In this document: one piece after another, positions 1 to 64,000 of the stretch
How positions within the stretch are numbered: position 1 is the first letter of the stretch
How the letters are laid out: every line of letters starts with the position of its first letter
Source: a virus
Taxonomy: Duplodnaviria; Heunggongvirae; Uroviricota; Caudoviricetes
Strand: one strand, 5' to 3'
IMG/VR virus record: IMGVR_UViG_3300031994_000001
Span: 119,799 to 183,798 of that record
DNA length: 64,000 nucleotides
Translations under genes and position numbers: made by a program
Notes under the pieces: model-generated
Seen by the model: only the letters and a program-made list of their open reading frames with translations
Databases searched by the model: none
Told to the model about the DNA's origin: nothing

Positions 1-757
1 CTTTCAGTTTCTGCTTGATGACAGTCCAAAACACAGAAGCCGTATTCTCTATCGAAGACATATCAACAAGTATCTCCGCGTTCTTGTAAACCTTGGCGAA
101 GTTGTCGTATGAATCGAACACGGTCTTTGTTTCTGCGCACTTCCTTGCAACCTCTTTCAGCATTGCGACCTCATCGACCGTGTATGCAGGTTCTTCAAGA
201 ACACTGTATAAGTGGGTTATATAATAGTCGCACAATGCGCTTGCCTCAACAAATTTGTTCTCATATCCGCTGCCGCCGATATAGCCGTACTTGATGTAGT
301 TGTCGTGGATTTTGGTGAAGTCAACGCCGTAACCCTCGCCGACAAATCTGTTGATTTCGTCATATATGTCGTTCATACCGTCAATGCCCGTGAACGCCTT
401 GATGCTTTTAGCACCTATGCGGTTTTTCCTTTTCGGAAACGCTCTGTATGACATATCCTCGTCAAACGACATTATGAACTTGCACTTGTTGACCTTGCAG
501 ATGTCCATACCTTTTATTTTGATTGCTATGGTGAAACTGCAAGTTCCGTCAGTGTAGCCGTTCTCTTTGATATGCGAGAATATGTCGCCCATACGGAGTT
601 TGGCACTTGCATAAGGTAGCATTTCCGTATGAATGGAGGTCTTGCCGTATTCGGTCACTTCCTTTCCGTATGGAAATATCGCATTGGTTTCCTTGTAGAA
701 GTCCGCTTTGAATGCAAGTTCCGCACTTGACAGTATTTGGAATTTATTTTTGTTCAT
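1..757 (-). CDS. hypothetical protein; N-terminal ~252 codons visible, C-terminus lies beyond the window start
   Basis: Uninterrupted reverse-strand frame from ATG (complement of 755-757) to the window edge, translating MNKNKFQILSSAELAFKADFYKETN... Not in the ORF track because it is edge-truncated. The overlapping + ORFs 109-557 and 712-1371 are antisense to it and to the next gene. Confidence 0.5.
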   Translation of the reverse strand, partial: MNKNKFQILSSAELAFKADFYKETNAIFPYGKEVTEYGKTSIHTEMLPYASAKLRMGDIFSHIKENGYTDGTCSFTIAIKIKGMDICKVNKCKFIMSFDEDMSYRAFPKRKNRIGAKSIKAFTGIDGMNDIYDEINRFVGEGYGVDFTKIHDNYIKYGYIGGSGYENKFVEASALCDYYITHLYSVLEEPAYTVDEVAMLKEVARKCAETKTVFDSYDNFAKVYKNAEILVDMSSIENTASVFWTVIKQKLK

Positions 758-759
758 TG

Positions 760-1311
760 TTATTGTATATCTTCAAATTTGTAATCGTTAAGTCTGTTCA
801 GCCAACCTTTCAAGAAAATTCTGTTGTTGCCTTTCTGTGCGATGTTCATAAGCCACAGTTTTCTCATTTCCCACAGTTTGTCAAACACCTCCTTATGGTA
901 AAGCCAAGCGTGCTTGCCGTCACCGTTGAGGGCTGCGAGTGTTTTTGCGCCCACAATACCGTCAACCGTGAGACCCAATGTACGCTGAATCTTCTTTATG
1001 GCTGTTACCGTTCCGCTTCCCCAACACATCTGCACGCAGAGGTTCGCCACCGATTGACTTTGTATCAAGTCAGCCTGCATTTTGTCCCAATAACCCGTTT
1101 TGAGTATGTGCGTCCATTGTTGCTCGGTTATCTTTTTCAAATCGGCGCAGGTCTTTGTGCTGCCGTAATACTTGCGGAATGTTGCGATGGTTATGCCCAT
1201 CATAGTGCATCCGCCCGTATCATAGGGGTTGTTGGCATATCCGCCTTCCCATTTTTTTATCTTCGGTACAAGTTTGTTTACATTTGCCATTATCTTTATA
1301 ATGTTCCACAA
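760..1311 (-). CDS. peptidoglycan hydrolase: GH108-type lysozyme N-domain plus PG_binding_3 C-domain; putative endolysin
   Basis: EGGYANNPYDTGGCTMMGIT motif is typical of glycoside hydrolase family 108. C-terminal LTVDGIVGAKTLAALN is typical of PG_binding_3. The true start is probably the second Met (MANVNK, at 1290). Confidence 0.7.
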   Translation of the reverse strand: MWNIIKIMANVNKLVPKIKKWEGGYANNPYDTGGCTMMGITIATFRKYYGSTKTCADLKKITEQQWTHILKTGYWDKMQADLIQSQSVANLCVQMCWGSGTVTAIKKIQRTLGLTVDGIVGAKTLAALNGDGKHAWLYHKEVFDKLWEMRKLWLMNIAQKGNNRIFLKGWLNRLNDYKFEDIQ

Positions 1312-1871
1312 ATCTTGGCAATCTCGGTTGCAAGCAATATGATTGGCTCAACCAAGTCAATGCCCACATAGGATTTGATTCTTCCGTTGATTTTCAAATC
1401 CTTTTCATAGTCACCGTATGGCGGCTCGTCAAAATGGAAGAAATTTTCAAATTCACCGTGGTTCACCACATAGTATATAATGTGTTTGAAAATCTCATCG
1501 TCAAAAAGGAACAAGTCGTCAAGGCTGAAAGAGAGAATTTCAAAATCTTCAAAGCAGGTGGTGTATTCGTCATCATAGCACCAATACCCCTGCTCCGCAC
1601 GACCCATATATTCGATGGCTTCCTTCGGACTTATCATACGTCCGCTGTATTCGGAAATGAACTCCTTATGAGTGCAGAGTTTCATACTGTCGTAACAATG
1701 GTACTCGTTCCACAGTTCGATTATATCATCTTTGGAAACCTCTTTCTGTATGCGCTCGCAAAGACTGTCAATCATAGGCTTCAAACCCTTGAAATCATCA
1801 TTCAGTTCTTCACATACATCACCCTCGTCAAGTATGTATTCTCTAACTTCATTTTTCAATTCACTTATCAT
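1296..1871 (-). CDS. hypothetical acidic protein (191 aa)
   Basis: Long minus-strand ORF collinear with the neighbouring minus-strand genes; no recognisable motif. Confidence 0.45.
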   Translation of the reverse strand: MISELKNEVREYILDEGDVCEELNDDFKGLKPMIDSLCERIQKEVSKDDIIELWNEYHCYDSMKLCTHKEFISEYSGRMISPKEAIEYMGRAEQGYWCYDDEYTTCFEDFEILSFSLDDLFLFDDEIFKHIIYYVVNHGEFENFFHFDEPPYGDYEKDLKINGRIKSYVGIDLVEPIILLATEIAKICGTL

Positions 1872-2361
1872 AATTAAACCAATGTTTTTGTATTTATAAA
1901 CCTATGTTTCCAACTGCTAAAGTATGCCGTCACCATTTGGAATTTACACTAATATAATAAAAATTTCCCAAAAACACTTAATTACATAAAGAGTTAAGTA
2001 TGTATAAAAATGCAACCCGTCTAAAAGGTTTAGATTTAAAAACGCCGCCCATATTTCTATATAATTACAAATTTTCTATTTTCCTCATATATAACTGATA
2101 CATAAGTTTTTCTGAAATCGGTTTTTCTGTCGGTGTTATGTGATTCCAGACTTGATATAAATAATATGGCAAAAAATCGGTAAATGATATTCATAAAGAA
2201 AAACGACAAGGGAATTGAACTTCTGAACGAGAATATGGAGAACATCAGACAGTTCGATGATGCCGAAATGCAACAGCGTGACGGCGTTTACAATATACAC
2301 AAGAAAGGCTGTGACTTTGTTGTATTCTGCACGATACCGACCGCAGCCGCAGCAATATTGA

Positions 2362-3327
2362 ATGTTTAATATGAAATCAGATATAATCACTTCGGCTAAT
2401 TTGGTTTACAGCGGCGCACAAACTGTTGTCACGGCAAACGGTGTGCGCACAATCTATCCGAACCCGTACAATGACGGCGGGTGTTCGGGCAACAACAACT
2501 GCAAGGGGTATTACATTGGCGTTCCCTGCCTAATTGAATTGTACCAAGGAATCACAGCCTGCCAATATCTTTACCTTATGGACGGCAACGGAAACCCCGT
2601 TGACTTGAATAGGGTGGACTATATGAGCATCGGAATCTTTAACGAGTACGAGTGTGAGGTTATGCGATTCTCCACTTTGGAGGGTTCTGACGCTGACGGC
2701 ACGATTGATTTCTTCCAAGAGAGCGGGGAGAAGGTCTTGCTTGACTTGAATCCGAAGAACTTTATGGACTGCGGTTGTTTTTTCGATTTGAACAACGTGC
2801 GTGTTCTTGACGCTGACGCTGAAAAGGTATGCCCCGATGACAGAACGGCTATCATTGTTGGCGGTGCAGTTGACGATTGTGTTGTTTCTGGCAACATATT
2901 CTTCAACCCGCTTGACAAACGGGGCGATATGCACATAAGGATAGAGCCTGCCGAATCAAACAACGGCGAATGTGTCGTGCGTTACAACGGTATGCCGTAT
3001 GCCGTTGAGTTCGGTGTTGATATGCCGCTCATAGACCTTGATGAAACGGAAAGCGGTGTCATAGAGATTGTCTCCGAGACAAGCGACTATGAACCGTCAA
3101 TCGCCGAGATTTCAAGGATAGTCGTTTCGGACGAAAGCGATGTCACAGATGTCGGCAAGTTCAGAATATGCTATGACGGCGACAAGACCGCCAATATGCT
3201 GCCATCGTTCCTCACGGCGGTCGTTGAGTTCAAGTTCAAGGACAGCGACAAGGAGGAAAGGGGTGCTACACACGTAATATCTTGCGTCAAACTCGGAACA
3301 TTGAAAAGACACAGACCGATAGTTTAG
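2362..3327 (+). CDS. hypothetical protein (321 aa), first gene of the rightward structural block
   Basis: ORF with ATG start after a ~490-nt AT-rich divergent intergenic region; followed by a strong hairpin terminator. Confidence 0.5.
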   Translation: MFNMKSDIITSANLVYSGAQTVVTANGVRTIYPNPYNDGGCSGNNNCKGYYIGVPCLIELYQGITACQYLYLMDGNGNPVDLNRVDYMSIGIFNEYECEVMRFSTLEGSDADGTIDFFQESGEKVLLDLNPKNFMDCGCFFDLNNVRVLDADAEKVCPDDRTAIIVGGAVDDCVVSGNIFFNPLDKRGDMHIRIEPAESNNGECVVRYNGMPYAVEFGVDMPLIDLDETESGVIEIVSETSDYEPSIAEISRIVVSDESDVTDVGKFRICYDGDKTANMLPSFLTAVVEFKFKDSDKEERGATHVISCVKLGTLKRHRPIV

Positions 3328-3350
3328 TGTATTTCATTCTGACAACGAGT

Positions 3351-3400
3351 GCCAAACGACATTTTATAAATATAACAAATATGTCGTTTGGCATTTTTTT
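3351..3400 (+). terminator. rho-independent terminator; loop contains TATAAATA
   Basis: Perfect 12-bp inverted repeat GCCAAACGACAT (3351-3362) / ATGTCGTTTGGC (3381-3392) with an 18-nt loop TTTATAAATATAACAAAT, followed by ATTTTTTT. Confidence 0.6.
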
Positions 3401-3444
3401 GCCTTATGACGCGGTAATAATAACAGTAATCAAAAAGTCGTAAT

Positions 3445-6400
3445 ATGAACTCTAAAAACAATTTGTCTTCACTGCTTTCACAACTCCTTCTGTTGAGCAA
3501 CAATTCGATAGAGAGTTTTGCGAAAATCAACGAGGCGGTGACTTCTGACGCTGAATCAGTAACAGTAAATGTTGAGAACCCCGATGGAAGCGTTGACACG
3601 TTCACCATACCGAGTTTCGGTTGGCTCAAAAATTCTATTGAGCGTCTGAACAACAACATCAACGCTATGTCAAACATAACGGGTGCGGGAAGCACCGTGC
3701 GTTTGAGTGATGGAACATACAGAAAGATTGTGACAGCCAAACTTCCTTCGGAGGCGGCTACAATCACAAAACTCGGAACGGTAAACAACTTCAAGATAAA
3801 GAGCAATTACTTTTTCGAGAATATGATGAACCCGCTGCTCTGTGTCACCATTGACCTTACGGGGCAGGTGAAGCCCGACACCGACAAACTCGTTGTCAAG
3901 CGTTTCCTGCTTGATACAGACACAACGGCGAAGGCGGAGTTGTTCGAGCGCGAGTTCAACGGTAACGCGAAGATTGATTACAACGACTTTCTGCATACGC
4001 TTATAGACAATAAAATCTCCTATGTCTTGGACGAGGAGACTGTTTCCGTGCAGCCGAAGATGAAGAAATACAGCGGCAATTTCTCCGTAATCAAAATCAC
4101 AAACGATACGGTTACTGAACTCATTAACGGCGTTTCTGTCAGCCGCACGCGCAAACTCGTGAAACTGAACACACTCAACTACACGGATAACAGCGCGGGT
4201 TACAACAACACTATGCAACTTGCTGTTGGCGATTCTATTGAGGTGAACAGCGACCCCGTTGACACAAGGTATGTCATCAAGCAGATTGACACCTCAACGA
4301 ACACTGTCGTTCTTGAACTCGCCGAGGGTTACAGAGCGGTAAAGATGGGTGCTGACTATTTCAGAATATCGGCAAGCAGGGATGCCGCAGTCACTATGGA
4401 TGTTACTGTCGGCTACAATGAGCATTGCGTTGTGTTCGTGAAGGCTGCTGACCCCGACTCGAATATGTTGGCTGCTAATTGGAGTCCAGGCACGGGATTC
4501 TTCACCAACAATCTCGCGTTCACCGATTCAAACGGTGTTCAGATGACCTTGCAGCAATACTACCAAAGGTCGGTCATTGATTTCGGTGCGTTCTTGTTGA
4601 GTTATGCTAACGATTGGTATCCTACTTCAAGCGAGGGTATCAAGCCGAATGCCCCCGTGTTGGAAACCAAGAATTTCAAGGTTGTTCAGATAAACAAGCA
4701 GGTTACTGAATCCGAGGAAATTTCAAGAATCAAGCAACTCAACGCGGAGAAATCAAACCTCTCCGCACAGATTACCGCAAAGAGCAACGCGATAAACGAC
4801 TTGAAAACGAAAATCAACACAACCAACTATGCATCAACGGCGTTGAAGAATGCTGATGTCTTGGACTTGCAGGATAAAATCCGCGAGTATGAATCTATGA
4901 CAAGCACATACGCCTCAAAGGTGAGCGCGATTTCATCGCTCGCCAATGCAAGCAGTGTGGCGGGGGTAAGCCCGAAGTTCCGCATAAGGGGATTTTGGGA
5001 GATGCCCGTTGAGCAGTCAAGTGACGCTACGGGTGCGCAGGCAATCATAAAGTTCAAAATAAGATATAGGTATTTAAGCCCAGACGGTTCGGCGAACAAT
5101 GTTGAGCAGATAGGCGACACTGTTAGCGGAAGTTTCTCCAACTACGCTGTCGTGGAAAGCGTGCTGCGTGAACGTGTGAAAGACACAAACGGCGTGTTTT
5201 ATTGGAAGCCGATAGACTTGAACGATTCGGATGAAATCAACATCAACCAACTTGACATTCCTATCACAAAGGGCGAGCAGGTTGAAATTCAAGTCAAGTC
5301 AATTTCCGAAGCGGGCTTCCCAAGCAATCCGTTGGAGAGTGATTGGAGCGACCCGATAATCATAGAGTTCCCCGAAGAATATTCAACGGACAGTGTTGTT
5401 GACAGCATATTGCAGTCAAACACCGCTGACGAGGCACAGATGCTCATCAACCAAACCTTGCAGTCAAGGGGTGTTATGAGCCATTTGAGCGATTCGTTCA
5501 ATACAAGCGACAAATCATATATGCACTCCGCGCAGAACATCGCTTCGGGATTCGTTTCGGAAGAGCAGACCCCGATAAGCCTCTATCAGAAACTTGCCGA
5601 TATGCAGACGACAATCAACCAACTTCTTGACATAATTGGCGATTCAACGGGTACTATGGTTGTCACGCTTTCCGATGAGAATGGTAATGTGTACGAGTTG
5701 AAAAAAGACACCGTTACGAGAATTTTCGCAGGTTCTTATATCAACGAGGCGAAGAAACTCACAGTCAAGAAAGGTGCTATCATATCAAAGAACTTCAACA
5801 TCAACATACAGAACACTGCGCAGACGGGATTGCGTTTGCTCGCCCACATTGCGGGAAGCAGGACGGGTATGGTGAAACAGAGCAACCCGTACACGGACGG
5901 GGCAAACGGTACAAGGAACTACTATCCGAACAAAGACACATACGATGCGCAGGACACTATGTACAACACGCATTACAGATACGACCTCGTTCCTATCAAT
6001 GTGTATTCGGAAGACCCGAACATTGTTGACGGCGTTACCTCATCACCGAACTTGTATCAGTCCGCCCAATGCAAAAACCAATTCATAAATGTCCGTTTCT
6101 TCGATGTCAGCGGCGACATCAAACTGTATAGACACGAGAGCGGAGACGACAATGCGGTCATTGACAACGACAAGTTTTGGGGCAATGAGTGCGGCGTTAC
6201 CCTCAACCCGATAGGCAACAACTCAACAGAATCTTTCTTGTGGAATCCTATTGTCGGATTTGACGCAAACGGCAACGCTTCCACTCTGAATAGTGACCCG
6301 TCACCACTTTCCGACTTTATGGTTCATATCGAACACCCATACGTTAAGGATAGGGATGCTTGGTTGAGTTACATAAACGAGGTGCTTGGCACGGGTGCTA

Positions 6401-7161
6401 ATGAGCCTATAAGTACGGTTACGGCATTCTCCAACACGCTTAACAAGTATATCTTCAGACTGCCGAAGAACGAGGCTTACACAATATCGAACAATACAGT
6501 AAAAAGCACAGTTCTCTCAAAGAGCGCGAAGGCTGCTTTGAAAACGAAGATATACAAGCAGATACCTTACGAGTTTTTCAACTATAATGTGGCTGACGAA
6601 TCGGCATTGGTTCAGAACAACGCCAACGAGGACACCTATCTCACGCTGACACATAAGATTGGTTATGAGCCAAACGACCAATACCTTGTCGGCAAGGACA
6701 CTTGCACTTCGTTCTTGTTCTTGAATCCCGCCAACCATACGAGCATACAAGTTGAGGGCGACTCGAAGATGAGTTCAAAGGTCGTTACGGGCGGTTCTGT
6801 GATTTCGATACCGCTTACATTCCAATACCGTATGACCGACTATTGGGGAGAAGGCAATATGGGCGGCGGTCGTATTCTCGGAGACGCTAACATTTCAACC
6901 GTGAACAAAACCTCTTTGAGCAACATACAGATGGCTAACAGAATCGGTATAGACATTTGGGGCAGCAAGGACACGCCCGTCTCATTCGACATTGAGATAT
7001 ATGCGACATACGGTGATTCTTCATCCAATATCAATCCCGATTCACTTATTCAATACAACGCGGCTACAATGACAACGGCTGTGAACGGTTCGAAGGCTAC
7101 CAAAAATTTGGTAAAGGGCGTTTCAGAAATTTCACCCGTTGTGCCGCAGACACATAAATAA
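3445..7161 (+). CDS. very large protein (1238 aa) with a central coiled-coil; putative virion structural (tail/baseplate) protein
   Basis: Single long ORF. The central region ISRIKQLNAEKSNLSAQITAKSNAINDLKTKINTTNYA is coiled-coil-like. Structural role is inferred from size and context only. Confidence 0.55.
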   Translation: MNSKNNLSSLLSQLLLLSNNSIESFAKINEAVTSDAESVTVNVENPDGSVDTFTIPSFGWLKNSIERLNNNINAMSNITGAGSTVRLSDGTYRKIVTAKLPSEAATITKLGTVNNFKIKSNYFFENMMNPLLCVTIDLTGQVKPDTDKLVVKRFLLDTDTTAKAELFEREFNGNAKIDYNDFLHTLIDNKISYVLDEETVSVQPKMKKYSGNFSVIKITNDTVTELINGVSVSRTRKLVKLNTLNYTDNSAGYNNTMQLAVGDSIEVNSDPVDTRYVIKQIDTSTNTVVLELAEGYRAVKMGADYFRISASRDAAVTMDVTVGYNEHCVVFVKAADPDSNMLAANWSPGTGFFTNNLAFTDSNGVQMTLQQYYQRSVIDFGAFLLSYANDWYPTSSEGIKPNAPVLETKNFKVVQINKQVTESEEISRIKQLNAEKSNLSAQITAKSNAINDLKTKINTTNYASTALKNADVLDLQDKIREYESMTSTYASKVSAISSLANASSVAGVSPKFRIRGFWEMPVEQSSDATGAQAIIKFKIRYRYLSPDGSANNVEQIGDTVSGSFSNYAVVESVLRERVKDTNGVFYWKPIDLNDSDEININQLDIPITKGEQVEIQVKSISEAGFPSNPLESDWSDPIIIEFPEEYSTDSVVDSILQSNTADEAQMLINQTLQSRGVMSHLSDSFNTSDKSYMHSAQNIASGFVSEEQTPISLYQKLADMQTTINQLLDIIGDSTGTMVVTLSDENGNVYELKKDTVTRIFAGSYINEAKKLTVKKGAIISKNFNINIQNTAQTGLRLLAHIAGSRTGMVKQSNPYTDGANGTRNYYPNKDTYDAQDTMYNTHYRYDLVPINVYSEDPNIVDGVTSSPNLYQSAQCKNQFINVRFFDVSGDIKLYRHESGDDNAVIDNDKFWGNECGVTLNPIGNNSTESFLWNPIVGFDANGNASTLNSDPSPLSDFMVHIEHPYVKDRDAWLSYINEVLGTGANEPISTVTAFSNTLNKYIFRLPKNEAYTISNNTVKSTVLSKSAKAALKTKIYKQIPYEFFNYNVADESALVQNNANEDTYLTLTHKIGYEPNDQYLVGKDTCTSFLFLNPANHTSIQVEGDSKMSSKVVTGGSVISIPLTFQYRMTDYWGEGNMGGGRILGDANISTVNKTSLSNIQMANRIGIDIWGSKDTPVSFDIEIYATYGDSSSNINPDSLIQYNAATMTTAVNGSKATKNLVKGVSEISPVVPQTHK

Positions 7162-7179
7162 TCGTGACAAGAAAGCACA

Positions 7180-10100
7180 ATGAACATAACAACTGAATAT
7201 TGCGAAAACATCATATCAAACGGCAGCGGCTTGCTTGACAAGGCGAGCCGTATGCTTGTCCGTACAAACCCGAAACTCTCAACGAATGTCAAGATAATGA
7301 CAAACGGCGAGAAGATTTGGCTTGAAAGTTACGATGCCGACAAGAACTTGGCTGACAGCAAGTACAAGGCGTTTGTCGTGAGTTCGGACTCGAAGTACAA
7401 CAAGGATGTTGTTAAATTCTACGGAACGCTTGACACTGTTTCGGCATTCAGACCGTTGCAGCAGTATGACGATTTGTCAGTAAAGGACGTGTTTGATTCG
7501 CAGTATGAGACATTCTATCATTGCGGTTGCGAATACGTGAAGTCGCTTGACTATGACGAGCAGTTCGGATTTGTCGCCCCGTTGTGGATTGACGAAAAGA
7601 TACCCGAATACTTTGTCATATTCAAGGTGGAAGAGCCTTCTTATTTCAATCTCGTTGACAACGGGGAGGATAATTTGAGGGATATGAACTTCAAGACGGA
7701 CATACTTGACAAATGCACGATAGTAAAGACATTCTCTCTTAAAGAGGATTCCCCGATAGGCAAGTACATAAGGAACTATCGCAATCAAGACAAGTTCCCC
7801 GTGTCGCCTCTTTATGCCCGTATGGAAAAGGGCGGTTACATCTCGTTCAACGGCATATCATACAAGACGGGCGAGTTCACCGAAGCGCACGAACACGATT
7901 TTGAACGTATGTTTACCAAAGACGAGACCGTTACGGGATTCGACAATTTCATCACGGGCGGATTTGAGCGCAACGGCATAATCTGTGCTAACCTGCTCAA
8001 TTTGGAGTTTTTGTTTGACGACACAACTTCGGAGGAATACACGATAAACAGATATTTCGGATTGTACTGCAATATGGTCGCTGAAGGCACAGCCGACATT
8101 GACTATGCTGGATTGTACGGATGCGGCAATCTGTATTCAAGAAATGTAAAGAACTTCGACCAATACACGGTGTCGAAAGTCACTGCTTCAAACAATGGCG
8201 GCGTTTTGATACCCGTTGTTCAGCCGCAGGTGAACCAAGATGAAATACTTGACCTTATCTCACAGATTAACACCGAGAGAATCGCCAATCATCTAACGCC
8301 ATTGGAGGGCGAAGAGTTGGTTGAAAATGTCGGAAAAATATGCAATATTTCGGACATTTTGTTTCCTACTTGGGACAACATAAGCGCGGCAGACAATCCA
8401 AGTGCGGCGGATGTTGACGCAGGCGGTTCGCTTAACGGCTCTGTCCATTGCATTGTTGACAGACTTGGCAACATCCACAGCATAAGCAGGTCTAATTCAT
8501 ATCCAAACGGAATGATTAGACTGACCGACAAGAAAGTTGAGTTGACCGACTTCAACGGTTTTGTCAAGACGAACAGAAGCGTGACCTGCGAGTATGAGGA
8601 TAAGGCAACTCCGTCACAACTTGTGATAACCATAAACTCGGAAATTGAGGCATACACCCGTTTCACTTTGAAGCACGACAATCTCGGCGACATAGGATAT
8701 ATCGAATGCGGTGTCGTTTATGACGATGAAACGCAGGAGTTCCTTTCCGTTGCGGGTTGGTCTGACTATGATACATTCAGCGGCATAGGCGACTTGTCTG
8801 TTGTCGCGCAGGCATTGGCTGATTCGTTCAATGCTGTGTTTGAGAACGAAGGACTGCACGCATACTACTATGCAAACAATGTGGTGATTGAAGCCTGCAA
8901 TTCTTCCGACACTTATAATTTGTACCATATTGAATGTGAGAACACGACAAGCGTTCCAGTGACTTCTGTTGAAATATCAAACGGGGGTCGTTTCTGCGGG
9001 GCTAACGATTACTCACACATCAAGATTATGGAGATGTACTCGAATCTGTTGCAGGTCGGTGAATACCTGCCTACAAGGAGCAAGCGCGGTTATGGAAAGA
9101 TAATCGCCAAGACGATAGACTTCGAGAAGGCTACCATTGACGGCGACAGACTTGTTTTCAACGAAGGTCTGTACTATGACGTTCTTGTTGACGAGAACAA
9201 TGTTTTCGTGAACAGAACGAACACGGTTCGCGTGTATGACGAGTTCGACCTTATATACGGAAGACTGTCATTCTTCCCCGTACACGATTTTGACTTTCAA
9301 ACAACTACACCCGTTACACAATATGGCGACTTTGGCGAGTTGGAGTATGAACGCTGTTATCTTTCAGCGGACGGCAACGACACTTCGGAGGATGCCGAAG
9401 AGGAAGCAATGCGGGAGTATTCATTCGAGGTTGACGGCAATACGCTCACCATATATTTTGAAAATGACGATGACACCATTGTCGTTGACATTGACGGATA
9501 TGATGTGACGCAAGACCCCGATGACCCAGACACATTCATTGTGGAGATGATTATGACGCATTACAACCCGAACTATGTTCCAAGTGGCGAGGATACCAAT
9601 GTCGAACCCGACTTTGACTTCAGCACACTTACGAGCGATTTGGGTGACGGCTCTGTTTTGCGAAGCGAGTATATGAGGCTGTATGAGAACTTCAGCAACG
9701 ACTTTATGCTTCTGTCAAAGACTGTGCCTTATATCAACAAGTGGGTTTATCACGACAACGGATTCGATGTTAGGGAACGCAAATACAGACTGAACACCAA
9801 CCCCGTGTTCGGTATGAACTCGTTTGCGCCCGACCCTTACACATACAACGATGTAAGTACAAACCCCAACTGTTTCGGTTGCGAATGGTATTACATATTC
9901 GACAAATTCCCGCACAATGAGCCGTCAAACTTCGACTTTACAAATATGTGGAGTTACATAGGTGATGTATGCCCGATTGACAGCGGTTCTACTGCGGAGG
10001 AAACGCTTGAGCGTATGCTGCTTGACACAAAGACAAACTACTTCAATGTGTTCTTTGTCAGAGACCATATTGTTGACACAGCCGATGCCAACAACAAGGC

Positions 10101-12168
10101 GTTCTACGACACGCTTGACTATGTGAAAAAATATTCCCTCATAGAGAATGGTAGCGATAAGACCATCGCGGAGACATTCTTCCGTGGGGCGAAGATTGAG
10201 TTCTTGCAGAAAACCGACTATTCGGCGAAGATTGACAACAACATAAACACAATCAAAATCAAGTCCGACAATATGCTCAACGGATACAAGTTCACGTCAG
10301 TGATTGTTCCGATAGAGACGGACGGTGTTTTGGAGAATCCAAGGATTCGTGTCATAAGAAACGATGTGTTCAAATTCATCGTTATGGTGATATTCGTTGT
10401 CCGCAAGTACAAGGATGTATTGAATAGCGGTGAAAACAGCATACCGCAGTTCAATGCGGGCGACTTGACACGCTATCTGCTTTACAACCCGCAGAAAGTT
10501 CTTAATCCCGAAGCATACGGATTTGACAGCGATGACGATGCTTTGAGCGAGAATGGCATTTATGGCGGTGAGAGACGCATAACGGTTGGCGGTCGTGGAA
10601 AGGTTGTGAGCATAACGATAAACTCTCCGCACAAATTGAAAGGTGACGGAACGAACTTTATAAATGATTTTTCCGATGACAGCAGGGTTATGATTGTTGT
10701 CAAGGATTATTATGATGCAACACGTTTCAACATATTGAAACCAACGAATGTTGAGGACAACTGCAATATGGTGGTTGAGGAAATATTCGACAAGATTCAG
10801 ATGTCGAATACACAGCAGTATGCGCAGTACGCGAAGTATGTGTCGTTGGTTGATTATCTGACCCAAACCCTGCATTGGCAGCACTCGGACAATCTTTCAA
10901 TATCCTCAAACGGATTCGAGTATTGCATTGGTTACTGTGACGCTACTGTGTTTGCCGACTACTACAATTCCTGCGATTTCTTCAACATTGTGAACAATGT
11001 GAACTACACGCAGAAGGACGATGTTGTGTATATCCACGTTGACCAAAACGGGGTTGTTCGCAGAAGCGACAACAATGAGTACACATACGCATTGCGGTTC
11101 GTTATGCCCGCAGACAACGCCAAGTACGAGTACCTTGACTTCAGTTTTGACGGAGAGATTGTGTCGTATTTCGACAATCCGAAGTACGCATTCCGTATGC
11201 ACAGATACGGCGGTTGGTTCGAGCCTCTTACCAAACCCGTCATTTATTTCAAAGACCCGTTTGTCAAAGACGCTTTCAATGACCCGTACAATGAGAATCC
11301 CTGCGCGATAACCGTGACTGACACCGAGTATCTTTACAAGAAACTGTCATTGCTGACAACACGTTATCTCAACACGGCATTCGCATACAACTACAAGGGA
11401 TTCGGTATGGTGAAACAGTTGGCATACCATAGGGTGAACGACACGAACAATAACCCGTTCAAGTTGAAAGACGGAGACAAACCGCTGTACCCCGTGTCAA
11501 ACAAGTTCGCCGTAGGATATAGGGATGTCAATGTGTTCAACTCGTCTTGGGATTTGTGGTATTTTGTGAAAACAAACACCAATACGGACGAGCAGTTGGT
11601 ACACGGAACTTGCAGTATGCTTGAAAAATTCGCTATGCTCGGTTCTAAATGTATGACATTGCCCGACACGTTGAAGATAGAGGACTTCACGATAACCGAC
11701 TTGGTTGACGAGAATTACAAGTCTGACATTGAGCATACGGTGTTCCGTTCAGAAAAAAGCGGAAGCGTGAGTTATGTCATTATGGTTGAACGCAGGTTAA
11801 AGGCATATCTTCACGGAATATTGAAGGACTACTTCGCCCGCTATGTATTGGAATCCTGCTCATACGGCGACAGAGAAAGCATTGACGATGACATAGACAG
11901 ATACATTGAGCAGAACATAATACCTCTGTATATGTTCGACCATTTCGACTTGTATGTCAAGAAAACCCCAAATGGACTGAAACGCGAGATGAAATACGAC
12001 TATGTTGGTTCGAGCGATGCGGTCAAACTGATAAACGGACTTCGCCCCGACAACTCATTCGGTTTGAGTGTTGTTGATTACAGCGAGTTCGACAAGAAGA
12101 TTGTGCTTAATACAAAAGAGCAATATACCTACGAAATGGCGTTTACTCTTTATTTGAAGAAACGCTAA
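7180..12168 (+). CDS. giant protein (1662 aa); putative virion structural protein
   Basis: Uninterrupted ORF starting 19 nt after the previous gene; no recognisable catalytic motif; function inferred from size and context. Confidence 0.55.
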   Translation: MNITTEYCENIISNGSGLLDKASRMLVRTNPKLSTNVKIMTNGEKIWLESYDADKNLADSKYKAFVVSSDSKYNKDVVKFYGTLDTVSAFRPLQQYDDLSVKDVFDSQYETFYHCGCEYVKSLDYDEQFGFVAPLWIDEKIPEYFVIFKVEEPSYFNLVDNGEDNLRDMNFKTDILDKCTIVKTFSLKEDSPIGKYIRNYRNQDKFPVSPLYARMEKGGYISFNGISYKTGEFTEAHEHDFERMFTKDETVTGFDNFITGGFERNGIICANLLNLEFLFDDTTSEEYTINRYFGLYCNMVAEGTADIDYAGLYGCGNLYSRNVKNFDQYTVSKVTASNNGGVLIPVVQPQVNQDEILDLISQINTERIANHLTPLEGEELVENVGKICNISDILFPTWDNISAADNPSAADVDAGGSLNGSVHCIVDRLGNIHSISRSNSYPNGMIRLTDKKVELTDFNGFVKTNRSVTCEYEDKATPSQLVITINSEIEAYTRFTLKHDNLGDIGYIECGVVYDDETQEFLSVAGWSDYDTFSGIGDLSVVAQALADSFNAVFENEGLHAYYYANNVVIEACNSSDTYNLYHIECENTTSVPVTSVEISNGGRFCGANDYSHIKIMEMYSNLLQVGEYLPTRSKRGYGKIIAKTIDFEKATIDGDRLVFNEGLYYDVLVDENNVFVNRTNTVRVYDEFDLIYGRLSFFPVHDFDFQTTTPVTQYGDFGELEYERCYLSADGNDTSEDAEEEAMREYSFEVDGNTLTIYFENDDDTIVVDIDGYDVTQDPDDPDTFIVEMIMTHYNPNYVPSGEDTNVEPDFDFSTLTSDLGDGSVLRSEYMRLYENFSNDFMLLSKTVPYINKWVYHDNGFDVRERKYRLNTNPVFGMNSFAPDPYTYNDVSTNPNCFGCEWYYIFDKFPHNEPSNFDFTNMWSYIGDVCPIDSGSTAEETLERMLLDTKTNYFNVFFVRDHIVDTADANNKAFYDTLDYVKKYSLIENGSDKTIAETFFRGAKIEFLQKTDYSAKIDNNINTIKIKSDNMLNGYKFTSVIVPIETDGVLENPRIRVIRNDVFKFIVMVIFVVRKYKDVLNSGENSIPQFNAGDLTRYLLYNPQKVLNPEAYGFDSDDDALSENGIYGGERRITVGGRGKVVSITINSPHKLKGDGTNFINDFSDDSRVMIVVKDYYDATRFNILKPTNVEDNCNMVVEEIFDKIQMSNTQQYAQYAKYVSLVDYLTQTLHWQHSDNLSISSNGFEYCIGYCDATVFADYYNSCDFFNIVNNVNYTQKDDVVYIHVDQNGVVRRSDNNEYTYALRFVMPADNAKYEYLDFSFDGEIVSYFDNPKYAFRMHRYGGWFEPLTKPVIYFKDPFVKDAFNDPYNENPCAITVTDTEYLYKKLSLLTTRYLNTAFAYNYKGFGMVKQLAYHRVNDTNNNPFKLKDGDKPLYPVSNKFAVGYRDVNVFNSSWDLWYFVKTNTNTDEQLVHGTCSMLEKFAMLGSKCMTLPDTLKIEDFTITDLVDENYKSDIEHTVFRSEKSGSVSYVIMVERRLKAYLHGILKDYFARYVLESCSYGDRESIDDDIDRYIEQNIIPLYMFDHFDLYVKKTPNGLKREMKYDYVGSSDAVKLINGLRPDNSFGLSVVDYSEFDKKIVLNTKEQYTYEMAFTLYLKKR

Positions 12169-12513
12169 TCCTATAACATATTATGGCTATGAACGGATTT
12201 GGAATGTTTGTCGCGCTTATTGTCGCAGTGCTTTGCTTTTTCGCAAGTATGGACGATGATGACAACAGCGGGCAGGCTACTTCTTTTTAAGGTGCTTGAC
12301 TATCTTGACGACAGCAACGCAAACGCCGACAGTTATGACGCAGGCTACCATTGCAATCAGAACGGCAGTCCAACTGTAACATAGGAAATAAGTGACGACT
12401 GCTATTATGGCGATGATAATCAAGAACGCAATTATGCCGAGAGTAATCATATAAATAGTAATATTCTGCTTTATTTATCGGAACGCATTTATAACTTATA
12501 TATAACAAAAACT

Positions 12514-13101
12514 ATGAAAAATAAGAAAATGAAAATATTGAGTTGTTCCGTGTTCGGCGCACTCTATTTGTTGGTGAGCGTAATCAGTTTGATTTGCTCA
12601 ACGTATTTTTTCAAACTCGCCCACACGGGCATTATGAGTTGGGCTTTGGCAATCGGCTTCGAGTTGGGTGCTATGAGTTGCCTTCTCTCCACAATGGTAT
12701 TGCCGAGAAACAAGCAGGGTCTTGTTTGGGTTATGTTCGTCATACTTACGCTGTTTCAGTGTATGGGTAATATGTATGCTGCATACGTGAGCCTTGAAAA
12801 CTATATGGATTGGATTGATATGTTCGGTCTGAACGATATGGAGGAAATCTCGCAGAAGCGTGTTCTCGCAGCCATATCGGGTATAATCCTGCCTCTCGTT
12901 GCATTGGGCTTCATCAGAATAATGGCTGATATGCTGCAAAGCAACACGGAAGAATCCGAACAGCCGCTGCAAATTGAAGCACCCGCTGTCGGGGACACTT
13001 CAATCCAAGAGGAAATCCCCGTCAAAGAGGAAACCGAAAAGGTTGAGGAAAAAGTTGAAACAGAACCAGAACCCGCCAAAGAAGAGGAATCAAAAAAATA
13101 G
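12514..13101 (+). CDS. membrane protein (about 4 predicted TM helices) with an E/K/P/V-rich low-complexity tail; may continue into 13098-13430 by a -1 frameshift
   Basis: Hydrophobic segments LSCSVFGALYLLVSVISLI, IMSWALAIGFELGAMSCLL, VWVMFVILTLF and ISGIILPLVALGFI, then an acidic/lysine-rich tail ending EEESKK directly at an A7 run. Confidence 0.55.
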   Translation: MKNKKMKILSCSVFGALYLLVSVISLICSTYFFKLAHTGIMSWALAIGFELGAMSCLLSTMVLPRNKQGLVWVMFVILTLFQCMGNMYAAYVSLENYMDWIDMFGLNDMEEISQKRVLAAISGIILPLVALGFIRIMADMLQSNTEESEQPLQIEAPAVGDTSIQEEIPVKEETEKVEEKVETEPEPAKEEESKK

Positions 13102-13121
13102 AGCCGCTGATTGAACAACCC

Positions 13122-13430
13122 GTGGCAGTCAGCGGTGGTCGGCAAGCGGGGGATGAGGTTGCGGAGAAAACCGAAGTTGAATCGGTCTCCGAACCCGTTG
13201 TTGAGGAAGTGAAACCCATTGCTACTGAAACGCCTAAACCCGTTGAATCCCCGAAAGAGGAGGTCAAGAAAGAGGTAAAGAAAGAGGTCAAGAAAGAGGT
13301 GAAGCAAGAGGTGAAGCCTGCCCCAAAGAAAGAACTGACCAAACCCGTCAAAAAAGGTGACGATGAGTTCGTTACACCTGCGGAACGCAAGATGCTTACG
13401 GGCGGAAGCACATTTTGGAAACACGCATAA
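13122..13430 (+). CDS. E/K/P/V-rich low-complexity ORF with (EVKK)n repeats; probable frameshifted continuation of 12514-13101
   Basis: Same amino-acid composition as the tail of the upstream ORF; lies in the -1 frame relative to it; no independent ATG (the track start is GTG). Confidence 0.4.
   Translation: MAVSGGRQAGDEVAEKTEVESVSEPVVEEVKPIATETPKPVESPKEEVKKEVKKEVKKEVKQEVKPAPKKELTKPVKKGDDEFVTPAERKMLTGGSTFWKHA
13258..13318 (+). repeat. 12-nt tandem repeat (GAGGTNAAGAAA)x5 encoding EVKKEVKKEVKKEVKQEVK
   Basis: Read directly from the sequence. Confidence 0.7.
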
Positions 13431-13570
13431 TAAACCGAATATGATAACGAAATTGGTGAACGTGAAACTTAAAAAGAGCCTTGCCGAAAGAATCAAGGAT
13501 TTCATTTGCAGGGTACACGAATATTGGAGGAAGTTCGAACAGTCGCTTATTGACTACATAATGTCTTAAT

Positions 13571-13882
13571 ATGGGCGGTTTCGTGTATCTGATATGTGAC
13601 CCCGCGACCGATACATACAAGATAGGTCGCACAAAGAACAGCGTGGAAAAGCGTCTGAAGCAGATACAGACGGGCTGCTCCACGGAACTTTTCATTGTCA
13701 ATTACTATTACACGCAATACCCGAACCAACTTGAACAGATGCTTCACCGCAGGTTCAAGAACAAGCAGCAACTCAACGAATGGTTCAGACTTGAATCGGA
13801 CGACATAATTGGGTTCACGGATATTTGTGAGCATACAAACAACATTATCAAGGCTTTACATACCGAAACGGAAATTTATTAA
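13571..13882 (+). CDS. T5orf172 / GIY-YIG-like domain protein
   Basis: GGFVYLICDPATDTYKIGRTKNSVEKRLKQ ... EQMLHRRF ... NEWFRL matches the T5orf172 pattern (VY.L..P....KIG.T....RL..L ... LH..F ... EWF). Confidence 0.5.
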   Translation: MGGFVYLICDPATDTYKIGRTKNSVEKRLKQIQTGCSTELFIVNYYYTQYPNQLEQMLHRRFKNKQQLNEWFRLESDDIIGFTDICEHTNNIIKALHTETEIY

Positions 13883-13895
13883 AAAATTTTGCGCG

Positions 13896-13923
13896 TTTCG
13901 GATTTTTTTATTATATTATCACA
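13896..13923 (+). promoter_or_regulatory. conserved promoter-like motif, copy 1 (TTTCGGATTTTTTTATTATATTATCAC)
   Basis: One of five copies of GGAtTTTTTTATTATATT(A/G)nATTGTA-like elements, each 25-120 nt upstream of a + strand gene or operon (here the 14039-15364 operon). Confidence 0.45.
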
Positions 13924-14038
13924 GAAGGCTGTGTTGAAAGAAGCGGGCAGCAATTATGAACGAATTGCCAAAATTTGAAAGAACAACTTCTTGTTTGCAG
14001 TCTTTTAATAGGATTATTAACCCTTAAATTGATATAAT

Positions 14039-14302
14039 ATGGAAGATTTAGGAGCAACTGAAATGATGTCAAAGACAGAACCTATTGTCTGTGAAAAGTG
14101 TGGTTGTGACCGCTTTGTTCAAGTGACGCTTTTGAGAAAGGTGTCTCGTTTTGTAATCGGTGCGTCAGAAGACGGCGTTATTCCAATCCCCACATTCTCC
14201 TGCCAAAAGTGCGGACACGTGAACGAGGAGTTCCTGCCGAAAGGCTTGTCCAAGGTGGAAAAGAAGGAGGAAACACCGAAATCAAGTATCATAATGCCTT
14301 AA
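14039..14302 (+). CDS. small zinc-ribbon protein
   Basis: CEKCGC ... CQKCGH, i.e. two CxxC pairs. Confidence 0.5.
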   Translation: MEDLGATEMMSKTEPIVCEKCGCDRFVQVTLLRKVSRFVIGASEDGVIPIPTFSCQKCGHVNEEFLPKGLSKVEKKEETPKSSIIMP

Positions 14303-14314
14303 TCCCGTTACGCT

Positions 14315-15364
14315 ATGTTATACGGTCTTGACGACATAACGCTCATTCCCGCGAAGATAACGGACATTGATTCTCGTGCGGAGTGCGACCCGTTCTATCA
14401 CGACTATAACGACAAGGGCATATTCGGCAAGCATCTTCCGTTGCTTGCCGCCCCTATGAGTTCCGTGATTGACGAAAACAACTTCAACAAGTTCACCAAC
14501 TGTGGTATCAATGCCGTTGTTCCGAGAAGCGTTGATATTGAAAAACGCATTTCATTATGCAAGCACACATTCTGCGCATTCGGCTTGGACGAAATCAAAA
14601 CGCATTTCATTGACGATACACCGCTCGGATTCGGCAAGATGAGCGGGTTTCTCAATATGTATGTCTGCATAGACGTTGCCAACGGGCATATGCTGCGTGT
14701 GTATTCCGCTTGCAGGAAACTGAAAGACAAGTACAAAGACGGCATTTCCATAATGACGGGTAACATTGCCAATCCCGACACATACGCATATATTTGCGAC
14801 CGATATGAAGGTGCTGTTGATTATATTCGTGTTGGAATCGGTGGCGGTTCTTGCTGCACAACATCAGCCAACGCCGCAATTCACTATCCTATGGCTTCCC
14901 TCATTGAAGGCTGTTATACAGTAAGGGTTGACCGTGGAAACAATAATGTGGTATGCCCGTATATAGTTGCTGACGGCGGCTTTGATTCGTTTGACAAAAT
15001 CATCAAGGCTCTCGCCCTCGGTGCTGACTATGTTATGCTCGGATATGTCCTTGCGAAGTCGGAGGAGGCTTGCGGCAAAATTATTAGCGAGGAATATGTT
15101 GACGGTTGGCGCAGATTCCGCTATTACTACGGTATGTCAACGAAGAAAGCGCAAAAGGAAATGGGCAAGGGGGAACTGAAAACTGCGGAAGGCATTGAAC
15201 GCAAAGTCAATATCGAATACCCGATAGCGAAATGGGTTGAGAACTTCACGTCATACCTGCGTTCCGCTATGTCCTATATGGATGCCCGCAGCATTCTTGA
15301 CTTCATTGGCAGCGTGTGCTACGACAAAATATCGCCAAACGCATTCAAATCATTTTACAAATAA
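14315..15364 (+). CDS. guaC: GMP reductase (GuaC)-family IMPDH/GMPR TIM-barrel enzyme
   Basis: VCIDVANGH (E. coli GuaC has VCIDVANGY), VGIGGGSCCTTS (GuaC VGIGPGSVCTTR), IVADGG, GADYVMLG and YGMSTKKAQKE...AEG are collinear with GuaC. Length is 349 aa versus 347 aa for GuaC. Confidence 0.75.
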   Translation: MLYGLDDITLIPAKITDIDSRAECDPFYHDYNDKGIFGKHLPLLAAPMSSVIDENNFNKFTNCGINAVVPRSVDIEKRISLCKHTFCAFGLDEIKTHFIDDTPLGFGKMSGFLNMYVCIDVANGHMLRVYSACRKLKDKYKDGISIMTGNIANPDTYAYICDRYEGAVDYIRVGIGGGSCCTTSANAAIHYPMASLIEGCYTVRVDRGNNNVVCPYIVADGGFDSFDKIIKALALGADYVMLGYVLAKSEEACGKIISEEYVDGWRRFRYYYGMSTKKAQKEMGKGELKTAEGIERKVNIEYPIAKWVENFTSYLRSAMSYMDARSILDFIGSVCYDKISPNAFKSFYK

Positions 15365-15386
15365 CAATCATTAAAAATTTTAAGCA

Positions 15387-15800
15387 ATGTTTACATTATT
15401 AGTTATTGGAATCATTTTCATTGTGGCGGTTGCAGCAAGCATTCTCATTTCAAATTATTGCGACACGCACGAACACCGCTCTTGGCTTGAAGGTGTGATT
15501 GTGATGACCTTTATGGTGACGGTTATTTCGTTTGTTTGTCTTGTGTTCGCCGTAATATCCCTTGCAGGTGTCAAGAACGATTTTGAATTGTGCAAGGAGA
15601 AATACGCAAATGCCGAGAGAATTGTCGAACAGACTTCACAAGGCAACGATACAATCCCGTTCTATGAGGTTGACGACATTGTGTTGGAGACGAACAATAT
15701 GATTTCCGAACATAAGGTTATGTGCAACGACAAGTGGCGCGACCTTTGGCACTCCGAGGAAGTAGGCAGTCTCACACCCCTTACATTGGACGGCAAATAG
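15387..15800 (+). CDS. small membrane protein, paralog A (2 TM helices plus a conserved C-domain)
   Basis: Shares DFELCKEKY...N.MI.EH.V....KW..LW.SEEVGSL.P with the next gene. Confidence 0.55.
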   Translation: MFTLLVIGIIFIVAVAASILISNYCDTHEHRSWLEGVIVMTFMVTVISFVCLVFAVISLAGVKNDFELCKEKYANAERIVEQTSQGNDTIPFYEVDDIVLETNNMISEHKVMCNDKWRDLWHSEEVGSLTPLTLDGK

Positions 15801-15801
15801 T

Positions 15802-15880
15802 GTTGATAACTTTGTTGATAACTTTTTCTGAAAAAAGTGTTGAGCGTATAAAAAATTTTGTATTTTTGCAGCGTCAATCA
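15802..15880 (+). promoter_or_regulatory. about 80-nt promoter/operator element, copy 1: direct repeat GTTGATAACTTT x2 followed by a Bacteroidetes-type promoter (TGTTG ... TATTTTTG)
   Basis: Near-identical to 29360-29438. TATTTTTG at 15861-15868 matches the TAnnTTTG -7 consensus, with a TTG element about 20 nt upstream. Confidence 0.5.
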
Positions 15881-15907
15881 ATCAGTAATAATCAAAAATA
15901 AAAAGTT

Positions 15908-16336
15908 ATGTACACGGTTATTTTAATTTCGGTTTTAACAGTAGTATTGTTTATCGCAGGTGTTGTTTTTAGTCAAAAGGACAAATTTTACAGTGCGAAT
16001 TGGCCAGATGCGATGGCGGGTGTGTCATTAGCCCTTGCGGTTTTCGGGGCTTGTATGTTGATTATCATAGGAATCTCTTTAATCGGCAAGAAGTCGGATT
16101 TCGAGTTGTGCAAGGAAAAATACAATATCACAGTCGAACTTGTCGAATCGTACTATGAGGGTGAGACTGAAACCGACAAAGGCGTGTTCGAGTATGACCT
16201 GCGCAAAATGATTGTCGCCACCAACACTATGATTGCGGAGCATAGGGTTTATTCAAAGAACAAGTGGCTGAACCTTTGGTACTCCGAGGAAGTCGGCAGT
16301 TTGAAGCCGATTTCGTATGAAACTCTGAAAAAATAA
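15908..16336 (+). CDS. small membrane protein, paralog B
   Basis: Tandem paralog of 15387-15800 with its own strong promoter element. Confidence 0.55.
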   Translation: MYTVILISVLTVVLFIAGVVFSQKDKFYSANWPDAMAGVSLALAVFGACMLIIIGISLIGKKSDFELCKEKYNITVELVESYYEGETETDKGVFEYDLRKMIVATNTMIAEHRVYSKNKWLNLWYSEEVGSLKPISYETLKK

Positions 16337-16341
16337 CAACT

Positions 16342-16797
16342 ATGAAGAAATATGACGATACTGAAATAAGGAAAGTCAACGCCGAGTTGGAGGAGAAGTT
16401 TTCCAAGGAGCGCGACCAATGGCAGGAGTGGATTACAGAACTGCTTGATATGATTAAGCACGACAGCCAACTCACCGACTGTATGGTCAAGGGTCTTTCC
16501 TACCGTCAGAAAATCATTGAGAAGGTAGCCTATTACCGTCAGTCGCTCTACAAGCAGAAGTCGAAGTATGACGTGGTTCGAGCCGACAGATACAAACAGT
16601 ACACGGTTGAGGGCGACATAAAGTTCAATGCAACCGAAAAGAACGATGCCGTTACAGCGGACTTGACAGCCTCTCTGTACCGACTGAACTTGATTCAGAA
16701 CCAAATTGACTACCTCAACGAAACAAACCAAACTCTCACGAGTTTGCAGTATGCGATTAAGAACAAGATTGTAATTCTCACTGAACAAATTATGTAG
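16342..16797 (+). CDS. hypothetical protein (151 aa)
   Basis: ORF tightly packed in the operon; no recognisable motif. Confidence 0.45.
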   Translation: MKKYDDTEIRKVNAELEEKFSKERDQWQEWITELLDMIKHDSQLTDCMVKGLSYRQKIIEKVAYYRQSLYKQKSKYDVVRADRYKQYTVEGDIKFNATEKNDAVTADLTASLYRLNLIQNQIDYLNETNQTLTSLQYAIKNKIVILTEQIM

Positions 16798-16798
16798 T

Positions 16799-17122
16799 AT
16801 GAGAACTGAAGAAAAAAACGGAATCACCCATTACTATTTCTACCGAGAGGATTTGGAGAAAAAGACGACCCTCGAACTCATTTCGATTTTGAGAAGTCTT
16901 CGCCGAACCATTTGGAACACCGAGTGGGATGACATTGAGGAAGATTCCTTGAAGAATATGGAAGGCACTATGGTGGAGTTCAAGCGCGGGGACAATTTCC
17001 GCAACTACGCGGTGCTTTGGATTGTCAAGGACATTCTCGCCAACAGACCCCACATCAACAAATCAAAGCAGGAACGCAAGGCTATCCGCCAACAGAGTGC
17101 GAAACTGCATAAGAGAATTTAG
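16799..17122 (+). CDS. hypothetical basic protein (107 aa)
   Basis: ATG overlaps the previous stop (ATGTAGTATG); no motif. Confidence 0.45.
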   Translation: MRTEEKNGITHYYFYREDLEKKTTLELISILRSLRRTIWNTEWDDIEEDSLKNMEGTMVEFKRGDNFRNYAVLWIVKDILANRPHINKSKQERKAIRQQSAKLHKRI

Positions 17123-17131
17123 TTTGCGTGG

Positions 17132-17158
17132 TTTCGGAAATTTTTATTATATTATAAC
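17132..17158 (+). promoter_or_regulatory. conserved promoter-like motif, copy 2 (TTTCGGAAATTTTTATTATATTATAAC)
   Basis: Preceded by TTTGCGTGG, like copy 1 (TTTGCGCG); upstream of the 17221-21293 operon. Confidence 0.45.
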
Positions 17159-17220
17159 GAAAATGGTCGGCATTGCCGCCAAGTAATAAACCCAATTTAA
17201 TAATCAAAAATAACAAAGTT

Positions 17221-17895
17221 ATGTTTGAAAATTTGCAAAACACATTCAACGGAATGTTTGGTAAGGTAGCACCAGGTATGTGCCGCATTACTATGAACGG
17301 TAACATCGCTGTCAAAACGAGCGATGGTTACAAGTCCTACAACGTGGAACAGAAGCGTCTGACCAATGTCAACAGTTTCTGCTTCAACATCGGTGACGAG
17401 ATGTTCTTCGTCATTCCCACCAACAAGGTGCAGGTCGGCGACATTATTCTCGTCAAGGGCAAACCCAAATGCGTTGTGAGCGCAACGAAGGAATGCATCA
17501 ATGTCATTGACTACGAGAGTTCCGAAATGCGCCAAGTCATTCCCGAAAGACACGTCTTTATGGGCAGCACCTACTTCTATGGCAAGATTGTCTCTATGTT
17601 CGGCAACTCCTTCAAGAAAGGCAAAGGTCTCGGAAATGTTATGAAAATGATGATGATGAGCCAGTTGATGGGCGGCGGCAACAGCAACAACGCCAACCCC
17701 TTCGGACAAATGATGGCAATGTCTATGTTTATGGGCGGCAAGAACGATAACCCGTTTGAGGGTATGTTCGACTTCAACCTTGACGTGGACGATGACGATG
17801 ACGATGACGACAATGACGGTGACGAGACCGAGACCGTTCCCGCTGCCGCCCCTGCGAAAAAGTCAAGAAAAACCAAAAAAGTTGAGGAGGAGTAG
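17221..17895 (+). CDS. hypothetical protein with Met/Gly-rich and poly-Asp low-complexity C-terminus
   Basis: ORF from the first ATG (the track ORF begins at a TTG at 17173). C-terminus reads MMMSQLMGGGNSNN...DVDDDDDDDDNDGDETE. Confidence 0.5.
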   Translation: MFENLQNTFNGMFGKVAPGMCRITMNGNIAVKTSDGYKSYNVEQKRLTNVNSFCFNIGDEMFFVIPTNKVQVGDIILVKGKPKCVVSATKECINVIDYESSEMRQVIPERHVFMGSTYFYGKIVSMFGNSFKKGKGLGNVMKMMMMSQLMGGGNSNNANPFGQMMAMSMFMGGKNDNPFEGMFDFNLDVDDDDDDDDNDGDETETVPAAAPAKKSRKTKKVEEE

Positions 17896-17897
17896 TT

Positions 17898-18773
17898 ATG
17901 GGAAGCGGCAGTTGGACACCCTCATCTTATGCGTCATACTCTGTTGCCAACAAAAAGAGTTATGATGCCTCAACGCACCGCGTTAGCGGTCAAGTTTTCC
18001 ACAAGTCCTCTTTGGACGATTCTCTCAATCCGAGACTGTTCAGCATCCGTGAGTGCGTGAACTCCGAGGAACACCCCAACACTATCCCGATTATCCTCGC
18101 TCTTGACGTGACGGGTTCTATGGGTCGTTCCTGCAAGGAAACCGCCGAGGCACTTGGTGTCATTATGACGGACTTGTATAAAAAGTACAAGGACATTGAG
18201 TTCTGCATTATGGGTATCGGCGATTTGGCTTATGACGAAGCACCAATTCAAATGAGCCAATTCGAGAGCGATGTCCGAATCGCGGAGGCGTTGGACAAAA
18301 TCTTTATGGAACACGGCGGGGGCGGCAACGCCTACGAAAGTTACACCGCCGCGTGGTATATGGGTCTGCGCCGCACCTCCCTTGACCGTATCACGAAGAA
18401 CGGCAAGAAAGGTATCATCATCACTATGGGTGACGAACCTCTAAACCCCTATCTTCCCAAGGACGAGTTGAACTACGCCATCAAGGGCAGCGAGCAGGGC
18501 GACATTGACACGAAGCAACTCTACAAGGAGGCTTCCGAGAAATTCGACATCTACCACATCGCCGTCAAGGATGACCACAACTGTTACGGTCGTTATGCCG
18601 ACAGAATCAAAGAATCCTTTGGCGAATACCTCGGACAGAGATTGAAAATCTCTACTGTGAACGAACTCTCAAACACCATTACGGAGTGCATTGACGACTC
18701 CCTCGCCGCTGAAGGCGTTATGCCCGAACAGCCCGCCAATATGGTGAACGAGAACGGTGACATCCAATGGTAA
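17898..18773 (+). CDS. von Willebrand factor A (vWA) domain protein
   Basis: MIDAS-type LALDVTGSMG motif; preceded by GAGGAGGAG. Confidence 0.6.
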   Translation: MGSGSWTPSSYASYSVANKKSYDASTHRVSGQVFHKSSLDDSLNPRLFSIRECVNSEEHPNTIPIILALDVTGSMGRSCKETAEALGVIMTDLYKKYKDIEFCIMGIGDLAYDEAPIQMSQFESDVRIAEALDKIFMEHGGGGNAYESYTAAWYMGLRRTSLDRITKNGKKGIIITMGDEPLNPYLPKDELNYAIKGSEQGDIDTKQLYKEASEKFDIYHIAVKDDHNCYGRYADRIKESFGEYLGQRLKISTVNELSNTITECIDDSLAAEGVMPEQPANMVNENGDIQW

Positions 18774-18785
18774 AAATCTGAAAGT

Positions 18786-19901
18786 ATGAATACAGCGAGA
18801 ATAATAGTCGGTGCGAACTACGGTGACGAAGGCAAAGGCACAGTTACCGCGCATTACGCGAAACATTCAGCCAACGCTCTGAACATTCTGACAAACGGAG
18901 GCGCACAGCGAGGACACTCCATTGTCAGCGAACACGGAAGCCATACATTCCAACATTTCGGTTCGGGGACTTATTACGGCGCGGCGAACTATTATTCTCG
19001 CTTTTTCATTCTCAACCCTATGCAGTTTGCAAAGGAGTACGAAGCACTTGTTGTCAAGCCTTCAGTAATCTATCGGCACGAGGACTGCCGTTGGACTACG
19101 CCATACGATATGATGGCTAACGCCATTACGGAGGAATTGCAGAAGAGACACGCCTCCTGCGGTATGGGTATTTGGAACACGATAAAACGTTATCGTGAGA
19201 CGGGTACAAGGTCTTTTGACAGTTTTTGTGACCTGCCCGTCCGTATGCAAATCGAAGAAATGTATATGGTCAAGGTGTATTATGAGAGAAAGATTACGAT
19301 ACCCGAACTGTGGAAGCACGTTTGGGATTCGCAAACCCTCATAGCGAACTTCCTTTATGACTGCAAGTTTATGCGCGAGCATACCACCCCGAACAAAGAC
19401 AAAGACGTGGGTATGCTTGCGGGAATCTACAAAGACCTTATCTTCGAGAACGGGCAGGGCCTCCTGCTTTGCGACACGGGTAAGGACACTGCTGACACCA
19501 CGCCGTCAGATACGGGTTTGAAAAACGCAATCTCAATACTCAAAGATATGGGGGTTATGGACGAGAATGGCAAAGCCGTTGGCGATTCAATTATCACGGC
19601 GCATTACGTTACCCGCCCGTATCTGACACGGCACGGTGACGGCGGTATGGAAAACGAATCAAAAAGAGCCATTATTTCAGATGGCGTTGCGGAAGACCGC
19701 ACTAACCATTACAACCAATACCAAGGAATTTTCCGTTACGGAAAACTTGACATTGGCAGTCTCAAAGAAAGGATTGAGGCTAACGCGGGAATTATCCCAT
19801 ACGAAATCGAACTGACCCATTGTGACGAAATGGATAGGGTGGGTGAGTTCAAGCAAATGTTCGATACGATAAACGTATATGACAAACCCGAAATTGAGTA
19901 A
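18786..19901 (+). CDS. adenylosuccinate synthetase family protein, short form (371 aa); PurA or PurZ-like
   Basis: GANYGDEGKGT (PurA GTQWGDEGKGK), NGGAQRGHS (PurA QGGHNAGHT), HFGSG (PurA IPSG), GMGIWNTIKRY (PurA GRGIGPAYEDK), FENGQGLLLCD (PurA FEGAQGTLLD), YVTR (PurA YSTR). It lacks about 60 C-terminal residues of bacterial PurA. Confidence 0.75.
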   Translation: MNTARIIVGANYGDEGKGTVTAHYAKHSANALNILTNGGAQRGHSIVSEHGSHTFQHFGSGTYYGAANYYSRFFILNPMQFAKEYEALVVKPSVIYRHEDCRWTTPYDMMANAITEELQKRHASCGMGIWNTIKRYRETGTRSFDSFCDLPVRMQIEEMYMVKVYYERKITIPELWKHVWDSQTLIANFLYDCKFMREHTTPNKDKDVGMLAGIYKDLIFENGQGLLLCDTGKDTADTTPSDTGLKNAISILKDMGVMDENGKAVGDSIITAHYVTRPYLTRHGDGGMENESKRAIISDGVAEDRTNHYNQYQGIFRYGKLDIGSLKERIEANAGIIPYEIELTHCDEMDRVGEFKQMFDTINVYDKPEIE

Positions 19902-19902
19902 A

Positions 19903-20421
19903 ATGTACAAGAGAAAAATAACGGGCGGTGTTGCGAGAATAGCGATTGAACGCGCCCGACAAATGGAAAGCGAGCATTGGACTGCCGAACACGATGACGA
20001 ACACATACGCGGCGAACTCGCTATGGCTGCTGTGTGTTATGCCAACCCATCGCACACCAAAGAACTGCCCGCATTGTTCCCGTTTGACGAATGTTGGTGG
20101 AAGCCTACGCCAAATGACAGAATCAAGGAACTCACAAAAGCGGGTGCTTTGATTGCTGCGGAGATTGACAGACTTCTGCGTGCCGAGTGTGAGGAAAAAG
20201 GCATATTCAGCGTCATTGATGTTTTGCCGAATGACGGCGAGCGTGTGCTTGTTTGGAACAATATGTGTTCGAGATGGCACATTCTGACATACAACAAGCC
20301 AGGTCAGTGTTGGAATACGGAGGACGATTCCAATTGGGCTTACGGCTTGGACGAATTGGTTGAGGGAACGGATGTTCTCGCCATTGAGTATTGGAAACCG
20401 CTTCCGCAAAAAATACGATAA
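19903..20421 (+). CDS. MazG-like/DUF550-like all-alpha NTP pyrophosphohydrolase domain fused to a DUF551-like domain
   Basis: N-terminal region has ESEHWTAEHDDEH...RGELAMAAV (a glutamate cluster and a GELA motif, as in MazG/DUF550). C-terminal region LPNDGERVLVWNN...W...EYWKPLP matches the DUF551 pattern. The ATG lies 1 nt after the purA-like stop. Confidence 0.5.
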   Translation: MYKRKITGGVARIAIERARQMESEHWTAEHDDEHIRGELAMAAVCYANPSHTKELPALFPFDECWWKPTPNDRIKELTKAGALIAAEIDRLLRAECEEKGIFSVIDVLPNDGERVLVWNNMCSRWHILTYNKPGQCWNTEDDSNWAYGLDELVEGTDVLAIEYWKPLPQKIR

Positions 20422-20422
20422 T

Positions 20423-20650
20423 ATGGATTGGATTAGCGTAAAAGAAAGAATGCCGAATGACGGCGAGCGTGTTCTTGTTTGGAACAACAAGCAAGGTGAA
20501 CCCACATTGCAGGTTTACAACAAGGATTACGAATGTTGGGACACCGAGGATGGTGACGATTTTGATTTTCAAGTCGGTGCTGTTTGCGGCAACGGTGAGA
20601 AAATTGTGGAATATTGGATGCCCCTTCCCGAAAAGCCAAACAAACAGTAA
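20423..20650 (+). CDS. stand-alone DUF551-like domain protein
   Basis: MPNDGERVLVWNNKQGEPTLQVYNKDYECWDTEDGDDFDF...EYWMPLPEKP, paralogous to the C-domain of the previous gene. Confidence 0.5.
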   Translation: MDWISVKERMPNDGERVLVWNNKQGEPTLQVYNKDYECWDTEDGDDFDFQVGAVCGNGEKIVEYWMPLPEKPNKQ

Positions 20651-20909
20651 TATGAAACACGAGATTGAAGTTCAGTTTGAGGTGGGCGACACCGTATGGC
20701 ACAAGAACCTTGTTACCAACGAGGCAATTCAGACCAAGATACGGTTCTACCAAGCAATGATAATGTCTGACGGCAGCAAGTGCGTGTTGTATCACACGGA
20801 GGACGAAGCCCCGATAGTGAATATCATAGGAAAGCCCCGCAACACAAACGTGTTTGCCACCAAGGAAGAATGTGATTCATACCCGCCTTATGACCAATCA
20901 CAAGATTAG
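20651..20909 (+). CDS. hypothetical protein (85 aa)
   Basis: ATG directly after the previous stop. The longer track ORF starting at 20457 overlaps the DUF551 gene and is not accepted as the start. Confidence 0.4.
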
Positions 20910-20912
20910 ACT

Positions 20913-21293
20913 ATGTTCACGAAAGAAGAGCGTTCAACATTCCCTTATTGGTTCGCGCATTGGTGCGCGTTCAATATGACTGCACTCAACCTGCGGTGTT
21001 GGAAATTCAGATTCCTTTTCCACGATATGCTGAAGCCGTGGATGAAATTGATTTTCCCGTACAAGACCGTGCAGTCGTTTCATAGAAAGCATTCCCGCCA
21101 TCACGCGGAATACGAGGGTCGCCGACCCGATTATCTCGGTATGGTGATTGATTGGGAGTGTTCGAGATTCACAAAAGTTGCGGCAGGTCTGACCGCCCGT
21201 GAGAAAATGGAGACCTACAAGGAGAAAGACCCCGTGCTATACAAAAGGCTCAAAGAGAATTTCGAGCCGATACTTATACAGTTGGGACTATAA
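20913..21293 (+). CDS. small HD-motif protein; possible metal-dependent phosphohydrolase
   Basis: FAHW ... LFHDMLKPW ... FHRKHSRHH ... VIDWE resembles the H..HD..H..H..D signature of HD-domain proteins; at 126 aa it is short for a full HD domain. Confidence 0.35.
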   Translation: MFTKEERSTFPYWFAHWCAFNMTALNLRCWKFRFLFHDMLKPWMKLIFPYKTVQSFHRKHSRHHAEYEGRRPDYLGMVIDWECSRFTKVAAGLTAREKMETYKEKDPVLYKRLKENFEPILIQLGL

Positions 21294-21295
21294 AA

Positions 21296-21316
21296 AAACC
21301 GCAAAATTTGCGGTTC
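21296..21316. terminator. hairpin CCGCAAAATTTGCGG; has a T-run on the minus-strand side
   Basis: Perfect 7-bp stem; the reverse strand reads AACCGCAAATTTTGCGGTTTTTTTA. Confidence 0.35.
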
Positions 21317-21377
21317 GAGATACAAAAACGGTGTGACCGTTGATTGTGGCTTGTTGTTAATATTGGTTTGAAAAGGA

Positions 21378-21404
21378 GGCGTTCAGCCTCCTTTCGTTTT
21401 ATCA
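21378..21404. terminator. bidirectional terminator hairpin GGAGGC-GTTCA-GCCTCC between convergent genes
   Basis: 6-bp GC-rich stem flanked by AAAA on one side and TTTTCGTTTT on the other; sits between the end of the + operon (21293) and the end of the minus gene (21407). Confidence 0.5.
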
Positions 21405-21406
21405 AA

Positions 21407-21778
21407 TTAGATTTTTATTCCCAAGTAGGTGCAGATTGCGGTTGTCACAATCTTGCTGTTGAGCAGTTGGTAGAGCGGACCAGTAGTAATGCCGAGAGCC
21501 TTGCAAATCGCGTTGCCGATTTTGTCGCCGACCGCGATTCCCGTGATACCGCCGAGGATACCACCGATAAGACCTTCGTTTTGAACCTCACCCATTTTTG
21601 CTTCGATTCCTGCCACATCGGAAATGTTCTCACCGTTGTTAAGGCTTTCAGCGAGGAACTTGATTTCTTTGTCAGACAATGACATTCTCTTTTCGTAAAG
21701 AGCGGTGAAAAGTTCGATTGCTTTCTTTTCGTTTGCAGCATCGTTCTGCAAGTCGTAGTATGTTTTTACGTTTTCCAT
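21407..21778 (-). CDS. small protein with a glycine-zipper segment
   Basis: GLIGGILGGITGIAVGDKIG. Confidence 0.45.
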   Translation of the reverse strand: MENVKTYYDLQNDAANEKKAIELFTALYEKRMSLSDKEIKFLAESLNNGENISDVAGIEAKMGEVQNEGLIGGILGGITGIAVGDKIGNAICKALGITTGPLYQLLNSKIVTTAICTYLGIKI

Positions 21779-21815
21779 ATTGCTTATTATTTTCTTTATT
21801 TATGAGTTATATATG

Positions 21816-22613
21816 TTACTTATAATATTCTATAACCACACCGTTATCCATAAGGCAATAGTCGTCATTGACTTCTTTCGGGTCAATCTTGCTGAAATCA
21901 TATCCGAGTGAAACGAGTGTGTCGTATGAAAGGTCTCCGCAATCTTCAGCATCTTCAAGGTATTCGGTGATTTCATCGTCTTCGCCGTCATAGTTGTCTT
22001 TCAGAAAGTTCACGAGCCAAGATTGTGCGCCGAAGTTCATTATGAGGTCTTGCACAAATACATCAACATTATCATACGAATGGCATATACCGTGGTCGAA
22101 ATACTCGTTGTTTGATGGATAATCGTCAACAATGTCCTTTGCTGTTTTTTCCGAAACCCCGCATTCTCTTGCTATGATTTTGATTTCGTCTCTTTTTACT
22201 TTCTCAATCAGTTTTTCGTTTCTTTTTGACAAAAGGGTTTTCACTATGGAATAATTCATTTCGTCAGAGACCTTGCCTTTGAATGCGTTGAACTGTTCTT
22301 CAGACAGCACGGTTTCATAATCCGAATATTTTGCATCCTCGTCATCATCGTCAAGCGACATAAGGAAATTCGCGCCCTCTATTTTTATTTCACCTTCACG
22401 GTTTGTGTCGCATCTTCCGTTTTCTATTCTCACATATTTTACAGCGTCTCTGTCGGGTTTTGCGATGTTTTTGAACGCAAACACATATCCTATGTATGAA
22501 TCATAATAGGATTTTGGTTTGTCGCAGTCACCGATATTCTTCAACTTTTCCTTTGATATGGGTTGAATGTTCAGTTTCTCGTTTATGTATTCGGAGGAAT
22601 TTAATATTTTCAT
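21816..22613 (-). CDS. leader-family protein 1 (MKILNSSEYINEKLNIQPISKEKL...), acidic C-domain of unknown function
   Basis: N-terminal conserved leader shared with at least 13 other genes. The ATG is at complement 22611-22613; the track ORF begins at an upstream TTG. Confidence 0.6.
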   Translation of the reverse strand: MKILNSSEYINEKLNIQPISKEKLKNIGDCDKPKSYYDSYIGYVFAFKNIAKPDRDAVKYVRIENGRCDTNREGEIKIEGANFLMSLDDDDEDAKYSDYETVLSEEQFNAFKGKVSDEMNYSIVKTLLSKRNEKLIEKVKRDEIKIIARECGVSEKTAKDIVDDYPSNNEYFDHGICHSYDNVDVFVQDLIMNFGAQSWLVNFLKDNYDGEDDEITEYLEDAEDCGDLSYDTLVSLGYDFSKIDPKEVNDDYCLMDNGVVIEYYK

Positions 22614-22619
22614 TGCCAA

Positions 22620-24130
22620 AAATCTTGTACTGTATATTTATAACGGGCTGTTTGCCTTATGTTCTGTTGTATATTTGTACCGTATAGAAAAATCTAATAA
22701 AAATTGTAATTATTAGTCCTTCTTTCTTGCTTCAACCTGCCACTACTTTTTAGGTTCATTTCTGAACGGTCATCCATAGTCGGGCAGTCCGCAAGCGTGA
22801 ATTCGGTGCTACGGACACCTATTGTTTTCAAGCCTTCACTCAAGATGTTCATTGCTGCGTTTATATCTCTGTCGTGGTGTTCACCACACATCGGGCAAGT
22901 CCATTCACGGTTGCTCAAAGTCAAGTCTTTATTGATGTAACCACACTTGTGACAAGTCTTACTGCTCGGATAGAAGCGGTCAACGAATACAACTTGTTTG
23001 CCATTCAACAACGCCTTGTCCGTCAGAACTTGTCTGAACCTATACAAGCCGATTTCTTGGATTGCTTTTGCAAGTTTGTGGTTCTTCAACATTCCCTGCA
23101 CGTTTAAGTCTTCCATACAAACCAAGTCGTAATCTTTAAGCAGACAATTCACGACATAGTAAATATATGCTTCCTTTCGGTTAGTCAATCGTTCAAACGC
23201 CTTCGCGAGTCTGATGCGCTGTTTGTTTCGGTTGTTCGAGCCTTTAACTTTCCTTGACAGTTGCTTTTGCAGTCTATTAACCTTTTGTTCCTGCTTCTTA
23301 AAGAAATGCTTGTTCTCAAAGACTTCACCATCGGATGTTATTACGAAGTCCTTTACACCGAGGTCTATGCCAACGCATTGATTGGTGTGTTTGAACTTTT
23401 GAAGTTCTTCCTGCGGGATATCAACAAGGATAGATAAGAAGTAGTTGCCGCTCTTGGTTCTCGAAACGGTGGCACTCCTTATCTTGTCCTTATAATCTTG
23501 AAGTCGTTTGAAATACAAGTCCGAACATCTGAAACGGATGTCCTTCAAATCTTGTGTGAGTGTTATCTTTCTTTCATTGAACGTGTTACGTTTGGAAATC
23601 GCTTCTGACGGGAACAACGCTGACTGCTTGTCTTTCTTTGACTTGAACTTCGGGAATCCGTTGTGCTGCTTGAAAAACTTTGAATAAGCGTCAAGCATCT
23701 GACGGATTGATTGCTTCATCACCTTTGTGTTCTGTTCCTGCAACCAAGCATAGTTCTCGTCTTTTAACAATGTTCCGTGAAACCACTTGGACAGTTCGGT
23801 CAATCCAAGATTGTTACCGTTTTCGTTGTATTCCTTTTGTTTTCGGTCAAGGCATTGGTTATAGACGAAGCGGTAGCAGCCAAGCACTTGTTTTAGTCTT
23901 GATTGCTGTTCCTTGTTCGGATATAACCTCACCTTGATTCCTCGCAACATATTCAATAATAGAATGTTCAATTAAAAAAGAGGCATTAAACTTGCGGCAG
24001 TGATGTGGAGAGTACCGACAAGGATAAAACCTCTGTATATATCTTATTCTATTTTGAAACGACTCTCCACTTTCGTTTCATTTTATTTATAAATAGTCTT
24101 AAACTACAATATATTTATACGAGTTTGTTT
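22620..24130 (-). mobile_element. IS200/IS605-family (IS1341-like) element carrying only tnpB; boundaries approximate
   Basis: tnpB with no adjacent Y1 tnpA. An inverted repeat GTGGAGAGT (24006-24014) / ACTCTCCAC (24067-24075) lies upstream of the tnpB start. The element sits between two leader-family paralogs. Confidence 0.4.
22694..23971 (-). CDS. tnpB: TnpB (IS605 OrfB-type RNA-guided nuclease family)
   Basis: N-terminal IKVRLYPNKEQQSRLKQVLGCYRFVYNQCL (OrfB HTH); C-terminal CHKCGYINKDLTLSNREWTCPMCGEHHDRDINAAMNI (zinc ribbon plus RuvC-III). Confidence 0.85.
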   Translation of the reverse strand: MNILLLNMLRGIKVRLYPNKEQQSRLKQVLGCYRFVYNQCLDRKQKEYNENGNNLGLTELSKWFHGTLLKDENYAWLQEQNTKVMKQSIRQMLDAYSKFFKQHNGFPKFKSKKDKQSALFPSEAISKRNTFNERKITLTQDLKDIRFRCSDLYFKRLQDYKDKIRSATVSRTKSGNYFLSILVDIPQEELQKFKHTNQCVGIDLGVKDFVITSDGEVFENKHFFKKQEQKVNRLQKQLSRKVKGSNNRNKQRIRLAKAFERLTNRKEAYIYYVVNCLLKDYDLVCMEDLNVQGMLKNHKLAKAIQEIGLYRFRQVLTDKALLNGKQVVFVDRFYPSSKTCHKCGYINKDLTLSNREWTCPMCGEHHDRDINAAMNILSEGLKTIGVRSTEFTLADCPTMDDRSEMNLKSSGRLKQERRTNNYNFY

Positions 24131-24161
24131 TTATAAGTTTTTTGTAGATTTTATTAGATTT

Positions 24162-24446
24162 TTAAGGAACTGTTATGTACCCAAAATCCGTAGAACCGCT
24201 TCTCATAAATGGGTCGTTGACATATATGGTGTTGAAATCCGACATTGATATATAATAGTATTCTCGGTATATGGTTTCACCTTTATTTTCTCGTTTGCAT
24301 ACAACAACGTCACCCGTTTTGAGTTTATCTTTCCAACCCAATCCTTCTTGTATTCGGACAAGGGAAGTTCTTTTCAGTCTATCTTTGGTTATAGGCTGAA
24401 TGTTCAGTTTCTCGTTTATATATTCCGATGAGGTCGCTATTTTCAT
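24162..24446 (-). CDS. leader-family protein 2 (95 aa; MKIATSSEYINEKLNIQPITKDRL...)
   Basis: Start at the internal Met carrying the leader; the upstream part of the track ORF overlaps the preceding gene. Confidence 0.5.
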   Translation of the reverse strand: MKIATSSEYINEKLNIQPITKDRLKRTSLVRIQEGLGWKDKLKTGDVVVCKRENKGETIYREYYYISMSDFNTIYVNDPFMRSGSTDFGYITVP

Positions 24447-24447
24447 A

Positions 24448-25245
24448 TTAGTATAATTTGAATTTTCCACCGATTCTCTTCGGTTTGCTTTTTGTTGATT
24501 TAAGCGATAGGTTGTTCGTGCAGTCGAAGTCCTTGCCCACTTTTTGCGGTGCGCCCACAAGGGATTTGAGTTCGTTGAACGAGCAGATGAATGAACCGCC
24601 CACTGCTCTCGGAGAGCCTTTCAAGTCTGATAAGTTGTTTCCCGAACAGTCGAATGTTCCGCCGACATATTGCGGTGCGCCTTCAAGGGTTACGAGGTTG
24701 TTGTCGCAGCAACTGAACACGTGTTTCACTTTTTGGGGTGCGCCTTTCAAATCAGTCAGACTGCATCCCTTGCAATAGAAGTTGCCGTTGATTTCACTTG
24801 GTGCGCCGACAAGCGAGGTTAGTGCCTTGCAGTTTGAACAGTTGAAGTTGCTTCCGACTTTCTTTGGCACACCTTCGAGTGATTCAAGCATAGGGTTGTT
24901 TTCGCAGCGAAACTCATATCCTACTTTTTTCGGTGCGCCTTTCAGCGATTTGAGATTTTTGTTGTCTGCGAAGAAGTTGCCCTTGACATAGCCGAAGTTT
25001 ATCTTGAACCCGTCACCGTCTTTTGCTATGATTTTATTGTCTATGAAAACGGAATGTTCCGAATCGTAGCATTTTGTAATCGGGTTGTATGTTAGTTTCT
25101 GTTTGGCGATGAACTCTTTTGCTTGCTCATCGGTCAGTCCCGCGTCCTCGTATTCCTTGTGTATGTATTTGCCGAGCCGTTCCTTTGAGACGGGTTCTAT
25201 CTCCAATTTCTCGCCTATGTATTCGTCTGCTTTGAGAATCTTCAT
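24448..25245 (-). CDS. leader-family protein 3 with about 8 x 22-aa LRR-type repeats (L.GAPQKVGG.F.CS.N.L.S)
   Basis: MKILKADEYIGEKLEIEPVSKERL..., then repeats such as GAPKKVGSNFNCSNCKALTSLVGAPSEINGNFYCKGCSLTDLKGAPQKV. Confidence 0.6.
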   Translation of the reverse strand: MKILKADEYIGEKLEIEPVSKERLGKYIHKEYEDAGLTDEQAKEFIAKQKLTYNPITKCYDSEHSVFIDNKIIAKDGDGFKINFGYVKGNFFADNKNLKSLKGAPKKVGYEFRCENNPMLESLEGVPKKVGSNFNCSNCKALTSLVGAPSEINGNFYCKGCSLTDLKGAPQKVKHVFSCCDNNLVTLEGAPQYVGGTFDCSGNNLSDLKGSPRAVGGSFICSFNELKSLVGAPQKVGKDFDCTNNLSLKSTKSKPKRIGGKFKLY

Positions 25246-25259
25246 AATGGTGCATTATT

Positions 25260-26273
25260 TTAATTCTTGTCGTCTATTATTGCGATTTTGACCCAAGACG
25301 GTTTCTCTTTTGGTAAAATGAGATTCGGGTTTCCGCTGCACAAAAATATTCTGTCAACTTTCTGTGGTGCGCCTTCAAGCGTTATGAGTTTGTTATATCT
25401 GCAATCAAAATCGCCTTTTATTTTCTGTGGTGCGCCATTGAGTGATGTCAGCAAGTTGTTGTTGCAGTGGAAAGAACCAGTTTTCTTCGGTGCGCCTTCG
25501 AGTGACGATATGTAATTGTTGTCGCAACGAAAACTTGCACCCACTTTATGCGGTGCGCCTTTTAGACTTGTAAGTTTGTTGTTTGAACAATCAAAGTGTC
25601 TGTTCACTATATATGGTGCGCCTTCAAGGGATGTGAGTTCGTTATTTTTACATACATAGTTCTGTTCCACCGTATATGGGGAATGCTTCAGTGATGTTAA
25701 TTTGTTATTGCTACAAATAAAATATTCGCCAATTTCGTTTGGCGCATATTCAAGTGTGGTGAGTTTATTGTTACTGCAATCGAAGCCACCACCGACTTTT
25801 ATGGGTGCGCCTTTTAATGATGTTAGTTTGTTGTTATTGCAATTAAAATATCCGCTAACAATTTTCGGTGCGCCCTCAAGTGTGGTGAGTTCATTTTTGG
25901 CACAATCAAAATCCCCGTTGATTATTCCAAATTTTATTTTAAGTTTTCCGTCTTTTACAATTCGTTTGTCAACGGATACGGCACAATTTGCGTCATAGCA
26001 AATGGTGGCATTGTTGAAAACGAGTTTGTATTCTTTTATGTATGATGCTGTATCGAAGTCTATTATTTTTGATTCGGCGTGTTTTTTAAGTGTTTCTTTT
26101 GATATAGGTTTGATGTTTAGTTTTTCATCTACCCGTTTTTTGCGTTTGGCTTTATTTGTTTGGCTTGTACACGTGTTCTCTTTTTTTGTTTGTTCTATTC
26201 TGTCTTTGACATAACTGTCGAAGTCCATTACGCTGCCCTCGAATCTTCTTATTTTTTCTAATCTGCCATCCAT
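25260..26273 (-). CDS. leader-family protein 4 with about 10 LRR-type repeats; leader preceded by a ~45-aa basic extension
   Basis: ...KRVDEKLNIKPISKETLKKH..., then NNKLTSLKGAPIKVGGGFDCSNNKLTTLEYAPNEIGEYFICSNNKLTSL... Confidence 0.6.
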   Translation of the reverse strand: MDGRLEKIRRFEGSVMDFDSYVKDRIEQTKKENTCTSQTNKAKRKKRVDEKLNIKPISKETLKKHAESKIIDFDTASYIKEYKLVFNNATICYDANCAVSVDKRIVKDGKLKIKFGIINGDFDCAKNELTTLEGAPKIVSGYFNCNNNKLTSLKGAPIKVGGGFDCSNNKLTTLEYAPNEIGEYFICSNNKLTSLKHSPYTVEQNYVCKNNELTSLEGAPYIVNRHFDCSNNKLTSLKGAPHKVGASFRCDNNYISSLEGAPKKTGSFHCNNNLLTSLNGAPQKIKGDFDCRYNKLITLEGAPQKVDRIFLCSGNPNLILPKEKPSWVKIAIIDDKN

Positions 26274-26385
26274 TTTTTCGTACTTTTTATTATTTATATG
26301 TATGGCTTATATATAAGCACTTTGGCGGATTTGAAAAAAGTCTGATTTTGACTTTTATAAATATATAAATGTAAAAACGAAAACT

Positions 26386-26658
26386 ATGGCAATCAGAGTA
26401 ACCGAGGTACTTGGTACGGACAGTATGAACAATTCCCGTATCACGATAAATAACAACTTCAAGACGTTGGCTGATGCAATCAACAAGATTGACAAAGCCC
26501 TGCACAGCAGTATTGATATGGGTACTGTTTCGGCGGAATCGTTGAGTGCGCAGACTTTGCATTTGGGCGATGTCTCGCTTAATGCAGAGCAGTTACAGCA
26601 ACTGCTTGCGCTCATACCTTCAGCGCAAACTCCTGCAACCGAAGAAGTTACACCGTAG
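26386..26658 (+). CDS. hypothetical protein (90 aa)
   Basis: ORF preceded by two TATAAATA boxes (26356-26373). Confidence 0.4.
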   Translation: MAIRVTEVLGTDSMNNSRITINNNFKTLADAINKIDKALHSSIDMGTVSAESLSAQTLHLGDVSLNAEQLQQLLALIPSAQTPATEEVTP

Positions 26659-26694
26659 TTGAAAATTTTTTCATTTTTTTTCAAACAAAAATCG

Positions 26695-26720
26695 TTTGGA
26701 TTTATTATATGATATTGTAG
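26695..26720 (+). promoter_or_regulatory. conserved promoter-like motif, copy 3 (TTTGGATTTATTATATGATATTGTAG)
   Basis: 70 nt upstream of the gp32-like gene. Confidence 0.4.
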
Positions 26721-26789
26721 TTAGAAATTATAACAAGCGCGTTAGTTATTATATTTAGTTATTTTTAATCTTAAAAAATTTTAGAAGTT

Positions 26790-27731
26790 ATGAATTTTGA
26801 CGAATTATTGAGTATGGACGACAATGTGTCCGTAGAAGACGTTTCAACAGAACCCGTTAGAAACAAGGTCATTGACCCGAACCTTTACACAATCAACCTT
26901 GCCGATGCCAAGGACGGCGTTTACAAAGCAAGGGTAAGATTCCTTCCCAACCCCGTTGATGTAAAGAAATCCATTCTCGCAAAGTACACCTATTGGCTTA
27001 CCGATGCAAACGGTGAGAACGGTATCTATGTTGACGACCCAAGCACCATCGGAGAGAAATCCCCAATCGGCGACTTGTATTGGAAACTGAAAAAGTCCAC
27101 CAATGTCGTTGACCAAAACCTTGCTGAAGAATATCTCAACAGAAATCGCCAATACTTCTCTCTCGTTCAAATTATCAAGGACGAACAACACCCCGACCTT
27201 GTTGGTCAAGTCAAGGTGTTCAGATACGGTATCAAAGTCAAGGAAAAAATTGATGCCGAGTTCACAGACGAGGACGGCGGAAATCCGTTCAACATTATGT
27301 CGGGTCGCGAGTTCAAGATTGAGGTCAAGAAATCGGGCGGCTATCAGAACTATGACGCTTGCAAATTTGCAGGCAGCAAAGAGCCTATCACCATTGACGG
27401 CAAGAAACTCGGCAAGACCTCCGCTGATATGAAGCGTCTTGAAGCGTTGTACGAGGATGCACCAAGTCTTGACGACTACAACTTCAAGCCTTGGAGTGCC
27501 GAACTCACCGAACAAGTCTATGAACGTCTGCGTACATTCGGCAAGACGGGCGGCGCAATCGGCGGCACAAAGCACAACGCCCCGAAGTCTGCTGTTGAGG
27601 CTGCAATGGCACAAGAGAAAGAACCCGAAGTTGATGTTGACGAAGACGATGGCGGCGGCAGAGACGAGGATGAAATCCCTTACAGCGACAGCGGCGATGA
27701 CGATGACTTGCTTGCAGGAATTGACATTTAA
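26790..27731 (+). CDS. T4 gp32-like single-stranded DNA-binding protein
   Basis: YKARVRFLPNPVD (gp32 has AVIRFLPSKND), KVFRYGIKVKEKIDAEF (gp32 KVFKYRFGKKIWDKINAM), REFKIEVKKSGGYQNYDACKF (gp32 [21 protein letters not shown]), and an acidic C-terminal tail DEDEIPYSDSGDDDDLLAGIDI. Confidence 0.75.
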   Translation: MNFDELLSMDDNVSVEDVSTEPVRNKVIDPNLYTINLADAKDGVYKARVRFLPNPVDVKKSILAKYTYWLTDANGENGIYVDDPSTIGEKSPIGDLYWKLKKSTNVVDQNLAEEYLNRNRQYFSLVQIIKDEQHPDLVGQVKVFRYGIKVKEKIDAEFTDEDGGNPFNIMSGREFKIEVKKSGGYQNYDACKFAGSKEPITIDGKKLGKTSADMKRLEALYEDAPSLDDYNFKPWSAELTEQVYERLRTFGKTGGAIGGTKHNAPKSAVEAAMAQEKEPEVDVDEDDGGGRDEDEIPYSDSGDDDDLLAGIDI

Positions 27732-27789
27732 TAAATAGTCCAAAGCACCCGACTTGTTCGGGTGCTTTTAACCCCTTAAAAAATTTAAT

Positions 27790-28569
27790 ATGAGCGAAAA
27801 CACTGAATTGAAAGAAAAACAAGAGGTTATGGTTGCCGAAAACGAAGTGACCGAACAAGAAAACAAGTCTGTTGAAAACAACGAGGAAGTGACCGCCCCA
27901 AGAGAAGGCGAGGGTGAAGAACTCTCGCAAACCAATGAGGGTGTCAACGAACACGAGGAATCTCCCGCCGAGAACGGTAAGGAATTACTTCCACTTCCGA
28001 AGAAAAGTGAACTGCTCAACGAACAAATCGCGTTGGAGAAACAGTACGATTCCGAATCAGCCGCTATGCTTGAAGAGACCTATAACGTCAAATTCGGCAC
28101 AAAGGGCGCATTCGACAAAATGATGAAATACCTCGAACACGATGTGGAGTTCGACCACGGCACAGCAACGGGTCTTATCCTGCTCTATGCCAATATGAGG
28201 CAGCAAAAGCAATTCACCCGTGAAAAAGATTGGAACGGCGAGGTTCAGTTGAAAACTTCAAGTTGCCTTATGCTGTGGAAGTTCTTGATGGGTCACAAGG
28301 GTCACGGATTCTTCGAGGCAAAGGCTTTCTTGGAGACAATCCAAGTTGTCGGTCAAGACATTTCAAAGGCTATCAACACCATCAATGAGAAGCAGACTGC
28401 TTTGCGTGGAATCCACAACAGACTGAACGAGATTTACAACCAACTTGACTCCAACCGTTTTGAAAACGACCTCACTCCCGAACAAGAAAAGGAGTTGCTT
28501 GAAAAGAGCAAGGAAGTTGTTAAAAACGAGGAAGAAATCAACAACGAGGTGAACCCCGATGTTGAATAA
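27790..28569 (+). CDS. hypothetical acidic protein (259 aa)
   Basis: ORF with an E-rich N-terminus; no motif. Confidence 0.45.
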   Translation: MSENTELKEKQEVMVAENEVTEQENKSVENNEEVTAPREGEGEELSQTNEGVNEHEESPAENGKELLPLPKKSELLNEQIALEKQYDSESAAMLEETYNVKFGTKGAFDKMMKYLEHDVEFDHGTATGLILLYANMRQQKQFTREKDWNGEVQLKTSSCLMLWKFLMGHKGHGFFEAKAFLETIQVVGQDISKAINTINEKQTALRGIHNRLNEIYNQLDSNRFENDLTPEQEKELLEKSKEVVKNEEEINNEVNPDVE

Positions 28570-28592
28570 ACTGAAAAAATAAAAATTCAACT

Positions 28593-28757
28593 ATGAAAAA
28601 AGTATTATTTGCTGCATTGTTTACAATGTGCCTGCTCTTCGCTTCTTGCGGAGTGAAGACCGCAGAAACCGAAACCGTTGTCGGCGATACTTTGACAACC
28701 GTCATCGAACCCGACACTACTCTGTGCGATACTGTTCTTACTGACACTGTTAGATAA
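28593..28757 (+). CDS. small lipoprotein (54 aa)
   Basis: MKKVLFAALFTMCLLFASCG: signal peptide plus lipobox. Below the 60-aa cut-off of the ORF track; followed by a terminator. Confidence 0.45.
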   Translation: MKKVLFAALFTMCLLFASCGVKTAETETVVGDTLTTVIEPDTTLCDTVLTDTVR

Positions 28758-28774
28758 CTGATTTTGGTTTTTGG

Positions 28775-28806
28775 AAGCCCGTCATCATTGGCGGGCTTTT
28801 TTTTTT
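28775..28806 (+). terminator. rho-independent terminator
   Basis: AAGCCCG-tcatcattgg-CGGGCTT followed by T10. Confidence 0.65.
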
Positions 28807-28816
28807 GTTTATAAAT

Positions 28817-29278
28817 ATGAAAATTACAATCGGTATGAATATATTGGATTACGACAATTTTGTGAGTGAAAAACTTGACATAAAACCCGTTTCAAAAAGC
28901 ACGCTTGTTTCTTTTTCCGATGGTTATAACTTATTCAAGTCATACCTTAAGCGGCTTATGGAAGATTTGAAAAACGACAGTGATTTGAAAGGTGAAATTG
29001 ACCGTCTTGATATGAGGGCATCATTTGGCGATGGCGATATAAGTGGACTGACATATTCAATTCCCAAAACAGAAAAGGAGTTTAAGGAGATGTGGGACGA
29101 CCTTAACGAGAGATTTGACCAAGGTGATTTTTATGATGACGGCGAAGATGGCGAGGTCTATATGTTTTATGACGTGTATTATAATGACACCGAAAGCAAT
29201 TCGGCGGATTATGTTGACCATTATTTGTATGTGTATTGCAACAGAGCAGAAAAAAGATACCGTTTTGATGAAGGCTAA
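28817..29278 (+). CDS. leader-family protein 5 (MKITIGMNILDYDNFVSEKLDIKPVSKSTL...); only member on the + strand in this region
   Basis: Leader motif followed by an acidic C-domain. Confidence 0.55.
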   Translation: MKITIGMNILDYDNFVSEKLDIKPVSKSTLVSFSDGYNLFKSYLKRLMEDLKNDSDLKGEIDRLDMRASFGDGDISGLTYSIPKTEKEFKEMWDDLNERFDQGDFYDDGEDGEVYMFYDVYYNDTESNSADYVDHYLYVYCNRAEKRYRFDEG

Positions 29279-29330
29279 TGCTATTGAAGTGGGTATGGCA
29301 GGTTCAATTTGATTACAAGCATTGACACAA

Positions 29331-29357
29331 GCCCGTCAGTTTGACGGGCTTTTTTTA
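29331..29357 (+). terminator. rho-independent terminator
   Basis: GCCCGTCA-gtt-TGACGGGC followed by T7. Confidence 0.7.
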
Positions 29358-29359
29358 TT

Positions 29360-29438
29360 GTTGATAACTTTGTTGATAACTTTTTTCAGAAAAAATGTTG
29401 AGTGTATAAAAAATTTTGTATTTTTGCAGCGTAATCAA
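29360..29438 (+). promoter_or_regulatory. about 80-nt promoter/operator element, copy 2 (GTTGATAACTTT x2 ... TATTTTTG)
   Basis: Near-identical to 15802-15880; TATTTTTG at 29419-29426; drives the HTH/alpha-CTD gene. Confidence 0.5.
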
Positions 29439-29451
29439 AAACGATACCGAT

Positions 29452-30261
29452 ATGGAAAAAGAAGCAACAAGAAGAATGTTATCACGGCAGGATGCCGCCG
29501 AGTTTTTACGCTGCAATCAACAGACAATATCCAATTGGATTGAGAGCGGCATTTTGAGAGGTCACAAAATCAACGGTCGCGTTTTCGTTGACGCTGACAC
29601 GCTTCACGCAATTGCCGACAGTGTTGATGACATTGAACGTGCGAAAAGAAGAATCGAAGAACTCCGTGACGAGTACGCCAAGAAGTGCAAGGAACTCGAA
29701 GATGCTGTGAACAGCAAGCGTGAGGAACTTGAACTCTACAACAATTCCTCCGTGAACAGAATCACGAAGCACGCCATTACATCAATGCTTTCTTCATTCG
29801 GCGAGGTCATTCCCCAATATGCACGAGAGATTGTTGTTGACCTCGTGAACAACGGCAACCTTGACTATACGGCGCAGAAGATGGAAATGTCAACGAAGAA
29901 TGTCATCAGAATCGCCGACAGCGTTTGCAACAGTATTAGATTTGCGAGATACGACAAGAAGGTTGCCGAGAACGAGTATCTGATGAGACGCATCGCTGAA
30001 TTGGAACACGAGAACGATTGTCTCAAAAAGGGAATCCACTGCGAGACAAACACGGCGAACAATCCCATTCTGAAATCCAAGATTATTGACTGCGACTTCA
30101 GCGTGAGGGCAATCAACTGTATGCGTGCCATCGGCATTGAGACTGTTGAGGATATGCTGAAGGTCGGCTTGCGTGAGATTGCAAAGTACCGTAATGTCGG
30201 TCGCAAGACCCTTTCCGAGATTGAGGAGTTCGCACAAACCAACGGTTTGAATATTCGTTAA
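29452..30261 (+). CDS. DNA-binding regulator: N-terminal excisionase-type HTH (HTH_17-like), central coiled-coil, C-terminal RNA polymerase alpha-subunit CTD-like domain
   Basis: LSRQDAAEFLRCNQQTISNWIESGILRGHKINGRVFVDADTL is the Xis/HTH_17 pattern. DFSVRAINCMRAIGIETVEDMLKVGLREIAKYRNVGRKTLSEIEEF compares with RpoA alpha-CTD [46 protein letters not shown]. Confidence 0.6.
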   Translation: MEKEATRRMLSRQDAAEFLRCNQQTISNWIESGILRGHKINGRVFVDADTLHAIADSVDDIERAKRRIEELRDEYAKKCKELEDAVNSKREELELYNNSSVNRITKHAITSMLSSFGEVIPQYAREIVVDLVNNGNLDYTAQKMEMSTKNVIRIADSVCNSIRFARYDKKVAENEYLMRRIAELEHENDCLKKGIHCETNTANNPILKSKIIDCDFSVRAINCMRAIGIETVEDMLKVGLREIAKYRNVGRKTLSEIEEFAQTNGLNIR

Positions 30262-30281
30262 TTGTTTCACATTAAAAATAA

Positions 30282-30776
30282 ATGGTTATGAATACAGTTA
30301 TGTATGATATTGAGCAATACGGAAGCGAAGACGCTAATTGGCAGGCTATCGGCGTGTATGCCGTTATCCTCGGTAATTGGAGACGAATCAAGTCTCCGAG
30401 AATCGCCCGTTGTATCGGCAAGCGGATTGACACCACACTGCTTCCGAAAGAGTACAATGCCAAGATAAAGATTGGTCGTTTTAACAACTGCCGTGAGCAG
30501 GGCTATGTGTTCACTTTGTGGGAGGGCGGCAAGCAACTGAAGCACTATGCCGTCTATGAACACCGAAACAGTGACGAACTTATCGTTATGACCAATGCGA
30601 TTTACTCGGAGCATACCCCGTCAGCAGACTTTATTTTCGGCGGTCGCGGCAAGTATGACTACGACAAAAAGTTCCATTGCGGCGAAATTGTCGAATGCGC
30701 AAATTGGATTATGGACGATATGTGCGATATGATTGAAGCCAAATATGCTGACCTTCAATTAGTTCCACAAAAATAA
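30282..30776 (+). CDS. hypothetical protein (164 aa)
   Basis: ORF; no motif. Confidence 0.45.
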   Translation: MVMNTVMYDIEQYGSEDANWQAIGVYAVILGNWRRIKSPRIARCIGKRIDTTLLPKEYNAKIKIGRFNNCREQGYVFTLWEGGKQLKHYAVYEHRNSDELIVMTNAIYSEHTPSADFIFGGRGKYDYDKKFHCGEIVECANWIMDDMCDMIEAKYADLQLVPQK

Positions 30777-30805
30777 TTTTTTTCGAGAAATTTTGTGTTG
30801 ATATT

Positions 30806-30830
30806 GATTTTTTTATTATATTGGATTGTA
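30806..30830 (+). promoter_or_regulatory. conserved promoter-like motif, copy 4 (GATTTTTTTATTATATTGGATTGTA)
   Basis: 22 nt upstream of the ATG at 30852. Confidence 0.4.
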
Positions 30831-30851
30831 AGCAATTAAAACATAAAAGAA

Positions 30852-31193
30852 ATGAGACAGCCAAGTGAAATTTACGAATCGGGTACAATGGTTCGGAAGA
30901 TATCGGAAAAACCGTTCAAATCGGGATTCAGAATCAACACCGTCAAGTCGGTTGTTGAACATCAGCAGAAGATTGACCCGCAAACCAACAAGGGAGTTCC
31001 CGCTTACACGTTCTTTGAGGATAGCAGCATTGTTGAGGCTGCTGCCGTTATAAAGGTGTTCGATAATTCGGACACGCCAATCACGGATGAAAACCAACTG
31101 CGGTTGGACAGCCTTATGGAAGGTACAAAGGGCGAAAGAATCAACGGGCAGGGTTTCCTGCTTTGCTTGGCTATCGGTAAAACAGTCAATTAA
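30852..31193 (+). CDS. hypothetical protein (113 aa)
   Basis: ORF; no motif. Confidence 0.45.
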   Translation: MRQPSEIYESGTMVRKISEKPFKSGFRINTVKSVVEHQQKIDPQTNKGVPAYTFFEDSSIVEAAAVIKVFDNSDTPITDENQLRLDSLMEGTKGERINGQGFLLCLAIGKTVN

Positions 31194-31240
31194 CAAACAT
31201 TTTCAATAAACCTTATTTATTAACTTAAAACCAAAAAATT

Positions 31241-32776
31241 ATGCAGTTATTTATTTTAATCGCAGCAGCAGTAATCGTGTTAGTAATCTTTATCGCCGTG
31301 TGCTACGTGAAAGCACCCCCGAAAGATGCCTACATCATCAGCGGTCTTTCCAAACAGCCGCGAATCCTCATCGGCAAGGGCGGATTCAGAATCCCAGGAT
31401 TGGAACGAGTGGACAAGGTGTTCCTCGGTCAGACTTCCGTGGATATTAAGACCTCCGTTCCCGTGCCGACCAACGACTTCATCTCCGTTATGGTGGATGC
31501 CGTGGCGAAGATTAGGGTAATCAACACGCCCGAAGGTATCAGACTTGCGGCAAAGAACTTCCTCAATATGTCTGAAAAGGACATTGCCAACCAAGTCAAG
31601 GATTCCCTCGAAGGTAATATGCGTGAGATTATCGGTACTCTTGACCTCAAGTCGCTGAACATTGACCGAGACGGTTTCTCCGACCAAATCGCCAAGAAAG
31701 CGGCAAACGATATGGCGAAACTCGGTATCGAAGTGATTTCCTGCAACATTCAGAACATCACCGACAACGAAGGTCTTATCAAAAACTTGGGTGCTGACAA
31801 CACGTTCAAAATCCGCAAAGAAGCCGCCATTACCAAGGCACAAGCCGAGCGAGACATTTCCATCGCCGAATCGGTAGCCGCCAAGGAAGCCAACGATGCC
31901 CGCGTTGAGAACGAGACTATTATCGCCGAGAAGAACAACGCTCTCGCCATCAAGAAAGCCAATCTGAAGGTCTCCGAGGACACCCAAAAGGCAAAGGCTG
32001 ACGCTGCCTACGAAATCCAAAAGCAGGAGCAGCAGAAAACAGTCAACGAGAAAACGGTTGAAGCAGAGGCTGCGAAGATGATTCTCACGCAAGAGCGTCA
32101 GAAGGAAATCAACGCCAAGGCTGTTGAAGCGGAGACCGAGAAAGCCCGCCGCGAGCAGGAACTGACCGAGGAGCAGGTCAAGATTCAGAAGAACAAACTC
32201 GAAGCGGAGATTCAGAAGAAAGCCGATGCCGACAAGTACCAAAAGGAAATCGCCGCCGCCGCCGAACTCGAACAGAGAAAGCGTAACGCCGAGGCAGAGG
32301 CTTACGAGGCAGAGCAACGCGCCCGCGCTATCAAGGCACAAGCCGAGGCTGAACAGTTCCGTATGGAGCAGGAAGCCCTCGGTAAGAAGAAACTCGCCGA
32401 TGCCGCCGCCTACGAAATCGAACAGAAAGGTATGGCAGAAGCCGCCGCAATCGAAAAGAAAGGTGTCGCCGAGGCAGAGGCTATGCGCAAGAAAGCAGAC
32501 GCTTTCAAGGAGTACGGTGACGCTGCAAAGGCACAGATGGTCATTGAAAAACTGCCCGAAATCGCCAAGGCTGTCGCCGAACCTATCTCGGCTATTGACA
32601 GCGTGAACATCTACGGCACTAACGGCAATGGTGTCGGCGAAATGAGCGGCAACGTCCCAGTTCTCATCAAGCAAACGATGGATGTCGTGTCTGACACCAC
32701 GGGTGTCAATATGACGGAGATTATGGAAAAGACAACCCTCGAAAACGCCGTGAAGCGTGTGGGTGGGAAAGAGTAG
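31241..32776 (+). CDS. flotillin / SPFH (band-7) family membrane protein
   Basis: N-terminal TM helix LFILIAAAVIVLVIFIAVCYV, an SPFH core (IISGLSKQPRILIGKGGFRIPGLERVDKVFLGQTSVDIKT...), then a long E/A/K-rich coiled-coil (AEAEAYEAEQRARAIKAQAEAEQFRMEQEALGKKKLADAAAYE) and a C-terminal IEKLPEIAKAVAEPISAIDSVNIYG typical of flotillin/YqiK. Confidence 0.8.
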   Translation: MQLFILIAAAVIVLVIFIAVCYVKAPPKDAYIISGLSKQPRILIGKGGFRIPGLERVDKVFLGQTSVDIKTSVPVPTNDFISVMVDAVAKIRVINTPEGIRLAAKNFLNMSEKDIANQVKDSLEGNMREIIGTLDLKSLNIDRDGFSDQIAKKAANDMAKLGIEVISCNIQNITDNEGLIKNLGADNTFKIRKEAAITKAQAERDISIAESVAAKEANDARVENETIIAEKNNALAIKKANLKVSEDTQKAKADAAYEIQKQEQQKTVNEKTVEAEAAKMILTQERQKEINAKAVEAETEKARREQELTEEQVKIQKNKLEAEIQKKADADKYQKEIAAAAELEQRKRNAEAEAYEAEQRARAIKAQAEAEQFRMEQEALGKKKLADAAAYEIEQKGMAEAAAIEKKGVAEAEAMRKKADAFKEYGDAAKAQMVIEKLPEIAKAVAEPISAIDSVNIYGTNGNGVGEMSGNVPVLIKQTMDVVSDTTGVNMTEIMEKTTLENAVKRVGGKE

Positions 32777-32802
32777 TCTCCCCGTCCGTCCGTAAACGAA
32801 AA

Positions 32803-32829
32803 GGACTCACAGTTTGTGAGTCCTTTTTT
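32803..32829. terminator. rho-independent terminator between convergent genes
   Basis: GGACTCACA-gtt-TGTGAGTCC followed by T6. Confidence 0.7.
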
Positions 32830-32851
32830 GTTTGCTGTTCTTGTGTTATAT

Positions 32852-33706
32852 CTATTCTGTAAATTTCGGTTGATTTTCTGTATGCTGTTCAATTGGACTG
32901 CCTTTGAAAATATGATAATGCCTTTTTACCATTTCAACATTCCATTTTGAAATATTCCCATCAAACTTTGAGCGGCAAAACATTTCTTCCATATCATACA
33001 CATTTGATACGTTCCAATCGGATATATTGCCGTTGAATTTTGATTTGTAAAACATTGCACGCATATCTTTAACATTTTTCACATTCCAGTTGGATAAATC
33101 ACCATTAAAAATTGAATCTGTGAACATATAGGACATATCACCAACACGTTTAACATCCCATTCGGATATATCGCCGTTGAATTTACTCATATTAAACATA
33201 CCAGACATATTATAAACATTAGATACATCCCATTTTGATATGTCGTTATTGAAAATGGATTGGGTGAACATATTTTTCATATAATTCACTTTGCTGACAT
33301 TCCAATTAGATATATCGCCGTTAAATCTTGAAAAATGAAACATATGACTCATATTAGTTACATTTGACACATCCCATTTTGATATATCTCCATTGAAATC
33401 GCTACTTCCGAACATATAAGACATATCTTTCACGTTAGAAACATCCCATTCGGATATATTCCCCGTAAATTTGGTATGGTCGAATAGGTCACTCATATCG
33501 GTTATTTTTGAAGTGTCAATAATGTTCAAGTCACATTCATAGCCTTCATCTTTAATGATTTTCGATATGATTTTTTTCAATTCTTCCTTTGTCTGTGGAT
33601 GATATTTTCCGTCAGACATCAAGTTTTCTGTGTTGTAATCAGTTTGTGTTGTTGTGTACTTTTGAGCATTAACTGATAAATATTCGTTAATTTTGTAAAT
33701 TTTCAT
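32852..33706 (-). CDS. DUF285-type repeat protein (about 9 x 26-aa F.GDIS.WDVSNV..M..MF repeats) with a leader-like N-terminus MKIYKINEYL
   Basis: Repeats such as FNGDISKWDVSNVTNMSHMFHFSRFNGDISNWNVSKVNYMKNMF, the pattern seen in Mycoplasma/Listeria DUF285 surface proteins. Confidence 0.6.
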   Translation of the reverse strand: MKIYKINEYLSVNAQKYTTTQTDYNTENLMSDGKYHPQTKEELKKIISKIIKDEGYECDLNIIDTSKITDMSDLFDHTKFTGNISEWDVSNVKDMSYMFGSSDFNGDISKWDVSNVTNMSHMFHFSRFNGDISNWNVSKVNYMKNMFTQSIFNNDISKWDVSNVYNMSGMFNMSKFNGDISEWDVKRVGDMSYMFTDSIFNGDLSNWNVKNVKDMRAMFYKSKFNGNISDWNVSNVYDMEEMFCRSKFDGNISKWNVEMVKRHYHIFKGSPIEQHTENQPKFTE

Positions 33707-33739
33707 TTTTCTTTATTTTTTTGGAATTATCTCTTTTAT

Positions 33740-34792
33740 TTATATGTTACTCATCGCGGCGGCATCTGCTATTGATATGTCCAACACACCCTTCAGTTCC
33801 GTTCCGTGCAAAACATCGCCTCCGCAGTACAGATTCATAAGAGGCAGGCATTCTTTTACAAATTTCAACGTCTTGTTGATTATGTCTTGCGGGGTCTTGT
33901 ATGCGACTTTTCTCCAAGGTTTGCCCCCGCATTCTTTCAGCAAGTCTTCCGCGCTGCGCATAGCCATATATTTAAGGTTTGGCTTGTATGTGTTGTTTCC
34001 GCTTCTGTCAAACGGGGAAAGATACATAAGCGGTTTCGCAACACCGTCTATCTTACCGCTATACAAATCGAATCGGAATGCGTTGGTGCTGTGGGTTTCT
34101 ATTTTTTTGCCATTTATGCCTATAAAAAGGCTCACTGGTGATATTTTATTCCCGTTTCTTGTCATCTTCAATATCACATTGGCATCATTTATTTCGTTTT
34201 TAATGCCATTGATGATTTCGTCTTTGTAGTAGGTTTTCCAAGTGCTGTTCTGATTGTATGTTTTGTCAAGTTCGCTTTTTATTCTGTCGTTGAACATTCC
34301 CTTTTCGTCACATACGAGTTCGTTTATGGGTTTCAAGTTTTTCTCGTTAAACACTTTTTTTATTATGCCGAACATATTGTCGCCCATAAACAATTTGTGG
34401 TTTTCGCCAATATGTATTGACGGAATTGTCTCTGAAGGAGAGTACAATCCCATATATACAACGTAAAACTCTGTGGAGTATTCCATTTTTTTATAGAACC
34501 CGATTGTTCCATATATCCGAACAATTAAAGATGTGCTGCTTCCTGCTGTGACGGTTTTTATTTCAATGCCATATTGGTTTCTCTCTATGTTTTTTTGTAT
34601 CTTCGCATAGGCATCTGTGATGAAATCCGCATATTCCGCTGTATTGTGGTTAAACTCACTTTTTTTAAACCATTTATCCTCATCTTCTTTTGCGGACAAC
34701 GATACACTGTTAAGCCTGCCTTTTGAAACGGGTTGGATGTTTAGTTTCTCTGATACAGAGTTAAACTCATTAAAATTGAGTATCTTTGTCAT
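33740..34792 (-). CDS. leader-family protein 7 (MTKILNFNEFNSVSEKLNIQPVSKGRL...), 350 aa, C-domain unknown
   Basis: Leader motif; no other domain recognised. Confidence 0.55.
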   Translation of the reverse strand: MTKILNFNEFNSVSEKLNIQPVSKGRLNSVSLSAKEDEDKWFKKSEFNHNTAEYADFITDAYAKIQKNIERNQYGIEIKTVTAGSSTSLIVRIYGTIGFYKKMEYSTEFYVVYMGLYSPSETIPSIHIGENHKLFMGDNMFGIIKKVFNEKNLKPINELVCDEKGMFNDRIKSELDKTYNQNSTWKTYYKDEIINGIKNEINDANVILKMTRNGNKISPVSLFIGINGKKIETHSTNAFRFDLYSGKIDGVAKPLMYLSPFDRSGNNTYKPNLKYMAMRSAEDLLKECGGKPWRKVAYKTPQDIINKTLKFVKECLPLMNLYCGGDVLHGTELKGVLDISIADAAAMSNI

Positions 34793-34865
34793 TTGTGTAT
34801 TTGTTTTATGTAAATTTTTCGTTTTTCCTAAACGGAATCAAATTATTTGGAGTTCAGTATCTTTG

Positions 34866-35321
34866 TCATTTCTTATTGGTACTGTATTTGTTGAAACTTC
34901 TTACACTTTTTATTTGGATTATTTTGCCGCTGTCGTTTATTGCGAAAAGATAGTGTCGTTTATTGAATATATCTGAAATATTCGGTTCTTTGAAAAATCG
35001 CAACGCATCATATTTCAGATTTATTGAAAACACCACATCTTCTTGGGATGATTTATCTGCCAATCTTTTCTTTAATTCCTCAAGCGAATGATACAATCCA
35101 ATAAAACTGTTGTTATCATTATCATATTGTGGTAGTGGCTTTTCGCTAACGACATAATCACCGCTCCAAATTTCACTATTTTCCGCATTTGGAGACCCGT
35201 GGTCTTGATATAGATATAATTTCACCATTTCATCAACGGCTTGTTTCAACCTATCCTTTGAAACGGGTTGTATATCAAGTTTCTCGGAAATAAATTCCTT
35301 TGCGTTTAATATTTTTGTCAT
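34866..35321 (-). CDS. leader-family protein 8 (MTKILNAKEFISEKLDIQPVSKDRL...), 151 aa
   Basis: Leader motif. Confidence 0.55.
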   Translation of the reverse strand: MTKILNAKEFISEKLDIQPVSKDRLKQAVDEMVKLYLYQDHGSPNAENSEIWSGDYVVSEKPLPQYDNDNNSFIGLYHSLEELKKRLADKSSQEDVVFSINLKYDALRFFKEPNISDIFNKRHYLFAINDSGKIIQIKSVRSFNKYSTNKK

Positions 35322-35326
35322 ATTGT

Positions 35327-37534
35327 TTATTGTTTTTCAAATCCGTTGCTTTTGAGGAATTTTTTGATTGTAGGCAGTTCATACAACTGCTCTGGACCGA
35401 TGTTGTACTTAATCAATTCCTCCCTTGCGCCGTCATCCATTTTGCGTATTTCCTCATATCCCGTGAGGTATGAACTGTCAAGCGAAGTCGCGTAGTTCTC
35501 GTTCCAAAACACGATACGCATAGCCCTAATGATTCCAATGAGGGCATCGTCCATTTTGGATTCGGTCATCTTCATAATCTTTTTCACGAGTTCGTCAGTT
35601 GACATAGTGAACAAGTGCTTCAGTATGATGATTTTCTTCGAGATGTAGAACATAATGTTCGGCTTCGGCTTCGGCGATTTGTCAAGGGAATTGTAGATTG
35701 CCATACCCTCGTCATACTTGCCCGCGCCGTGGAGACCGTATAGAAACAGATTCAACCCCGTCTTTATTCCGCTGTCCTTTCTCGCAACGTGGGTGTTCAC
35801 TTCGTGGCGTTTGAGTGAGTCAATGTCAACCTTGCTGAAGTTGCTGTGGGCGTTTATGAGGAATTTCTTGTATGTCTTGACGCTCATTCTCGGAACGAGG
35901 TTGTCATCAAGTTCGACTTCCCAATTATACCCTTTTTTCTTTATTTCTTCCTCCATCTCCTTTTTAGCCTCTTTCGGGGTTATGGTGCGCTTGTAGTCTT
36001 TGTCTTTTTTCTCCAGGTCGTGTATGTCGTCCACGGGGTTTTCCTTGATGTATTTCAATGCCTTGTGATAAAGGTAGTTTGACGGACGGTAGAAGTTCTT
36101 TGGAAGTTTGCGCTTGCCGTTCACGTAGTCGTGTATGTATTCTATGTTCTTTTTCACGATTTCGAGTTTGTCAAGGTAGAATTTTGTGAGGTAGCAGGCT
36201 TGGAACTCGCGGAAATCGTCAATGAGTGATTCCACGTCATCCATAAACGTCTTGTATTGTTTTTCGTCACTCCAAGCGGATTTTTCGTATTCGATTTTAT
36301 CGAATGTCAAGTCGTAGTCATCGTCCTCGCGCAAGTGCTTTTTATACCTGCTTATGAGTTCGCTCATATTGGTTATGTTTTGGAAGTGGGATTTTTCCTT
36401 GTGGTATTTGTCCATTATCTTCCCGTAACGCTTGTCGTATTCGATAAGTTTCTCCTTGTTCTTGTCGGATAATTTTATTTTCTCGTCTATGTAGTCGTTC
36501 ACTGATTCAAGCACGAACACGTTACCGTATTCACTGCGAACCAAGTCACGCTGCTGAAGTTCGTTGTCTGTGAGGTCGTCAAACGGAACAACCCTAACGT
36601 TTCTGTTGTTGTCGTCATAGCAGATATAGTTGAGGTCGGTCTTTATGTCGGTTATGCCGATAACACCGCTCGGACTTTTCACTACATTGAACGAAAGCAT
36701 ACCTCCGACACGCTTTGCGGTCTCGTTACCTTTTTGGCGGGCGACACAGTTTCCAAGTGAATATGCGCAGAGAGTCCTGCCTCTGTCGCCAACCCATCTG
36801 ACGGGTTGCACAACGTGCGGGTGTGTTCCGATGATTATGTTCACTCCGAGTTGGGAGAGATATTCGGATATGTGACGCTGCTCCTTGTTGATGTCGCCGA
36901 GCATATATTCAGTACCCCAATGCAGGGAGACTATCACGACATCGGCGTTCTTGCGGGCGTACATAATATCCCTTACACCGAACTGCTCGTCCCAAATGTT
37001 GATGCCGCTTACCCGTTTCTTGCGCATAGTGTTCACCCGTGTGGTGTATGAAACGAAAGCGAACACGATTCCGTTCTTTGTAAAAAACGATACCCTTGAT
37101 TCGGGGCTGTTTTCATCAAGACCCGAACACACAGCCCCGCTTGAATACCAAAACTTTCTGTTCTGTTCCAAGCCGTCCAATCCGTTGTCGATGACGTGGT
37201 TGTTGGCAAGTGAGATGAGGTTGAACCCTGCGTCAAGTATGGCATCGCCGAAATTGGTGTCCGCAGCGAACAGAGCAGTACCCATTTCACCCAATTCTCC
37301 GCCGTGCTTGCTGTCGCATATAGGGGTTTCGGCGTTGCAGTATCTTATGTCGTATTGCTGTATCTTCGGTTTTAGTGCGCTGAACACATCGCTGTAATCA
37401 TACCCGTTTTCCGCAGCGTCATTCTGTATGTCCGTATGGGCGAGCATATCGCCGACAGCCACGAAACTGACTATGGCGTTTTCGGAGTTTGCTGATTCAT
37501 TTACGAATTTGTCGTATGTCTTAATGTAGTTCAT
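35327..37534 (-). CDS. CapA/PGA_cap-like metallophosphoesterase domain (N-terminal ~380 aa) fused to a ~350-aa C-terminal domain of unknown function; N-terminus MNYIKTYDKFVNES weakly resembles the leader
   Basis: AVGDMLAHTDI...ADTNFGDAILDAGFNLISLANNHVIDNG...VSLHWGTEYMLGDINKEQR...IIGTHPHVVQP matches CapA-family motifs (SLHWGTEY, GHHPHV). Confidence 0.6.
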   Translation of the reverse strand: MNYIKTYDKFVNESANSENAIVSFVAVGDMLAHTDIQNDAAENGYDYSDVFSALKPKIQQYDIRYCNAETPICDSKHGGELGEMGTALFAADTNFGDAILDAGFNLISLANNHVIDNGLDGLEQNRKFWYSSGAVCSGLDENSPESRVSFFTKNGIVFAFVSYTTRVNTMRKKRVSGINIWDEQFGVRDIMYARKNADVVIVSLHWGTEYMLGDINKEQRHISEYLSQLGVNIIIGTHPHVVQPVRWVGDRGRTLCAYSLGNCVARQKGNETAKRVGGMLSFNVVKSPSGVIGITDIKTDLNYICYDDNNRNVRVVPFDDLTDNELQQRDLVRSEYGNVFVLESVNDYIDEKIKLSDKNKEKLIEYDKRYGKIMDKYHKEKSHFQNITNMSELISRYKKHLREDDDYDLTFDKIEYEKSAWSDEKQYKTFMDDVESLIDDFREFQACYLTKFYLDKLEIVKKNIEYIHDYVNGKRKLPKNFYRPSNYLYHKALKYIKENPVDDIHDLEKKDKDYKRTITPKEAKKEMEEEIKKKGYNWEVELDDNLVPRMSVKTYKKFLINAHSNFSKVDIDSLKRHEVNTHVARKDSGIKTGLNLFLYGLHGAGKYDEGMAIYNSLDKSPKPKPNIMFYISKKIIILKHLFTMSTDELVKKIMKMTESKMDDALIGIIRAMRIVFWNENYATSLDSSYLTGYEEIRKMDDGAREELIKYNIGPEQLYELPTIKKFLKSNGFEKQ

Positions 37535-37681
37535 TGCTTGTATATATGTTATGTATATGATTTATATGATTTAAGAGTTGTGTTTTGGTTTTACGAGTGA
37601 TTTTCTTCCAAGTATTTCAAACATATCTTGGGATTTTATATTATTTATAAATATATCGTACTTTACAATAAGAATGAAACT

Positions 37682-39199
37682 ATGGAAAAATATGTTTTAC
37701 TGTCGGAAGACTATCTGAATTTGAGAGAGGAAGAAATTGAGGAAGCCAAGATGTTGGCGGAGGGTTGGAATCCATTAAAGATATTCGGAAGAAAAACGGG
37801 TGCGCTCACGAGCCAAATGCTCGGAGGTACAAAGAGAATGGGTACGGAAACATTCAACAATATTAACGAGAATGTCCGTATCATAGAGGAACTGATTGAC
37901 AAATGGAACAAGGAACACGAGGACAGCAAGCAGTACAGCGGCCCGCTCGCCCTCAAGATAGACAAGGCTAAACTTGACTTGACCCATCTTATTTCGCTTA
38001 CCTATGTCAGTACGGCTACCTTTATGGCTGACATATTCATCGGCAACCTTTTGAACTACCGTATGCTTATCAGACCTATAAGAAACGCCAAGATTATCAC
38101 ACTCGGTTACAAATACTATCTCGCAATCATACGCTCCGCTTTGCAGCAGGCACTTATCACTCTTGAATTTTCATCCGATATGTTCTTCTCGCAGTTGTCT
38201 ATGTGCATAACAAGCAGCCGCAAGAAAATGAGGGAACTGCACGGTCGTATCTTTGACGAGGCTTACCGTTCTATGATGAACCTCATCCAAGGTTCTCGTT
38301 ACCAAGACGAGGATAACAAATTCAAGAATCTGACAAAGAAAGAGATTGAGGAAATCGGTAAACTGTACCGCTCACTCTTGCAGAACGACAAGCAGTATTT
38401 TACCCAAATGTACGGCAGCAACAGCGGTATGAACCAAAACATATTCATTGAAAGCGGTCGTAATGTTGAGGCTCTTATCCGTGCCAACCAAGACAAGGAG
38501 ATTCAGTCTCTTGCCGAACAGTTCAATACAATGGCTAACACGGCAAAGCAGGAAGCGAAGGAAATGGCTACAAACTATGTCAATTTGGTCAAATCTTCTG
38601 CGGAGGCAAGGGCGCAACGTGTTGCGGCGCAGATAAATATGAATATGATTGACGTTCTCAAAATGTTCAGTCTGCGTAACTTGGAGAATTACAGTTCCAT
38701 TTTCGAGAATATGGACGATGTTGTTGAAAACAACTCAAAACTCCAAGCGGAATTGGACGACAGCAAGAAAGCGTACCAAGACTTGCTCAACAAGAAAGCG
38801 AAAGACGAGAGCGAGGGTATCAAGTTCACGGAGGAAGAGCAGGCGGAAATTCGTGGTAAATGGGACAGAAAGGGTATTGACGAACTGTTCGGAGACCCGA
38901 AAGAATATGATAACCTCATCAACGGAAAACTTGACATTCGTGAATATATGCAGAAGAAACTATTTACTGAAACGCAGGTGTCTAACATTGTTGACGGAGA
39001 TGACAAAGTTGACGACTATGCACATATCACAATGTCCGAACTGAAAGAATACAACAAAGAACACGAGGACGAACCGCTCAATCTTGTCGGTGCTAAAAAT
39101 GTAAAGGATTACAAAATTGAAGATGGCGATAGCGACAAATATGTCGGATGGCTCAAAAAATCTTCAAAGGCGTATAAAAATATGACATCTAACAAATAA
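37682..39199 (+). CDS. hypothetical coiled-coil protein (506 aa)
   Basis: ORF from ATG 37682 (the track ORF starts at an upstream ATG, 37628); TATAAATA at 37645-37652. Confidence 0.5.
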   Translation: MEKYVLLSEDYLNLREEEIEEAKMLAEGWNPLKIFGRKTGALTSQMLGGTKRMGTETFNNINENVRIIEELIDKWNKEHEDSKQYSGPLALKIDKAKLDLTHLISLTYVSTATFMADIFIGNLLNYRMLIRPIRNAKIITLGYKYYLAIIRSALQQALITLEFSSDMFFSQLSMCITSSRKKMRELHGRIFDEAYRSMMNLIQGSRYQDEDNKFKNLTKKEIEEIGKLYRSLLQNDKQYFTQMYGSNSGMNQNIFIESGRNVEALIRANQDKEIQSLAEQFNTMANTAKQEAKEMATNYVNLVKSSAEARAQRVAAQINMNMIDVLKMFSLRNLENYSSIFENMDDVVENNSKLQAELDDSKKAYQDLLNKKAKDESEGIKFTEEEQAEIRGKWDRKGIDELFGDPKEYDNLINGKLDIREYMQKKLFTETQVSNIVDGDDKVDDYAHITMSELKEYNKEHEDEPLNLVGAKNVKDYKIEDGDSDKYVGWLKKSSKAYKNMTSNK

Positions 39200-39206
39200 C
39201 GAAATT

Positions 39207-40778
39207 ATGTCTTTTCACACTTCATCTTTGCAAGAACTTATAAAATTTAGGGTTGAGGTCGGTCGTGAACTCACACATACGGAGGTTGACACCAACTTCA
39301 AAAAAGTGGCTAACCCTTGGAACAGCCTGCGTGATTATTTTTCGCAGGACATTGTTTATTACGGCGGTGAGAACGACTTGACGTTGTATATGTATTGCGA
39401 TACGGGAAGTACACTTGTTCCCGCAGAAAGTAATCTTGCACCACCTAATAATTTATTTAATAGTGGAACGGGAAAAGGTTGGATTCCGTTTAACGGCGGA
39501 GGCGGCGGTGGAGGCGGTGCGCAGGGCGCACAAGGCGTTCAAGGCACACAAGGTGTCCAAGGCATTCAAGGTGTCCAAGGTGTTCAAGGTGTGCAGGGTG
39601 TTCAAGGTGTTCAAGGTACACAAGGTACACAAGGCATACAAGGCACAGAGGGTATTCAAGGTGCTGACGGAAAGCAGGGCGCACAAGGTACACAAGGCAC
39701 AACGGGTCAAAAGGGTGAGGACGGAGAGCCTGGAACCCCAGGCATCCAAGGTGCAACGGGTTCACAAGGTGTCGCGGGTGAAGCGACTGTCTATATAGAA
39801 GATACCGAAGAATATATCCGTATATACCAAGGTGCGCAAGGTGCAAATGGTGCTGACGGCGCACAAGGCGCACAAGGTTTGCAGGGCATACAAGGTACGC
39901 AGGGCGCACAAGGTTTGCAGGGTATGCAAGGTTCGCAAGGTCTGCAAGGTGAAAAGGGCGAGGCTTTTGTTTACCAAGGCGACCAATATATTCAAATCGT
40001 GCAGGGTGTTCAAGGCGTTGAAGGCATACAAGGCATCCAAGGCGTTGAAGGCTTGCAGGGCATAGCAGGCGAGTTCGCCGCACAAGGTGTGCAGGGTGTT
40101 CAAGGTACTGAAGGATTCCAAGGCGAGCAAGGTGTTGAAGGTCTGCAAGGCGAGCAAGGCTTGCAAGGTGAGCAGGGTTATGACGGCGAGCAGGGAATCC
40201 AAGGTCTGCAAGGTGAACAAGGATTGCAGGGTAATACGGGTTACGGCGAAGCGGGGCCGATGGGCGCACAAGGTCTCCAAGGTCTCCAAGGTGTTCAAGG
40301 CGTTCAAGGTCTGCAAGGTGTCCAAGGTATAATCGGTATAGGAAAATCCGTTTATGAGATTTGGGTTGAGACTATGCAGCCTACCGACCCGTCATTCGAG
40401 AATTTCCTTCACACAATACAAGGTGTGCAAGGCGCAAGCGGAAAAAGCGGAGGAAGTGGCGGCGGTGGCGGCTGCGGCTGCGGTTGCGGCTGCGGCGGTG
40501 ACGACTGCGAAGTAAATGAGACTTTGGTGCAACTCGTTCCGCCTGGCGAGACAATGACATTTGACTTTTCCGATTTGATTTACGAGTATTGGAACGACAA
40601 TATCCAAATGTATATGAACTTGGCTACTCCGAGCGGATTGTTCATTATGACCGACACTTCGTTGGAGTTCACCAACCCGTCATCTTCTGACATTGCGGTT
40701 GTGTCTGTCGCTTATTCATACTTCAAGTCGGGCAACTACATATTGCTGTCACCAACGGTGTTCGCACCTATTAAATAA
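39207..40778 (+). CDS. collagen-like (Gly-X-Gln) repeat protein, putative tail fibre
   Basis: GGGGGGGG, then about 90 Gly-X-Y triplets with Y nearly always Gln ([15 protein letters not shown]...), two short interruptions ([30 protein letters not shown]), then [22 protein letters not shown] and a non-repetitive C-domain. Confidence 0.65.
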
Positions 40779-40795
40779 TTTGAAATATTGTTGAT

Positions 40796-41734
40796 ATGGC
40801 AAACGCAGCAAAAGGAAACGGTTTGAGCAGGAATACTGTTCAATGGAAAAGCAGTTTTGTTAAGGTATCCGAAACACAGTACAAGATGATTTTGGAAGGC
40901 ACGTTCTATCCGTTGGACTTTCGGAAGTACAATATGGATATAATAAGCAGACCAGAGGGGGAGGGTGCTACATCGCCAGCTATGCACGAATTTTTGGATA
41001 ACCAACTCGGAAACTTTGTTTTTGCAACGCTATACAATTATGCGCCGTTTGTGTTTCTGAAATCTGTCAATGAGGGTCTTTACACAAATGTCAAAGATTA
41101 CGCATACGATGAACTTGGACATTTTGACGAAATTTCAATGTCGCCGACAATAGACAAAACAAAGTTCTACTATAACAATTTCAACGCGGCGGCTAAAAGG
41201 TTCATAACGGGTAACGAGGAATGGTACAACACTTATGTAGGTAGCGGATTCGGGTTCAACAATGCAATCAACACTTGTATGTTTTTTGGTGCTGATGTTG
41301 TGGTTGAATCTATGGGCGGCAGAAGTTTCGCATTTGACAACTTCAATAAGATTCTCGTTGATTTGAAGGCAAACGGTGAACAGAGCGAATATTATGATAG
41401 TTATTTGGTTTACCCGAAACAGCAGGTATATACGGTTAGGATAGTAAAGACGATAACAGTAGCCGATGAGGACAGAACCTATGCTATATGTTATGTGAAC
41501 CCGTATTCGGAATATCCAACGGTTGACTTGTATTATACTAAAAAAACAACGTCACCGACACACACAAAGAACTATATCATTGATACGAACTCTCTCACAT
41601 ATACAAGCAGTTATGTGAATCTGAACTTCAAGGGCGGCATATCGCCCGCCACTATGGAGGTGAATACAAAAAACAAGAAATACAAAAGAAAAAAGGCGAA
41701 GATAGTCTTCAAGGTTAAAAGAATTGTTGAGTAA
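40796..41734 (+). CDS. hypothetical protein (312 aa), probably structural
   Basis: ORF between fibre-like genes; no motif. Confidence 0.45.
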   Translation: MANAAKGNGLSRNTVQWKSSFVKVSETQYKMILEGTFYPLDFRKYNMDIISRPEGEGATSPAMHEFLDNQLGNFVFATLYNYAPFVFLKSVNEGLYTNVKDYAYDELGHFDEISMSPTIDKTKFYYNNFNAAAKRFITGNEEWYNTYVGSGFGFNNAINTCMFFGADVVVESMGGRSFAFDNFNKILVDLKANGEQSEYYDSYLVYPKQQVYTVRIVKTITVADEDRTYAICYVNPYSEYPTVDLYYTKKTTSPTHTKNYIIDTNSLTYTSSYVNLNFKGGISPATMEVNTKNKKYKRKKAKIVFKVKRIVE

Positions 41735-44700
41735 TGGAAGCAAGGGATTTAATGTTTTTTGACAAGAACGGCAGTAACTACGGATTCGTGTTCAACGAGG
41801 AAACGGGTCTGTGGGGCGGCAGCATATTCATTGATAAGGTGTCAAGGGGGTTGTTCGAGACACAGAAGATTGTCATATTGCAAAAATATCCAAAAAAAGC
41901 CGAATCGTTTGACAACAGCGGAGTGCCGACAACAGACAACCCAAGCGGATTGGTTCGCCCCGTTTACACTTACCAATACGGAAAGCCAAATGGCGATTCT
42001 GACGAATGCTATCTGTTCGAGTGGGATGACAGCACAAAGGAAGTTGACGAAATCCGTCTGTATGGCATAGATTTGGAGAATGAGTGCGACCAAACACCCG
42101 ACACATCTTCGCTTGACTACAATGAGTACACCTGCCCGACTGTTGATTTTATTGATTCTTTTGTGGTCGGGTGTACAACGCAGACATTGAACGTGTCGCC
42201 AAGCAGTTACACTATGGATGATGAGACTGTGTATGTGAACGATTATAGCGATATAACGGACACTGACGCGGCATTCCTTGACATCTGCTTCTGCAACACG
42301 GACGACCAATACAACACATTCAGACGCGACCTTATGCTTTACACGGGCAGGATTGTAGGATACGATGCCGATAACAAGCCAATCATTGACAATAAGGTTC
42401 TTGTTGGCGTGTTCAGTGTATATGCTGAATCGGTTGAGGAAGACGAGCGTCTTTCCGTGTTGTGCGCCAATCTCGGTTACAACATAAACAACGCTGATTT
42501 CAGCATATTCAAGGAAACTGACATAAAGGAACAACTCATTGACTACGACTTCATAAATCTCAAACGCAAGGAGATTCTTATGGAGGGTCACAATATATAC
42601 CCGTATGTAGGCTCATACAAATCTGTTTTGAATGCCATACGGTATTTCGGATATGATAATGTATCCATCAAGGAATGGTGGAAGAATGTGAACATCAACT
42701 CGCAGGATTACGGCAAGTATTTCCTTGCAACGAGTTATTCACTTGAAAACAGAGAAATCATAAAGGGTAAGAACAATCTGTCTCTGCCAAACAAGAATTT
42801 CAGAAAAACCCCGAAGATAACGCTTGCATACAAGATAAACTCCGTTGATTCATTGCAGCAGGCACAGTCATCTTATTACGGTCACGGCTATCCGCAGACA
42901 AATGAGAATTTCGACTACACGATAGAGGAGGCTGTAATCAAGTTGTACGGTTTGAAACGCAAACTTGACAAAGAGTTCCTGCCGATGTCAACGCGGATAG
43001 TTGACATTGTTGGCGAGGCTGACGCTTTCTATGTGAACACGGTTCGGCACGTTATGACTGCCAATATGACAGAGAACACATACGCGGGTAACAAGTACGA
43101 CTTTGATGTCGAAAACGGTGACGAGGAAAACACATTCTATTTGGAAGACCTGCGTCCGTTTGGACTTCACGCATTGGACGACTCGAATTGGTCGGGCGAC
43201 AATATGGTCGGCGAATCTTCAGACACCCCGCACTATATAGGTGGAAACCCTCCGACAAAATCGTTGGTGTCGGCAGACCCGAACCCGTCATTGCAAGAAC
43301 TCGGTATGCAGAACTTGTCTGACTTCAACACGAACTTCGACACAACCACACATCCTATGTCATCCTCATTGATTCCCGTTGCGGGAGACAAAGAGGACGT
43401 AGCGGGATTGCAGGCAGTCTTTCCTGCCGTAGTTCCGCCAAACGATGCTTATCCGAAAATCCTCGGAGCGGGTTACAATGAGAACGCGCCGTGGAACTAT
43501 TACGAATATTACCTTGACCAATTAAACGAGCAGGGTTTGACGCACACGAACTATTACCTTGCTCATTTCAGCGACTACTATCCGAATTTGAAGCACAATT
43601 CAGTTCCCGCCAACACATTCGACTATGACAGCGCGGAATACTTGCCCGACACCGAATATGCTGTATCGGGTGCGCTTGTGCGCCTTGTGCTGAAGAATGC
43701 GGGTGAGACTTGTTCAAGGATAAAGTGGGATATTTACAAGGGCGAGACCGACACCCCCGAATTTCACGCGCAGATTTTCGGTATGTATTCTGACGGGTAT
43801 GGGGATATCGGAGTGGTGCTTCCATACGTGGGAACATACGATGTCGTTATGACTGTGTTCGGCTTTGACAATTCAATATCAGTCAAGACCAAGCAGAATT
43901 GTATAATCGTAGAGCCGAAAGAGGTTGAGATGACGGGTTGGTGTGTTATGGCTCGTGAATACTGCACTTGGAACACAGACATTTGTTGGGATGACGCTAC
44001 CTTTGAATGGAGACTTCCCATAATCAACGATTCTGCGACTTCCGAAAACAAGAGTGCGTCATACGAAAGTATGGATAGGGCTACTTTCATCGGCGACTAT
44101 CTTGAAGAGGAAGACCCCGACAGTTCAATGTACGCATACGAATTTGAGGATTCCTATGTAGGTTTGCAGGGCATACAAGAACCGATTGGCTATGGCGCGA
44201 AGTTGGTTTCACCTGGCCCCTATTTTTGGAACAACATCAAAGATTGCACTTGGGACGACCTCAACCACTTGTGGTGGGACGCTATGTGCATAAGTGGCGA
44301 CCTACCTGCTTATATGGACTTCGGTTATTTTGATATGAATGGCAACTGTACGAGTTCGCCCGACAATTCAGACACGCTTCTCGGAAATTGGTTGGAGATT
44401 GTCACGGCGGATTACAAATACGGTTCAATAAGAATACCGTCAAGTCTGTCGGGCGGTCTTACGCAAATGTCGGAGATTGTCCGTTTGCTGAACGCCTCAA
44501 CAGACCCCGTTATAAGCAGATACCATTATTCTTGGGTCTATGACTACACGGGCGGAATCGGTGATGCTGATATAGCACAGAATGAGCCGCTTGGATTCAA
44601 GATAACGGCTGTTGCAAAGACAACAAACAGAAGCGCGGACATACTTTATGCGGGAATCGTTGACGCTGCACACCACGCCACTGCGGACAACGGTATGCTT

Positions 44701-45045
44701 GTTGTCAAGAACAATGACACGAATCCGCAGAGAAATCAGTTCAGATACGCATCCAACACACTATCATACAACCCTAATTGGTTCAATTGTGTGTATATAA
44801 ATAATGTGACGAGAGTTCCGAGGTTTACCGATGTGAACTTTAACTATTCAAACTGCAAGATTGTCGGAAAGAAAAATCCGCATTGGGTCATTACAAACCT
44901 CAACACGGGTACTGTATTTGAATCCGACAAAAAGAACTTCCACAGATTGTTCAGAGAGCGTGGCTGCTACGAGGTTGCACTTACGCTCAATGACAACAAC
45001 GGTAACACATATACGGCAAAACGGAATATGCTTATAATAGAATAA
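41734..45045 (+). CDS. large protein (1103 aa), putative virion structural protein
   Basis: ATG overlaps the previous stop (TAATG); no motif. Confidence 0.5.
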   Translation: MEARDLMFFDKNGSNYGFVFNEETGLWGGSIFIDKVSRGLFETQKIVILQKYPKKAESFDNSGVPTTDNPSGLVRPVYTYQYGKPNGDSDECYLFEWDDSTKEVDEIRLYGIDLENECDQTPDTSSLDYNEYTCPTVDFIDSFVVGCTTQTLNVSPSSYTMDDETVYVNDYSDITDTDAAFLDICFCNTDDQYNTFRRDLMLYTGRIVGYDADNKPIIDNKVLVGVFSVYAESVEEDERLSVLCANLGYNINNADFSIFKETDIKEQLIDYDFINLKRKEILMEGHNIYPYVGSYKSVLNAIRYFGYDNVSIKEWWKNVNINSQDYGKYFLATSYSLENREIIKGKNNLSLPNKNFRKTPKITLAYKINSVDSLQQAQSSYYGHGYPQTNENFDYTIEEAVIKLYGLKRKLDKEFLPMSTRIVDIVGEADAFYVNTVRHVMTANMTENTYAGNKYDFDVENGDEENTFYLEDLRPFGLHALDDSNWSGDNMVGESSDTPHYIGGNPPTKSLVSADPNPSLQELGMQNLSDFNTNFDTTTHPMSSSLIPVAGDKEDVAGLQAVFPAVVPPNDAYPKILGAGYNENAPWNYYEYYLDQLNEQGLTHTNYYLAHFSDYYPNLKHNSVPANTFDYDSAEYLPDTEYAVSGALVRLVLKNAGETCSRIKWDIYKGETDTPEFHAQIFGMYSDGYGDIGVVLPYVGTYDVVMTVFGFDNSISVKTKQNCIIVEPKEVEMTGWCVMAREYCTWNTDICWDDATFEWRLPIINDSATSENKSASYESMDRATFIGDYLEEEDPDSSMYAYEFEDSYVGLQGIQEPIGYGAKLVSPGPYFWNNIKDCTWDDLNHLWWDAMCISGDLPAYMDFGYFDMNGNCTSSPDNSDTLLGNWLEIVTADYKYGSIRIPSSLSGGLTQMSEIVRLLNASTDPVISRYHYSWVYDYTGGIGDADIAQNEPLGFKITAVAKTTNRSADILYAGIVDAAHHATADNGMLVVKNNDTNPQRNQFRYASNTLSYNPNWFNCVYINNVTRVPRFTDVNFNYSNCKIVGKKNPHWVITNLNTGTVFESDKKNFHRLFRERGCYEVALTLNDNNGNTYTAKRNMLIIE

Positions 45046-45053
45046 TTTAAACT

Positions 45054-45242
45054 ATGTGCGAAACAATGAATCCGAATGTCCCCGCAGGAAGTATGGGGGA
45101 GATAAAGTTCCCGCAAGACGGGGAGTATGGCAGCGGTGATGTGATAGCGACACCCGCTCCGAAAAAGAAGAAACGTGTTCATAAGCAGAAACCTGCGAAA
45201 ACCGTTATGAACTTTGACGAATTTATAAAATCAAACAAGTAA
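45054..45242 (+). CDS. small basic protein (62 aa)
   Basis: ORF with a KKKKRVHKQKPAK segment. Confidence 0.35.
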   Translation: MCETMNPNVPAGSMGEIKFPQDGEYGSGDVIATPAPKKKKRVHKQKPAKTVMNFDEFIKSNK

Positions 45243-45352
45243 TGTAAACCACAATTTATATAAACGGCGATGTATTTGATATGTCGCCGTTGTTTGTTTG
45301 TGCGCACTGGATAAATATATATACTTTATAAATATAAGAAAGAATATTGATT

Positions 45353-47836
45353 ATGAGACAAGACTACTATCATAACGGCCCGTTTGACATAAGTGAGTCG
45401 GGATTTACCGATGGCGGTAAAGAAGTAATTGAAATTGTTGACTACGGTTTGCCCGATGACGGAGAGGGTTATGTGGAAGGTGTGCAGGGCGCACAAGGAA
45501 TCCAAGGTGTGCAGGGTACTAATGGGGGCGGCGGCGGAGGCGGCGGCTCACAAGGCGCACAAGGTATTCAAGGAATCCAAGGAAAGCAGGGTATGCAAGG
45601 TGTTCAAGGTATTAAAGGTTCTGACGGCATACAAGGTACGGCAGGTTCTAACGGCGAACAAGGCGTTCAAGGTGTAGCAGGTGCTGATGGCGAACAAGGT
45701 ATTAAAGGTGCTGACGGCATACAAGGTACGGCAGGTTCTAACGGCGAACAAGGCGTTCAAGGTGTAGCAGGTGCTGATGGAATCCAAGGCGCACAAGGTA
45801 CAGCAGGTTCTGAAGGTATCCAAGGTGCAACGGGTACTGACGGTATCCAAGGTACAGCAGGTGCTGATGGTTTGCAAGGTGCAACGGGTGCTGATGGTTT
45901 GCAAGGTGCTGACGGTATTCAAGGTGCAACGGGTGCTGATGGTTTGCAAGGTGCTGACGGTATTCAAGGTACAGCAGGTGCTGATGGTTTGCAAGGTGCT
46001 GACGGTATTCAAGGTGCGGACGGCGCACAAGGTGTTCAAGGTATAATGGGTGCTGACGGAATCCAAGGTGCTGACGGTATTCAAGGAACTGACGGTTTCC
46101 AAGGTGCGGACGGCGCACAAGGTGTTCAAGGTATAATGGGTGCTGACGGAATCCAAGGTGCTGACGGCGTGCAGGGTGTACAAGGTGTGCAGGGTGCGCA
46201 GGCTGTGTATCAAGACTTTCAACTTGTCACCGCATTGAACTCTGATGTCAGTATGAGTGATTTGTTCGACAATGAATCATACAACAATGCAAGCATAATG
46301 TTTGATATTGACGCTTCAATAGACATAACGGTTGATGTTATGGCAAGCAATGATAACTACTTCATTCTTTCAAACACATCAAACAATCCCATAAATGTCA
46401 CATTCGACTATTCCAATTTAAGCAACATTCGCTTTATTGGAGATGAAGGATATTCGTCAGATGACAGTATCATTATACCTATGCAATCACAGTCTTTTAT
46501 ACAGTTTACATTCAGAAAAATGGGAAGCAATATTATAGTGTACTCTGTGAAACCGATTGCTTCACACGTGACACTTGTTGACGAATCCGATTTGAGCAGA
46601 ACGGCAGTTGCACTTGTTTACAAGAATGCGTCAAGCAACGAACTCAAATACCTTGACATTGACACTATCGGAGGAAACTCGGTTGACATTCAAGGATGGG
46701 TTATGCAGGACTATGTTAGGTTCACGAGAGGAAAGAACGGCATACCCGTTGTTATTCACAAGAATGCTCTCAACAAGTATATGTACGCTGAATACAACAG
46801 ATACAAACTCTACTGCGATACAACGGCAGCGGGCGGATTCCATTGGAAAGTCACAATCAACAATGCAGCCAAGCAGGGCGATGTCACTTGGGCTGTTGGC
46901 GATACATTAGATAGTATTGTCGCGCAAATGACGGGTGTTAATACATATTTGGTATTCTCACACGACAGCGGTGATGATTTTATCAAAGTTAGAAAAGGCG
47001 GAACTTCAAATTCTGTGTTCACACTTACCAATAACACGGGTGCTACCCTCGTTGACTTGTCGCTCTATACAAGAGTGAACGGTGTTCAGCAAGCGGAAAC
47101 CCATAGGGATTGGCAGGCACAAAGTATCGCAACATTGTTCCCGAACTCTAACTTTCCTGCCCCTACAAGCAAGTATTACTGTGAAAACACTTACGATATG
47201 TCACAGCGTACTGGTGCCAATTATCCAAAGTACACTTCATATTGGGAGAACAACAGTTCGGGCAACGCTTGGTATCCCGAAGATTCAACATCAAAGAGAA
47301 TGAACAGAACCAAGTTTGCGTCACTTGACGGTGACGGAAACGCAGAGCATCAAGCGTTATTCGACAAATATAATGGTTCTTGGGACAGATATATGGCTGC
47401 TGCTATGAACAAAAAGGATGACGTAAATACTGACGGTATAGACTATACGTCATACGACAACGGTGATGTATTTACTGCATTTGCCGTGTCTGTTGAGACT
47501 ATGGACTTTGACGGAAGTTACTTGCACGCATATCCCGCAGCATACAATACTTCATTGCGCACAGACTCCGTTTTGGGCGCATACCAAATGCCTACAGTAC
47601 ACGAGGTCGCTGTGTTTATGGACGATGAGACTATGCGCAAGATTAACACGGCATTCGGCTATTTGAGCGATGTAGCCCTTCTTATTGATACAACATCATA
47701 TTGGGCTGCTGGCGAATACAGCGAACAATACGCTTGGTTCTACAACGGTCAGCGTGGCGAAATGGGTTACAACGAAAGATACCAAAACGCCAACGCAGGC
47801 AGGTTTGTGGCATACATAAGACCGCAGAACCCGTAA
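45353..47836 (+). CDS. collagen-like (Gly-X-Gln/Asp) repeat protein with a large C-terminal domain, putative tail fibre / receptor-binding protein
   Basis: N-terminus MRQDYYHNGPFDISESGFTDGG resembles the N-terminus of the 62794-63603 protein. GGGGGGGG, then about 80 Gly-X-Y triplets with internal ~90-nt tandem duplications, then a ~540-aa non-repetitive domain. Confidence 0.65.
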   Translation: MRQDYYHNGPFDISESGFTDGGKEVIEIVDYGLPDDGEGYVEGVQGAQGIQGVQGTNGGGGGGGGSQGAQGIQGIQGKQGMQGVQGIKGSDGIQGTAGSNGEQGVQGVAGADGEQGIKGADGIQGTAGSNGEQGVQGVAGADGIQGAQGTAGSEGIQGATGTDGIQGTAGADGLQGATGADGLQGADGIQGATGADGLQGADGIQGTAGADGLQGADGIQGADGAQGVQGIMGADGIQGADGIQGTDGFQGADGAQGVQGIMGADGIQGADGVQGVQGVQGAQAVYQDFQLVTALNSDVSMSDLFDNESYNNASIMFDIDASIDITVDVMASNDNYFILSNTSNNPINVTFDYSNLSNIRFIGDEGYSSDDSIIIPMQSQSFIQFTFRKMGSNIIVYSVKPIASHVTLVDESDLSRTAVALVYKNASSNELKYLDIDTIGGNSVDIQGWVMQDYVRFTRGKNGIPVVIHKNALNKYMYAEYNRYKLYCDTTAAGGFHWKVTINNAAKQGDVTWAVGDTLDSIVAQMTGVNTYLVFSHDSGDDFIKVRKGGTSNSVFTLTNNTGATLVDLSLYTRVNGVQQAETHRDWQAQSIATLFPNSNFPAPTSKYYCENTYDMSQRTGANYPKYTSYWENNSSGNAWYPEDSTSKRMNRTKFASLDGDGNAEHQALFDKYNGSWDRYMAAAMNKKDDVNTDGIDYTSYDNGDVFTAFAVSVETMDFDGSYLHAYPAAYNTSLRTDSVLGAYQMPTVHEVAVFMDDETMRKINTAFGYLSDVALLIDTTSYWAAGEYSEQYAWFYNGQRGEMGYNERYQNANAGRFVAYIRPQNP

Positions 47837-47857
47837 CATACTATTCTACGATAACGA

Positions 47858-47886
47858 AAGCCCGATAAAATGTCGGGCTTTTTTAT
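47858..47886 (+). terminator. rho-independent terminator
   Basis: AAGCCCGA-taaaatg-TCGGGCTT followed by T6. Confidence 0.7.
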
Positions 47887-47948
47887 TTTGCGGGCGTTTA
47901 TTTTTTCCGAAATTTTATTATATATTATAGTGAATAAGTATTTGTAAT

Positions 47949-48689
47949 ATGGAACTGTATAACGGCGATTGCATAGATATAATGAAAGACATACCAAGCG
48001 GCAGCGTGGATATGGTGCTGTGCGATTTGCCATACGGAACTACACAGAACAAATGGGATGCCGTCATTCCGTTTGACTTGCTGTGGGAGCAGTACAACCG
48101 TGTGGCAAAGGTATCAGCAGCCATTGTTCTGTTCGCGCAGGGTGTGTTCTATGCAGACCTTGTTCACTCCAACAGAAATAATTTTCGATACGACCTTGTG
48201 TGGGATAAAATGCTTAAAGGCGGGTTCTTGAACGCAAAGGTTATGCCGATGCGCATACACGAGCAGATTGCTGTGTTTTATAGAAAGAAACCCGTTTACA
48301 ACCCGCAGAAGACAAAAGGCAAACCGAACCACACGAAAGGGACGGCTATATTCACGAAAGGCGAGACCAACAACAACTATGGTAAATACAACCCCGTTGA
48401 AACTGACGTGAATGACGATATGAAATATCCGAGTACCATACTGTCGTTCCAAAAACCTCATCCGAGTGTTTCGGTTCATCCCACACAGAAGCCCGTTGAG
48501 TTGCTTGAATATCTCATAAGGACATTCACAAACGAGGGTGACACGGTGTTGGACAATACAATGGGTAGCGGCAGCACGGGTGTAGCCTGCGTGAATACGA
48601 ACCGAAATTTTATAGGCATAGAGAAAGATACTAATTATTTTGAAATAGCGAAAAAGAGAATTGAGGAATCAAATAAAAAATTGTTCTGA
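47949..48689 (+). CDS. DNA methyltransferase 1 (N6-adenine/N4-cytosine, beta-class, PF01555-like)
   Basis: Motif IV variant CDLPYGTT near the N-terminus (D-L-P-Y in place of D-P-P-Y); HPTQKPVELLEYLIRTFTNEGDTVLDNTMGSGSTGVAC (motif I) near the C-terminus. Confidence 0.8.
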   Translation: MELYNGDCIDIMKDIPSGSVDMVLCDLPYGTTQNKWDAVIPFDLLWEQYNRVAKVSAAIVLFAQGVFYADLVHSNRNNFRYDLVWDKMLKGGFLNAKVMPMRIHEQIAVFYRKKPVYNPQKTKGKPNHTKGTAIFTKGETNNNYGKYNPVETDVNDDMKYPSTILSFQKPHPSVSVHPTQKPVELLEYLIRTFTNEGDTVLDNTMGSGSTGVACVNTNRNFIGIEKDTNYFEIAKKRIEESNKKLF

Positions 48690-49433
48690 ATGAACGACAT
48701 CAGACTATATAACGGGGATTGTCTTGAAGTTATGGCGGGTTTGGAAGAGCATAGCGTTGACTGCGTTATATGCGACCTTCCATACGGCATAACGAGTAAC
48801 AAGTGGGATATTGTCATACCCTTTGACAAATTGTGGGAATCGTATGACAGAGTGTGCAAGGAAAACGCTATGATATGTTTGTTCGGCGGGCAACCGTTTT
48901 CGTCAATGCTTGTTATGTCGAACTTGAAGATGTTTCGTCACGAGTGGATTTGGATTAAGAACAGAGGAAGCAACTTTGCGAATACGGTGAGAGAGCCTAT
49001 GAAAGAACACGAAAGCATATTGTGTTTCTCGAAAGGCAAATGGACTTACAACAAGCAGATGCAGGAGCGCACTGGCGGGGGTGCTGACCGTGTTAAGTAC
49101 AGCATATCGTTTGACACTTCATCATCGAACTACCGTGATTTTGACAAAAAGGAAAACCTTGTGCTTACGGAGGAACGTGTGCTGTCATCATACCAAAAGT
49201 TCAACACGGAAGTTGGGTTGCACCCCACACAGAAACCAGTAGCCTTGCTTGAATATCTGATACGGACATACACTAATGAGGGCGACACTGTAATGGACAA
49301 TACGATGGGCAGCGGCTCTACGGGTGTAGCCTGCGCCAACACGGACAGAAATTTTATAGGAATAGAACTTGATAAAAAATATTTTGACATTGCTGAAAGT
49401 AGGATAAAATATGCAAATAAAAAACTTTTCTGA
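48690..49433 (+). CDS. DNA methyltransferase 2 (paralog)
   Basis: CDLPYGITSNKWD ... HPTQKPVALLEYLIRTYTNEGDTVMDNTMGSGSTGVAC; the start abuts the previous stop. Confidence 0.8.
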   Translation: MNDIRLYNGDCLEVMAGLEEHSVDCVICDLPYGITSNKWDIVIPFDKLWESYDRVCKENAMICLFGGQPFSSMLVMSNLKMFRHEWIWIKNRGSNFANTVREPMKEHESILCFSKGKWTYNKQMQERTGGGADRVKYSISFDTSSSNYRDFDKKENLVLTEERVLSSYQKFNTEVGLHPTQKPVALLEYLIRTYTNEGDTVMDNTMGSGSTGVACANTDRNFIGIELDKKYFDIAESRIKYANKKLF

Positions 49434-49434
49434 A

Positions 49435-50385
49435 ATGGACGGGGTGAAACTATACAACGGGGACTGCCTCGAAGTTATGAACGATATACCCGATAACAGC
49501 GTTAATTTAATACTTTGTGACCTTCCATACGGCACAATGGGTATAAAATGGGACGTTACGATACCGTTTGACAAACTGTGGGAACACTACAATCGTGTAC
49601 TGAAACCAAACGGTACGGTTCTGCTTTTCGGAAGCGAGCCGTTTGCTTCTATGGTTCGTTACAGCAATCCGTCTATGTACAAATACGATTGGGTTTGGGA
49701 GAAAAACAACTGCGGCAATTTCCAATTGGTGAACAAGCAGCCTATGAAGATACACGAGACAATATCCGTGTTTTATGAGATTCCGAGACATTACGCCTTT
49801 TCGGAAATAATCGTTTCCAATATGAAGCGTCTTGGCTTGGGTTACAACGAGGTCAGTATGCTGTTCCCGTCACGAAACGGTTTACAGACGGGTTGGCTGT
49901 CCAACAAGATAAGCGGAAAGCAGTTGCCTACAAGAGAGCAATGGAAGCGTTTGTGTAATTTGTTCGGTATTGAAGATGAATATGACAAACTCGCAGTCAA
50001 GAACACTATAACCTATAATATGGTTCTGAAAGACGTTGAGAGAACATTGTCAAACAAAGGCAAAGGCGGCAGGCTCGGACATCTCGGCTCGCAGAACAAG
50101 CGCAGCGAGTATAAGCAGACAAAGAGCGGTTATCCAAAAAGCATATTGAAGTTCAACCGAGAGACGGGATTTCACCCTACGCAGAAGCCCGTTTCGCTGC
50201 TTGAATTTTTGGTTAAAACCCACAGCAACGAGGGTGACGTTGTTCTTGACAACTGTATGGGCAGCGGTTCTACGGGTGTAGCCTGCGTGAATACGGGCAG
50301 GAACTTTGTCGGCATTGAAATTGAGAAAAAGTATTTCGAGATTGCCGAAGAACGCATTTTGGATTCCGAAAAGAAACTGTTTTAG
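49435..50385 (+). CDS. DNA methyltransferase 3 (paralog with an ~80-aa insertion)
   Basis: CDLPYGTMGIKWD ... HPTQKPVSLLEFLVKTHSNEGDVVLDNCMGSGSTGVAC; ATG 1 nt after the previous stop. Confidence 0.8.
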   Translation: MDGVKLYNGDCLEVMNDIPDNSVNLILCDLPYGTMGIKWDVTIPFDKLWEHYNRVLKPNGTVLLFGSEPFASMVRYSNPSMYKYDWVWEKNNCGNFQLVNKQPMKIHETISVFYEIPRHYAFSEIIVSNMKRLGLGYNEVSMLFPSRNGLQTGWLSNKISGKQLPTREQWKRLCNLFGIEDEYDKLAVKNTITYNMVLKDVERTLSNKGKGGRLGHLGSQNKRSEYKQTKSGYPKSILKFNRETGFHPTQKPVSLLEFLVKTHSNEGDVVLDNCMGSGSTGVACVNTGRNFVGIEIEKKYFEIAEERILDSEKKLF

Positions 50386-50413
50386 TTGTGTTAAAAAACA
50401 AAAAATTATTCTG

Positions 50414-51349
50414 ATGGTAAGAAACATTATAATTGATGGCGAATTGCCAATAATATGTTCCGTCCCCGCCATTGAGGGTGTCGCTTATATGCTCAAGGAG
50501 CATTTTAACGACAAACCGAACAGACAGTTCACGGTGAACACAAGCATAGAGGATTACGATGAGTTGGAGAAAAACAGCGAACTCACGGACTGTATGGTCT
50601 ATTACAATATGGAGCATAAGTGCAAGATTATGTGGAACGGGCAGTTGCCGTTCTGCGGTTCGTATTGGACGGAGAAAAACAACGAAATGTTCGCCAAGTA
50701 TGATGAGATATGGGATTTCCAAATTGAGAACTACGAGTATTTCAAGTACCACGGTCTCGGAGACAAATTCAGATTCAGACCGCTACGGTACACAAGTTTC
50801 TATGAATGGTACAGAACAAGCGAGAAACCGCAGTTCGACATTCAGTTGGAGTGTGTTATTGATTCCGATATTAGGGCGGTTGCATTGCGTAATCTGACCG
50901 ATATTCCTATGGCTGTTGACGATAACGGAAATTATGTGATTACGGGTGAGCGTATGCGAATCAACCTAACAAACACAATGGAAAGCGGCGTGAAACTGTT
51001 GGCAAAGAACAACTGCCGCTATGGTATTGACATTCCGAGATATGACGTGCTTTGCACGATAAACACGTTCCGAATCTATGAGTATGTCTGTATGAACAAG
51101 CCCGTTATTGTATGGGATAAATACGGCATCACATCAAAGCGTTATTTCAACGACTTGTGCATTTACACAAAAGACATTACCGCGTACAACATAAACAACA
51201 TAATTCAGAACGAGCCGAAGTCCGATGTTGCCGACACATTCAAGCAGATGACATTCAATGATTCCGACTATAACGAATACATACTTGACATAGTGCGCGA
51301 CCATAAAGATAGGACGGGTGAGACTATTCCCGATTCAGTATTGCAATGA
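50414..51349 (+). CDS. hypothetical protein (311 aa) embedded in the methyltransferase array
   Basis: ORF from the ATG 28 nt after the MTase-3 stop; its stop overlaps the MTase-4 ATG (ATGA). No confident motif. Confidence 0.5.
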   Translation: MVRNIIIDGELPIICSVPAIEGVAYMLKEHFNDKPNRQFTVNTSIEDYDELEKNSELTDCMVYYNMEHKCKIMWNGQLPFCGSYWTEKNNEMFAKYDEIWDFQIENYEYFKYHGLGDKFRFRPLRYTSFYEWYRTSEKPQFDIQLECVIDSDIRAVALRNLTDIPMAVDDNGNYVITGERMRINLTNTMESGVKLLAKNNCRYGIDIPRYDVLCTINTFRIYEYVCMNKPVIVWDKYGITSKRYFNDLCIYTKDITAYNINNIIQNEPKSDVADTFKQMTFNDSDYNEYILDIVRDHKDRTGETIPDSVLQ

Positions 51350-52161
51350 TAGACGATACAAACATAGAACTTTTGCACGGTGATTGCCTTGAACTTATGA
51401 AAGGCATACCCGACAACAGCATAGACCTCGTGCTGTGCGATTTGCCATACGGCACGACCGCCTGCGCTTGGGATGCCGTCATACCATTCGAGCCGCTTTG
51501 GGAACAGTACAAAAGGGTTACAAAAGACAATTCACCGATTGTGCTGTTCAGCACACAGCCGTTTACAACAATGCTCATCTACTCAAACATAAAATGGTTC
51601 AGAGAGGAAATCATTTGGCTTAAAAACCGTGGCGGCAGCGGTCTCCATTCCGACAGACGGCATATCAAGACTCACGAGAATATCGTTGTTTTTTCCAAAG
51701 GTTCGTACACGTTCAACCCGCAGAAGTGGGCAGTGTGTGACAAAAAGTTCCTCGTACACAGAAAGGTGTTTGACTACGGCTATGCGAAAAACAACATATA
51801 CGGAAATATTCGCGATGTGAAGAAACCCGATGACGGAACTCGGAATCCGATAAGCGTTGTGTCATACGAAGTGCCTCATACCCCGTCAAAAGGCAGGCAT
51901 TATGACAGCAATGTTGACTTGCGATACCATCCGACACAGAAACCGATAGAACTGCTCGAATACCTTATAAAGACATATAGCAATGAGGGAGGCGTTGTTC
52001 TTGACAACACTATGGGTTGCGGCAGCACGGGTGCAGCCTGCGTGAACACAAACCGCAAATTCATAGGCATTGAGATTGAGAAAGAGTATTTTGACATTGC
52101 GGAGAAACGCATAAAAGAAGCCAAGCAAAAACAGCAAACTGAAGCAAAGACATTGTTCTGA
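51346..52161 (+). CDS. DNA methyltransferase 4 (paralog)
   Basis: CDLPYGTTACAWD ... HPTQKPIELLEYLIKTYSNEGGVVLDNTMGCGSTGAAC. Confidence 0.8.
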   Translation: MIDDTNIELLHGDCLELMKGIPDNSIDLVLCDLPYGTTACAWDAVIPFEPLWEQYKRVTKDNSPIVLFSTQPFTTMLIYSNIKWFREEIIWLKNRGGSGLHSDRRHIKTHENIVVFSKGSYTFNPQKWAVCDKKFLVHRKVFDYGYAKNNIYGNIRDVKKPDDGTRNPISVVSYEVPHTPSKGRHYDSNVDLRYHPTQKPIELLEYLIKTYSNEGGVVLDNTMGCGSTGAACVNTNRKFIGIEIEKEYFDIAEKRIKEAKQKQQTEAKTLF

Positions 52162-52949
52162 TGGAAGTGAACAAGATATACAACCAAGACTGCATTGATG
52201 GTATGCGGTTTATTGGCGACAAGTCAATAGACTGCATAATTTGTGATTTGCCATACGGAACGACTGCCTGCAAATGGGATTCCGTCATTCCGATAGAATC
52301 GCTATGGGAACAGTATGAGAGGATTATAACCGATGTCGGTGCTATTGTGCTGTTCGGTCAAGAGCCGTTTTCCTCCTTTTTGAGAATGAGCAACACTAAA
52401 CTCTACCGTTACGATTGGATATGGGAAAAGCAGAGACCATCCAACTTCCAACTTATGAATTACCAATGCGGCAGGATTCACGAAACGATAAGTGTTTTCA
52501 GCAAAAGCAACGCCTGCTATTCAAACGGCAAGCCTACTATGACATACTATCCGCAGACGACTTCAAGGGAAAAGGCGAGGGTTAGTACAAAGAACACAGT
52601 TTACAGCAACAACATTCTGCACAACTACAATAAGACTGCAACTGACTGTGACGAGAAAAAGACCTATAACGTGAAGCAGCCGACTTCCATCATCAAGTAC
52701 AATACGGTTGAGGGTGGCAAGATACACCCGACACAGAAGCCCGTTGAACTTGTGCAGTACCTTGTGCGGACTTACACGAAAGAGGGCGACCTTGTGTTGG
52801 ACAACTGTATGGGCAGCGGCACGACCGCAGTAGCCTGCATTCGGGAAAACCGCAGGTATATAGGGTTCGAAACGGATTCGGAATACTATGAAAAGTCGTT
52901 GGAACGTATAAAAGGCGAGATTGAGGAAAAGAGAAAACAACTTTTTTGA
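52161..52949 (+). CDS. DNA methyltransferase 5 (paralog)
   Basis: CDLPYGTTACKWD ... HPTQKPVELVQYLVRTYTKEGDLVLDNCMGSGTTAVAC; its ATG overlaps the previous stop (TGATG). Confidence 0.8.
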   Translation: MEVNKIYNQDCIDGMRFIGDKSIDCIICDLPYGTTACKWDSVIPIESLWEQYERIITDVGAIVLFGQEPFSSFLRMSNTKLYRYDWIWEKQRPSNFQLMNYQCGRIHETISVFSKSNACYSNGKPTMTYYPQTTSREKARVSTKNTVYSNNILHNYNKTATDCDEKKTYNVKQPTSIIKYNTVEGGKIHPTQKPVELVQYLVRTYTKEGDLVLDNCMGSGTTAVACIRENRRYIGFETDSEYYEKSLERIKGEIEEKRKQLF

Positions 52950-52985
52950 TACTGGAGTATAAATATACATATATAAAAGTTATAT

Positions 52986-53243
52986 ATGAAGATACTTGAC
53001 ACAAAACAATTAGACGAAAAACTCAAAATAGAACCCGTTTCAAAGACAAAACTCAATGGGTTGAAAACAAAAATTGAGGAAGACAAGGATTTGATGGGTT
53101 TGCTTGAAAAAACAATATCCAAAATCGGTGACTATGTTGATATTGACGGTGAAAGATGGGATGAAGAATGCGTCAAAGGATTGAAAAAAGGTTTTGATAT
53201 GCTTTTGGACTTTTATGTCAAAGTGAAACGAGACGAAGAATAA
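52986..53243 (+). CDS. leader-family protein 10 (MKILDTKQLDEKLKIEPVSKTKL...), 85 aa
   Basis: Leader motif; preceded by GTATAAATATACATATATAAAAG. Confidence 0.5.
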   Translation: MKILDTKQLDEKLKIEPVSKTKLNGLKTKIEEDKDLMGLLEKTISKIGDYVDIDGERWDEECVKGLKKGFDMLLDFYVKVKRDEE

Positions 53244-53253
53244 TACAACGTAT

Positions 53254-53661
53254 ATGGCAAAAATCAGAAAAATTGACGAACTTGATGCAGTTTCTGAAAA
53301 GATTAGCATACAACCCGTTACGAGAGGTGAGTTGGCTAATTTGACTTACGGCAAGGGCAGATACATAATCACCGACATTTGGGTCTTGGAAAAGGATAAA
53401 GACGATGACGGTTCGTATCTTGAGTTTAAAATGTCAATCGGTGATGATTTGAAGAAATTGGTTGCCGAAACCTTGCTGAAATTTTGCGATGTCGTTGTTG
53501 ACACAAGCAAACTCTCTTATGTCGAATATCCCGACAATGAGGTTTGGGCGAATTATACCGACAAGGATGTCGCAGTTTATCAATGCAAGGTTGATATTTT
53601 ACGGAATATGACAACAAGGGATTACGAAAGACTTGGAATCCAAGACGATTTGACAAGATGA
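53254..53661 (+). CDS. leader-family protein 11 (MAKIRKIDELDAVSEKISIQPVTRGEL...), 135 aa
   Basis: Diverged leader motif. Confidence 0.5.
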   Translation: MAKIRKIDELDAVSEKISIQPVTRGELANLTYGKGRYIITDIWVLEKDKDDDGSYLEFKMSIGDDLKKLVAETLLKFCDVVVDTSKLSYVEYPDNEVWANYTDKDVAVYQCKVDILRNMTTRDYERLGIQDDLTR

Positions 53662-53933
53662 AATATTTATTGAAACGAACACCGAACTTCGGTGACAGCA
53701 AGGTGCATTTCCTGCTGTTCTGCATTGACTATCCTTGGAATCCGCCGTTTGTACGGTATGACATTGAAGTAATTAGGGAGATTGCAAAAGGTATGAAAGT
53801 CGGTGAGCAGAAGATATTGAATATTGAACCATTGATGTTCTCAAAGGAAAAATACGGCGAAATAACAATAGTTGAAGATAACTGCAAAACATTATTTCAA
53901 ATCCCCGAAGACGGCTCTGCCCGTGAATATTAG
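53658..53933 (+). CDS. hypothetical protein (91 aa)
   Basis: ATG overlaps the previous stop (ATGA). Confidence 0.4.
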   Translation: MKYLLKRTPNFGDSKVHFLLFCIDYPWNPPFVRYDIEVIREIAKGMKVGEQKILNIEPLMFSKEKYGEITIVEDNCKTLFQIPEDGSAREY

Positions 53934-53936
53934 ACT

Positions 53937-54458
53937 ATGGCTGATACCAATTTACATTTGTACGATATAGAGTTGAGAATCGCCCGCTCACGGGATTTCG
54001 ACTATACGAAGAAACTTGTTGTGTTCAACGTGATAGGGCAGGGCGGCGTGTTACCGCTATGGCACGAGTGTGATGTTCTTGTTTGTACAAAGGTAGGCTA
54101 CCTAACTGAAATTGAGATAAAACGCTCATACGCTGATTTTCTCAATGACTTCAAGAAAGAACACAACCATAAGTCGGATTACATAAAATATTTTTATTAT
54201 TGCGTTCCCGCAAAAATTAAGGACAAAGTTCTGTCGTTTCTATCGTCATACGAGAACCAAAACGATTGGCGTGCTATGGCGGGTGTAATAACCTATTGGG
54301 ACGATAGCAAGTGGATAGACATTGTGAAAGCACCTACACAAAACAAGGACGTACTGAAACTGTCGCTTGAACAGATGCTATATCTCGCACGGCTTGGAAG
54401 TATGCGGGTGCTTACGCTCAAAAAGAAAATACTTGATTTGAAAAAACAACGGATATGA
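53937..54458 (+). CDS. hypothetical protein; possible PD-(D/E)xK / VRR-NUC-like nuclease motif
   Basis: WHECDVLVCTKVGYLTEIEIKRS gives a D...(12 residues)...E-I-E-I-K arrangement resembling D-x(n)-E-x-K. Confidence 0.3.
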   Translation: MADTNLHLYDIELRIARSRDFDYTKKLVVFNVIGQGGVLPLWHECDVLVCTKVGYLTEIEIKRSYADFLNDFKKEHNHKSDYIKYFYYCVPAKIKDKVLSFLSSYENQNDWRAMAGVITYWDDSKWIDIVKAPTQNKDVLKLSLEQMLYLARLGSMRVLTLKKKILDLKKQRI

Positions 54459-54676
54459 ATGACAAAGAACTTGACATTGATTGGAACAATGTTCTCATTG
54501 AGGCGAGCATAGCGGCTATGCAAGGAATACAAGAAAGCGGAAAATTCGGATTGGCTGCGGATGTTATGCCCGAAAAACTTGCGGAGATTTCTGTCAAGAT
54601 AGCAAAATGTCTCGTAACCGAACTGAAAGCGGAAATTGAATCAAAAAGCGAGCGGCAATTACCGCTCGCTTTTTGA
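54455..54676 (+). CDS. hypothetical protein (73 aa)
   Basis: ORF overlapping the previous stop; a terminator hairpin overlaps its 3' end. Confidence 0.4.
   Translation: MNDKELDIDWNNVLIEASIAAMQGIQESGKFGLAADVMPEKLAEISVKIAKCLVTELKAEIESKSERQLPLAF
54646..54675 (+). terminator. rho-independent terminator
   Basis: GCGAGCGG-caatta-CCGCTCGC followed by T5. Confidence 0.65.
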
Positions 54677-54746
54677 TTATGTGCTTGTTTGTTATGTGGC
54701 AGAAAATCTGACTGAATGTCGTTTTTTTTTTTGTTTGACAAATATG

Positions 54747-56072
54747 CTATTTCTTTACAACACCTCGGCAGTGCATACCATAATATCTCTTCATATTTGC
54801 TACATTCCAACCATTATCATTGATTATGGCATAATATGCCATACCTTCTTCGCTTCTGCTATGTTCTTTTGTCCAAAAGCAAATAGAAGATTTCTCATAC
54901 GTTTCGCCTTCAATGGTATAGCCGAATCCAGTGAATTGAATCGTTTGACCATTTCTTATTGACTCAAGAATAAGTGTTTCAGTTTCTTCGTCATATAAAT
55001 TAATTATTGTGTTCTCAAAAAGTTCTTGAACATCTTCGGTTGTCGGCATTTCCCAATCGCCACCCATAAACGTATGCGCGACATCATCTTCTTTATCAAG
55101 AATATAGCGTTCTAAATCGTAATTATTATAAGGAAAATAGCCGTATTTATCAGCGTAGAAATCTTCATTGCAATATTCGGTATTATATGTAAATCCCCAC
55201 ATATAATCGAATCCCTTCGCTGAAGGGTCATCACATTCTTCAATATTGCCAATTGACCAAATAGTTCCGCTTGGAAGTCCGAGGTCAACATATTGATGAC
55301 CATTGTAATCCACACCACTATTATAATTGGCATACCACTCGGACATACCAGCGTCAAATGCATCCACCAATGCCAATATGCCATTCTTAATATTTTTATA
55401 CATATCGTCTATACACACCCGTTCGTCAGTATATTCACAATCTATGTGATAACCTTTTATTCCGCATATTGGGATTAACACCAAGTCTCCGTTGCATAAA
55501 ACATATTTTTTATGATATAATGTATCATCGGGAAAAATTGGAGCATTAGGATGACCGAAAATACGCGAAATCAGTAATTCTTCTTGCGTTGACGGATTCA
55601 ATACACGTTTACTGATATTAACCAATACATCATATGCTGCGGTTTCAAGTGTTTTTGTATCTATCAACTTATCATATTGGGAGATTTTTATGCCAGGTTG
55701 TTTGTCATCGTCATAAAAATTTATTTTATATGTGAGTGGTATATATCCAAAAAATGTAAATGATTTTCCCATTTCACCCGTATAACGACCAACATCAGCG
55801 TATCCAATAAGGCTTGGCGGGTTGACATCAGTATATATTGGGCTAAAATTAGGATAACAACCCACATTATTATCCATTATGCACCAATTTTCATTTGTAC
55901 TTCCATAATACGCTTCGCGCAAGTTAGGGGCAAATCCGTCTGGCGATAATTCATCCAAATACAATAATCTAAAAATATCAGAATGGATGTTAAAATCATA
56001 TGATATATGATGTAATACATCATTGTACGTAGAATGCAGTGTATTTATATCTAATTCGTTTATTATTATCAT
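54747..56072 (-). CDS. protein with a C-terminal FISUMP (Fibrobacter succinogenes major paralogous) domain
   Basis: The C-terminal half (HQYVDLGLPSGTIWSIGNIE...GFDYMWG...WEMPTTEDVQELFEN...FTGFGY...SSICFWTKEHS...MHCRGVVKK) follows the FISUMP pattern (..NW.., W.lPt..ew..L, G.R, YWSS, SVRCV). Confidence 0.55.
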   Translation of the reverse strand: MIIINELDINTLHSTYNDVLHHISYDFNIHSDIFRLLYLDELSPDGFAPNLREAYYGSTNENWCIMDNNVGCYPNFSPIYTDVNPPSLIGYADVGRYTGEMGKSFTFFGYIPLTYKINFYDDDKQPGIKISQYDKLIDTKTLETAAYDVLVNISKRVLNPSTQEELLISRIFGHPNAPIFPDDTLYHKKYVLCNGDLVLIPICGIKGYHIDCEYTDERVCIDDMYKNIKNGILALVDAFDAGMSEWYANYNSGVDYNGHQYVDLGLPSGTIWSIGNIEECDDPSAKGFDYMWGFTYNTEYCNEDFYADKYGYFPYNNYDLERYILDKEDDVAHTFMGGDWEMPTTEDVQELFENTIINLYDEETETLILESIRNGQTIQFTGFGYTIEGETYEKSSICFWTKEHSRSEEGMAYYAIINDNGWNVANMKRYYGMHCRGVVKK

Positions 56073-56184
56073 AATTTCTTGTGTTTTTACTTATTTATAC
56101 GAGTGTTTACGCTCAAAAAAGATATTATAGAAATAAAAACGGACGGCAAATACCGTCCGTTTTCTTTATGCGAGTTTGTCTTGT

Positions 56185-56535
56185 TTATTTTCCTACAATG
56201 TTCTTTTTTGTAGTTTGGGAAGTCCACAATATTGCATTTTTCAATTTTTTCGCTTTCACGTAATCGCCATCTTTGTCCTCGCCCGTTTTTTCGCACTCGA
56301 AATATGTGTCAAGTTGTGGGTATTTAATGTCAGAACCGCTCTCGGAAAATGAGAAACGCATCATTTTGTCAGTATAACTGTATCCTTCACCTGCGGGTTT
56401 CCATTTCAGTTTGGTACACACGGCGAATAACAGTTCGGATGTTGTCATATCCTTTTTCAAGTTTTTCTTGAAAAAATCTTCCACATTTTTTGCTGGCATT
56501 TGCAGCATCTCGTCAATTTTCATTATGTGTGTCAT
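56185..56535 (-). CDS. hypothetical protein (116 aa)
   Basis: ORF; no motif. Confidence 0.4.
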   Translation of the reverse strand: MTHIMKIDEMLQMPAKNVEDFFKKNLKKDMTTSELLFAVCTKLKWKPAGEGYSYTDKMMRFSFSESGSDIKYPQLDTYFECEKTGEDKDGDYVKAKKLKNAILWTSQTTKKNIVGK

Positions 56536-56553
56536 AGTCGTTTGTATTTTATA

Positions 56554-56826
56554 TTATGCAAGTTTTTTAATTTTCATTGAAAAGTCTTTCCACCAAGTGT
56601 GGAACGGAATCGCATCCCCGATACCTTTCACGGTTTCGTTGTACTTTTTCTCAACGTCTTTTTCTATGTCGTTGATAGTGTCTGAAACCTTTTTGTATTT
56701 CTTCGGGTCTTTCTCCATAAGTTCGGCTGCTTTGTCGAACACGAATGCGTTTAACTTCGTCATTCTGTAATTGAGTTTGACAGCACTAATAAAACCCTCT
56801 CCGATAAAATCGCTGTATGTTTTCAT
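56554..56826 (-). CDS. small protein starting MKTYSDFIGE (T4 capsid-targeting-sequence-like N-terminus)
   Basis: N-terminal decapeptide matches 7 of 10 positions of MKTYQEFIAE, which is the T4 internal protein III capsid-targeting sequence as I recall it. Confidence 0.5.
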   Translation of the reverse strand: MKTYSDFIGEGFISAVKLNYRMTKLNAFVFDKAAELMEKDPKKYKKVSDTINDIEKDVEKKYNETVKGIGDAIPFHTWWKDFSMKIKKLA

Positions 56827-56831
56827 AGTCT

Positions 56832-57185
56832 TTATTTGTTATAAAAGTACACTGCCTCGTACCAATCGCCGCCGTCATCGGAACTTGTTTGCGTGACGTG
56901 GTGCAGTTTGTAGCCCAATTCGGTTATGAGTTTTTTAGAGAATCCGTGTTCGTGCTTCCAATTACCCTCTATCTGTACGCAGACATACCGTGGGTCTTGC
57001 GGCGTTTCTATCCAAACTTCCGCGCTGACACCATTGTTCTCAAGGGTCTTTTGAATCCTATCAACGTCTTTGTCGCTAATCATTCTGCGTTCAATTTCGT
57101 TTTGGATATTGTCCAACCGTTCTTTCGACACGGGTTGGATGTCAAGTTTTTCCTTGATGAATTTGTCTGCTTTGAGAATTTCCAT
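56832..57185 (-). CDS. leader-family protein 12 (MEILKADKFIKEKLDIQPVSKERL...), 117 aa
   Basis: Leader motif. Confidence 0.55.
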   Translation of the reverse strand: MEILKADKFIKEKLDIQPVSKERLDNIQNEIERRMISDKDVDRIQKTLENNGVSAEVWIETPQDPRYVCVQIEGNWKHEHGFSKKLITELGYKLHHVTQTSSDDGGDWYEAVYFYNK

Positions 57186-57200
57186 AGTCGGTTGTTTTCG

Positions 57201-58067
57201 TTATGTTGTGAAGAAATAGGCAACCGAATGTCTTGCGTTGTTTATTTCCTCTTTGATTTCTTGTATTTCGCTGTCGCCCCATTGGGTGTACATATCGTAG
57301 TTTATCGTCACATTACCTGGGAGGTTGTATTGGAACATTCCCAAAATCCTGCTCATATTCTTCATACACATAGCCACGCAGTATCTGAAGAACAAGTCGT
57401 CTTCGAACAACGCGCAGTCGGATATGGTTGAAAGAACGTGGAACACGCAGGGTCTTGTCGGGAGTTCGCCCGTGAACCTCAACTTCTTTGTAAGTCTGTT
57501 GTAACTGAATCCGTGCATTTCCTGCAACATCTGACGGGCTTGGTCGAAGAAACTCCAATTGCAAGTCCAATACACGAGGTTGTCAGCAGCCTGCGGGAGA
57601 CGGTCGTTGTACATACTCGAAGCAAACATTCTCTGAACGCCGAAGTCAAGGTTTCCGCCGTCAAGACGTGTCGAACTGCCCCAACCCGCTTCACCGCTGA
57701 ATCTGCCGACTTGATAGACGCGCAGCACGGAGAATATGTTGTCGGGCATAACAAGCACACCACGGTCTTTTTTCGTTTCGGATTTCAATATCTTGTTTCC
57801 CTGCACGCCGCTTCTGTTGGTAAGACCGAGACGGAAACTGTCGGTCATAAAGACCTCATAGGGGCAGGATATGTAAATTTCCTCAACTGAATCATCGTAT
57901 GCGTTGTAGAAATACCTTTTAGCCTCGCCCACAATCTGCGCTATCGCAGCCTTCGGGAGCGAGAAAGGTATCTGACAGTTCAGCGTCATTTGCTTGTTTA
58001 TTCTGTCAGTGAAAGCGGCAAGACATTCTTGGCTTTCAGTATCTTCGCAATCTACATAGTAACCCAC
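57201..58067 (-). CDS. hypothetical protein (288 aa); GTG start
   Basis: The track ORF begins at GTG (complement 58065-58067); no ATG near the 5' end. Confidence 0.4.
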   Translation of the reverse strand: MGYYVDCEDTESQECLAAFTDRINKQMTLNCQIPFSLPKAAIAQIVGEAKRYFYNAYDDSVEEIYISCPYEVFMTDSFRLGLTNRSGVQGNKILKSETKKDRGVLVMPDNIFSVLRVYQVGRFSGEAGWGSSTRLDGGNLDFGVQRMFASSMYNDRLPQAADNLVYWTCNWSFFDQARQMLQEMHGFSYNRLTKKLRFTGELPTRPCVFHVLSTISDCALFEDDLFFRYCVAMCMKNMSRILGMFQYNLPGNVTINYDMYTQWGDSEIQEIKEEINNARHSVAYFFTT

Positions 58068-58092
58068 TGTTATACCAATATTCTTCTATTAT

Positions 58093-58521
58093 TTATAATT
58101 CGATAATCAAACGGGTGTTCTTGTTACGCAAAACCCTTGCGTTTTCAGTAAGTTTGTAAACATCACACAGAACATCCAACGTTGTCAGATTAAGGAAATT
58201 GTCGCCTTTTTCAAAAGGAATGGCGGATTGCAGATAGACCTGCTTTTCTATCGGTATGCCAAGTTTTTGAAACCTGCTTCTTGTGTACGCGATGTTTTTC
58301 AGAGTGTTGTTCACCCTGCGTAACTCGCTTTCGGTCATTTTGACCTTTATTGTCTGTGTGTACACAGTGCCTTGTTTATCCCATACTTTGTTGTAGTTGA
58401 CAGACAAAATATTCAGTCTCGGCTCGTTGATTTCGTTTTTCAGTTTGCCAAGTCTGTCCTTTGTTACGGGCTTTATGTCCAATTTTTCGGAGACAAACTC
58501 CTCTATGTTCAATACTTTCAT
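58093..58521 (-). CDS. leader-family protein 13 (MKVLNIEEFVSEKLDIKPVTKDRL...), 142 aa
   Basis: Leader motif. Confidence 0.55.
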   Translation of the reverse strand: MKVLNIEEFVSEKLDIKPVTKDRLGKLKNEINEPRLNILSVNYNKVWDKQGTVYTQTIKVKMTESELRRVNNTLKNIAYTRSRFQKLGIPIEKQVYLQSAIPFEKGDNFLNLTTLDVLCDVYKLTENARVLRNKNTRLIIEL

Positions 58522-58525
58522 AGCC

Positions 58526-58960
58526 TTATTCTATATATTTTACTGTGTCAAAATGGCAGGTGTCTTTCGCCACTTCGCATCTTTGTTGCAATTCAATGGA
58601 ATCCTTTTTGTCATAGCAGTAAATGTAAAGTTTCTTGCCGACAATCTTGTTTCCGAATTTTTTCATATTTTTGTCTATGGCTTTGTAATCGTTTTTCTCG
58701 TGCATAATGCTGTCATAGTCATATATCGCTTTCCAAAAATCGTTGCTGTATGTTGTGTCCTCAAATTCTTTCACATTTTTCATATTCGTGAAAGTGAACT
58801 CGTATTTTGGACACATCATAAAATCGGTGTCATCGTCTTTGAAAGTCGGAAGTGAAGCAAGGATTCTGCCTTGACTGTCCAACACGCTTTCAAACGGTGT
58901 TTTTGTCGCAACAGTCTTTGCGCTTTCTGCTATGAATTGTTCAAATTTGTATATTTCCAT
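58526..58960 (-). CDS. leader-variant protein (MEIYKFEQFIAESAK...), 144 aa
   Basis: N-terminus resembles both the family leader (MKILKFEQYINEKL) and the T4 capsid-targeting sequence (MKTYQEFIAE) but lacks the NIKPVSKDRL part. Confidence 0.5.
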   Translation of the reverse strand: MEIYKFEQFIAESAKTVATKTPFESVLDSQGRILASLPTFKDDDTDFMMCPKYEFTFTNMKNVKEFEDTTYSNDFWKAIYDYDSIMHEKNDYKAIDKNMKKFGNKIVGKKLYIYCYDKKDSIELQQRCEVAKDTCHFDTVKYIE

Positions 58961-58967
58961 AATTTTG

Positions 58968-59609
58968 TTATTTTTTAATTTTTCCTTCAATCCAATTCTG
59001 TTTATTTATCGGTAGAACAAGGTTTGGATTATTACCGCAATATAAATTATCGCCGATTTTCTGCGGTGCGCCTTCAATGGTTGTAAGTTTGTTATTACGG
59101 CAATAAAAACCACCTCCGACTTCTTGCGGTGCGCCTTTAAGGGTTGTCAAATAGTTGTATCTGCAAATAAAATCATCACCGACTTCCTTTGGTGCGCCTT
59201 CAAGGGTTGTCAGTTTATTATTACTGCAATTAAAATCACCACCTACTTTCTGCGGTGCGCCTTTAAGGGTTTTCAGTTTATTACCACTGCAATCAAAATC
59301 CCCGCCGACTTTCTGCGGTGCGCCTTCAAGGGTTATCAGTTTGTTATTAAAGCAGCCAAAATACCCTTTAACGTGTCCGAATCTTATTTTAAGTTTACCG
59401 TCAAGCACTATGTCGTTTGAAATCCTAACGTCCCCGTCACAATCATAACTTCTTGTTGATGGATTCCATACGAGATTGTTGACTTCTATGAATAATTTCG
59501 TTTTATCATCAACTTCGGGTTCTTTACACAATTCAGCAAGTCTATCTTTTGAAACGGGCTTAATGTTAAGTTTCTCGTTTATATATTGTTCGAACTTGAG
59601 TATTTTCAT
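58968..59609 (-). CDS. leader-family protein 15 with about 7 LRR-type repeats
   Basis: MKILKFEQYINEKLNIKPVSKDRL..., then GAPQKVGGDFDCSGNKLKTLKGAPQKVGGDFNCSNNKLTTLEGAPKEVGDDFICRYNYLTTLKGAPQEVGGGFYC. Confidence 0.6.
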   Translation of the reverse strand: MKILKFEQYINEKLNIKPVSKDRLAELCKEPEVDDKTKLFIEVNNLVWNPSTRSYDCDGDVRISNDIVLDGKLKIRFGHVKGYFGCFNNKLITLEGAPQKVGGDFDCSGNKLKTLKGAPQKVGGDFNCSNNKLTTLEGAPKEVGDDFICRYNYLTTLKGAPQEVGGGFYCRNNKLTTIEGAPQKIGDNLYCGNNPNLVLPINKQNWIEGKIKK

Positions 59610-59616
59610 AACATAT

Positions 59617-60321
59617 TTATTGTTTATCACAAGTAAGAATGCCTTGTATCCAATTTGGTTTTTCTTTTGGCATTGTTAAATTTGGATTGTTTTTGCATAC
59701 AAAATGAAAAACGCCTTTTATTACACAATCTATCGAATGCAACATATTATCACTGCAATCAAAATTGCCTCCTACATATTTCGGTGCGCCTTCAAGCGTT
59801 GCAAGATTGTTATGGCTGCAATTAAAATTCCCGCCCACTTCTTTCGGTGCGCCCTTTAGCGTTTTTAATTTGTTTTGGCTGCAATCAAACACATACGGTA
59901 TTTCTTTGGGCGCACCTTCAAGGGTTTTCAACATATTCTTACTACAAATAAAAGAGTCATCAATTTCTTGTGGGGCAAAGCAAAGGGATGTCAGTTCGTT
60001 GTCCGAACAATCAAAGAAACCCATTACTTTTAACGGTGCGCCTTCAAGGGATTTCAGATTGTTATTGGAACAGTTGAAGTTTCCATTTATAACTCCGAAT
60101 TTTATCGGGAATGAATCCAACCCTATGTCGTTTATATAAACATTTCCGTGGCAATCATAGCGCATTGTTTGCTTATTGAACACAAGTTCGTGACGTTTGA
60201 TGAAATTTTTTCTGTATTCATTTAAGTATAGTTCACCGAAACGATTATCAAGTCTGTCTTTTCTGACGGGCTTAATGTTAAGTTTCTCGTTTATGTATTG
60301 TTCTGTTTTAAGTATTTCCAT
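59617..60321 (-). CDS. leader-family protein 16 with LRR-type repeats
   Basis: MEILKTEQYINEKLNIKPVRKDRL..., then repeats. Confidence 0.6.
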   Translation of the reverse strand: MEILKTEQYINEKLNIKPVRKDRLDNRFGELYLNEYRKNFIKRHELVFNKQTMRYDCHGNVYINDIGLDSFPIKFGVINGNFNCSNNNLKSLEGAPLKVMGFFDCSDNELTSLCFAPQEIDDSFICSKNMLKTLEGAPKEIPYVFDCSQNKLKTLKGAPKEVGGNFNCSHNNLATLEGAPKYVGGNFDCSDNMLHSIDCVIKGVFHFVCKNNPNLTMPKEKPNWIQGILTCDKQ

Positions 60322-60323
60322 AG

Positions 60324-61136
60324 TTAAAATATTATATATTTGTCTTTTACCCAATTTGGTTTTTCTCTTGGAGGATTCAGTTTCGGGTTGTTATTGCAAT
60401 AAAAATCACCAACTCTTTGTGGTGCGCCGTAAAATGATTCAAGTTCATTGTTTGAACAATCAAGTTTGTATTTTACAACTTTTGGCGAACCCACCAATGA
60501 TTTCAGTTTGTTGTGCGATATGTCTATTTTGTCGCAATTCGGAATCCCGACAAATGACTCTATGTTATTGTCTTTGCAATTTATAAAACTGGTGCTGATA
60601 CCCGTTCCGATTTTTTGCGGTGCGCCTTCAAATGTTTTTAGTTTGTTGTGTTCACAATGCAAATCCCCACCGATTTCTTTCGGCGCGCCTTTAAGGGTTT
60701 CAAGTTCATTGTTATTACACCAAAGACCCCATTTGATTTCCTGCGGTGCGCCTTTTAGTGTTTTTAGTTTGTTGTAACCACAATAAAAAGAATCTCCTAC
60801 TTTTTGTGGTGCGCCCTCAAGTGATGTAAGTTCGTTATATCTGCAATCAAAATAGCCACCGACTTCCTGCGGTGCGCCTTTTAGTGATGTCAGTTTGTTG
60901 CCCGCACAGATAAAATTACCATTGACCACACCAAATCTAACGGGAAATTCAGTAAGCCCCTTTTCTATCAAATTAACATTTCCTTTACAATCATACAACA
61001 TAGTTTCTTTGTTATAAACAAGGTTATACTCTTTTATGAATGTTTTCATTTTTGTGGTTTGAATTAACCTGCTTTTTGAAACGGGCTTAATGTTAAGTTT
61101 CTCGTTTATATATTGTTTCGAGTTCAGTATTTCCAT
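60324..61136 (-). CDS. leader-family protein 17 with about 9 LRR-type repeats
   Basis: MEILNSKQYINEKLNIKPVSKSRL..., then repeats. Confidence 0.6.
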   Translation of the reverse strand: MEILNSKQYINEKLNIKPVSKSRLIQTTKMKTFIKEYNLVYNKETMLYDCKGNVNLIEKGLTEFPVRFGVVNGNFICAGNKLTSLKGAPQEVGGYFDCRYNELTSLEGAPQKVGDSFYCGYNKLKTLKGAPQEIKWGLWCNNNELETLKGAPKEIGGDLHCEHNKLKTFEGAPQKIGTGISTSFINCKDNNIESFVGIPNCDKIDISHNKLKSLVGSPKVVKYKLDCSNNELESFYGAPQRVGDFYCNNNPKLNPPREKPNWVKDKYIIF

Positions 61137-61140
61137 AACA

Positions 61141-62688
61141 CTATTCTATGTTTTCAACTGTAACGGGGGAAACCCTAACACGGATATTCCTGCGGTCAAT
61201 AAACGATGAGGTCACATACTTGTTCACTTGGATTATCGGGGTGTCGCTGTTTGTCACAGCACCGATAGGTCTGTTTATGGTGCTGACGTTTATCTTCGCG
61301 CCGACCTCAACTCTGTTGTATATGTGGTTTTCAGTCATACCCTCGCTCAAGTCAATGGCGACCATATTAGCACCGAACCTCTGCGGGTTTATTATGTCCA
61401 CGCTTGCGGTCTTTATGATTGTCGTGTTGTCTCTGTTGTTAGTTATCCTCACAGTGTAGTCTATCGTAGCCTTTACTAACCCTTCCGTGTGTTCGAGTAT
61501 CGGTCTGAATTTGATGAGTGGAGATTCGTGGTTATCCCTTGCGTTGACAAGCATTTCCCAAGTCTGTATGTATGTAATCGGTATCTGCGAATCAACAAGC
61601 GTGACATTCGGTTCGTTGCCCTCATTCGGTACGTTGTATTTCTCCGTTACCGTAAGTGTGTGGGCGAGCGTGAATGTTGTGTCGAACCTGCACAAATAGT
61701 CGTACAGTGAATTTGGGTCATACAACGGGTGCTGTATGTCGTTCTCGTAGTATGTGTATAATGTGTAAAAGTCTCCACCATTTACATCGGGCAATATACA
61801 AGCCTTGAGGTTATCGTATGAATCCTTGTTGGGAAACAGCGTTGAGGTCAACGCTCTTGTCTTGATAACCTCGAATCCCTTTTTCTCCTCATAACCGACA
61901 ATGGCGTGCAGGTCAATTCCGATTGACGGGTTCTGATAGTATCCGTGTTCGGAAAGATGGTATGCGAGGGAGTTTTCAAACGGGTATCTTCTTTGGTATT
62001 GTGTGCCGTTGTAGTTATGTTCCATACTATCCGTGTTATTCTTGTCTGTTGACAAGTATGCGGTTGAAGGTACTCTGAACTCAATGTAGTTCACATAAAC
62101 CTTGTCGGCAAACCAAAGAGGCTCTGCAAGCATCTTATAGTCGTCATAGTTCGTGTGTATCGCACAGAGCAGGTTTATGTACTCGCCCGAATGGTTTTTT
62201 GTGTATAGGTTGAATATGAATCCGTCATATTCGGAATGGTAGTTGGAACGGAAATAGATACGGAGTATGTCGTATGGTATGTACTCGTGTTCGATGTCGG
62301 GCTGCTTCATTATGTCACCCTCGCCCGATTCAATGTCAGACCACTTGCTGTCAACGCTTGTGTAGAACTGACCGTTCACCTGCTGTGTGCGAACCCACAT
62401 AGTGCTGTCCTTTTTTGCAGGAAGCACGGTGTTCAGAAGTGTGTTGTTCGTCAGCGGAACGGAAGCCGCATTGTTGACAAAGTATTTTTCGTTGGTGTAT
62501 CTGTTGCCCGTTATGTAGTAGTTACATATCGCGCTGTCACCGTATGTACCTTCGCCGTTTGAAGTAAGTATGTCCTCACTCAACTGTGATTCGCCCGCAA
62601 CAAAGCGGTCTGCTACATAGACATATTCCATAAGGATATTGTCGGTAAGCGGTATGTACCTTTTGCCCGATTCAGTAGGTTTGCTCAT
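61141..62688 (-). CDS. hypothetical protein (515 aa from first ATG), probably structural
   Basis: ATG at complement 62686-62688 (MSKPTESGKRY...); the track ORF starts at an upstream TTG. Confidence 0.45.
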   Translation of the reverse strand: MSKPTESGKRYIPLTDNILMEYVYVADRFVAGESQLSEDILTSNGEGTYGDSAICNYYITGNRYTNEKYFVNNAASVPLTNNTLLNTVLPAKKDSTMWVRTQQVNGQFYTSVDSKWSDIESGEGDIMKQPDIEHEYIPYDILRIYFRSNYHSEYDGFIFNLYTKNHSGEYINLLCAIHTNYDDYKMLAEPLWFADKVYVNYIEFRVPSTAYLSTDKNNTDSMEHNYNGTQYQRRYPFENSLAYHLSEHGYYQNPSIGIDLHAIVGYEEKKGFEVIKTRALTSTLFPNKDSYDNLKACILPDVNGGDFYTLYTYYENDIQHPLYDPNSLYDYLCRFDTTFTLAHTLTVTEKYNVPNEGNEPNVTLVDSQIPITYIQTWEMLVNARDNHESPLIKFRPILEHTEGLVKATIDYTVRITNNRDNTTIIKTASVDIINPQRFGANMVAIDLSEGMTENHIYNRVEVGAKINVSTINRPIGAVTNSDTPIIQVNKYVTSSFIDRRNIRVRVSPVTVENIE

Positions 62689-62740
62689 ATTCGTTATATT
62701 TAATAGTGAATCAATTTGTATATTTATAAACAAACAGAAA

Positions 62741-62772
62741 AACCCGACAAGTGTCGGGCTTTCCGTTTGGGT
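62741..62772 (-). terminator. rho-independent terminator (minus strand)
   Basis: The reverse strand reads GCCCGACA-ct-TGTCGGGT followed by TTTTCTGTTTG. Confidence 0.55.
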
Positions 62773-62793
62773 GATATGAATGGGTAATCCAAA

Positions 62794-63603
62794 CTATTGG
62801 TTAATCTCAATATCGTTGTTACTGCGGGGCCAAATCTGATAACCGTAATTAGTTGAAAAATAAGCAAATCCCGTTATGTTTGCGTGCGTTCCATTTGGAA
62901 TTTCCATTGATATTGAATTAAATCTATTGTATAATTTAATTGTGTTTTCATTCTGACTTATAGTCATAGTATCTCCGTCAATAATAACATCATTTAATGT
63001 CACTAATTGTGATTCGTAATGTGCATAATTATTTTCAATATCGTTTATCGTAACGGGGATAGGTTCAATTTTAACTGGAACATACGTTGCTTCTGGTGTA
63101 TTTTTTGACGGTATAAATTCCCACGTTCCTTGATAAAGTGTAAGCCTTCCTTGTATTCCATCAAAGATATCGCCTTCATTGTATTGAGTAGTAATTTTTG
63201 GTGTATTATAATCATATATACATAATCCACCGCTATCATCTTTAACATACATATAACGACCATATCTAAACACAAAAGTAATAGGATTTTCTATTATAAT
63301 TTCCGATTGTACATTGGCATAATTTTTGAGTTCTAAAATTGATGCAACTCTTATTACATTATCTTCTTGGGCTTCTTGGATACCTTGGATTCCTTGAACG
63401 CCTTGAATTTCATCTGTTTCTTGAACGTCTTGTACGCCTTGAACACATTGGATTCCTTGTTCGCTTTGGTTGTTTTGACTGTTTGGCTTTGCACTTTTAT
63501 TGGGATATGAAAAATCCCCTTGAACCAAAAGTTCGCCATTGTCTGAAAACCCTGCCGTAGTTATGTCAAACGGGTTTTTGTATCTGTATGAATCAATAGC
63601 CAT
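62794..63603 (-). CDS. short collagen-like (Gly-X-Gln) protein with a C-terminal globular domain; putative fibre or decoration protein
   Basis: MAIDSYRYKNPFDITTAGFSDNGELLVQGDF... (N-terminus similar to the 45353 protein), then [30 protein letters not shown]. Confidence 0.55.
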   Translation of the reverse strand: MAIDSYRYKNPFDITTAGFSDNGELLVQGDFSYPNKSAKPNSQNNQSEQGIQCVQGVQDVQETDEIQGVQGIQGIQEAQEDNVIRVASILELKNYANVQSEIIIENPITFVFRYGRYMYVKDDSGGLCIYDYNTPKITTQYNEGDIFDGIQGRLTLYQGTWEFIPSKNTPEATYVPVKIEPIPVTINDIENNYAHYESQLVTLNDVIIDGDTMTISQNENTIKLYNRFNSISMEIPNGTHANITGFAYFSTNYGYQIWPRSNNDIEINQ

Positions 63604-63697
63604 ATTTGTATAATGTTCTAAAATGAAAGATTGTTTTCATCTAATTAGTATTTATATTTTTGTCGGCGAAATTTTTTCATCTATAAAACAACATAAT

Positions 63698-63727
63698 TCC
63701 GATTTTTTTATTATATTAGATTGTATC
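63698..63727 (+). promoter_or_regulatory. conserved promoter-like motif, copy 5 (TCCGATTTTTTTATTATATTAGATTGTATC)
   Basis: 16 nt upstream of the ATG at 63743. Confidence 0.4.
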
Positions 63728-63742
63728 GAAAAAACGAGAACT

Positions 63743-63943
63743 ATGAGTTGCTATGATTGCATACACGGGCCAGTACCCTGCGAGCGTTGGGAAGTTGAAG
63801 GACACACTATGCTGTGCCAAGAGTCAATAGACTACACTGCCAACTCAACGCCTGCGCCGCCTGCACCCGTTGACACAAAGGAAATAATCGAACTTGCCGA
63901 GAAGCAAGTTTCCGAAATGCTTGGAGAATCACATAATCAATAA
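63743..63943 (+). CDS. small Cys-rich protein (66 aa)
   Basis: MSCYDCIHGPVPCERWEVEGHTMLCQ... Confidence 0.35.
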   Translation: MSCYDCIHGPVPCERWEVEGHTMLCQESIDYTANSTPAPPAPVDTKEIIELAEKQVSEMLGESHNQ

Positions 63944-63959
63944 ACCAAAACACGTATAA

Positions 63960-64000
63960 ATGGAACAATTACTGACAGAAAAGTACAGACCGCAAAGCAT
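63960..64000 (+). CDS. start of a clamp-loader (gp44/RFC/DnaX-like AAA+) gene, truncated by the window end
   Basis: MEQLLTEKYRPQS shows the EKYRP motif that opens clamp-loader ATPases (T4 gp44 EQKYRPSTIDE; RFC WVEKYRP). Only 13 codons are visible. Confidence 0.35.
   Translation, partial: MEQLLTEKYRPQS

Follow-up and report, generated by a model that had tools for sequence, protein, structure and literature searches.

Orphan DNA methyltransferases serving anti-restriction are known from phages, as in Dam of T4 and Dmt of P1, and the Bacillus phages SPR, phi3T, rho11s and SPbeta carry several recognition domains in one cytosine-C5 methyltransferase polypeptide. Among the solved N6-adenine enzymes of family PF01555, M.RsrI, M.MboIIA, CcrM and the DpnA-like M1.HpyAVI share with the genes described below the order of elements (motif IV near the N-terminus, recognition region, HPTQKP and the SAM-binding G-x-G) as well as a similar size of about 250 aa.

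Our analysis covered a window of 64,000 nucleotides and about 10 kb beyond it, out of a 248-kb genome represented by a contig of 248,464 bp. The source is a T4-like jumbo phage, and the contig encodes a gp32-like ssDNA-binding protein, a gp13-like protein, a gp44-like clamp loader and collagen-like fibres. A Shine-Dalgarno-like motif was detected in only 2 of 72 genes, and this near absence suggests a Bacteroidota-like host.

Organization of the methyltransferase locus

The earlier note on this DNA had described five consecutive genes for PF01555-type beta-class methyltransferases. All five (M1-M5, Table 1) were recovered as intact ORFs with full-length family matches (E 8e-29 to 1e-33, 101-117 bits at a cut-off of 26.7 bits), and all matched phrog_67 in the PHROG search. 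They are, however, not consecutive, as gene X with a GT-B glycosyltransferase fold sits between M3 and M4. X had no match in Pfam, PHROG or NCBIfam and can be likened to the GT-B DNA glycosyltransferases of phages, namely the alpha- and beta-glucosyltransferases of T4 and the glycosyltransferase of phage HY126, a phage whose own DNA contains arabinosylated 5-hydroxycytosine. X does not adjoin methyltransferases in more distant T4-like phages, and its role may therefore be unrelated to DNA.

Table 1. Features of the methyltransferase locus (positions in the window)
Feature	Position	Strand	Description
Intrinsic-terminator-like hairpin and T run	47856-47882	+	12-pair stem, 5 G-C pairs, 3-nt loop, T-rich tail
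Promoter-like box TTATTATATATTATAG	47915-47930	+	19 nt upstream of M1; unlike T4-type late box
M1	47949-48689	+	246 aa; PF01555 E 3.9e-30; 66-aa recognition region; C-terminus NKKLF
M2	48690-49433	+	247 aa; PF01555 E 1.1e-33; 64-aa recognition region; C-terminus NKKLF
M3	49411-50385	+	324 aa; PF01555 E 8.3e-29; long 133-aa recognition region; C-terminus EKKLF
Relic methyltransferase 3' end	50388-50414	+	VLKNKKLF*; GTG TTA AAA AAC AAA AAA TTA TTC TGA
X	50414-51349	+	311 aa; GT-B glycosyltransferase fold; between M3 and M4
M4	51346-52161	+	271 aa; PF01555 E 1.5e-32; 78-aa recognition region; AKTLF after longer linker
M5	52161-52949	+	262 aa; PF01555 E 8.1e-31; 75-aa recognition region; C-terminus RKQLF; most divergent of the five
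T4-type late-promoter box TATAAATA	52958-52965	+	3' boundary of array unit; upstream of small ORF at 52986

Pairwise identity of M1-M5 is 38-52%, close to the 40-55% estimated before, and 59 columns of their alignment are invariant, among them those of D-L-P-Y, HPTQKP and D-N-x-M-G-x-G-x-T. All five carry C-D-L-P-Y-G in the N-terminal and HPTQKP ... D-N-x-M-G-x-G-x-T in the C-terminal part; the longer motif strings quoted in the earlier note proved slightly idealised, with M3 reading CDLPYGTM, M2 VMDN and M4 MGCGST. The AlphaFold2 model of M2 reached a pLDDT of 82.6 overall, with values above 90 in the core and of 56-62 in the recognition region.

The hairpin, which corresponds to the terminator formerly placed at 47858, ends the upstream late gene of a collagen-like fibre (45353-47836) and forms the 5' boundary of a tightly packed same-strand unit, in keeping with the single operon proposed before. 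At 4 of 5 junctions the stop codon abuts or overlaps the start codon of the next gene: no nucleotide lies between M1 and M2 (TGAATG), M2 and M3 overlap by 23 nt, X and M4 overlap as ATGA, and M4 and M5 share 1 nt (TGATG). The former description of all junctions as 0-1 nt or overlapping holds at M1/M2, X/M4 (the source of the quoted ATGA) and M4/M5 and fails at M3/X, where a 28-nt gap holds the relic, whose stop overlaps the start codon of X as TGATG. The relic has an identical copy in the related contig L087, while the related contig L001 has an unrelated 86-nt spacer instead. The 23-nt overlap follows from the most likely start of M3, an ATG at 49411 that is conserved in both of these relatives; the second ATG is ATA in L001.

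The TTATTATATATTATAG pattern matches the window 5 times where 1.1 matches would be expected, and a similar box lies at 26702-26720 upstream of the gp32-like ssDNA-binding gene. Its consensus, together with conservation upstream of the arrays of L001 and a third related contig, L177, where the flanks differ, suggests an early or middle (non-late) promoter. For the late box TATAAATA the window has 22 occurrences where 2.5 were expected; most of them immediately precede a gene and share its orientation. No such box precedes the array; the next one comes just past M5, and L087 and L177 likewise have one behind their final methyltransferase gene. This layout suggests that the array genes are translationally coupled and expressed at a non-late stage.

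Recognition regions and turnover of the array

Comparison of M1-M5 revealed 45-53% identity in the N-terminal core and 53-80% in the C-terminal core, as against 16-27% in the recognition region, the length of which ranges from 64 to 133 aa. Across related phages the recognition regions of orthologues are 56-100% identical, compared with 11-35% between types. Common cores with recognition regions that are unrelated between paralogs and kept in orthologues suggest five different target specificities, as the earlier note had proposed, although two types could still recognise overlapping sites and an intact recognition region is not equivalent to a distinct motif.

The same locus holds 4 methyltransferase genes in L001, 5 in L087 and 8 in L177, compared with 5 in the window contig. 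The set of L001 includes an extra type 'b', and one of its members (L001_c) has substitutions at two otherwise invariant positions (HHTQKP, VLGN); in L087 a TnpB element is inserted at the M2/M3 junction; L177 contains a two-module read-through fusion (L177_2) and an M4-type copy (L177_6) from which an internal deletion has removed about 87 catalytic-core residues. Orthologues of M1 are 99% (L087; nucleotides, N-core), 80% (L177_1) and 76% (L001_a) identical, those of M3 90% (L001_d) and 68% (L177_8), and M5, which has no counterpart in L087 or L001, has an 87% identical orthologue, L177_7. The M4 orthologue of L087 is 94% identical at the nucleotide level in its 5' part versus only 72-74% in its 3' part, and M2 of L087 joins an M2 body (94-99% nucleotide identity) to the last 21 codons of M1 type (95% nucleotide identity). 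By sequence comparison, the range of 4-8 genes, the chimeric 3' ends, the fusion, the internally deleted copy and the relic end mark the locus as a fast-turnover cassette array.

Recent local duplication was considered as the source of the 40-55% identity and rejected: relatives of M2 outside the array (more than 100 database clusters, 65-99% identical, with more than 100 in the range of 65-75%) and of M5 (up to 87% identical) are closer than any array sibling.

Homologues elsewhere mostly occur singly. Among 80 IMG/VR loci we counted one copy in 70, two in 10 and three in 2, and of 79 genome loci that contain the gene, 70 had a single copy, 8 had two and 1 had three; in addition, 459 matching places were found across 425 GenBank phage records. 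The kind of system is a known one, of which the array architecture represents a new variant.

C-terminal x-L-F tails

x-L-F forms the C-terminus of all 22 array enzymes of the window and the three related contigs. Many homologues have a Q-x-x-L-F tail, and exact QLDLF, QLTLF and QLRLF are among these. Of 396 unique tails of homologues from unrelated phages that differ in their DNA, 60 have LF as the last two residues, and Gln occupies position -5 in 20 of these 60 versus 28 of the 336 others (Fisher p 1.4e-6). Tethering of DNA methylation to a replication clamp is known in eukaryotes, where DNMT1 binds PCNA, and our literature search found no paper that connects clamp-binding motifs with DNA methyltransferases of prokaryotes. 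Clamp-binding consensuses comprise the bacterial beta-clamp pentapeptide QL(S/D)LF and the T4 gp45-binding LDFLF at the C-terminus of gp43 (PMC9690074, PMC6212786). The array enzymes resemble them in having Leu-Phe at the very C-terminus, behind a linker that is flexible and polar, and differ in that the window tails keep only L-F; judged from the letters alone, the tail might attach the enzymes to the replication (sliding) clamp.

It is possible, if doubtful, that the tail is not a protein motif but a by-product of the cassette junction, in which case the last codons, at first A-rich and then T-rich (AAA AAA TTG TTC TGA ATG), would act as a translation-initiation leader of the next gene without Shine-Dalgarno sequence, as a short homology patch for cassette recombination, or as both, and gene conversion would homogenise the tails within an array. 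The scarcity of Shine-Dalgarno-like motifs and the A-rich leaders of AAAAAATT type at many unrelated genes favour such an origin, as do the stop/start overlaps at most junctions, the relic upstream of X, the demonstrable exchange of 3' ends between array members, and locus L065, where all three genes are near-identical in their final 21 nt, the stop codon and about 15 nt of following sequence, even between subfamilies of 27% identity. However, the Leu and Phe codons vary synonymously (TTG, CTT, CTG, TTA; TTC, TTT) under invariant amino acids, the tail is retained at array ends without a coupled next gene (M5, L001_d, L087_M4), and L-F always occupies the extreme C-terminus although the linker varies from 7 to 17 aa. 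The LF tails of unrelated phages, with Gln enriched specifically at -5, likewise speak against a by-product of the junction.

Chemistry, function and comparison with known systems

In M1-M5, Leu stands where the canonical D-P-P-Y has its first Pro. The earlier note described this as a variant of motif IV. D-L-P-Y was present in 116 of 120 and 117 of 120 of the closest database homologues (233 of 240 together), in 66 of 89 homologues from bacterial and archaeal genomes, and in five homologues from cultured phages, which include phages of Pseudomonas, E. coli, Salmonella, Lactobacillus and Staphylococcus. D-L-P-Y is therefore not peculiar to the array but a hallmark of a large clade, and a search among solved or characterised enzymes found none that carries it.

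Against solved structures the M1-M5 profile scored best with the N6-adenine enzymes M1.HpyAVI/DpnA, CcrM, M.RsrI and M.MboIIA (E about 1e-25). The nearest NCBIfam models are adenine-specific as well. Scores of 75-88 bits lie far below the equivalog cut-offs of CcrM and PRK11524 (830 and 292). Out of the N6-adenine/N4-cytosine type named earlier, adenine-N6 chemistry of beta class is thus the probable one, a call drawn solely from the motif IV Asp and the ranking of solved relatives. Cytosine-N4 chemistry in some or all of M1-M5 is unlikely, even though PF01555 includes both chemistries, solved N4-cytosine relatives are detectable (8s9m, E 6e-14; M.PvuII, E 5e-9) and no characterised enzyme with the altered motif IV was found: motif IV of M1-M5 opens with the Asp of N6-adenine enzymes, whereas in N4-cytosine enzymes it typically begins with Ser, and the adenine enzymes lead by about 10 orders of magnitude in E-value.

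Most likely, the array disguises phage DNA from host restriction enzymes. The best explanation of the locus as a whole, which we hold at a probability of about 0.7, is an anti-restriction cassette hot-spot in a non-late operon of the roughly 248-kb T4-like jumbo phage. From this operon five active orphan D-L-P-Y methyltransferases and one GT-B-fold enzyme would be made, the former with a common catalytic and SAM-binding core and an unrelated target-recognition region in each. They would methylate the replicating phage DNA at up to five motifs, thereby blocking several restriction systems of the host simultaneously. Whole genes are gained and lost, and 3' ends are swapped by recombination inside the conserved C-terminal module. 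Relatives therefore differ in their gene sets, which comprise 4 to 8 genes each and draw on at least 10 types.

The array size varies among the four related contigs (4, 5, 5 and 8), which fits an arms race, in line with the anti-restriction investment suggested by the earlier note. The degenerate copies in relatives (L177_6, L001_c and the L177_2 fusion) and the relic end in the window would also agree with a largely redundant, decaying array in which several copies are inactive leftovers of methyltransferase cassettes that are selfish, mobile and of little benefit to the phage. This is quite improbable, as the five genes of the window are full length with every invariant residue present, orthologue types are maintained across four contigs, and array position and promoter context are preserved. 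Methylation might alternatively mark phage DNA as self for a phage nuclease, given that T4-like phages degrade host DNA, or regulate packaging or transcription timing. Downstream of the array, at a distance of about 1 kb, a conserved ORF of 173 aa (53937-54458) shows a D...E-x-K pattern, a phrog_2776 match and a weak 'DNA repair protein' PHROG match (E 4e-4). Nevertheless, the search of neighbouring ORFs gave no nuclease-family match and hence no partner nuclease near the array, five specificities are hard to square with a regulatory mark, and rapid cassette gain and loss fits host-driven diversifying selection better, which makes self-marking or regulation very improbable.

In the anti-restriction role the array enzymes resemble T4 Dam, P1 Dmt and the D-L-P-Y homologues of phages HU1, IMM-001, S102, Silenus and O1-69, all being phage-encoded, without cognate nuclease and presumed protective. 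The latter five have CDLPYGTT in common with the array and are 48-65% identical to M2, but lack the L-F tail; cultured phages carry one copy, whereas the window has five paralogs in one operon. The solved PF01555 N6-adenine enzymes differ in having D-P-P-Y and no x-L-F tail. The multispecific enzymes of the Bacillus phages follow the same strategy, setting several recognition modules with a conserved catalytic framework against several restriction specificities. In the array, by contrast, the genes are separate and every recognition region is part of a complete beta-class enzyme of its own; one natural two-module fusion occurs in L177.

Layout and transcriptional setting of the array

Six tightly packed ORFs occupy the plus strand at 47949-52949, namely five methyltransferase genes of Pfam family PF01555 (M1 to M5) and, between M3 and M4, a gene designated X. 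An earlier note on this DNA had described five consecutive methyltransferases; all five are present, but they are not consecutive, and X had gone unmentioned. The statement that their junctions are 0-1 nt or overlapping holds for M1/M2, where stop abuts start (TGAATG), and for X/M4 and M4/M5, which overlap as ATGA and TGATG, respectively, but fails for M3/X, where a 28-nt gap was found. M2 and M3 overlap by 23 nt provided that M3 starts at 49411; this ATG is kept in relatives, and the second ATG is ATA in the related contig L001. The spacer before X (50388-50414) carries, in the window and also in the related contig L087, the relic VLKNKKLF followed by a stop, which reads as the 3' end of a methyltransferase gene that was lost or served as donor. 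At 47856-47882, a hairpin of 12 pairs followed by a run of T corresponds to the terminator previously placed at 47858. The earlier observation is largely real, though incomplete.

Coordinates of the array, its regulatory elements, related loci and further genes (window positions unless a contig is named)
Feature	Position	Strand	Size	Remark
M1	47949-48689	+	246 aa	methyltransferase
M2	48690-49433	+	247 aa	methyltransferase
M3	49411-50385	+	324 aa	methyltransferase
X	50414-51349	+	311 aa	between M3 and M4
M4	51346-52161	+	271 aa	methyltransferase
M5	52161-52949	+	262 aa	methyltransferase
TTATTATATATTATAG	47915-47930			promoter-like box ahead of M1
TATAAATA, examples	3365, 26291, 33737, 37646, 45327, 52958, 56092, 62721			T4 late-promoter box
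GIY-YIG/T5orf172 ORF	13571-13882			homing-endonuclease-like
GMP-reductase/IMPDH-like gene	14315-15364	+
PurZ-labelled gene	18786-19901	+		adenylosuccinate-synthetase-like
Window TnpB	22694-23950	-		IS605-type, outside array
HTH_17/RNA_pol_A_CTD gene	29452-30261	+
SPFH/flotillin-like gene	31241-32776			Band_7 and Flot domains
PGA_cap/MATCAP-like gene	35327-37534		735 aa
Common-leader genes	21816-22613, 24162-25245, 32852-37534, 56832-57185, 58093-61136; L171 759-1766; L177 1333-1971	mostly -
PD-(D/E)xK candidate	53937-54458	+	173 aa	downstream of array
SERQLPLAF-ending ORF	54455-54676	+	73 aa	about 1.5 kb downstream of array
gp62-position gene	L171 8378-8686		102 aa	about 1 kb past window end
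L001 array			130 kb (contig)	M1-b-M2-M3-X; extra type b, without M4 and M5
L087 array			75 kb (contig)	M1-b-M2-[TnpB]-M3-X-M4
L177 array			63 kb (contig)	eight family genes in a row, without X
L087 TnpB	L087 7742-8965			IS605-type, at M2/M3 junction
RVT_1 genes	L087 2615-3898; L001 4241-5656			directly upstream of array
L177_2	L177 2793-4277		494 aa	read-through fusion
L177_6	L177 6641-7195			M4-type, deleted
L001_c	L001 8219-8962			HHTQKP, VLGN

The window lies within a 248,464-bp contig (JGI 3300028805 Ga0247608_10000043), a length that places it among the jumbo phages. Resemblance to T4 is seen in a gp32-like ssDNA-binding protein, a gp13-like protein and, just past the window end, a UvsW-like helicase and a gp44-like clamp loader; collagen-like fibres are encoded upstream of the array. 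No near-identical DNA was found among GenBank phages, and hence the phage has no cultured relative there. The T4 late-promoter box TATAAATA occurs 22 times in the window versus 2.5 expected; most copies stand shortly ahead of a gene and share its orientation. The phage probably uses T4-style late transcription. This box stands ahead of the upstream fibre gene (45327) and of the small ORF right after M5 (52958), but not ahead of M1. The promoter-like box TTATTATATATTATAG that precedes M1 is kept upstream of the arrays in L001 and in a further related contig, L177, and a similar box lies upstream of the gp32-like gene. From these elements we infer a non-late unit made up of the terminator, the promoter box, M1-M2-M3-X-M4-M5 and the next late promoter. 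A sigma-70 promoter scan gave fewer sites than shuffled sequence and was left unused. Shine-Dalgarno-like motifs precede only 2 of 72 genes, versus a 10% background, suggesting a host without Shine-Dalgarno initiation, in which translational coupling through stop/start overlap would be plausible. Initiation of this kind suggests Bacteroidota as the host.

Several further genes of the window were recorded. One encodes an N-terminal excisionase-like HTH_17 domain joined to a C-terminal RNA_pol_A_CTD domain of the RNA polymerase alpha subunit (E 5e-15), and its product may mimic or recruit a transcription factor. For the 173-aa ORF downstream of the array, kept in relatives at 72-73% nucleotide identity, two PHROGs were recovered, phrog_2776 and, at a weak E of 4e-4, one annotated as 'DNA repair protein'. 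With ECDVLV...EIEIK fitting a D...E-x-K pattern, the ORF may encode a PD-(D/E)xK nuclease. At least 14 genes for proteins of 94-735 aa share the N-terminal motif M-(K/E)-I-L-x-x-x-(E/Q)-(Y/F)-I-x-E, one with a PGA_cap domain and others with weak LRR matches. By their sequences they look like a multigene family with a common leader, possibly a targeting or packaging signal. An SPFH/flotillin-like protein and a 735-aa protein with PGA_cap and MATCAP-like domains are encoded as well.

Enzyme family, recognition regions and protein X

Each of M1-M5 matches the PF01555 N6_N4_Mtase profile with 101.5-117.5 bits, above the gathering cut-off of 26.7, over profile positions 1-219 or beyond of 221, and each also matches phrog_67. 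The paralogs are 38-52% identical in pairs and share 59 invariant alignment columns, including C-D-L-P-Y-G, HPTQKP and D-N-x-M-G-x-G-x-T. Motif IV (D-L-P-Y, at residues 26-37) is followed by a variable region of 64-133 aa and then, within the last 70 residues, by HPTQKP and the SAM-binding motif I, an order that assigns the enzymes to the beta class. Compared with solved structures, a profile built from the five genes scored E ~1e-25 against adenine-N6 enzymes (M1.HpyAVI/DpnA of H. pylori, CcrM, M.RsrI, M.MboIIA) versus 6e-14 to 5e-9 against cytosine-N4 enzymes. Motif IV contains Asp in all five, and the nearest NCBIfam models are adenine-specific, with scores far below the CcrM and PRK11524 equivalog cut-offs (NF050803, 75-80 versus 830 bits; NF008572, 55-88 versus 292 bits). 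Adenine-N6 chemistry is the best inference for M1-M5. Since every invariant residue is present in all five, the enzymes look active.

The canonical (D/S)-P-P-(Y/F) is absent from M1-M5, and the earlier note had treated D-L-P-Y as a variant of these genes. Our comparison revealed it instead as the hallmark of a distinct clade inside the family, to which M1-M5 belong by sequence: it occurs in 233 of the 240 closest database homologues (116 of 120 for M2, 117 of 120 for M5), in 66 of 89 copies from bacterial and archaeal genomes of many phyla, and in homologues from cultured phages of Pseudomonas, E. coli, Salmonella, Lactobacillus and Staphylococcus. The motif being the norm of the clade, cultured phages included, we rejected the idea of a special or inactivating mutation. 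The search for D-L-P-Y among characterised enzymes, which had been proposed as a check, yielded none among the solved structures matched by the profile and nothing relevant in the literature searched for DLPY.

In beta-class enzymes the target-recognition domain lies between the two cores, and the alignment of M1-M5 was accordingly divided into an N-terminal core, a middle region and a C-terminal core. Identity between paralogs amounts to 45-53% in the N-terminal catalytic core and 53-80% in the C-terminal SAM-binding core, versus 16-27% in the middle region, whose length varies from 64 to 133 aa. Across the four related contigs, the recognition regions of orthologues are 56-100% identical, and those of different types 11-35%. 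Such divergence between paralogs and conservation between orthologues fit the different specificities that had been proposed. For M2, more than 100 database clusters fall at 65-99% identity, and the relatives of M5 reach up to 87%; since these outside relatives are closer than the neighbours in the array, and orthologue types are common to several contigs, recent tandem duplication is ruled out as the source of M1-M5.

Protein X has no Pfam, PHROG or NCBIfam match and belongs to a small family (26 clusters in a 5.8-billion-sequence database). IMG/VR was scanned for X without a match. Its confident AlphaFold2 model (pLDDT 91.5, pTM 0.90) shows two Rossmann-like domains in GT-B topology. The structural neighbours include T4 AGT, BGT and the enzyme of phage HY126, whose DNA carries arabinosylated 5-hydroxycytosine (PMC13326640), though none of these is the closest. 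No gene of an acceptor-base pathway (hmC, hoC, hmU) was seen within the 64-kb window of the 248-kb genome. In the window as in L087 and L001, X comes after M3. Its neighbours in more distant T4-like phages are either packaging genes or a sugar epimerase together with a giant protein containing a glycoside hydrolase, contexts that rule X out as a general methyltransferase-associated gene. By its modelled fold, X is a glycosyltransferase-like enzyme, presumably expressed together with the methyltransferases, and DNA is only a candidate acceptor.

Two genes of purine metabolism lie elsewhere in the window. One is a very divergent adenylosuccinate-synthetase-like gene, PurZ-type by its PHROGs label; its product reached 20.4 bits against the PurZ model NF038379 (cut-off 300), stayed far from the PurA cut-offs as well, and matched PurA structures weakly, which rules it out as evidence for a 2-aminoadenine (Z) genome. 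Together with the nearby GMP-reductase/IMPDH-like gene, it could convert guanine to adenine nucleotides.

Turnover of the array slot

Arrays of this size stand apart from the usual copy number of the family. Single copies prevail: they account for 70 of 80 IMG/VR loci, where two copies were counted in 10 and three in 2, and for 70 of the 79 genome loci with at least one copy, where eight loci have two and one has three. GenBank phages contributed 459 matching places in 425 records. The contigs L001, L087 and L177, which show the same flanking synteny as the window, carry different gene sets in the slot. Of the eight L177 genes, one is a fusion and one a deleted M4-type copy; the others are of M1-, b-, M5- or M3-like type or of two new types, b being an extra methyltransferase type. 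The fusion, L177_2, joins a D-L-P-Y module to a D-P-P-Y module by read-through, and the deleted copy, L177_6, lacks about 87 core residues. L001_c is changed at two otherwise invariant positions. At least ten types circulate in the slot, as judged from sequence comparison.

Exchange between these types left traces within single genes. L087 M2 is 94-99% identical to the window M2 up to '...NFIGIE' and then continues with an M1-type end (95% identical to M1, 64% to M2), and L087 M4 agrees with the window M4 at 94% at its 5' end but only at 72-74% at its 3' end. These alignments show directly that recombination has occurred within the conserved 3' module, and they mark the array as a hypervariable cassette locus.

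In L087, an IS605-type TnpB sits exactly at the M2/M3 junction, between copies of a 16-nt inverted repeat, AATTATCCCTTTTAGT. The window carries a different IS605-type TnpB (OrfB_IS605 with a Cas12f1-like TNB domain) outside the array, and in this lineage of phages TnpB seems to be mobile. A GIY-YIG/T5orf172 homing-endonuclease-like ORF was also recorded. Directly upstream of the arrays in L087 and L001 lies a reverse transcriptase gene (RVT_1), possibly part of a diversity-generating retroelement; the window bears the collagen-like fibre gene at this place, and the array flank is itself a plasticity zone.

C-terminal tails and the role of the array

The window methyltransferases end in NKKLF, NKKLF, EKKLF, AKTLF and RKQLF, and an x-L-F end is common to all 22 array genes (5 in the window, 17 in L001, L087 and L177). 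None of the other ~67 window ORFs and none of the 16 ORFs in the 10 kb past the window has an LF end, so that a docking motif shared with other proteins of the phage finds no support among these ORFs. Across the loci compared, 32 of 108 family ORFs end in LF versus 13 of 1857 other ORFs. Between the last core helix and the tail lies a polar linker of 7-17 residues. AlphaFold2 models this helix of M2 as far as residue 244, with the terminal KLF as coil. Outside the lineage, 60 of 396 unique homologue tails end in LF, and Gln at position -5 is enriched among them (20 of 60 versus 28 of 336 other tails; Fisher p 1.4e-6, the tails not being phylogenetically independent). Examples are QLDLF, QLTLF, QLRLF, QPSLF, QMTLF and QGELF. 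Exact QL.LF was found in 6 of 311 unique homologue tails, and the pattern Q..LF at the C-terminus in none of 1857 non-methyltransferase ORFs.

These endings recall the bacterial beta-clamp-binding consensus, a C-terminal Q-L-(S/D)-L-F (PMC9690074), and the clamp-binding motif LDFLF at the C-terminus of T4 gp43 (PMC6212786). If the x-L-F and Q-x-x-L-F tails were sliding-clamp-binding motifs, the enzymes would travel on a clamp, either the beta clamp of the host or a gp45-like one of the phage itself, and would methylate newly synthesised phage DNA at the fork, ahead of host nucleases; the uniform tail within the array would be kept by selection and gene conversion, because all paralogs would compete for one docking site. 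Against such binding, the window tails lack the Gln and agree with QL[SD]LF only at L4-F5, the linker is short, and the tail is missing from cultured-phage homologues. KQLTLF closes each of the three tandem methyltransferases at another IMG/VR locus, L065; two of these are of a D-P-P-Y subfamily and only 27% identical to the third. There, however, tail, stop codon and downstream nucleotides form a near-identical DNA repeat, so that gene conversion at the level of junctions explains at least the uniformity of tails within an array. Selection on the protein is favoured by synonymous variation in the Leu and Phe codons and by conservation of the tail at array ends without a coupled downstream gene. 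No prokaryotic DNA methyltransferase with a clamp-binding motif came up in the literature searched, which is absence of evidence only. On balance, we regard clamp binding by the tails of this phage as rather unlikely, yet worth considering.

Two small proteins nearby have comparable ends, which are suggestive only. The 73-aa ORF downstream of the array, without a family match, ends in ...SERQLPLAF; this end resembles the hexapeptide beta-clamp-binding motif (QLxLxF/L), and the ORF could encode a small clamp-binding protein. Past the window end, a 102-aa protein in the gp62 position adjoins the gp44-like clamp loader and ends in ...KKKRKRLFGRKK; it contains KRKRLFG, a basic stretch with L-F that resembles the methyltransferase tails.

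The array lacks the adjacent cognate endonuclease of a Type II restriction-modification system: its neighbours are the collagen-like fibre, X and small ORFs, among which no nuclease-family match was found, though a divergent nuclease could have escaped detection. The best-supported explanation for the array is an anti-restriction role, to which we assign a probability of roughly 0.7. The array may then be read as a record of restriction pressure on an uncultured jumbo phage that probably infects Bacteroidota. Its lineage keeps a slot of 4-8 methyltransferases that are exchanged, fused, truncated and interrupted by TnpB, and thus offers a system for studying the evolution of cassette arrays without an integrase. 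Furthermore, at least ten recognition modules on one scaffold form a natural library for sequence-to-specificity rules and for engineering.

Binding of the L-F tail to a clamp would parallel eukaryotic DNMT1, whose methylation is coupled to replication by PCNA. To our knowledge, replication-coupled DNA methylation is so far known for eukaryotic DNMT1; clamp docking, if true, would extend it to viruses of bacteria and would explain how the phage wins the race of methylation versus restriction. Phage orphan methyltransferases are a textbook anti-restriction device, nearly always encoded by single genes, and the literature searched held no precedent for multi-methyltransferase phage arrays, again absence of evidence only. 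The array is known in kind, as a set of phage orphan methyltransferases, and new in architecture: one promoter-defined slot unites 4-8 complete beta-class enzymes, which differ by exchangeable recognition regions and all carry the C-terminal L-F tail, with an embedded GT-B enzyme.

Follow-up and report, generated by a model that had tools for sequence, protein, structure and literature searches.

Genomic setting of the locus

The 64-kb stretch of DNA analyzed here (the window) corresponds to positions 64,833-128,832, in reverse orientation, of the 248,464-bp contig Ga0247608_10000043 (JGI 3300028805), which derives from an uncultivated jumbo phage related to T4. Its sister contigs include Ga0310690_10000099 and Ga0265301_10000097. 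The T4-like core genes of the phage include a Phage_T4_gp13 neck gene and gp32, with UvsW and the gp44 clamp loader in the flank, and a megablast search of the INPHARED phages with 22 kb of the window returned zero matches. The motif TATAAATA, the T4 late-promoter consensus, occurs at 22 sites in the window compared to 2.5 expected, a count reached in 0 of 100 shuffles. About 18 window genes have related N-termini, referred to below as leaders, and 13 of them carry a long two-part form. The gp13-like gene (57201..58067, minus strand; PF26809 Phage_T4_gp13; GTG start) is without a leader and lies inside a minus-strand string of late genes shared with leader genes, with a TATAAATA site (58090..58097, minus strand) about 22 nt upstream of its GTG start. 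A sequence-only reading of the locus had called a capsid-targeting sequence (CTS) system unexpected in such a phage. This was wrong, since gp13, gp32, UvsW, gp44, and T4-type TATAAATA promoters are all present; a T4-type CTS-like system is less unexpected here because the phage is related to T4.

ORF 56554-56826 matches the T4 capsid-targeting sequence

The first flagged ORF (56554..56826, minus strand; 90 aa; start MKTYSDFIGEGF) lies where the sequence-only reading had placed it and begins, as claimed, with the short leader MKTYSDFIGE, followed by GFISAV. The T4 CTS had been given correctly as MKTYQEFIAE, which is stated in the literature (PMC8442874) and is the translated start of ipII and ipIII in the T4 record, where it is followed by A. 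The N-termini of ipI (MKTFKEFTST..) and alt (MELITELFDE), likewise proposed for comparison, and that of gp24 (MAKINELLRE) differ in sequence; the CTS carriers named for T4 are IPI, IPII, IPIII, Alt, and gp24 (Mullaney & Black 1996, as relayed in PMC9026906 and PMC5694885). The reported 7/10 identity was reproduced at positions 1, 2, 3, 4, 7, 8, and 10. Mutagenesis of the IPIII CTS assigned residues 4 and 7 to targeting and residues 8 and 10 to processing (PMC9026906), and ORF 56554, with Y4, F7, I8, and E10, equals T4 at all four. At position 10 of IPIII, a change of Glu to Asp is reported to prevent cleavage.

The BLOSUM62 score of MKTYSDFIGE against the CTS is 39, with a runner-up of 19 among the 709 ATG-anchored six-frame ORF starts in the window, and it was equaled in 0/20000 trials when residues 2 to n were shuffled. 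BLASTP against T4 IPII aligned residues 1-24 of both proteins (11/24 identities; pairwise E = 5e-5). Among 38,880 PHROG families, the top match was phrog_7857 'internal virion protein' (E = 0.004, from residue 1), which is the T4 IPII family. ORF 56554 reaches only 18.7 bits there, spanning residues 1-67, compared to 181.7 bits for T4 IPII itself. Membership of the IPII family was rejected on these scores and on the confinement of the BLASTP similarity to residues 1-24; the ORF has the leader region in common with IPII and not family membership. The body is basic (pI 9.4) and is predicted, with low confidence, to be all-helical (AF2 model, pLDDT 59). Homologues found were near-identical ones only, and the N-terminus is invariant among them.

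ORF 58526 and the other short leaders

The second flagged ORF (58526..58960, minus strand; 144 aa) was also found at the position claimed and carries the short leader MEIYKFEQFIAE, followed by SAK. Its start at an internal Met was borne out, the in-frame ATG at 58960 of the longer frame 58526-58990 (minus strand) giving MEIYKFEQFIAESAK and being the one picked by the JGI gene caller (144 aa). The FEQFIAE core pointed out earlier aligns with the T4 CTS when anchored at the terminal E, with the pairs F6/Y4, E7/Q5, Q8/E6, F9/F7, I10/I8, A11/A9, and E12/E10, and from this alignment the leader appears to be a CTS with two extra N-terminal residues. The score of MEIYKFEQFIAE against the CTS was reached in 81/20000 shuffles of residues 2 to n. 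Over its first 12 residues, the ORF agrees with the long-leader helix MKILKFEQYINE at 8/12 positions, and it is the best match to the profile of the 12-residue helix among sequences without the core (18.0 bits).

Another short-leader protein is a 735-aa enzyme (35327..37534, minus strand; phrog_23677), which starts with MNYIKTYDKFVNE, then SANSEN (score reached in 21/20000 shuffles), and contains a PGA_cap domain (178 bits) and a MATCAP carboxypeptidase domain (45 bits); in being an enzyme behind a short leader it resembles T4 Alt. The 284-aa DUF285 (BspA-like LRR) protein (32852..33706, minus strand; DUF285 at 250 bits) has a degenerate short leader, MKIYKINEYLSVNAQ, which is without the terminal Glu and scores 13.0 bits against the helix profile; a TATAAATA site (33737-33744, minus strand) lies 30 nt upstream. 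The leaders of ORFs 56554, 58526, and 35327 are 10, 12, and 13 residues long, respectively. A further candidate at 1296-1685 (minus strand), MKLCTHKEFISE, was discarded because its Met falls inside a longer ORF, which begins at 1871 and is preceded by a late promoter.

Genes with the long two-part leader

The long leader has the consensus M-K-I-L-x3-E-Y-I-N-E, then K-L-N-I-K-P-V-S-K-D-R-L, 24 residues in all, and its carriers were recognized with a leader profile. On the minus strand of the left part of the window, it opens a 265-aa protein (21816..22613; MKILNSSEYINE, then KLNIQPISKEKL; 57.5 bits) with a TATAAATA site 21 nt upstream (22635-22642, minus strand), a 94-aa protein (24162..24446; MKIATSSEYINE, then KLNIQPITKDRL; 46.5 bits), and a 265-aa LRR paralog (24448..25245; MKILKADEYIGE, then KLEIEPVSKERL). 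The neighboring gene for a 337-aa LRR-like protein (25260..26273, minus strand; 24.9 bits) has an internal copy of the core (..KRVDE, then KLNIKPISKETL..) near residue 59, which matches positions 10-26 of the leader model, and is preceded at 17 nt by a TATAAATA site (26291-26298, minus strand). The plus-strand gene at 28835..29278 (147 aa; MNILDYDNFVSE, then KLDIKPVSKSTL) likewise follows such a site at 17 nt (28810-28817, plus strand).

Two minus-strand genes follow, one for a 350-aa protein whose leader has an insertion of 2-3 residues (33740..34792; MTKILNFNEFNSVSE, then KLNIQPVSKGRL) and one for a 151-aa protein (34866..35321; MTKILNAKEFISE, then KLDIQPVSKDRL) whose body resembles the second module of the multi-module protein P0015. 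A plus-strand pair encodes an 85-aa protein (52986..53243; MKILDTKQLDE, then KLKIEPVSKTKL), with a TATAAATA site 20 nt upstream (52958-52965, plus strand), and a 135-aa protein with a divergent leader (53254..53661; MAKIRKIDELDAVSE, then KISIQPVTRGEL; 47.2 bits).

The remaining long leaders surround the gp13 gene on the minus strand. A 117-aa protein (56832..57185; MEILKADKFIKE, then KLDIQPVSKERL; 60.0 bits) is encoded between the gp13 gene and ORF 56554, and a 142-aa protein (58093..58521; MKVLNIEEFVSE, then KLDIKPVTKDRL) directly upstream of gp13. Beyond ORF 58526 lie the genes for a 213-aa LRR protein (58968..59609; MKILKFEQYINE, then KLNIKPVSKDRL; 62.6 bits) and its LRR paralogs of 234 aa (59617..60321; MEILKTEQYINE, then KLNIKPVRKDRL) and 270 aa (60324..61136; MEILNSKQYINE, then KLNIKPVSKSRL). 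In the AF2 model of the 213-aa protein, the LRR body has a pLDDT above 90, while leader residues 1-20 are unpacked with a pLDDT of 47-54. A fold search with this LRR model gave no significant match, only generic LRRs (best E = 0.03), with TM scores up to 0.55 to the LRR domains of IpaH/SspH1.

Portability and selection of the leader

The leader-tagged bodies are diverse, comprising LRR and DUF285 proteins, an enzyme, and orphans, and BLASTP of 15 leader proteins after removal of the first 30 residues detected similarity among the four LRR paralogs only. Across leaders, codons differ in 306/632 identical-residue pairs (48%), which indicates that the peptide, and not the DNA, is under selection. 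A DNA-level repeat or recombination element was rejected on the same count, the sequences upstream of the leaders being unrelated as well.

Two codons are near-fixed as exceptions, K13 being AAA in 10/10 and P18 CCC in 9/10.

The Met-to-Glu span is exactly 12 residues in 65/89 non-redundant leaders, and of the 186 matches to the leader profile at E ≤ 0.001, most of those listed are placed at residue 1. Leaders end in FIGE, FIAE, FVNE, or [YF]-[IV]-[NS]-E, and P3 is I, V, or L in 82/89 N-terminal leaders. Val is frequent at P3 and falls outside the published T4 rule, L/I-x-E. The long-leader family does not conserve the aromatic residue equivalent to Y4, and the targeting and processing residues of ORF 58526 and the long leaders match T4 only under the Glu-anchored alignment. 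Within the long leader, conservation is highest in the second half, KLNIKPVSKDRL, which is also found inside multi-domain proteins. In 31 internal copies, the upstream helix is lost, and P3 is V, I, L, or M in 28/31 (90%), compared to 3-19% at neighboring positions; this retention fits the gp21 rule. Some genes start straight at the core, without the helix or the P3 residue (MLTIKPITK.., MNEKLNIQP..). The idea that multi-module proteins arise as fusions by stop-codon recoding was rejected, P0011 being one continuous ORF in the standard code.

Leader genes form arrays in variable regions, similar to the variable IP loci of T4; in L036, an array lies directly after the portal gene and is absent from a 79%-identical relative. 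Such tandem arrays, together with the fused multi-module ORFs, the near-identical leader DNA of three LRR paralogs, and the invariance of the K13 and P18 codons, are what would be expected if the leader were an evolutionary leftover, a conserved 5' end of a duplicating and recombining family that serves as a homology patch for cassette exchange with no part in targeting. We regard this as improbable, considering the 48% codon divergence, the compared bodies without detectable similarity apart from the four LRR paralogs, the fixed Met-Glu spacing, and the retention of P3 and P1 at internal copies while the flanks drift.

The leader logo, read directly from the sequence, is charged and amphipathic over its whole length and contains neither a hydrophobic run nor any Cys or RR. 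Sec, Tat, and lipoprotein signal peptides were therefore rejected for want of a hydrophobic core, lipobox Cys, or twin-Arg. Basic bodies (pI ≥ 8) are found in 10/18 leader proteins and in 5/25 other window proteins. With tblastn, neither the 24-aa leader nor one multi-module leader protein gave a match in phages, so the long leader appears to be absent from deposited phage genomes.

Gene-start pattern and T4 as a control

The pattern M-x(4-11)-[FYLW]-[ILV]-x-E was tested at gene starts. In 57 kb of T4, it gave 10 matches, 7 of which are gp68, gp21, gp22, gp24, Inh, IPII, and IPIII. It is present at 14/70 gene starts of the window compared to 2.5% of internal-Met controls (p = 5e-7) and at 74/293 gene starts in sister contigs; over three related genome sets, the enrichment at true gene starts relative to internal-Met controls is 8- to 12-fold. 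A 12-residue profile built from 65 leaders ranked IPII, IPIII, and Inh as the top genuine gene starts in T4, at only 6.7 bits.

The sequence-only reading had itself allowed that the similarity to the T4 CTS might be a chance product of N-terminal amphipathic-helix composition. The sequences are short and the scores low (6.7 bits for the profile; E = 0.004 for the PHROG match), as chance would predict, but the shuffling it called for excludes it, with 0/20000 for MKTYSDFIGE and 81/20000 for MEIYKFEQFIAE. The gap between 39 and 19 among the 709 candidates, the IPII match over 24 residues, and the enrichment at gene starts point the same way, and we consider chance largely refuted and very improbable.

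Protease and head genes in relatives

Prohead protease, MCP, and scaffold genes were not found in the window, its ±10-kb flanks, or ~450 kb of sister-contig loci by phmmer with T4 and MA9V-1/LR756500 head proteins; the flanks contain replication and lysis genes only. Because none was recovered in the sequence searched, outside which lie about 170 kb of the source contig, the protease of this phage is deduced from relatives only. Matches of T4 gp21 in a tblastn search of phages were dominated by T4-like records. Peptidase_S77 scores are 43.6 bits for PTm1, 42.6 for LR756500, and 39.9 for PAU, all above the Pfam cut-off, and 25.9 for MA9V-1, just below it, and a Peptidase_S77 gene adjoins the close MCP relative P0159.

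Similar N-termini, which the sequence-only reading proposed to look for in T4-like and crAss-like phages, are present in PAU, MA9V-1, and LR756500, where [ILV]-x-E motifs also occur on MCPs and head-module genes. The MCP family starts M-x-x-L-I-N-E-A..T-W-A-P-I-I-E-E-A-T-G-I. In MA9V-1, MKTFTCFINE, then A, opens an ORF between portal and protease, and SEFINE, then A, is found in the MCP. In PAU, the N-terminus MKT[LI]xxL[YF]E opens at least 13 genes around the head module, and the MCP contains AKLNE, then S; gp142 and gp154 of this phage are labeled 'internal capsid protein' in NC_019521, which is a database annotation only. LR756500 has 8 genes starting MKYIxxYxxF[LIV]xE, then [SA].

These relatives bear on two further explanations. 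The leader could act within the infected cell, with no link to the virion, as a tag for localization, oligomerization, chaperone recognition, or regulated degradation. A tag that is unstructured or helical, detached from the fold, and borne by a very large share of genes would suit such a role. We judge it to be a poor prospect, as leader genes lie together with structural genes in late transcription units, the tag is specifically like gp21 substrates, analogous tags occur on head-module genes of PAU and MA9V-1, and the absence of a hydrophobic core or lipobox leaves no Sec, Tat, or lipoprotein signal.

The other explanation, which we hold to be unlikely but less so, is an assembly or anchoring tag that docks changeable adhesin-like proteins on the capsid surface, neck, or fibers, the resemblance to the CTS reflecting a common helix-plus-Glu design with a different destination. 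Other phages attach interchangeable tailspikes via conserved N-terminal adaptor regions, and PTm1 reportedly has head-fiber-like appendages, according to the title of its paper. The LRR, DUF285/BspA, and Fib_succ_major bodies are typical surface-binding modules, leader genes adjoin the gp13 neck gene and tail-fiber genes under late promoters, and the KLNIKPVSKDRL core, present in every copy, resembles a docking strand. Against docking, the motif specifically matches T4 internal-protein and prohead-core substrates, in relatives these N-termini head scaffold and 'internal capsid' genes within the head module, the tail fibers and gp13 of the window are without the leader, and small basic orphans, ORF 56554 among them, do not resemble adhesins.

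Interpretation

The motif is real, moves among unrelated proteins, is selected as a peptide, lies in late units, and has parallels both in the substrates of T4 and in capsid proteins of related phages. We consider it slightly better than even (about 55%) that the leaders of the ~18 window genes are prohead-targeting propeptides cut by a gp21-type protease. The sequence-only reading had taken the wider leader family for a CTS-like system, and this stands in part: the portable tag, its [ILV]-x-E ending, the peptide-level selection, the T4 profile matches, and the proteases and motifs of relatives favor it, whereas the long leader is more than a CTS. The verdict is partial because the phage's own protease and MCP were not recovered from the loci searched and the conserved second half, KLNIKPVSKDRL, is unexplained by a CTS alone.

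Under prohead targeting, an N-terminal amphipathic helix ending in [FY]-[ILV]-x-E would steer late-made proteins into the assembling prohead core, where a gp21-type (Peptidase_S77) prohead protease would cut after the Glu, and the mature proteins would remain in the head and enter the host together with the DNA. The proposed cargo would be LRR and DUF285 binding modules, the PGA_cap/carboxypeptidase enzyme, and small orphans, many of them basic. The two-part 24-residue leader may have evolved in a narrow clade, with K-L-N-I-K-P-V-S-K-D-R-L as the new N-terminus after the cut. The core also heads each domain of multi-domain proteins, where, most speculatively, the kept [VILM]-x-E would let the protease free the domains singly.

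Several observations speak against a CTS. Conservation in the long leader peaks past the proposed cut, for which T4 has no precedent, and there are genes that start at the core without the helix or the P3 residue. About one-fifth to one-quarter of genes are tagged, far above T4. BspA-like DUF285, LRR, and Fib_succ_major bodies suit an external virion location at least equally. Long leaders have Lys after the Glu, where T4 and the short class have Ala, Ser, or Gly, and both the profile and the PHROG match score low in absolute terms.

Comparison with known systems

The leaders share with the T4 CTS a start at residue 1, a length of 10-13 residues, an amphipathic helix ending in [ILV]-x-E, and a small residue after the Glu (G or S in the short leaders here; A, S, or D in T4). 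As in T4, the tag is borne by unrelated, fast-changing proteins including an enzyme, in a genome with T4-like core genes and late promoters. In contrast to T4, the prevailing form here has 24 residues in two parts, with a conserved segment past the proposed cut and Lys at P1', tagged genes amount to ~20-25% of the total compared to a handful, multi-domain proteins have internal copies, and cleavage and packaging are predictions from sequence.

Sphingomonas phage PAU belongs to the same wider clade, with the large virion protein and the Gp23-family MCP in common. Around a Peptidase_S77 protease it likewise has a family of genes whose leaders end in L-x-E, and its own MCP bears the motif; a literature search found no description of these leaders. 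The PAU leader differs in sequence and has no KLNIKPVSK core, yet K-L-N comes right after the first Glu in both, and its copies cluster in the head module, whereas the arrays here are scattered across the genome.

In phiKZ, 201phi2-1, and SPN3US, propeptides of inner-body and ejection proteins are cut by gp175/gp245-type proteases after S/A/G-x-E (PMC9026906, PMC5694885). These are likewise jumbo phages with many head-loaded proteins whose N-terminal propeptides are removed after Glu by a distant gp21 homolog, and SPN3US also has paralog families with conserved N-termini (gp53/gp54). They differ in belonging to an unrelated lineage, in propeptides mostly above 100 residues, and in a P3 that is small and not aliphatic.

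A looser analogy is with the cargo-loading peptides of encapsulins, short, conserved, transferable peptides by which cargo proteins of unrelated kinds enter an HK97-fold shell. In style, KLNIKPVSKDRL is alike, being extended and containing Pro, but encapsulin tags are usually C-terminal and uncleaved and have no sequence similarity to the leader.

Implications

A more far-reaching proposal, which the sequences suggest only tentatively and which we rate well below even odds, is that in a narrow uncultivated T4-related clade the CTS became a two-part 24-residue cargo leader. Through it, the products of up to one-quarter of the genes, dozens of LRR/BspA-type binding proteins and enzymes that diversify fast, would be loaded into the head for co-injection. 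Internal [VIL]-x-E / K-L-x-I-x-P copies would be cleavage sites that split precursors, and the invariant K-L-N-I-K-P-V-S-K would have a second role in shell or DNA anchoring or in ejection guidance.

The injected proteins of T4 include anti-restriction and host-takeover factors (IPI* and Alt). If the leaders are packaging signals, a simple N-terminal rule would list the probable capsid-packaged, injected proteins of uncultivated gut and rumen jumbo phages from metagenomes; the precedent for such a rule is T4, where 7 known prohead proteins are among 10 matches. The leader-tagged LRR, DUF285, and enzyme genes would then be first candidates for new anti-defense and host-manipulation effectors, and phage engineering would gain new packaging tags, which may be orthogonal. 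Both the internal copies and the conserved stretch past the cut hint at processing rules not known from T4. To our knowledge, experiments on the CTS principle have so far dealt mainly with T4, the counterparts in phiKZ-like phages being longer propeptides; if the leaders do act in this way, the principle would be conserved and greatly expanded in Bacteroidota-associated relatives of T4.

N-termini of two small ORFs resemble the T4 capsid-targeting sequence

The T4 capsid-targeting sequence (CTS) is MKTYQEFIAE (PMC8442874), as the sequence-only reading had given it. Translation of the T4 reference record agreed, giving MKTYQEFIAE/A for ipII and ipIII, MKTFKEFTSTTTPVSTITE/A for ipI, MELITELFDE/D for alt, and MAKINELLRE/S for gp24 (the slash marks the known or predicted cut). 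The prohead protease gp21 cleaves after L/I-X-E, and packaging needs no more than residues 1 to 10 of IPIII, of which 4 and 7 act in targeting and 8 and 10 in processing (PMC9026906, a review of T4 work).

Both CTS-like starts that the sequence-only reading had located were confirmed by translation. ORF 56554-56826(-) encodes 90 aa beginning with MKTYSDFIGEGF; in the frame 58526-58990(-), an in-frame ATG at 58960, at which JGI gene calling of the source contig also places the start, gives the N-terminus MEIYKFEQFIAESAK. A third member with such a short leader lies at 35327-37534(-) (leader peptide MNYIKTYDKFVNE). Compared with the N-termini of T4 IPI, IPII, IPIII and Alt, ORF 56554 matched the IPII/IPIII CTS at 7 of 10 positions, namely M1, K2, T3 and residues 4, 7, 8 and 10. 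Its peptide MKTYSDFIGE scored 39 (BLOSUM62) against the CTS, with the runner-up at 19 among 709 ATG-anchored ORF starts in the six frames of the window. When residues were permuted with Met1 fixed (20000 trials per peptide), the real score was attained by 0/20000 shuffles for MKTYSDFIGE, 81/20000 for MEIYKFEQFIAE, and 21/20000 for MNYIKTYDKFVNE. Chance likeness is excluded by these shuffle and rank tests, which also went against the composition bias of an amphipathic helix that the sequence-only reading had considered.

BLASTP aligned residues 1 to 24 of ORF 56554 and T4 IPII without gaps (11 identities, pairwise E = 5e-5). The best match of this ORF among 38,880 PHROG families, starting from residue 1, was phrog_7857 "internal virion protein" (E = 0.004), which T4 IPII matched with 181.7 bits. 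A full-length IPII homolog was rejected, the likeness being confined to the first 24 residues. The structure model of ORF 56554 was of too low quality for use.

Genome relationships and late promoters

The window corresponds to the reverse of positions 64,833-128,832 in a JGI metagenome contig of 248,464 bp; 22 kb of it, compared with deposited phages, found no similar DNA. Judged by its predicted proteins, the phage belongs among T4-related jumbo phages: a protein-family match identified the neck protein Phage_T4_gp13 in ORF 57201-58067, a gp32-like protein is encoded by ORF 26790-27731, and UvsW and a gp44-type clamp loader are encoded in the flank. The relatives of gp13 and of the large virion proteins were solely Lak-type Prevotella megaphages, LR7565xx huge phages, Tenacibaculum PTm1/PTm5/pT24, Chryseobacterium MA9V-1/2, Flavobacterium MaF61, and phage PAU.

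The motif TATAAATA, the T4 late-promoter consensus, occurred at 22 sites in the window (e.g., 58090-58097(-), 45327-45334(+), and 22635-22642(-)) against 2.5 expected, a count attained in 0 of 100 shuffles. Thirteen sites lay 17 to 32 nt upstream of gene starts, including those of gp13, one tail-fibre gene, and five leader genes. The phage thus appears to use T4-type late transcription besides Bacteroidetes-type promoters. The earlier view that a T4-like system is unexpected here fails, because the proteins are T4-related and the late-promoter consensus is enriched. A purely intracellular role of the leader is less likely, being contradicted by this late structural context.

The window also encodes an HTH_17-RNA polymerase alpha C-terminal domain fusion (29416-30261(+)) and a flotillin/SPFH (Band_7) protein (31241-32776(+)), both unusual in phages. 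At least four consecutive N6_N4_Mtase DNA methyltransferase genes span 47949-52949(+), with five in the gene calls of the contig. A divergent adenylosuccinate-synthetase-like gene (18786-19901(+), Pfam 64 bits), with a GMP-reductase/IMPDH-family gene nearby (14315-15364(+)), is a candidate PurZ-type enzyme for 2-aminoadenine DNA and worth checking.

The leader family

A profile built on the common N-terminus detected 13 window genes with a 24-residue long leader, composed of a CTS-like helix half and a K-L-N-I-K-P-V-S-K-D-R-L core half, and one internal copy; four window genes bear the first half alone. The logo of 89 non-redundant leaders reads M-[KRE]-I-L-[DKN]-[ST]-[EDN]-[EKQ]-[YF]-[IV]-[NS]-E-K-L-[ND]-I-[KQ]-P-[VI]-[TS]-K-x-R-L, with a Met-to-Glu spacing of exactly 12 residues in 65. 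Against 1.84 billion representative proteins the profile had 186 matches with E ≤ 0.001, most of those listed at residue 1. A degenerate DNA pattern of the core was confined to four contigs of IMG/VR and a handful from metagenomes, with many copies per contig. About 100 copies were present within 224 kb, frequently in tandem gene arrays; one contig (L006) carries the leader on all six adjacent genes.

Beyond residue 30, BLASTP of the 15 leader proteins identified at that stage revealed similarity only among four LRR paralogs. The bodies comprise DUF285 (BspA-like LRR; 250 bits for 32852-33706), a second LRR type, and orphans without a recognisable family, and were basic in 10 of 18 leader proteins compared to 5 of 25 other window proteins. 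The 735-aa product of 35327-37534(-), with PGA_cap (CapA-like) and MATCAP-type carboxypeptidase domains behind its CTS-like leader, may act on poly-glutamate or cell-envelope peptides as an enzyme delivered by the virion. The leader was found on none of the window genes assigned to replication, nucleotide metabolism, the neck, the tail fibres, or a methylase. AF2 modelled the body of the LRR protein 58968-59609 with pLDDT above 90 (pTM 0.82) and left residues 1 to 20 unpacked at pLDDT 47 to 54, as expected if the leader behaves as a flexible tag.

Identical residues were encoded by different codons in 48% of pairs among ten window leaders, and the DNA upstream was unrelated between copies. The codon usage indicates that the leader is under selection as a peptide and contradicts a DNA-level recombination module, a less likely explanation. 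Lys13 was AAA in 10/10 leaders (42% genome-wide) and Pro18 was CCC in 9/10 (25% genome-wide; e.g., the copy at 59609-59538(-)), the shared ancestry of the copies being uncontrolled in both values.

In the leader-bearing sister contig L036 (IMGVR_UViG_3300028797_000147), the portal gene is followed by about eight leader genes, a position taken by unrelated genes in a relative whose portal is 79% identical. The T4 IP loci are variable, and the leader arrays, in variable regions, would resemble them. L036 also carries a CRISPR-like array (1950-3690) with at least 27 copies of the 36-nt repeat GTTGTAAATAGCATACAAACATAGCCATTCAACAAT and unique spacers of about 30 nt in a 66-nt period, adjoining an 814-aa ORF (3809-6253, -). 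Between leader genes of the window lies a TnpB/IS605 OrfB-type gene (22694-23971(-); HTH_OrfB_IS605, OrfB_IS605, and Cas12f1-like TNB domains), and between two leader-gene clusters lie two large tail-fibre genes (39207-40778(+) and 45347-47836(+)) with collagen-like repeats and many PHROG tail-fibre matches.

The core half and its internal copies

The second half is the most conserved portion of the long leader, and some genes begin at the core itself (MLTIKPITK.., MNEKLNIQP..). Multi-module proteins (P0011-P0016, P0023, P0031, P0039, L006:2131-3963, and L015:2487-4766) are built from a ~150-aa domain ("LKTGDIVV...IW.R") present two to four times, with [VIL]-x-E-K-L-x-I-x-P-V-S-K-x-R-L at the head of every repeat. 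A recoded-stop artefact was rejected for them, since the standard code translates P0011 as one uninterrupted ORF of 610 aa. At 31 internal core copies, located at domain boundaries of multi-module proteins, the upstream helix is absent and P3, two residues before the Glu at P1, is V/I/L/M in 28, versus 3 to 19% at P2 and P4 to P6; the invariant Glu at P1 follows from the core search pattern, whose first residue it is. The pattern fits repeated protease sites, at which each domain would be freed with the new N-terminus K-L-N-I-K-P, and fits equally a structural or docking motif starting at P3.

Possible relation to prohead protease substrates

The pattern M-x(4-11)-[FYLW]-[ILV]-x-E, applied as a positive control to gene starts in 57 kb of T4, gave 10 matches, namely gp68, gp21, gp22, gp24, Inh, IPII, and IPIII, which are prohead core proteins or gp21 substrates (T4 record notes and two reviews), and alt.-3, tk.1, and denV. 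In the window it matched 14/70 gene starts, compared with 2.5% for internal-Met controls (p = 5e-7); the counts were 10/59 for LR756500 and 74/293 for the sister contigs. Conversely, a profile of the first 12 leader residues ranked IPII, IPIII, and Inh first among genuine T4 gene starts, at low scores of 5.8 to 6.7 bits.

The phage's own protease, scaffold, and major capsid protein (MCP) were not recovered in the window, its 10-kb flanks, or the sister-contig loci. Among relatives, Peptidase_S77, the gp21 type, was detected in PTm1 (43.6 bits), LR756500 (42.6), PAU (39.9), and MA9V-1 (25.9, slightly below the cut-off), and a gene of this family also adjoins a close MCP relative. In MA9V-1, an 82-aa ORF in the portal-protease interval starts with MKTFTCFINE/A and the MCP contains ..RWSEFINE/AAPKGG. 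Around the PAU head module (NC_019521, 100-114 kb; L046, L200), at least 13 genes, among them the scaffold gene and two annotated in the database as "internal capsid protein", start with MKT[LI]xxL[YF]E, in some continued by AKLNE; the MCP motif is ..GAKLNE/S. No paper on this PAU family was found. In LR756500, eight genes near gp13 start with MKYIxxYxxF[LIV]xE/[SA], and the MCP begins MIKLINE/AEIMRTWAPIIE/GSTGI. In all three relatives where both are readable, the leaders end in the motif at the start of the phage's own MCP, as a single protease and scaffold system acting on both would predict.

This Gp23-type MCP family of huge phages (3,228 matches; P0156-P0275, L049-L168) has the N-terminus M-x(1-4)-L-[IL]-N-E-[AS]-E-[IV]..T-W-[AS]-P-[IV]-I-E-x-[AS]-T-G-I; FINEK, the string closing the window leaders, occurs in some members. 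The almost invariant form, M-x-x-L-I-N-E-A-E-[IV]..T-W-A-P-I-I-E-E-A-T-G-I, contains two [LI]-x-E sites of the T4 type, at which cleavage during maturation is likely. Searches of the literature found no proteomic evidence for any clade member. The T4 control, the reverse search, and the relatives' enzyme and motifs connect the leaders to gp21-type substrates.

The main rival is a tag anchoring adhesin-like proteins on the virion exterior. It is favoured by the body types (LRR, DUF285, and Fib_succ_major), by the proximity of neck and fibre genes, and by the core, which looks like a docking element; however, the leaders match specifically internal or core T4 substrates, the relatives' scaffold and "internal capsid" genes are tagged, and fibres and gp13 lack the tag. 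A CTS-like function, suggested by sequence grammar, genomic context, and relatives, is the best-supported reading, at slightly better than even odds (about 0.55). The CTS-like system proposed in the sequence-only reading stands more firmly for the short-leader ORFs than for the two-part leader. The second half of the latter, with its internal copies, is not accounted for by the CTS model. The leader is classed as a putative T4-type targeting propeptide that, in a narrow clade of uncultivated jumbo phages, has grown into a two-part leader, spread over one fifth to one quarter of the genes, and been reused inside multi-domain proteins.
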